DNA of 32,082 nt, taken from positions 1-32,082 of the forward strand of contig MU057743.1 of the NCBI GenBank assembly GCA_013265495.1, written 5' to 3'. This DNA is from Vicugna vicugna (Eukaryota). Shown one piece after another: positions 1 through 32,082 of this stretch. The position numbers and the translations under genes are program-made. Under the pieces are notes generated by a model that saw only the letters and a program-made list of their open reading frames with translations, did no database searches and had not been told where the DNA came from. The stretch's first letter is position 1. Each line of letters opens with the position of its first letter.

Positions 1-2284
1 AGAGAAAACCCCTGAAAATGAAAATAATACAACAAAAATAAACAATTTGCCAGATTAAAAAGTAAGTAATAAAAATGCTAAATGAATTAGGAAAGGGCAA
101 TTATCTAAACATGGATTATTTTATGAAAGAACTAGAAAATACAAAGAGGGCCCAATCAAAAATAAGTAATTCAATATCTGAGATGAAAAACACTCTAGAA
201 GCAAATAATAGCAGAATAATGACACAAAAGAACACATAAGTGATCTGGAAGATACAACAATGGCAATCACTAAAACAGCAGACAGAAAGATGAAGAAAAT
301 AAGATTGAAACATATTAGATATCTGGGGTAACACCAAATGTGCCAAGATTTGTACTACAGGAGTTTCAGCAGGAGAAGGGAGAAGGGTATCAAAACTGCA
401 TTTGAGGAGATTGACTGAAAATTTCCCTAACCAATCGAGGAAAACAGATTATCAAGGTACAGGAAGCACACAGGATCTGAAATGTTATTAACCCAGACAG
501 ACCCACATCAAGACATATCATAATAAAAATAACAAAAGTTAAAGATAAGGAGAGGATTCAAAAAGCAGTAAAAGAGAAATAAAAGAGTTATATACAAGGG
601 AATCCTCATAAAGCTATCAGCAGATTTATCTGCAGAATCTCTGGAGGCCAGGAAGGGATGACATAATACAGTCAAAATGCCAAAAGTGGAAAAACAAAAA
701 CAAAACCCAAAACAAAACACCCTGCAACCTAGGAGAATCTACCCAGAAAAAAAATAGTATTTAGAATAGAAGAGAAAAAGTAATTCTGAGACAAGCAAAA
801 ACCTGAAAAAAATTTAGCAATACTAACCCTGCACTACGAGAAAATTTGAAGAGTATATTCTAAATTGAAAAGAGGTAAGACCCTATAAGAAAGGGGAAAA
901 TCACACTAGAGAAAGCAAATATATAGTAAGGATTGATGATCACTTAAATAAGCCAACATATAGATTGAATAGAGATGAAAACTTTGTAAAATTATCTATA
1001 TGATAAACAGTAAATGGATAAGCAAAAAGATGTAAAGTATGGCATGAAAAACACAAAATACATAGGAAAGGAGTACAAAAAGAAGAATGTGTTTGAACTT
1101 CAGTGTAAATCAGGAAGATATAATATGCATCAGAATATATGAACTCCATGGTAATCAGAAATCAAAAACGTACAATAGATACACAAAAATGGAAAACAAA
1201 GGAAACCAAGAGTACAAAAAAATAAGTAAACCACAATGGAAGGGGAAAAAGAAGATGAAATGAACAGAGTACTACAAAAATAACTGGAAAAGAAGTAATG
1301 AAATGGAAATAAGTACTGACCTATCAATAATTAGTCTAAAAGTCAATGAACGAAAGTCTCCACTAATTAATTAAAGACATAGTGTGGGTGATAAGGTAAG
1401 ACTAACAGCAACATGTTTTAATATGCTAGTGACAAGAGACTCAACTCAGTTCAGGGTTAAAGATACACACAGACTGAAAGAGAGAGAAAGGAAAAAGATG
1501 TTTCATGCAAATGGAAACTACAAGAAAGCAGGGGTAGCAATACTCATATCAAACCAAATAGACTTTAAAACAAAGGTTGTAACAAAAGACAAAAAAGGAC
1601 ATGATACGATAATAAAGGGATCAATGCAAGAAGATATTACACTAGTGAGCATACATACACCCAATATAGGAGTATGTAAAGCAAATGCTGACTGATATAA
1701 AGAGAGAAATGGACAATAATAAAATAACAGTAGGGGACTTTAACACTCAACTGACATCAATGAACAAGTCATCCTAGAAGGAATATCAATAAGGCAAAAG
1801 TAGTCTTAAATGGCACACTATACCAGTTGGAATTAACAGATATCAAAGGACATTACATTAAAAAAAAAACAGCAGAATACATATTATTTTCAAGTGGACA
1901 TGGAACACTCTCCAGGATAGATCACATAATAGGCCACTAAATCAAGCCTCAACAAATTTAACAGGATAGAAATTGTATCAAGCATTTTTTTTCTGACCAC
2001 AATTTTAGGAAATTAAAAATCAACTACAGAAAGGGAAATGGGAAAAGAACAAACACTTATAGACTAAACATGCTAGTAAATGGACCAATGATGAAATCAT
2101 AGAGGAAATCAAACAATACCTTGAGACAAATGGAAATAGAAACATAATTTTCCACAATCTATGGGATGCAGCAAAAGCAGTTCTAAGAGGGAAATTCGTA
2201 GTGATAAGACCTTTCTAAAGATATAAGAAAATGTCAAATAAACAACCTAACATAAACACCCAAACAATAACAAAGGAAGAACAA

Positions 2285-2420
2285 GTGGCAAGGAGGGTAT
2301 AGCTTGTGTAGCAAGCACAAGGTGCTGGCTTCAATCCCCAGTCCCTCAATTAAAAATAAATAAATGAAACCTAATTACCTCCCTCCTCAAAAAATCAACA
2401 ACAAAAACAAACAAACAAAA
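2285..2420 (+). mobile_element. tRNA-derived SINE (camelid type) inserted in L1 A, with a partial A-box deletion
   Basis: ggagggtatagct...ggcttcaatccccagt B-box, taaataaatgaaacctaattacctccc tail and A-rich end. Homologous to the SINEs at 27817, 29470 and 31998. L1 resumes at aaagcccaaagtcagc. Confidence 0.85.
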
Positions 2421-4448
2421 AATAAAGCCCAAAGTCAGCAAAAGGAGGAAAATAAAGTATCAGAGAGGGAATAAAGAAAATAAAGATCAAATAAACAATA
2501 GAAAATATCAATGAAATCAATAACTTTTTTTTGGAAAAGACAAACAAAGTTAATAAATCTTTAGCTAGGTTCACCATAAAGAAAATAGAGACTCCAAATA
2601 AACAAACTAAGAATTGAAAGAAGACAAATGACAACAGGCATTCTCTTATGATTTGTTTGTGTTACACAGAGACGCACAAAAAAATCATAAGAGAACGCTA
2701 TGACCAGTTAATGCCAACAAATTGGACAGCCTATGAGAAATGGGCAAATTATCAGAAACAAGCAACCTGCCAAGACTGAATCAAGAAGAGATAGACAATT
2801 TGAAGACACCGAACACTAAACGTGAAATTAAAATTTTAATTAAAAAAATAAACTCCCAGCTAACAAAAGTCTAGGACCAGATGGCTTCACAGGGGAATTC
2901 TATGAAACATATAAGGGAGAATTTATATGCATGCTTCTCAAACAATTCCAAAAAAGATGAAAGAAAAGAGAATACTCCCAAAGTCATTCTATGAAGCCAC
3001 CATTACCCTGACACCAAAACCAGACAAAGTCACTACAGAAAAAATCAAATGACAGACCAACTTCTTTGGGAAGTATAGGTGCAAAAATCCTCAACAGAGT
3101 ATTAGCAAATTGAACCTAACAATGCATAAAAAGATCATACTCCATGATCAATTTAGATTTTTTCCAGGATCACAAGGATGGAGCAACCTTTGCAAATCAA
3201 CCGATACAATATACCACATCAACAAAAAGAAGGACAAAAATCACATGATCATCTTAATCAATACAAAAATTACTGGAAAAATTCAACATTCATTTGTGAT
3301 AGAAACAATCATCAAAGTGGGTACAGAGGGAAAATATCTCCACATAATAAAGGTTATTTGTGACACACCCACAGGCAACACCATACTCAAAGGTGAAAAG
3401 TTGAAAGCCTTCACAGTAAATCCTGGAACAAGACATTGTCACCACTTCCTTTTAACATAGTATTAGAAGTCTTATCCACAGCAATCAAACAACAAATAAA
3501 TAAATTATCCAAGTGGAAAGGAAAGAGCTATCACTGTTTGCATATTCCAAGATACTTTATGTAGAAAACCCTAAGGTCTCAGCCCTAAAACTGTTAGGAC
3601 GAATAGACAACTTCAGGAGGTTGCAAGATATAAGATTAATATACAAATATCTGTTGTGTGTCTATACACCCATAACAAAATATCAGAAAGAGAAAGCTTT
3701 AAAAAAAATCCTATTTAAATTCACACCAAAAATTAAAAAAAAACAACTTAGGAATAAACTGAAACAAGAAAGTGATAGACCTATAGTCTGAAAACAATAA
3801 AACATACATAAAGGGAAATGCAGATGATGCATGTGCCTGTGGATTGAAAGGACTCATATGGTTAAAATGGTCATACTGCCCAAAGCAATCCCCAGACTGA
3901 ACGCAACCCTTATCAAAATACCATGACATTTTTCACAGAACTTGAATAAACAATCTTAAAATTTATATGGAACAACAGAAAACCCTGCCCAAGCAATTTG
4001 AGGGAAAAAAAGAAAAACAACAACTGGAGGTATTTCCCTTCCAGACTTCAGACTATAATACAAAACTACAGCAATCCAGACAGTTTGGTACTGTCACAAA
4101 TACAGACACATAAATCAACAGAACAGATTAGAGAGTCCAGAAATAAATCCACCCACTACTGATAAATTAAACTCTGACAAAGTAGGGAAGACTATACAGT
4201 GGAGAAGACAGTCTCTGCAACAAGTGGTGATGGCAAAACTGAAAAGCCACATGTAAGACATCGGTTCACACCTCACACCAACAACCTTGGAACGGTTTAA
4301 AGACCTAAATATAAGATGTGAAAACATGAAGCTCCTAGAAGAGGATATAGGTGAAGCATTTGACATAAATTGTAGCAATATTTTCTTGGACCCATCTCCA
4401 AAGGCAAAAGGAAAGAAAAAAAATAAACAAATTAGACCTATTTAAACC

Positions 4449-4666
4449 AAGATTTGTAGATACTGAAAGGTATATATAGAATAGATAAACAAGGTTATAC
4501 TGTATAGCAAAGGGAAATATTTACAAGATCTTGTGGTAGTTCATGGTGAAAAAGAATGTGATGACAATGAATATATGTATGTTAGAGTATAACTGAAAAA
4601 TTGTGCTCTACACTGGAAATTGACACAACATTGTAAACTGACTATAACTCAATAATAAAAAAAAAA
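4449..4666 (+). mobile_element. 5'-truncated younger L1 3' end nested in L1 A ORF2
   Basis: Matches the 3' UTR of the L1s ending at 23969 and 27626 (gaaaaattgtgctctacactggaaattgacacaacattgtaaa...caataa + polyA). The host is interrupted between gacctatttaaacc and ctgaaagcatttgcac. Confidence 0.9.
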
Positions 4667-5297
4667 CCCTGAAAGCATTTGCACAACAAAGAAAACCATC
4701 AATAAATGAAAAGAAACCCTACAGAATGGGAGAAAAAGTATTTGGAAATGAGTCAATGGACAAAAGGTTCATATCCAAAATATACAAGCAGCTGGTACAC
4801 CTCAGTATCAAAAAAACCCCAAACTCAGTAAGAAAATCTGCAAAATTTGAATGAAAAATTTTTCAAAAAAGGCATACAGATGGCCAACAGACACATGAAA
4901 AGGTGCTCAACATCATTAGTCATTAGAAAAATACATATCAAAATAACAATGAGATGTCACTTCACACCTGTCAGAATTGGTATCATCAAAAAAAAATCTG
5001 TAAGTAACAAATGCTAATGAGGATGTCAAGAAAAATGAGCCCTTGTATACTGTTAGTGGAAATATAAATTGTTGCAATGACTTTGAAAATAGTATGGAGG
5101 TTCCTCAAAAACTAAAAATAGAACTACCATATGATCCATTAATTCCATTCCTGTGCATATATCCTGAGAAAATGAAAACACTAATTCAAAATAATCTGAG
5201 TACCCCAGGGTTCACTGCAGCACTATTTACAATAACCAAGAGGTGGAAGCAGCCCAAGAGCTCATCAACAGAAGAATGGATAAAGAAGATGTCATTT

Positions 5298-5384
5298 TAT
5301 ATATATATATATCATATATTTTATACATATATATCATATATTTTTTATATATATGTGTTTGTGTGTGTATATATATATACATAC

Positions 5385-5420
<36 letters not shown>
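5298..5420. repeat. Compound (TA)n/(TG)n microsatellite
   Basis: Directly visible dinucleotide runs. Confidence 0.95.
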
Positions 5421-5421
<1 letters not shown>

Positions 5422-5858
5422 AAATTCAGCCACAAAAAGGAGTAAAATCCTGCCATTTGTAGCAATGTTCATGGACCTAGAGAATAATTATGCTTAGTGA
5501 AATAAAGGAGACAGAGTAAGTCAAATATTTTATGATACCATTTATATGTGAAATATAAAAACTTATAAGTGAATATATATATTCAAAACAGAAACAGATT
5601 CACGGATATAAAATCAAACTTATTGTTACCCCAGGGGAGAGGGAAGCGGGAGTGATGAATAAGGAATATGAGATTAATAGATAAAATCTATTATATATAA
5701 AATAGATAAGCAGCAAAGATATACTGTATCATATAGAGAATTATAGACTTTTCCTTGTGATAACCTATGATGGAAAGTAATCTGCAAAAATACTGAATCA
5801 CTATGCTATACACCTGAAACTATTATAATGTTTTAAATCAAATATACTTCAATAAAAA

Positions 5859-6320
5859 GAAAATAATGAATGGCTGGGTTCTTCCCAAACTGTGGTGAGA
5901 TTACATGTCCAAGTTTATAAAGCTAAGGTCACACCAAAATTTTACCCAAGATATTCATCTCCATGTTACATTATACTAAAACTGTGTAAAAGCAAGGACA
6001 AAACATTGTAAATTTATTAGAGAAAACAACCTCAAATATAAAGGAAGCACTGTAAGTATTAGCAGATTTCTCAGAGAAACTTTGAAGGCAGGGGAAAGGA
6101 GGATGATAAATTCAAAGTACTGAAAGAAAAACAAATTGCAAACCAAAATATTTTATCATTCAAAATTGTCTTTCAGAAATTAATTATAGATGAAAACTTT
6201 CTCAGATAAACAAAAGCTGAGGGAATTCATCATCACTATTTCTGCCTTAAAACAATCCTGAAATCAGTTATTGAAGCTAAAAGATAAGGATGCTAATTAG
6301 TAATAGTAAAACATATGAAG
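5859..6320 (+). mobile_element. Older L1 ORF1 C-terminal fragment, probable host of L1 A
   Basis: Homologous to the ORF1 segments at 410-870 and 8100-8500 (agcagatttctcagagaaactttgaaggcagg; agataaacaaaagctgagggaattcatca) but more diverged. Confidence 0.8.
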
Positions 6321-6998
6321 TGGGAGACAAGGTCAAAGAGTGGGAAGACCCTGAGCACACCTCCTCACATGGGCACTCCAAAATTACAGTCATTTACAGA
6401 ACAACTGTCTATGAGAATGACCTGAAGAACAGCAGAAAATATTTTCCACAATTAAAGATATGAAGATGCAACCAAAAATTTGTGTAGGAAGGGTGGTGAC
6501 GTTGTATAGCCAAGACTCACTCCCCTGGGTAAGCAACCCACAAATGAAAGGATAATCACAATTGCATATTTTCTTCCAAAGGATTGGGCAGTTCAAACCT
6601 CCCCTCAGGCTACCAAAACCATTGTGGCCCTGAAATAGGATGATGAGACTCCAGAGCATCTGATTTTGGAGGCCAGCAGGGCTATCAAAAGGGAGAGTCA
6701 GTTGGAAACAAAGAGTCTGCTCTTAAAGGAAATGTGCAAATTTTCACACACTCCAAGTGACATTGCAAAGGCAGTAGTTGAATGGAGCCTGGATTTGACT
6801 CACTTACTGATCTTGGAGAGCATCCTGGAGAGGCAAGAGGCAACTGGGACTCCCCCTGGGAACACAGATGCTGGTGACATCCATTTTGTGGACCTTAGAA
6901 TACAGTGAGGACACTGATGCTGGCAAGAGTCATTTTGGAATCCTCCTCAAAGCTTAATAGTACTGGGGGATTACAAAACCAAGACCCACTGGTATAAG

Positions 6999-7400
6999 CA
7001 GCCAGCCACATTGGAACCCATCCCTACTCATCAGCACTCCAGAACCAGTCCCAGGCCATTCTGGCACCTGAAGCTATCTACCATAGAATGTAACCCAGCC
7101 TACCAGTTGGCAGGCATAAGCCCTGGGAACCCCTAGGCTGTGTGGTCGGCCACACGAGTAACAGGCCCCACACACCAGCCATCCATCACTAACCCCATGT
7201 TATGTAGGGTCATGTAGCCAGCCATGCTGGGACCTGGCTCTGTATACAAGTGGTCAGGCACCAGTCCTAGGGCCCCATGGGCCATACAGCCAGCCATGCC
7301 AGGACCTTGCACCACCCACCAGTGGGCCAGCACCAGTCCAGGACCCCATGGGCAGCACAGTGAGCTATGCAGGGACCAAGTCTCACGCAATGGTGAGTCA
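6999..7400 (+). repeat. Degenerate 72-bp tandem array (about 6 units) in the L1 B 5' UTR
   Basis: cagccagcca-like unit starts at 6999, 7071, 7143, 7215, 7287 and 7358. Confidence 0.85.
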
Positions 7401-8788
7401 GCAGCCACGGCATGAGGTAGTGCCGGGGAGCCAAATGTGCCAGGAGACAGCCAAACCTATGCGCACACCCAGGGCACTCAGCCCCATCAAAACAAAAGAG
7501 CCCTTGCAAACTATATAGAAGGCATCCCTAGAATATATAGCTCTGATGATGAGAGGAAAGTTTGCTACTGAGACCCCAAGACATCTTCCATAAAAGGTCA
7601 TATCTCCAAGACTGGAAGATGTAATCAACTTACCTAATATGTAGAAATAAACACAAAGAATTAAGTACAATGAGGAGACAGAAGGATATGTTCCAAACAG
7701 AGGTGTATACAAAACACCAGAAGAATAACAAAGCAAAGTAGACATAGGTATTTATGATAAAGATGCTCAATGAAATCCTGGGAAGAATGGATGAACACAG
7801 GTAGAATTTTCACAAAGAATTAGAAAATATAAATAAGAAACAGAGATAAGGAATAAAATAACTAAATTCTAAAAATACACTAGAAGGAATCAACAGTAGA
7901 TTAGATGTTACTTAGAAATGGATCAGCAAACTGGAAGACAGAGTAGTGCAAATCAACCAAGCTGAACAGAAAAAAAAAATAAAAAGGGGAATAAAAATAG
8001 GATCATATAAGAGATCTCTGGGACATCATCAAGCACACTAACATTTACATCATAGAAGTCCCAGAAGGAAAAGAGATGGGAAATGGGAATTTATATGAAG
8101 AAATAAAAGCTGAAAACTTTCCAAACTTGATGAAGTAAACAGACATTTAGGTCCAGAAAGCACAGATAGTACCAAGAAAGATGACACAATAAACAAGACA
8201 CAATATACTTAAAGTGGCAAAAATTAAAAACAGAGAATCTTAAAAGCAGCAAGAGGAAAACATCTAGTTTTATACAAGGGGCCTGACCTTTCATCGTGAA
8301 TCTTCCACGCCTGAAGAGAGTGGTAAAAAATATTTAACATGATGAAAAATAAGAAAACTTACAGCCAAGATACTCTAACTGGTAAGGCTACAATTTATAT
8401 TTAAAGGAGAGATAGAGTTTCACAGATAAGCAAAAGGTAAAGTATTCAGCATGACAAAACTGGATTCACAAGAAATTTTAACTGTGCTTCTCTAAGTGGA
8501 AAGGAATAACACAACTAAAAGTATGAAAATTATGAAAGGAAAAATCTCATTAGTCAAGGTGAATATACAGTAAAGTTAGTAGATTAAGCACTTTTAAAAT
8601 GAGTAGAAATGTTAAGAGACAAAATTAGTAAAATTGCCTATATACACAATAAGTAGTTAAGGGAAACACAGAACAAAGGATGTTAAATATGATATCAAAA
8701 AACATTAAATTTAAGGGAGGGAAGTAAAATGGAATATTACTATAATATGTTCAAACTTAAGAGATTGTTAGCTAAAAATATTTATTTA

Positions 8789-8823
8789 TGTATGTGTGTG
8801 CATGTGCGTGTGCGTGTGTGTGT
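8789..8823. repeat. Imperfect (TG)n microsatellite
   Basis: Directly visible. Confidence 0.9.
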
Positions 8824-9517
8824 AGTTTGTGGTATTAAAAAAAAGTCATGGTAAACACAAACTGGAAATCAGTCATTGATATGCGAAAAAGAAAAAAATA
8901 TCGAAAAATTAAATGAAAAATAGTCATCAAATCATAAGAGAAGAGAGCAAAAGGAGAACAAAAATAAATGCAAGAACAACCAGAAAACAATGAACAAAGT
9001 GACAATAAGTACATACCTATCAATAATCACTTTAAATGCTAATGGGAAAAAATGCTCCAATCAAAAGACAGAGTGGTTAATAGATATAGAACAAGACCCA
9101 AATATGTGCTGCGCACAGGAGACCAGCTTTGGATCTAAAGAAACACAAAGACTGAAAGTGAGAGAATCGAAATGGTATTCCATGCAGATAAAAATGAAAT
9201 GAAACCTCAGGTAGCAATATTTATCTCAGGCAAATTACACTTTAAAAGAAAAAGTGTAACAAGAGACAAAGAAAGTATTATATAATAATAGAGAAATCAA
9301 TTTAGCAAGATAATATTACAATGCAAATTTCTATGCACCCAAATTAGAAGTACTTAAATATACAAAGCAAATATTAACAGACATGAAAGGAGAAAATGAG
9401 GGAAACACTATAATAGTAGGGGACTTTAACACCACACAAACATCAATAGACAGATAATCCAGACAGAAATTCAGTAAGGAAACACTGGCATTAAAGGACA
9501 TCTTAGGCCAGAATAAA

Positions 9518-9574
9518 TCTCTCTCTCTTTCTCTCTCTCTGTCTCTCTGTCTGTCCCTGTATAGATAGATAGAT

Positions 9575-9626
<52 letters not shown>
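9518..9626. repeat. Compound (TC)n + (GATA)n microsatellite
   Basis: TC-rich run at 9518-9559, then about 16 ATAG units with one ATG interruption. Confidence 0.95.
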
Positions 9627-12592
9627 TAACATTCCATCCAGAAGTTGAAGAGTACACCCATTCTTTTCAAGTGCACATGGAACATTCCCAAGGATAGATT
9701 ACATGCTAAGTCATAAAGGAAGTCTCAATACATTTAAGAAGATTGAAATAATATGAAATATCTTTTCTGACTACAACCATGTGATATTAGAAATAAACTA
9801 CAAGAAAAAAATCCACACACACACAAAATCTGTGAACACGTGGAGGTTAAACAAAATGCTACTAAACAGCCGATGGGTTACTGAAAAAAATATCACATAT
9901 GAAATATAAAAATACTTGGTCAGAAAGGAAAATGGAAACACAATGATACAAAAAGTATGACACAGCAAAAACATTTCTAAGAAGCAAGTTTATAGTAGTA
10001 CAGGCCTAACTCAGGAAACAAAGTTCTAAATTAAACAGTCTGACCTTATACATCTTATATCACACAGAATTTAAAGAAAGAAAAAGAACAGAAAAACCCG
10101 AAGTTAGTAGAAGGAGAGAGGTAGTAAAAATTAGAGTAGAAATAAATAAAATAGAGACCAAAACTATATAAAATATCCATAAAGCTAAGAGATGGTTCTT
10201 TGAAAAGCTGTATAAACTCATCATTAAAAAAAGCGAGAGGGATCAATTATTTTTTAAATTAGAAATGAAGAGAAGTTACAGCCAAAACCACAGAAATATG
10301 AAGGATCATAAGAGATCGTTATAAATAATTATAAACCAATAAAGAGAACATAGAAGAAATGGATAAATACCTCAAGTGTACAACACCCCAAGACCAAATT
10401 TGGAGAGAAATAGAAATTACGAACAGACTAATTATCTCTAATTATCAATAGAGATCACCAGTAATAAAATGAAATCAGTAAAAACAAAAAATTAAAACAT
10501 AAACTCCCAACAAACAAAAGCCCAGGACTAGCTGACTTTATATGTAAGCTCTACCAAACACTTAAAGATGAGTTAATGGCTATTTTTCTCAAACTGATCC
10601 AGAAAATTGAAGAGTAAGGAAGTTTCTGAACTCATTCTACAAGGCCAGCATCACCCTGATACTAAAACCACAAAAAGATACTACCCAAAAAATAAAATTA
10701 TAGGCCATTATCATTGATGAACATAGATGCAGAAAAATTCTCAACAAAATATTCACAAACTAAGGTCAACAACACATTAAAAGACTCATATAGTATGATC
10801 AACTGGGATTTATTTAAGGGACTCAAGCTCAATCAATGTGAAATACCACATTAACAAATTCAAAATTACAGATCATTTAACACCTCAATAGATGTATACA
10901 AATCTTTTGACAAAAAATCTAGCATTCATTTCTAATGACAACTCTCAACAAAGTCGTTACTTCTGAGGGAACATTCCTCAATATACTAAAGGCAATATAT
11001 GACAAACTCACAACCAACATCATACTCAATGAGAAAAAGCTGAAAGCCTTTCCTCAAAAGTCATGAATAAGACACAGATGCCCACTGTTGCTGCTTTTAT
11101 TCACCTTGGAAATTCTAGCCATAGCAATCAGGCAAGAAAAATAAATTTAGAAATCCAAATTGAAAAGGGAAAAGTAAAACTGTGACTCTTTGCTATATGT
11201 TTCAATGACGTGATACTGTATATAGAAAATCCTAAAATTTCTACAAAATAACAGAACTAATAAATAATTTCAGTACAGTTGCAGGATGCAAAATTAATTT
11301 ATAGAAATCTGTCAGACTTCTATGCACTAGCAATAATCTCTCAGACAGAAATTGTTAAGAAGACAATCTCATTTATAACTGCATCAAGAAGAATAAAGTA
11401 TGTAGGCTTGATACCTAGAACATCTAATCAAGGAGATAAAAGACTTGTACTTGTCAACTATAAAACATTGATGAATGAGATTAAAGATGCCACAAACAGA
11501 TAGAAATATATACTGTTTTCATAGATTGAAAACAATATTTTAAATGACCATGTTACCCAATACAATCTTAACCTGAAATTTGTATAGAATCACAAAAGAC
11601 CCCAAATAGCTAAAACAATATTGAGGAAGAAGACAAATCTGAAAGTTTCACAGTCCCTGACTTCAGAGTATATGACAAATGTACAATAATCAAAACAGTG
11701 TGGTACTGGCACAAAACTGGACACATACATACATAAATGGAACGGAAACCCACACCTACATGGTCAATTACTCTATGACAAAGGAGGCAAGAGAATAAAA
11801 TGGAGAAAAGACAGCATCTTCAATAAATGGTGTTGGGAAAACCAGATAGCTACACGCAGAAAAATCAAGCTAAACTACTTTCTCACACCATAAACAAAAA
11901 TAAACTCAAAATAGAAACATAAATGCTTACATTCAGGGCGTACCCTGAAACTGTAATACCCCTAGAAGAAAACATAGAAAATATGCTCTGTGACATCTGT
12001 CTTAATGATATATATTTTTTTTGATTATGTCTCCTCAGTCAAGGGAAACAAAAGCAAAAATGAACAAGTGAAACCACATAAAACTAAAAATCTTTTCTAC
12101 AGTGAAGGAAACCATCAACAAAATGAAAGCAACACAGTCTTCCTGAAAAATGGGCAGAGGGCCTAAATAGACATTTTTCAAAAAAGGCATTAGATGACAA
12201 ACAAGTGGAAATATATTCTACATCACTCATCAGGGAAATACAAATCAAAACCACAATATGATACCTCTTCACATCTGTCATAACGTCTATTATCAAATAG
12301 ACAACAATTAGGATGTGTTGGTGAGGATGTGGAGGAAAAAAATTCCTTGTTCACTGTTGGTGGGATTGTAAACTGGTTCAACTTTTATGTAAAACAATAT
12401 GAAACTTCTCAAAAATTTAAAAGGAAAATTACCATATGATCCAGCAATTTACCTTCTGGGTGTTTACTAAAAGAAAACAAAAAAATTTTTTTAAATATAT
12501 GCACCCCTACCTTTATTTACAGCATTATTTACAACTCCCAAGCTGTGGAAGGAACCTAAATGTCCATGATAGATGAATACATAAAGTTACAG

Positions 12593-12603
12593 ACACACAC
12601 ATT

Positions 12604-12635
<32 letters not shown>

Positions 12636-12644
12636 CACACACAC
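12593..12644. repeat. (CA)n microsatellite
   Basis: Directly visible. Confidence 0.95.
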
Positions 12645-14171
12645 TGCGGAATAGAATATTACTCAGCAGCATAAATCTTGCCATTTGTGAATACATGAAC
12701 AGAACAACAAGGTATGATGCTAAGTGAAATAAGTCAGAGAAAGACGAATACTGCGTGATCTTACTGATGCATGGAATGTAAAACACAAAACAAACATAAG
12801 CAAGTAAAGGCAGACACATAAATAGTAAAAACAGGTGGTTGCCAGAAGGGAGGGGGTAGGGGTGGGCAAAATATAGGGGAGGGGGATTAAGAGGTACAAT
12901 CCTCCAGTTATACAATAGGTTAAGTCCATGGAATGTAGTATACAGTATAAGAAATAGGGTCAATAATATTTTAATATATTTGTATAGGTACAGATTGTTA
13001 TTAGACTTACCATGGTGATCATTTCATAATATATAGAAATGTCGAATAATTATGTAGTACCCCTGAAAATAACATAATATTGTATATCAGGTATATTTAA
13101 ATAAAATTATCCAGATGGTATTTGATGGATAATTAGGCATTTTTTCTTCCCTTGTTTATTTAAAAGCTACATTAAGATATATTTCACATAGCATGTAATT
13201 TACCCATTGAAAGTGTACAGTACAATTATTCTTATATATTAACAAATATGTTCAATCAAGTTCTGGGTATTCATTCAAATTCAGGATATTTCCTTCACCC
13301 CAAAAGAAAATATTTTCCTTTTAGCTATCACCTCTCTATCTGTTCCCTCATAACCCTCAGGCCTAAGAAACCAGTAATGTATTTTCTGTCTCTGTGGATT
13401 TGACTTTTGTGGAAATTTTGTATGAATAGAACCACATAGTATGTGGTCCTTTATGACTAGCTTCTTTCACTCAGCTTAATGTTTTCCAGGTTTACACATG
13501 TTGCAGCACATATCAGTACTTAATTTACTTTTATTGCTGAATGATATTCTATTGTTTGGATGTTTTGTTTATCTATTCATCAGTCAATGAATGCTTGAGT
13601 TATTTCTATTTTAGCTATTGTGAATATTGCTGCTGTAAATGATTGTGACTGTTTGGGGACAGATATATTTATTTCTTATGGGAACATACCTAGGAGTGGA
13701 GTTGCAGGGTCATACGGTAACTGTATGTTACCCATTTGAGGAATCACGTTTTCCAAAGCGGTTTCACCTTTTTACAGTCCCACCAGCAATGTATGAGACA
13801 TTCAATTCTCCACATTCTGCCAACACTTGCTTTTATCTGACTTCTTGATTCTAGCCACCTAACGGGTGTGAAGTGGTATCTCATTGATGTTTTTATTTGT
13901 ATTTCCGTGATGGTTAATGATGGTCTGTATGATTTCATATGTTTTTTGGTCATCTTAATATTCCTTTTGGAGAAATGCCTACTTAGATCCATTGCCACCC
14001 CATTTTTAATAGAGTTATTTGTCTTTATGTAATTGAGCTTTATGAGTCACTTGTTTATTCTAGACAGCAAATATGTGATTTTCAATTATTTCTATCACCC
14101 TGTAAATTGTCTTTTTACTTTATTGATATTGTCCATTGGGGGGAAAACATTTAAATTTGATCAAGTCCAAT

Positions 14172-14483
14172 TTATTTTATTTTTAACATTTTTTATTGAT
14201 TTATAATCATTTTACAATGTTGTGTCAATTTCCAGTGCAGAGCACAATTTTTCAATTATACATGAACATATATATATTCATTGTCACATTCCTTTCTCTG
14301 TGAGCTACCATAAGATCTTGTATATATTTCCCTGTGCTATACAGTATAATCTTGTTTATCTGTTCTACAGTTTTGAAATCCCAGTCTATCTCCTCCCACC
14401 TCCCACTCCCTTGGCAACCACAAGTCTGTATTCTATGTCTATGAGTCTATTTCTTTTCGGTATTTATTCTTTTTTTTTTTTTT
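14172..14483 (-). mobile_element. 5'-truncated young L1 3' UTR nested in the ancient L1
   Basis: Highly similar to 18730-19020 (aacattttttattgatttataatc...tttacaatgttgtgtcaa). Confidence 0.92.
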
Positions 14484-15187
14484 ATGATTTTAAAGTTTTC
14501 ACTCACATTGAGGCTTTTGATCTAATCAGAGATAACTTTGTACATGGTGCTATTGATTATTTTGAATGTCACTATCCAATTGTCCTACCACCTTAGGTTT
14601 AAAAAGTATTATTTCCCCATTGAATGCTCTCAGCTCCTTTGTCAAACATCAGTTGTTATGGACACAAATGTTTATTTCTGAAATATGAGTTCTATTCATT
14701 GATCTGCATGTTCATGTTTAAACTGGGACAGCAGTATCTTGGTTACTGTTTCTTTCAAGTAAGTTCTGAAATCAAGAAGTGTGGGTACCCCAACTTTGTT
14801 CCTTATTTTCCAGATTGTTTTGAATATCCTGGGTCCCTTGAAATACAATATAAATTTTAGAATCAAGTAATCAATACCAACCATAAAGTCAGATGGGATG
14901 ATAATAGTGTAGTGAATCTAAAGATCAATTCAAAATATATTACCAACTTTAAATATTAATTCTTCCACTTATGGAAATGGGAGGCCTTCTTTTTCATTTG
15001 GACCTTCTTTAGGTTTTTTCAACAATATTGTGTAGTTACAATAGTAAGTTTCATAGTTCTTTTGGTAAATCTACTTCTAAGTATTTTATTGGTTTTGATA
15101 CTATTGTAAATGGAAAGGTTTTCTCAATCTCCTTGGGATATTTTTATTGAAAGTATATACAAACACTGTTGCTTTTTCAATATTGTT

Positions 15188-15536
15188 ATTGTACCTTACA
15201 AGCTTATTTAACTCATTTATTATTTCTAATACTGTTCAGTTAGTCTTTACAATTTTCTACAGTCTAGATCACATATTCTGTGAATAGAGATAGTTTTAAT
15301 TGCTTCATTTTCAATGAGCGTTGTCTTTTTCTTTTTCTTTTTTTTTTTTTTTTTTGCCTTATTCTTTGTTTAATTGTACCTTACAAGCTTATTTAACTCA
15401 TTTATTATTTCTAATACTGTTCAGTTAGTCTTTACAATTTTCTACAGTCTAGATCACATATTCTGTGAATAGAGATAGTTTTAATTGCTTCATTTTCAAT
15501 GAGCGTTGTCTTTTTCTTTTTCTTTTTTTTTTTTTG
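15188..15536. repeat. Near-tandem direct duplication, period 185 nt
   Basis: 15188-15356 and 15373-15536 are identical except for T-run length (18 vs 13). A 16-nt spacer separates them. Confidence 0.97.
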
Positions 15537-15740
15537 ATTGCCTAATTGCTCTGGTTATAACCTGCAGGAAAAAGTTTAGCAAAACTGATGAGAGCAGACA
15601 TCCTTGTCCTGTTCTTCATATTTGGGGAAAAGCAGTCAATCTTCAAACTTTAAGTATAATATTAATTGTGGGTGGTGTTGGTTTGTTGTTTGTTTGTTTG
15701 TTTGATTTTTGGTGGATTATGAATTGGGCAAGTTTCCTTC

Positions 15741-16163
15741 TGTGCTACTTTGCTAGGGCTTTTGTAACAAAGTACCATCAACTGAGTGGTTTAAACAAAA
15801 AAATTTATTTTCTCAGTTTTGAAAGCTATATATCTAAAAGTAAAGTGTCAACCTTCCCTCTGAAAGTTTTAGCAAATTATCCATTCCAGGTCTTTCCTCC
15901 TGGATTCTGTAAATTTATTGGCTTTGACCACATGGATTCAATACTTACACAATGTTCTCCCTGTGTGAGTGTTTGCGTCCACATTTCTTCCTTTCATCAG
16001 AGCCCAGATCACATTGTATTAGGCCCTCCCTTCTCCAGTATGAACTCATCTTAACCAATATGTATGTAACAACTGTATTTCAATATAAGGCCAAGTTTTG
16101 AGGTACTGGATGTTATATATCAAACATATGAGTTTGGAGATACTCAATTCAACACATTTATTC
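15741..16163 (-). mobile_element. MLT1-type LTR (3' LTR of the provirus)
   Basis: ctagggcttttgtaacaaagtacca...aatttattttctcagtttt...tgaggtactgg...caattcaac resembles the antisense MLT1 consensus. Confidence 0.85.
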
Positions 16164-16526
16164 TCTGTCTCCCAACAACAGTCAACCTTTTGCCCACTCC
16201 AACATTTATCTCTTTTTCCTAAACAAAACATATTTACCCCTTCCTGATACTTCAAAATTCTTAGCCCATTCCTGAATCAATCCCAAGTTGAAGTTTTCTT
16301 CTATATATTATCTAAATGGGTGAGACACAGGATATGATTTATCCTCAGGTAAATCTCTCCATCTATAAGCATGTGAAATCAGGCAAGAAGTTATCTTCTC
16401 CCAAAATACAATGATGGATTAGTCACAGGGTAGATATCCCCATTCAAAATGGAGAAATAGGAAGAAAAAAAGCAATCACGAATCGATAGCAGGTCCAAAA
16501 TCCAGCTGGTAAAATTTCATTAGATT

Positions 16527-16577
16527 GATTGATTGATTGAATGGAAGTACAGTCAGTTTACAATGTTGTGTCAATTT
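16527..16577 (-). mobile_element. Ultra-short L1 3' tail insertion with a (GATT)n tail
   Basis: gaagtacagtcagtttacaatgttgtgtcaatttc is the reverse complement of the L1 terminus at 4616-4650. It is flanked by aatttcattagatt / aatttccattggatt. Confidence 0.8.
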
Positions 16578-17189
16578 CCATTGGATTTTAAAGCTTGAGA
16601 ATAATCCTCATTGACTCAATGTGCTGTCCTCTGGGTCCACCAAGGTTGTGGCCTAATATCCTCAGCCTTAAGAGACAGCCCTGCACTCTGGAATCCAGGA
16701 TGTGTCCCCACCTTCAGGGTCATTCTTACACTTACTTGAAAATTAACACATATTCACAGCTGAATAATTCTATATGTCCATTTCCTGCCAGTAGAATCTG
16801 AGAAGTCTAAAAGCCTTCCTTAATTTTGTCCCATCTCTCTCCTCTTCACTACAACTTTACAGTGTTTCTGCTGAATTTGTGGCTTGGACTCATAAGTCCC
16901 ACACTTAATCTCTTCAGCAAATCCTTGTCTAGCCACTGTCTTGATGTTTTCTCCAAAGCACACTATTTTGTTCTTATGTTTGTTTGTTTCTTTCTTTGGA
17001 ATATGGCTAAGCTGAGAAATTCCTGAATCTTCATTTCTGATTATTTTCTGTTTTATAATTTTTTCCAAAACATTCATCTAATGTTGTTTTATTATAAGTG
17101 CCAAGGAGAAACCAGACCAAGTTTTCAACACTGCTTAAATGCCTCCTCAGCCAAATATAGAGGTTTTGTTTTTTCCTTACATGTTCTAC

Positions 17190-17666
17190 TGTTTCTAAAC
17201 TGAATTTGAGTCTGGTCGACTGCATTCTGTAAAGTCAATCTACTGACACTGGGTTCTGGTGAAAGAAACTGCATAGTCTATTGTAAGACACCATACTAGG
17301 AGTCGGGACAGATAATGCTCAAAACACCTGAACTCTCTGATGGGTTTCAGGAAGGCATTGTTAAAGGCCAGATGAGATGGTGGGGGGTAATCACGGTTCT
17401 CCGATTTGTTGATGGTGAGGTAATAAGGTGGTATCACAAGCGTTAACACTTACAATCCTTAGGCTCCAGTAGGCCTGGGAGCTATGTGCCCATGGTCATC
17501 AAATAGTTAACATCTTCCATTTGGTGTTTTTTTTTGACATCTTTAAAGCAACTCAGGAAATGTGTATCAGAAACTATTGTCTAGGTACTTCAGAGAGGAT
17601 GTAAAACAGAGGATATAAGGGAGAGATCTGTCCTGGGAAGACCCCATAGTGTCCTGCTCAGTTACA
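17190..17666 (-). mobile_element. ERV1 solo LTR (MER41-like), 477 bp
   Basis: TG...CA termini with a perfect 4-bp TSD ctac (17186-17189, 17667-17670). The motifs aaagtcaatctactgacactgggtt and gtcctgctcagttaca resemble artiodactyl MER41-like LTRs. Confidence 0.85.
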
Positions 17667-18032
17667 CTACTTTCTACTCAACCAGACACAATTTACCCAA
17701 AATATCTGCTCTGGTTTCCAATAAGATCTTCCTCATTTCGGTCTCAGACTTCACCAGTAGTATATTTCACGTTCATATAGATATCAACATTCTGTTTATG
17801 TGGGTGGGTGGGTGTTGTGTGTGCATTTGTATACTTTTTTATTTTTTCTATGAGGACATAAGTCATAGTGTATTATGGGAACAACCTTTTCCAGTATGAC
17901 CTCATATTAACTTCAATAAATAAATACATCTGCAAAACTGCTGTTTCAAATTAAGGCTACATTCCGAGGTATCAGAGGTTTGGAATTAATATATGAAGTT
18001 CTGGGCTGTACAGGTCATAGCATATCATCTTC

Positions 18033-18185
18033 AATTCCTAGTTTGTTTAGTGCTCATGAAAGGCATTGAAGGGGTCTTGGATTTTGTCAAACACTTTTTC
18101 TGGAAATACTGGGATAATCGTGTGTATTTTGTTTCTCTAGTCTCATAATATAGTATATTACAGAAATTTATTTTAGCATATTTGA
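18033..18185 (-). mobile_element. Continuation of the ancient L1MB-like host after the MaLR
   Basis: attcctagtttg...ttggattttgtcaaacactttttctg continues the antisense ORF2 interrupted at 15740. Confidence 0.8.
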
Positions 18186-18194
18186 TTTTTTTGT

Positions 18195-18345
18195 ACTTTT
18201 TAAAACATCTTTATTATGGTACGATTCCTGTACAGTAAGCTACACATAATTCAGATGAACAATTTGATTAATTTTAATCGATACATACACACATGACCCA
18301 CCACCACAATCAAGATAGCTAACATTTTCATCACTCCCCAAGAGG
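18195..18345 (-). mobile_element. Ancient L1M (MB/MC-like) 3'-end fragment
   Basis: ccaccacaatcaagatagctaacattttcatcactcccca motif typical of old L1M 3' ends. Confidence 0.65.
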
Positions 18346-18354
18346 TGCAAAATT

Positions 18355-18725
18355 TCAAATTCCCAATGTACCCCTTCCCACCCCTTTTACCCTCTAATAA
18401 CCATAAGTGTGTTCTCTATGTCTGTGAGTCTGTTTCTGTTTCGTAGATAAGTTCATTTGGGTCCTTTTCTTTTTAGATTCCACATATAAGTGATATCATA
18501 TGGTATTTTTTTTCTTTCAGACTTACTTCTCTTAGAATGACACTCTCCACGTCCATCCATGTTGCTGGAAATGGCATTATTCTATTCTTTTATATGGCTG
18601 AGTAGTATTTCATTGTAGATATATATATCACATCTTCTTTATCATGTCATCTGTTGACTTTTGGGTTGTTTCCATATCTTGACTATTGTAAATACATGGG
18701 CTGTGAACATTGGGGTACATGTGAC
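18355..18725 (-). mobile_element. Intermediate-age artiodactyl L1 fragment (end of ORF2 and 3' UTR)
   Basis: ctatgtctgtgagtctgtttctgttt...tagattccacatataagtgatatcatatggtattt...ggctgagtagtatttcattgt. Confidence 0.85.
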
Positions 18726-19541
18726 TTTTTTTAAAACATTTTTTATTGATTTATAATCGTTTTACAATGTTGTGTCAAATTCCAGTGTTCAGCACAATTT
18801 TTCAGTCATTCATGGACATATACACACTCATTGTCATATTTTTTCTCTGTGAGTTATCATAAGATTTTGTGTATATTTCCCTGTGCTATACAGTGTAATC
18901 TTGTTTATCTATTCTACAATTTTGAAATCCCTGTCTATCCCTTCCCACCCTCCAACCCACTGGTTACCACAAGTCTGTATTCTCGGTCTGTGAGTCTATT
19001 TCTGTCCTGTATTTATGCTTTGTTTTTGTTTCTTTGTTTGTTTTTGTTTTTGTTTTTTAGATTCCACATATGAGCGATCTCATATGGTATTTTTCTTTCT
19101 CTTTCTGGCTTACTTCACTTAGAATGATATTCTGCAGGAGCAACTATGTTGCTGCAAATGGCATTTTGTTCTCGGTTGTTTTGGTTGAGTAGTATTTCAT
19201 TGTATAAATATACCACCACTTCTTTATCCAGTCACCTATTGAAGGACATTTAGGCTCTTTCCATGTTTTGGCTATTGTAAATATTGCTGCATTGAATATT
19301 GGGGTGCAGGTGTCATCCTGAAGTAGATTTCCTTCTGGATACAAGCCCAGGAGTGGGATTCCTGGGTCATATGGGAAGTCTATTCCTAGACTTTTGAGGA
19401 ATCTCCACACTGTTTTCCATAGTGGCTGCACCAAACTGCATTCCCACCAGCAGTGTAGGAGGGTTCCCCTTTCTCCACAGCCTCTCCAGCATTTGTCATT
19501 TGTGGATTTTTGAATGACGGCCATTCTGACTGGTGTGAGGT
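18726..19541 (-). mobile_element. Young L1 3' portion (ORF2 C-terminus, 3' UTR, polyA) running into an assembly gap
   Basis: ORF 19144-19524 encodes [34 protein letters not shown], the L1 ORF2p cysteine-rich domain. T-run at 18726. Confidence 0.95.
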
Positions 19542-20468
19542 NNNNNNNNNNNNNNNNNNNNNNNNNNNNNNNNNNNNNNNNNNNNNNNNNNNNNNNNNNN
19601 NNNNNNNNNNNNNNNNNNNNNNNNNNNNNNNNNNNNNNNNNNNNNNNNNNNNNNNNNNNNNNNNNNNNNNNNNNNNNNNNNNNNNNNNNNNNNNNNNNNN
19701 NNNNNNNNNNNNNNNNNNNNNNNNNNNNNNNNNNNNNNNNNNNNNNNNNNNNNNNNNNNNNNNNNNNNNNNNNNNNNNNNNNNNNNNNNNNNNNNNNNNN
19801 NNNNNNNNNNNNNNNNNNNNNNNNNNNNNNNNNNNNNNNNNNNNNNNNNNNNNNNNNNNNNNNNNNNNNNNNNNNNNNNNNNNNNNNNNNNNNNNNNNNN
19901 NNNNNNNNNNNNNNNNNNNNNNNNNNNNNNNNNNNNNNNNNNNNNNNNNNNNNNNNNNNNNNNNNNNNNNNNNNNNNNNNNNNNNNNNNNNNNNNNNNNN
20001 NNNNNNNNNNNNNNNNNNNNNNNNNNNNNNNNNNNNNNNNNNNNNNNNNNNNNNNNNNNNNNNNNNNNNNNNNNNNNNNNNNNNNNNNNNNNNNNNNNNN
20101 NNNNNNNNNNNNNNNNNNNNNNNNNNNNNNNNNNNNNNNNNNNNNNNNNNNNNNNNNNNNNNNNNNNNNNNNNNNNNNNNNNNNNNNNNNNNNNNNNNNN
20201 NNNNNNNNNNNNNNNNNNNNNNNNNNNNNNNNNNNNNNNNNNNNNNNNNNNNNNNNNNNNNNNNNNNNNNNNNNNNNNNNNNNNNNNNNNNNNNNNNNNN
20301 NNNNNNNNNNNNNNNNNNNNNNNNNNNNNNNNNNNNNNNNNNNNNNNNNNNNNNNNNNNNNNNNNNNNNNNNNNNNNNNNNNNNNNNNNNNNNNNNNNNN
20401 NNNNNNNNNNNNNNNNNNNNNNNNNNNNNNNNNNNNNNNNNNNNNNNNNNNNNNNNNNNNNNNNNNNN
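19542..20468. other. Assembly gap (927 N)
   Basis: N run. Confidence 1.
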
Positions 20469-22153
20469 TGTGGACCTTTTAGGGTTTTCTATATATAGTA
20501 ACATGTCATCAGCATATAATGACACTTTTACCTCTTCTTTTCCAATTTGGATCCCTGGTATTTCTTTCTCTTGCCTGACTGCTGTGGCTAGGTCTTCCAG
20601 CTCTATGTTGAATAGGAGTGGTGATAGTGGACATCCTTGTCTTGTCCCAGATTTTAGTGGGAAGTTTTTGAGTTTTTCACCATTTAGTAATATGCTGGCT
20701 GTAGGTTTGTCATATATAGCTTTTATTATGTTGAGATATGTTCCCTCTATACCCACTTTGACGAGAGTTTTTATCATAAATGGATGTTGAATTTTATCAA
20801 ATGCTTTTTCTGCATCGATTGAGATGATCATGTGGTTTTTGTCCTTTCTCTTGTTGATGTGATGTATTACATTGATTGATTTGGGTATGTTGAACCAGCC
20901 TTGTGTCCCTGGGATGAACGCCACTTGGTCATGATGTATAATTTTTTTATGTGTTGTTGGATTCTATTTGCTAAAATATTGGTGAGGATTTTGGCGTCTA
21001 TGTTCGTAAGTGATATTGGCCTATAATTCTCTTTTTTTATAGTGTCTTTGCCTGGTTTTGGTGTAAGGGTGATGGTGGCTTCATAGAATGAGTTTGGGAG
21101 TATTCCCTCCTTTTCAATCGTCTGGAAGATTTTGAGAAGGACTGGTATGAGTTCTTCTTTGTATGTTTGGTAGAATTTTTTGGTGAATCCATCCGGTCCT
21201 GGTCTTTTATTTGTAGGGAGGTTTTAAATTGCTATTTCTATTTCCTTTCTAGTGATCAGATTATTCCAGTGGTCAGTTTCTTCTTGATTCAGTTTTGGTG
21301 GACAGTATGTTTCCATAAACTTGTCCATCTCCTCTAGGTTATCCAGTTTGGTTCCATATAGTTTTTCATAATATTCTCGTATGATATTCTGTATTTCTAT
21401 TTTGTTTGTTGTAATTTCTCCATTTTCCTTTCTTATTTTAATTTTGCTAATTTGTGCTCTCACTTTTTTCTTCTTTGTGAGTTTGGCCAGAGGTTTGTCG
21501 ATTTTATTTACTTTTTCAAAAAAACAGTTTTTGCTTTGGTTGATTTTTTCTATCATCTCATTAATCTCTATTGTATTTAATTCCTCTCTGATCTTTATTA
21601 TTTCCTTCCTTCTGCTGCTTTTTGGGGCTTTATGTTCTTCTTTTTCTAATTCACTCAGGTGGTGGGTTAACATGTTTCTTTGAGATTGTTCTTTTTGAGG
21701 AAGGCCTGTATCTCTATAAACTTCCTTCTTAGCACTGCCTTTGCTGTGTCCCATAGGTTTTGAGTGGTTGTGCTTTCATTATCATTTGTCTCAAGGTATT
21801 TTTTAATTTCAGCTTTGATTTCCTCATTGATCCATTGTTTTTTAAATAACATATTGTTTAATCTTCATACTTTCCTTTTTTTCTCCTTTGTTTCTCTGTT
21901 GTTGATTTCCAGTTTCGTGGCATTGTGGTCAGTGAAGATGCTTGAGATAATTTCTATCATATTAAAATTGTTGATGGTTTCGTTTGTGCCCAAGTACATG
22001 ATCTATTCTGGAAAATGTTCCATATGCACTTGAAAACAATGTATATCCTATTTCTGGGGGTGTAATGCTCTGAAAATATCCACCAAATCTAGTTTTTCTA
22101 TTGTAGTATTTAATTTCTCTGTTGCTTTGCTTATTTTCTGTCTGGAAGATCTG
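20469..22153 (-). mobile_element. Young L1 ORF2 segment (late EN through RT), antisense
   Basis: [15 protein letters not shown] and [17 protein letters not shown] motifs, plus WINEEIKAEIKKYLETND. Frameshifted. Confidence 0.95.
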
Positions 22154-23969
22154 GGAATAAATCTAACGAAGGAGGTGAAAGAAATATACCCAGAATACTA
22201 TAAACCATTGATGAAGGAAATTAAAGAAGACTTTAAAAAATGAAAAGATATTCCATGCTCTTGGATTGGAAGAATCAATATTGTTAAAATGGTCACACTG
22301 CCCAAGGCAATCTACAGACTTAATGCAATCCCTATCCAATTACCCAGGACATATTTCATAGAACTAGAACAAATCATAGTACAATTTATATGGAACTATC
22401 AAAGACCTAGAATTGCCAAAGCATTACTGAAGAGAAAGAAAGAGGCTGGAGGAATGACTCTCCCAGACTTCAGACAATACTATAGAGCTACAGTCATCAA
22501 GACAGCATGGCATTGGTACCAAAATTGATATATAGACCAATGGAACAGAATAGAGAGCCCAGAAATGAACGCACAAACTTTCGGTCAACTCATCTTCGAT
22601 AAAGGAGGCAAGAGTATTCAATGGAACAAAGACAGTCTCTTCAGCAAATAGTGTTGGGAAAACTGGAAGGCAGCATGTAAAACAATGAAGCTAGAACACT
22701 CCCTTACACCATATACAAAAATCAACTCAAAATGGATTAAAGACTTAAACATAAGACAAGATACAATAAACCTCCTAGAGGAAAACATAGGCAAAACATT
22801 ATCTGACATACATTTCAAAAATTTTCTCCTAGAAGAAATAAAAGCAAGAATAAACAAATGGGATGTAATGAAACTTACAAGCTTCTGCACAGCAAAGGAA
22901 GCCAGAAGTAAAACAAGAAGAAAACCTATGGAATGGGAGAAAATTTTTGCAAGTGAAACCGACAAAGGCTTGATCTCCAGAATATATAAGCAGCTCATAT
23001 GACTCAATAAGAAAAAAATAAACAACCCAATCCAAAAATGGGCAGAAGACCTAAACAAGCAATTCTCCAAGGAAGACATACAAATGATCAAAAAGCACAT
23101 GAAAAATGATCAATATCACTAATTATCAGAGAAATTCAAATCAAAACTACAATGAGGTATCACCTCACACCAGTCAGAAAGGTCATCATTCAATAATCCA
23201 CCAATGACAAATGCTGGAGAGGCTGTGGAGAAAGGGGAACCCTCCTACAGTGCTGGTGGGAATGCAGTTTGGTGCAGCCACTATGGAAAACAGTGTGGAG
23301 ATTCCTCAAAAGACTAGGAATAGACTTACCATATGACCCAGGAATCCCACTCCTGGGCTTGTATCCAGAAAGAAATCTACTTCAGGATGTCACCTGCACC
23401 CCAATGTTCATAGCAGCACTATTTACAATAGCCAAAACATGGAAAGAGCCTAAAATTTTCATCAACAGGTGACTGGATAAAGAAGAATTGGTATATTTAT
23501 ACAATGGAATACTACTCAGCCATAAAGACTGACAACATAATGCCATTTGCAGCAACATGGATGCTCCTGGAGAATATCATTGTAAGTGAAGTAAGCCAGA
23601 AAGAGAAAGAAAAATACCATATGAGATCGCTCATATGTGGAATATAAGAAACAAAAACAAAAACAAAGAAACAGAAACAAATCATAAATACAGGACAGAT
23701 ATAGACTCACAGACAGAGAATACAGTCTTGTGGTTACCAGGGGGGTGGAGGGTGGGAAGGGATAGACTGGAATTTCAAAATTGTAGAATAGGTAAACAAG
23801 ATTATACTGTATAGCACAGGGAAATATACACAAAATGTTATGATAACTCACAGAAAAAAAAAGTGACAATGAGTGTGTATATGTCCATGAATGACTGAAA
23901 AATTGTGCTGAACACTGTTATTTGACACAACATTGTAAAATGATAGTAATTCAATAAGAAATGTTTAAA
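22149..23969 (+). mobile_element. Young L1 3' half (post-RT ORF2 and 3' UTR), sense
   Basis: [29 protein letters not shown] and [13 protein letters not shown] peptides. Ends caataagaaatgtttaaaa. Confidence 0.95.
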
Positions 23970-24268
23970 ACAACACACAACAACAACATAAATACAAAAC
24001 AGAAACAGACTCATAGACAGAATACAAACTTGTGGATTTCAAGTGGTCAGTGGGTGGGAAGGGTCAGACTAGGATTTTGAAATGCAGAATAATAAACAAG
24101 ATTGTACTCTATAGCACAGGGAAAAATATACAAGATATTGTGGTGGCTCATAGTGGAAAAAATATAACAATGATTATATATCTGTGCATGTATGACTGAA
24201 AATTTGTGCTCTACACTAGAATTTGACACAGCATTGTAAAGTTACTATTACTCAATAAAAAAGTGAAA
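23970..24268 (+). mobile_element. Second L1 3' UTR and polyA directly after the first
   Basis: aaatacaaaacagaaacagactcatagac...ttgtgctctacactagaatttgacacagcattgtaaa...caataaaaa. Confidence 0.9.
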
Positions 24269-27200
24269 AGATAAAAAACAACAATTGGTTAATGATGAAA
24301 TCAAATTTAAATTTAAAAAAAAACTTGAGACAAATTAAAATGGAAACACAACCACACAAAATATGGGATGCAGCAAAGGCAGTGCTAACAGGGAAGTTTA
24401 TAACGATAAAGGCCTCCCTCAAAAAAGTACAGACCTCAAATAAACAATCTAACTCACCAGGTAAAAGAACTAGAAAAAGAAGAGCAAAAACACCCAAAAG
24501 TCAGCAGAAGGAAGGAAATAATTAAGATCAGGGAGGAAATAAATTAAATAGAGATTTAAAAAACCATAGAAAAATCAATCTAATCAAAAACTGTTTTTTT
24601 GAAACAGTAAATAAAATCGACAAACCTCTGAACAAACTCACAAAGAAAAAGAGCACAAATAAGCAAAATAAGAAAGGAAAATGGAGAAATTACAATAAAT
24701 AAGATAGAAATACAGAATATCATAAAAGGATATTATGAAAAACTATATGGAATGAAAATGGATAACCTAGACGAGATGGACAAGTTTCTGGAAACACACA
24801 GTCCACCAAGACTGAATCAAGAAGAAACTGACAACTTGAACAAACTGATCACTAGAAATGAAACCGAAATAGCAATAAAAAAGTCCCCTACAAATGAAAG
24901 TCCAGGACCAGACGGCTTCACCATTGAATTCTACCAAACATACAAAGAAGAATTCATACCAGTCCTTCTCAAGGTCTTCCAGAAGACTGAAAGAGACTGA
25001 ATACTCACAAACTCATTCTATGAAGCCACCATTACCCTGGTAACAAAACCAGGCAAAGACACTACCAAAAAAGAGAATTACAGACCAATATCACTGATTA
25101 ACATAGATGCAAAAATCCTTGCCAAAATACTAGCAAATAGAATCCAACAACACATAAAAAATTATTATACATGATGACCAAATGGGGTTCATCTCAGGAA
25201 CACAAGGGTGGTTCAACATATGCAAATTCATCAATGTAATACATCACATCAACAAGAGAAATTACAAAAGCCACATGATCGTCTCAATAGGTGTAGAAAA
25301 AGCTTTTAATAAAATTCAACACCCATTTATGATAAAAACTCTGACCAAAGTGGGTATAGAGGGGACATATCTCAACATCATAAAAACTCTTTATGACAAA
25401 CCTACAGCCAGCATAGCACTCAACAGTGAAAAACTCAAAAGCTTCCCACTAAAATCTGGGACAAGACAAGGCTGCCCACTATCACCACCCCTATTCAACA
25501 TATTCATGGAAGTTCTGGCCACAGTAATCAGACAAGGAATTAAAAGGTATCCAAATTGGAAAAGAAGAGGTAAAAATCTCACTATATGCAGATGCCATGA
25601 TAATATGTATAGAAAACCCTAAAAGGTCTACACAGAACTAATAAAAAAGTTCAGCAATGTAGGAGGTTGCAAGATTAACGTTCAAAAATTAGTAGCATTT
25701 CTTTACACAAATGATGAATCAGCAAAAAAATAAAGTAAAGAAACAATCTCCTTTAAAATAGCACCCAAATTAATAAAATATCTGGGAATAAATCTAACCA
25801 AGGAGGTGAAATAATTATACATGGAAAACTATGAAACAGTGATTAAGGAAATTAAAGAACATTAAAAAAAACAAAAGGAAAGATAGACAATGCTCCTGGA
25901 TTGGAGAATCAATATTGTTAAAATGGCCATACTACCCAAGGTAATCTACAGATTTAGTGCAATCCCTATCAAATTACTCAGGACATATTTCACAGTACTA
26001 GAACAAATCATAATAAAATTTATATGGAACCACAGAAGACCTAGAATTGCCAAAGCATTACTGAAGAAAAAGAAAGAGACTGGAGTAATCTCTCCCAGAC
26101 TTCAGACAATACTATAGAGCTACAGTCATCAAGACAGCGTGGTATTGGTACAAAAATGGATATATAGATCAATGGAACAGAAAAGAGAGCCCAGAAATGA
26201 ACCCACAAACTTTGGGTGAACTAATCTTTGACAAAGGAGGCAAGAATATACAATGGAATAAAGACAGGCTCTTCAGCAAATGGTGTTGGGAAAACTGGAC
26301 AGCAGCATGTAAATCAGTGAAGCTAGAACACTCCCTTACATCATACACAAATATCAACTTAAAATGGATCAAAGACTTAAACATAAGAGGATACAATAAA
26401 CCTCCTGAAAGGAAATATAGGCAAAACATTAACTGACATACATCTCAAATATGCTCTCTTGGGCAGTCTACCCAAGCAATTGAAATAAAAGCAAGAATAA
26501 ACAAATGGGACCTAATGAAACTTACAAGCTCCTGCACAGCAAAGGAATCCATAAGTAAAACAGAAAGGCAACCTACAGAATGGGAGAAAAGTTTTGCAAA
26601 TGAAACTGACAAAGGCTTGATCTCCAGAATATATAAGAAGCTCATATGACTTAATAAGAAAAAAGCAAACAACCCAATCCAAAAATGGGCAAAATACCTA
26701 AACAAACAATTCTCCAAGGAAGACATAAAAATGATTAATAGGCACATGAAAAAATGCTCACTATCACTAATTATCAGAGAAATGCAAATCAAAATTATAA
26801 TGAGGTATCACCTCACACCAGTCAGAATGTCTATCATTCGAAAGTCCACAAATGACAAATGCTGGAGAGGCTGTGGATAAAAGGGAACCCTTCTACACTG
26901 CTGGTGGGAATGCAGCTTGGTGCAGCCACTGTAGAAAACAGTATAGAGATTCCTCAAAAGTCTAGGAATAGACTTACTGTATGACCCAGGAATCCCACTC
27001 CTGGGTTTATATCCAGAAGGAACCCTACTTCAAAATGACACCTGCACCACAATGTTCATAGCAGCACTCTTTACAATGGTCAAGACATGGAAACAGTCTA
27101 AATGTCCATCAACAGGTGACTGAATAAAGAAGATGTGGTATATTTATTGAGTGGAATACTATTTAGCCACAAAAACTGACAATGTAACACCATTTGCAGC

Positions 27201-27626
27201 AACATGGATGTACCTGGAGAATGTCATTGTAAGGAAGCCAGAAAAAGAAAGAAAAATAGCATATGAGATTGCTCGTATGTGGAATCTAAACAAAAACAGA
27301 AAACAAAAAAATAAAAACAACAACAACAAAAGAAAACTTACATACAAAACAGAAACAGACTCACAGACATAGAATACAAACTTGTGGTTGCCAGGGGGAC
27401 AGGGGCTGGGAAAGGACAGACTGGGATTTCAAAATATAGAATAGATAACAAGATTGTACTGTGTAGCTCAGGGAAATATATACAGGACTTTGTGGTGGCT
27501 CACAGCAAAAGAAAATGTGACAATGAATGTATGTATGTTCATGTATAACTGAAAATTGTGCTCTAAACTGGAATTTGACACAACATGGTAAAAAGAATGT
27601 AACTCAATAAAAAAAGTTTAAAAAAA
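24269..27626 (+). mobile_element. 5'-truncated L1, 3.35 kb (element G): ORF2 from the end of EN, 3' UTR and polyA
   Basis: [33 protein letters not shown] and [10 protein letters not shown] peptides. Ends aactcaataaaaaaagtttaaaaaaa. Several frameshifts. Confidence 0.95.
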
Positions 27627-27816
27627 TCAGTATTTAATGTAGTTGTTACTTCCAGAGTGGAAAGTGAGGGGATGAAACTGAACAAAGCACTTCGTGGGTA
27701 ACAGTTATGTTCTTTTTCTTAAACTGGGAGACAGATCATTATGCCTTACAGCTTAAATACATTTTCTACTCTTGTGAATCTACTCAGTATGGAGTAAAAT
27801 TAACTGAAAATATTTA
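27627..27816 (+). mobile_element. Very old L1ME-like 3'-end remnant
   Basis: tagttgttacttc...gttctttttcttaaactggg resembles the L1ME 3' UTR motif. Highly diverged. Confidence 0.45.
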
Positions 27817-27907
27817 GGGGGTAGAGCTCAGCAGTACAGTGCACACTTAGCATGCACAAGGTCCTGGGTTCAATACCCAATAGCTCTATATAAAATAAAA
27901 AGATTTA
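27817..27907 (+). mobile_element. tRNA-derived SINE, short form
   Basis: A-box agctcagcagta, B-box ggttcaatacc, A-rich tail, TSD aaaatattta / aaagtattta. Confidence 0.9.
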
Positions 27908-28334
27908 AAAAGTATTTAAAATGTATATATTTTCAATACATCAATACTATTTAAAAGTTAAATAAACAGAGCCCAAGTAGTTTTGAGCACAGGGAGGTTA
28001 TCCGCAAGATACCCCTACCTTTGCCCTCTACATTTTGTGTAAATTAATTTACATCTTGTGTAAATTAATCTGTGTCAAAGAGAAGGGCATTTGTGGTGTG
28101 AATGTCAATTCCTAAAATGAGCTATAATGAGAACAACTACCATGCAAGAACCTTATAAAAATACTACCTTTTCACTTTGCCACTGTACTTCTGAGATACC
28201 TTTTCCTGGTTGGAACAATATACAAAACAATGGAGATGCCAAAGACAAACTTAGGCAAAAGACATCAATATTCAGCCTTTGGCCCTAAAATTTTTTTTGG
28301 TGAAGAGAGGAGAGTACTTCAAAGACCATCTGCA

Positions 28335-28425
28335 GCTTTCTAGCTAAGAAGCCATACTGGGCACACAACCTCAGAATCCTGTTAAACAGAACAGATAATT
28401 ATGCCTATAGATCAGAGCTGCCGTG
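28335..28425 (+). mobile_element. Possible MIR remnant
   Basis: ctagct...tgggca...cctcag...ctgttaaa...gataattatgccta loosely follows the MIR core. Confidence 0.3.
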
Positions 28426-29263
28426 TAATCTTCTTCCTGCAAAGCCAGGCTGATAGGCTCAGGGTTAGAGAAATCTGATCAGCAGCTCATCTCTGGTACC
28501 CAGAAATGTGGATCTGGCCATCACAGCTGGACAGAGGACAGATGAACAAGAGAAAATGCCTGGCTCAGTGTGGCATCCCTCCGGAGGTCGAGACCACCAA
28601 AAGCAAAGGACTAATCACACAATTCAGAGCAGTGGTGGTGAAATTCAGTGTTCTGGCACCTACGTATTTCCCTTCAGACAGTGCAGCTGGTGTTTTAATT
28701 TTGAAATCAAGCACAAACTAATTCTTTATCAATTTTTTTGCCTTCCTAACACTGTAAGGGCTGTTTGTTTGTTTAAGTAAAACAATAATAAAATATTGCT
28801 CATTTGAGGTTTTGAACATGTATTTCTCCATATATTTTAAGAAGTCATTTGTAAACACAGAAAAGCACCAATTTTACCAGTTTTGCCATTGAAACCCTGA
28901 AGAAATCAGGGCTGCTCTTAGTCCACATCTGTAGGGCGGAGCGAAGCATTCCTCTGGGGGCCAGAAGTTCAAGTATGATCCTCCCTCAAGACGTCCTTTT
29001 TTTTTTCAAATGAAGTATTGTCTTAAGATATTGGAGTGTATCCTAAGGGTAATATTCCTGTCAAAGGCTGGGCTGCATTATTTAAGAAAAACTTTTTTTT
29101 CCATTTCACTTAGTTATTATCCTCAGGACAAAAGGGATGTATCATCCAAAGCAGAAAGTGCTCTGCAATGAGTCTTCTTTTAGTAAACCAATCAGAGATC
29201 CTGAAAATCATTTTATGTCTCGTCAACTTTTCAGCATGGTAACAAGGAATAAAGAGAAGTTAC

Positions 29264-29398
29264 CTCCAGGTACAGTTATTTTGATTAAAATATCCATACA
29301 GAAAGCAAGCAACCCCCATGACTGCTGCCAGTAGGAGCATCTGAGTGTAATAGCCCAGCCAAGCAAGGTAGATTCCAACCTTCTCTCCATAGGATTTC
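29264..29398 (-). CDS. ANO6: 135-nt internal coding exon of an anoctamin-6 (TMEM16F)-like gene covering the first transmembrane region; possibly a duplicated or pseudogenised copy
   Basis: Acceptor tctttctttctgcag| and donor GAG|gtaact. The phase 2-2 open frame reads (R)[44 protein letters not shown](S), against recalled human ANO6 [46 protein letters not shown]. Confidence 0.92.
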
Positions 29399-29469
29399 CT
29401 GCAGAAAGAAAGACGGTAGTTTCATAAGACACATAATCACTCTGTAGCTTCATCCTCATATTAATTTCT

Positions 29470-29605
29470 TTTTTATTTTTCTTTGGTTCTTTTGGAGGGG
29501 CATAATTAGATTTATTTGTTTTTTAAATGAAGGCATTGGGGATTGAAGCCAGGACCTCATGCATGCTAGGCATGCACTCTACCACTGAGCTATACCCTCC
29601 CTCCA
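29470..29605 (-). mobile_element. tRNA-derived SINE with a perfect 14-bp TSD
   Basis: The reverse complement reads ggagggtatagctcagtggtagagtgcatgcctagcatgcatgaggtcctggcttcaatcccca. TSD tcatattaatttct at 29456-29469 and 29606-29619. Confidence 0.95.
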
Positions 29606-29709
29606 TCATATTAATTTCTGATTCTAAATCAAGAGGGCTTTAAGTTTAAACCTCTGACTCAATTCACACTTAAAACTTATGCGTTTTCATAGCAGACCCC
29701 AAATTCTAC

Positions 29710-29764
29710 CTTGAAATAAGAAGTATTTTCTGTATCATCGATGTACTGATCACTGGTTCACCTG
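29710..29764 (-). other. Candidate cryptic exon (55 nt, or 52 nt via NAGNAG)
   Basis: Long polypyrimidine tract ttgtctcctcctttgctctgttctcatttatctctcttcag| and donor AAG|gtagaa. No homology recognised. Confidence 0.3.
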
Positions 29765-31781
29765 CTGAAGAGAGATAAATGAGAACAGAGCAAAGGAGGA
29801 GACAAGGCCAACTCTGGAGCAGATGCAGGGGATCATCATCACTCACTGGAAAGACTGGTACATTCAACAAATCCCCCCAAAGGTCGGTCTTAACAGGTGT
29901 GACACAAGTGAACATCAACTGGCTCAGTCAACTGCTTCTGTTATCTCGGGAACTTCCCTGGAGCAAATGCATCATAAACCACAGATAACAAGAAAATGGC
30001 TGGTAATGATAACATTAGTGCAATGTCTCTCTGACAAAATACTTATAAAACTCACTGTGGGAATGGGAGAGGGCAGGAGAGATGTGACTGAGGAAGGTAC
30101 TGCCCTGTATTCTTTGTATCTAGCATGTCTGTTTTTCCTAGGTTTTATAAACTCTTCAATGTTTCTCAGTTAATTTGGAGTAGATGGAATAGGCCAGGTA
30201 GGCAAGATTAGAAGAAAGGAGACAGGGCATGAAGTGGTGCCAGGCTGGTCCTGAAAGGGAGACAGACACAGACAGGCAGACACAGAAGGTTTAGGGATGA
30301 GGGGGAACAATGAGACGGCTGCTCAGGTGTGTCTTGCTGTTGCTTATACTTTCCTCAACTGGCTCACTGCTGACTCGGCAGTGTTCATTAAAACCTGTGG
30401 ATTTCCTTAGCTCTGAGTTCTCTCTGAGGCTTCCGGCTCAGTCTGGAGCTGGGTTGAGCTCCATGGGCTTAGCCTAGGGGGTAATCAGCTCTGAGAACAG
30501 CCTGGAGTCCTGGAAAACTTCATGCAGGAATATCCTTGGGCTGGACCAGCACTCACAGGGCAGCTGTGAGACCAGCTCCATCGTCAGAGACCTGGGCGTG
30601 GACCATTCCATGGGGAAAAGTTCTGAGCCCGATGCCAAGTCCGAAAGGAGGGACAAAGTGTGTTCATTCTCACGTGACTGGGCTTTGTGGCCTGGATCAC
30701 GGATGGCAGGCTCAGTATGGTGTCTGGCAGAGAAAAGCCTGGCAATGGTTTTGACATGTCTTCGATTCTTTCTTGTTAAGCTTTTTGTAATACATTCTTA
30801 TCAACTATCTGTCCTGAAAATGCCACATTCAAAACTGAATGAATGTTAGAAGTTGCCTGCTCCAACGGCCCAATGGTAAACACACCCTGCTACAGTTAGG
30901 GAGCTGGTCAGCCTCTGTCTGGATATTTACAGTGACGGGGAGTTCACTACTTCCGAAGGTTACATGTCGGCAAGAAGGTGAGAAAGAATTTTTGAAACTT
31001 AAACAGATGTCTGCCTCCTAGTCCTTGCTGAAAGGCTAGGAATAATGAGGATCCCTTCAAATGTAATTTTGTCTGATTGTTATCTCTCTCTGTCAAAAAC
31101 ACCCCAATTCTTAATATCAATTTTTCAAAATTCAGCTTTGATTTCTTTTTATCAAAATTATACCATACATTCATTAAAGAGTCAAACAGTTCTAGAACAA
31201 CGATTGTAAAAAGGAGCAGTTCCCAACAACCGCCCCATTTCCTGGCCAGAATCAACAAACCTACTCAGCTCCTACTGCTGACTCTTGGAATAATGACTCC
31301 CTATGTCTGACTAATATCCTTGTAACACAGCCTACTGACTTTTTCAGCTTTATGTAACACTTATTTGACTTTCTATTTTGGAAAATGAGGATTAAGCTCT
31401 GTTTCAAACCCCATCTCATCTACACACCCAAACCTTCATTATTCCAAATTTTGACACAATTACATTATAATTTTGATCAGCTCAGTATCCTTGCTTTACA
31501 TTATTAGGACTCTGTACAGACTGCTCACAGCTATAGCAATTTGTCTGCTAGGCTTACTTTTTTCTACCCTACTATGTTTTCCTGGAGTTAATAATTGTCT
31601 TGGTGGTTCATAGCTTAGATTCCTGTGCAATTATCTTGTCACACAAGAGGTCACTAGTGGGAAACAACAAAGGCAACACGTGGACCAGGAGCAGGGAACA
31701 GATCAACGTATTTTCCTTAGCAAAACATACTTAAATAGTGGGAAAATTGTTTTGTTTTCTAACACAAACAAACACAAACCC

Positions 31782-31954
31782 NNNNNNNNNNNNNNNNNNN
31801 NNNNNNNNNNNNNNNNNNNNNNNNNNNNNNNNNNNNNNNNNNNNNNNNNNNNNNNNNNNNNNNNNNNNNNNNNNNNNNNNNNNNNNNNNNNNNNNNNNNN
31901 NNNNNNNNNNNNNNNNNNNNNNNNNNNNNNNNNNNNNNNNNNNNNNNNNNNNNN
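31782..31954. other. Assembly gap (173 N)
   Basis: N run. Confidence 1.
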
Positions 31955-31997
31955 TAAAACAATAAGAAGGAAAACATCATATAAATATGAATCTCAA

Positions 31998-32082
31998 GAG
32001 GGATGGGGTACACTCAGTGGAAGAATGTGTGCTCAGCATGCATGAGGTCGTCGATTCAATCTCCAGTACCTCCACTCCATTA
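31998..32082 (+). mobile_element. tRNA-derived SINE, cut by the window end
   Basis: ctcagtggaagaatgtgtgctcagcatgcatgaggtc...ttcaatctccagtacctcca, homologous to the other SINEs. Confidence 0.85.

Follow-up and report, generated by a model that had tools for sequence, protein, structure and literature searches.

A Vicugna vicugna exon resembling ANO6 probably belongs to a camelid pseudogene family with about 44 unprocessed copies of part of ANO6

The 32,082-nucleotide stretch of Vicugna vicugna DNA analysed here (hereafter the window; bases 1-32082 of the 102,589-base contig C751) contains an open exon that resembles part of ANO6 (TMEM16F), a Ca2+-activated lipid scramblase and ion channel. We wondered whether this exon marks the ANO6 gene of the species, or whether it sits in a duplicate under relaxed selection, as the original prediction had proposed. 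The exon itself was as that prediction had described it, namely open, 135 nt long, bounded by AG/GT and ANO6-like in its peptide, and it lies on the minus strand. It runs from 29398 to 29264, with an AG acceptor at 29399-29400 and a GT donor at 29262-29263; on that strand the intron ends in ...ttctttctgcag, the exon begins with GAAATCC and ends with CTGGAG, and the next intron starts with gtaact. Translation from 29397 gave 44 codons, all of them open. A second frame across the exon is open too and forms part of a 99-aa stop-to-stop ORF at 29226-29522 (minus strand), which explains the earlier remark that the ORF track reads this exon in the wrong frame.

The translated peptide matched solved Anoctamin-6 chains from end to end (e.g. 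6p46 and 8b8g; residues 290-333, E 2e-20), whereas its match to solved Anoctamin-1 was far weaker (E 7e-10). It also matched the Pfam Anoctamin family PF04547 over profile positions 4-39 (E 2.2e-12, 47 bits with a cut-off of 28), and a protein-collection search returned 83 proteins, of which the named ones were nearly all mammalian anoctamin-6 and the named best matches were anoctamin-6 throughout. Judged by these alignments, the resemblance to ANO6 lies far above chance level, and as a sequence relative the exon falls in the TMEM16 family (PF04547) and its ANO6 subfamily. It is the counterpart of the ANO6 exon for residues 277-320, the region of the first transmembrane helix (the TM1 exon). 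When alpaca ANO6 was compared with the window by tblastn, no other ANO6 exon was found there and this exon was the sole match. The peptide was identical to no protein in a collection of 5.8 billion, where the best match reached 91%.

A search of the genome with alpaca ANO6 (P0024) identified an intact ANO6 locus on contig C5495, where an ordered series of exons extends from 3,466,315 to 3,544,009. Wherever DNA was fetched, the exons of this locus were 100% identical to P0024, and the normal TM1 peptide is encoded at 3490189-3490320. The window could be taken for the genuine ANO6 locus, in a species whose ANO6 has diverged unusually far, given that its exon is open and spliceable; however, with all sampled exons on C5495 identical to alpaca ANO6 and the window introns only 86% identical to those of C5495, we regard this reading as refuted and leave it next to no probability. 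The claim that the window is not the main ANO6 locus was therefore correct, and the C5495 locus (~3.466-3.544 Mb) is referred to as the parent below. In P0024 (alpaca anoctamin-6, 940 aa), residues ~438-505 are colinear with the DNA that immediately follows the exon at C5495:3512063-3512407. The 100% identity extends across this segment too; the wild-camel protein lacks it, and it seems to be intron that the gene model has translated rather than real protein.

We then counted the copies in the genome; the assembly behind this count (2.03 Gb in 12,405 contigs) is fragmented. The window peptide was found in 51 places, of which 45 were of ANO6 type (73-100% identity) and six were anoctamin paralogues (53-58%). 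All 45 ANO6-type loci were fetched and aligned; apart from the window and the parent, they comprise 43 others, which are spread over 43 further contigs. The exon is thus far from being the sole genomic copy, a possibility that had been raised as a counter-argument to duplication. A DNA search with window 27900-31700 likewise returned the window and 39 other loci at 86-97% identity, among 40 candidates scored, with the parent recovered at 86%.

The sequence around the exon shows how it came to be copied. On the minus strand, window 27622-31634 (intron, exon and intron) is colinear with C5495:3487970-3491936, at 86.0% identity over 4051 columns of the blastn alignment and with 11.3% substitutions. 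Since the flanks align to parent introns, over 4 kb at 86%, the window copy is unprocessed, as had been predicted; the introns and exon borders of the parent have been kept, and the intact parent lies elsewhere in the genome. The block that is colinear with a sister copy on contig C7120 is longer: window 20469-31633 (minus strand) corresponds to C7120 553854-542641, with 94.4% identity over 11264 columns, 4.4% substitutions and 45 gaps. By the customary definition, a segmental duplication needs a minimum length of 1 kb and a minimum identity of 90%. This level is reached between the window and C7120 (94.4% over 11.3 kb; 97% over 3.7 kb) and between the window and several siblings at 90-91%, whereas the 86% between window and parent is under the customary threshold. 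The proposed duplicate of part of ANO6 is supported, and it is one of about 44 copies and not a single one.

Over the exon and its 200-bp flanks, the window and C7120 are 99.3% identical, and many copies are found on short contigs or at contig ends. Both facts would suit an assembly artefact, in which C751 is a haplotype or mis-assembled duplicate of C7120 and the odd residues are sequencing errors. However, the 4.4% substitutions and 45 gaps that separate C751 from C7120 over 11 kb are well beyond allelic levels, and the other copies mutually differ by ~9% on average. The substitutions themselves point the same way. The exon is identical to the parent exon at 126 of 135 bases (93.3%; 91.4% in the 200 bases upstream), and four of the nine differences (I>V and three synonymous) are common to nearly all copies. 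Another four, two of them synonymous and the others F>L and V>M (the latter at a CpG), are confined to the window/C7120 lineage, and one site was hit twice, by Y>F in the family and then by F>S in the window lineage. All five window-lineage changes are also carried by C7120 and hence are not random sequencing errors, contrary to a caveat attached to the original prediction. We rejected the haplotig or sequencing-error reading on the strength of this divergence and these common substitutions, and consider it extremely improbable.

At the protein level, the window peptide and a Homo sapiens ANO6 fragment are 86% identical (38/44), in agreement with the six changes from human ANO6 that had been counted earlier. 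Two of them, L>F and D>N, recur in the C5495 ANO6 exon and in the ANO6 of alpaca and wild camel, which have the same 44-aa peptide for the TM1 exon; by this comparison they are ordinary camelid ANO6 residues and not special to the window copy. Four copy-specific residues are left in the window exon relative to the parent, namely Y>S, I>V, F>L and V>M.

Having established colinearity with C7120, we used this sister copy to reconstruct the unit that was amplified. C7120 tracks parent 3480331-3531076 at 82-86% identity, and its exons have the same order and spacing as in the parent. It has a LINE-rich stretch in place of parent 3491936-3497737 and a clean 6-kb deletion of parent 3498031-3504079, which removes the exons for residues 320-356 (KEVC...) and 356-376. 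Stops or frameshifts were found in its exons for residues 104-200, 382-482, 492-566, 570-634 and 624-661. Genome-wide, the KEVC exon is present just at the parent and one paralogue and is absent from every copy, which is why it had been missed downstream of the exon; the tblastn and whole-genome searches agree with that earlier failure to find it. The last ANO6 exon was single-copy in the genome search, at the parent, and the exon for residues 39-81 is 14 kb away from the duplicated piece. By contrast with these exons confined to the parent side, the exon for residues 698-771 has ~34 further loci and that for residues 483-567 has ~43. Most alignments of the latter break at the residue where C7120 is frameshifted, which suggests that this frameshift predates the amplification.

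Altogether, the duplicated ANO6 piece extends from parent C5495:3480331 to at least 3533752 (~53 kb), with exons for residues 82 to ~770. It reaches at least the exon for residues 701-769 and is without the first and last exons and without the promoter. Its 3' end was bracketed between residues ~770 and 873, and for the 5' side of the unit, too, the outer limit was bracketed. Because the KEVC exon, the last exon and the residue 39-81 exon are not in the copies, no copy encodes a complete anoctamin.

The same arrangement continues on C751 itself. C751 36636-48474 is colinear with C7120 at 95.2%, and a pseudo-exon for residues 82-104, with an in-frame stop, is found in order at 37534-37466, just past the window, so the TM1 exon is not the "orphan" that it had been called. 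Parent homology on C751 ends at 38832, equivalent to parent 3480331, where it also ends in C7120. Between the window and this colinear block, an N run of 4.55 kb (C751 32083-36635) hides three expected pseudo-exons (residues 104-276).

Beyond this breakpoint the copies leave the parent and remain similar to one another. The 10 kb upstream of the C7120 ANO6 breakpoint are not matched anywhere in the 30 kb that precede the breakpoint in the parent, and they recur beside other copies at 80-93% identity (mostly 85-90%; 8/8 candidates scored). The junction between flank and ANO6 is continuous in C11054, C4354, C2055 and C8102, which represent both of the copy types described below. The next 10 kb out (C751 42083-52082) recurs as well in 13/13 candidates scored, with long matches at 85-91%, several of which extend to the very end of the query. 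This pattern suggests a single founding junction, after which a composite block of at least ~66 kb, including at least 13 kb of non-ANO6 flank, would have been re-duplicated. In the co-amplified flank C7120:525001-535000, none of 49 ORFs matched a Pfam family at E <=0.001.

Downstream of the exon, the copies fall into two types. The window, C7120, C4860, C5723, C381 and C11054 retain the parent intron after the exon, whereas in the other 38 copies homology breaks 31 bp beyond the donor site. In the window, the intron downstream of the exon also contains a decayed LINE-type retroelement cluster at 20469-27621, which is common to C7120 and is not found at the corresponding position of the parent, where just repeat-type matches of 67-83% were obtained. 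Two of the 107 window ORFs scanned matched the Pfam family RVT_1, one at 25158-25619 on the plus strand (E 2.4e-20) and the other, weak and under the Pfam cut-off, at 20870-21223 on the minus strand (E 9e-5).

With LINE remnants directly adjoining the ANO6-homologous block, and LINE-like sequence following where window homology stops 31 bp past the exon in 38/44 copies, one might suppose that the exon was brought along by LINE-1 3' transduction or within a processed retrocopy. However, introns are kept on both sides of the exon, and the unit comprises over 50 kb of ANO6 exons and introns in their proper order, with a further 13 kb or more of flank, a size well beyond the capacity of retrotransposition. 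The sequence after the break in the 38 copies moreover matches the C7120 LINE cluster 2 kb further downstream, at 84-86% like the rest of the unit, which is better explained by a deletion. We infer that this subfamily descends from a founder with a 2-kb deletion and not from a new insertion. An origin by LINE-1 transduction or retrocopying was rejected on account of the introns and of a unit larger than 60 kb, and its likelihood is negligible.

Several contigs carry more complex arrangements. C4877 (164 kb) contains two units in inverted, tail-to-tail orientation, at ~7-72 kb on the plus strand and ~86-140 kb on the minus strand; their 3' exons are ~15 kb apart and their TM1 exon regions differ by ~5% (366 aligned bases). 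A partial tandem re-duplication is present in C7120:575001-585000, where parent 3524904-3531076 is followed by a second copy that starts from 3526264, and the residue 668-700 exon accordingly occurs twice, at 578345 and 583185. On C7854, a second copy of the upstream flank (124589-134440, minus strand) lies ~70 kb from the ANO6 unit of that contig; no TM1 exon was found beside this second flank copy, which means that partial units exist.

We next considered whether the copies have been maintained by selection. The TM1 exon is broken in 22 of the 44 copies by stops, by frameshifts of 1-11 bases or by changes at the AG/GT sites (in C7120, the last TGG has become a stop), and the remaining 22/44 keep it open with AG/GT. 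Variants private to a single copy comprised 63 non-synonymous and 5 stop changes versus 21 synonymous ones, over 103.7 and 28.3 sites, respectively. The resulting omega of 0.88 was not different from 1 (p 0.61), and an omega of 0.3 or less was rejected (p 3e-6). All exon variants taken together were distributed over the three codon positions as 48/40/48, and nucleotide diversity was 0.05-0.11 in the exon versus 0.07-0.13 in the flanking intron. The 3' third of the exon looked conserved (pi 0.050) and was discounted as a candidate, since it is AT-rich, has no CpG and is near the intron range. The lesions and the neutral substitution pattern, both observed directly in the aligned copies, bear out the relaxed selection that had been proposed.

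The comparison of the window exon with the parent exon gave 4 non-synonymous and 5 synonymous differences, with a pN/pS of 0.22, which could hint at past constraint. Because the nine differences are made up of family-wide changes and changes of the window/C7120 lineage, this value is not proof of constraint on the copy, and the three family-wide synonymous differences may have arisen on the parent's own constrained lineage. Of the features that a functional ANO6 should display, a full ordered set of exons, an open frame in the neighbouring exons and purifying selection were all lacking here. As far as substitutions in the aligned copies can tell, the window exon drifts neutrally, i.e. it is in neutral decay.

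How old is this family, and how widely is it spread? The copies mutually differ by the ~9% mentioned above over 366 shared bases, and they are 88-91% identical over 2.4 kb. Mammalian neutral rates are in the range of 1.1-2.2e-9 per site per year. With these rates, the rough age of the split from the parent is ~26-51 million years, and that of the window/C7120 split ~10-20 million years. RefSeq contains predicted "anoctamin-6-like" proteins from three camelids: in alpaca, isoforms X1-X3 on a 123.7-Mb contig and an X3 on a 99.4-Mb contig, the latter together with an "anoctamin-5-like" model; in dromedary, seven models, of which six are each on a contig of their own and the seventh has no recorded contig; and in wild camel, one model. 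One alpaca model has the exact peptide of copy C4860. The camelid models and the copies are joined by derived residues that set them apart from the ANO6 of both genera (PSEQG/PNERY, APPRS/AHPRS and KFYGEKV/KYYGEKI). Since models from both genera carry these derived residues of the copies, the family predates the split between Old and New World camelids. The Camelus models (P0086 and P0108-P0114; seven dromedary and one wild-camel) are near-identical and all leave the frame after FAW in the TM1 exon, which suggests that Camelus may have undergone a separate, recent burst of an already frameshifted copy.

Given these RefSeq protein-coding models, some sibling copies may be transcribed. The copies could then be a transcribed family with meaningful products, either short anoctamin-6-like proteins or regulatory RNAs, in which the exon is used. 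This would agree with the coding predictions that RefSeq places on siblings in the three camelids, and with the 22/44 TM1 exons that are open with AG/GT. However, the substitutions that followed the amplification are neutral (omega 0.88, with 0.3 or less rejected), and the Camelus models are out of frame within the very exon concerned. In addition, no protein in the 5.8-billion collection has the window peptide (91% at best), and the promoter, first exons and last exon of ANO6 are not within the duplicated piece. We therefore consider a meaningful transcribed family very unlikely. A bolder version would make the composite block a pan-camelid "core duplicon" of at least ~66 kb, present at dozens of sites on several chromosomes and still transcribed, with some copies yielding short anoctamin-6-like peptides or RNAs that influence the expression of ANO6 or give rise to new genes; the predicted 112-150-aa dromedary and 143-204-aa alpaca models would be products of such a transcribed duplicon. 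To this version, too, we assign little probability. A search of sequence runs with the exon yielded 20 rows, two of them RNA, each with 0.30 of the ten words and none with half or more, and these shares are too small to use.

The explanation that we favor, with a probability of about 0.9, is that the window holds one of ~44 unprocessed ANO6 pseudogenes that form a camelid family, with the exon as a pseudo-exon of this copy. For the order of events and the duplication mechanism we infer the following. An internal genomic piece of ANO6 (~53 kb) would have been copied to another site beside unrelated DNA, and this founder would have lost a 6-kb stretch with the next two exons. It presumably also gained LINE insertions in the intron after the TM1 exon, and one of its later exons a frameshift. 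ANO6 piece and flank (at least 13 kb) would then have been re-duplicated many times as a composite block, and the copies would have drifted neutrally since. The latest split of the window copy would be that from the sister copy on C7120, and its exon would merely happen to have stayed open. The open frame and canonical splice sites of this exon are a counter-point to the pseudogene reading. Still, on the basis of the exon content and lesions described above, the window copy is not expected to encode a working anoctamin.

Compared with a functional ANO6, the window copy is alike in the alignment of its peptide, in its exon borders and in its flanking introns, all of which are as in the parent gene. 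The copies differ in that they are without the promoter, the first exons and the last exon, and in that the next two exons are deleted; with the stops and frameshifts of the sister copy and the neutral evolution, the ten-helix protein cannot be made. For annotators this means that neither the window exon nor the sibling "anoctamin-6-like" models are evidence of extra scramblase genes. As the exon is a neutral relic, its odd residues are uninformative on ANO6 function. In camelid genomics, the copy family can also mislead the mapping of reads to ANO6 and the calling of variants and copy number there.

With ~44 copies of at least ~66 kb, the family would amount to roughly 3 Mb of ANO6-derived amplicon that is common to Old and New World camelids. 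Interspersed segmental duplications with core duplicons are known from primates (the alpaca study PMC13751797 cites Bailey & Eichler 2006). The ANO6 family is similar in that a large composite block (at least ~66 kb) with a partial gene was re-duplicated to many sites, and in that an inverted pair occurs on one contig, C4877. It is different in that most pairs of copies are only ~88-91% identical, and the parent 86%, below the customary 90%; identity below this threshold makes the family an old and largely decayed burst. We obtained no evidence of a new fusion gene from the ANO6 block.

In alpaca, a recent study (PMC13751797, 2026) describes pseudogene-rich repetitive blocks on chromosomes 11, 17 and 36, which contain 18 NEK10-like copies, ATF5 pseudogenes, FMN2-like and ABHD17A-like sequences and others. 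According to this study, the blocks are put down to local or segmental duplication and subsequent decay, and they are absent or reduced in Camelus. The likeness to the ANO6 family is that many fragmented, degenerate gene-derived copies are present in a camelid genome. The difference is that the ANO6-like family has dromedary and wild-camel RefSeq models with the derived residues, whereas the study finds the alpaca blocks absent or reduced there. ANO6 is not named in the passages on the blocks, and our literature search found no paper that links ANO6 or anoctamins with duplication in camelids, alpaca or camels. The ANO6 family is of the same kind as the alpaca blocks, yet apparently older and pan-camelid, and it would be an undescribed addition to the duplicated, pseudogene-rich blocks known in alpaca. 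The window exon itself is unremarkable as a neutral relic. The family as a whole is of modest interest, and it could serve to mark the timing and mode of duplication bursts in camelid genomes.

The rest of the window has a different make-up. Colinearity with C7120 stops at an N run at 19542-20468 (an assembly gap or a withheld stretch), and a second N run lies at 31782-31954. On the far side of the first run, window 1-18187 is repeat-rich, holds no ANO6 exon, and is colinear with neither the parent nor the fetched part of C7120. Its close relatives were found only on two small contigs, with C2136 matching window 1-245 at 95% and 440-8034 at 97%, and C11060 matching window 9343-18187 at 94-97%. 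This departure from the sister copy across the N run may reflect either a scaffold join or a copy-specific rearrangement. Adjoining the N run, at 18726-19541 on the plus strand, is a young, high-copy interspersed repeat with matches of 86-95% on many contigs.
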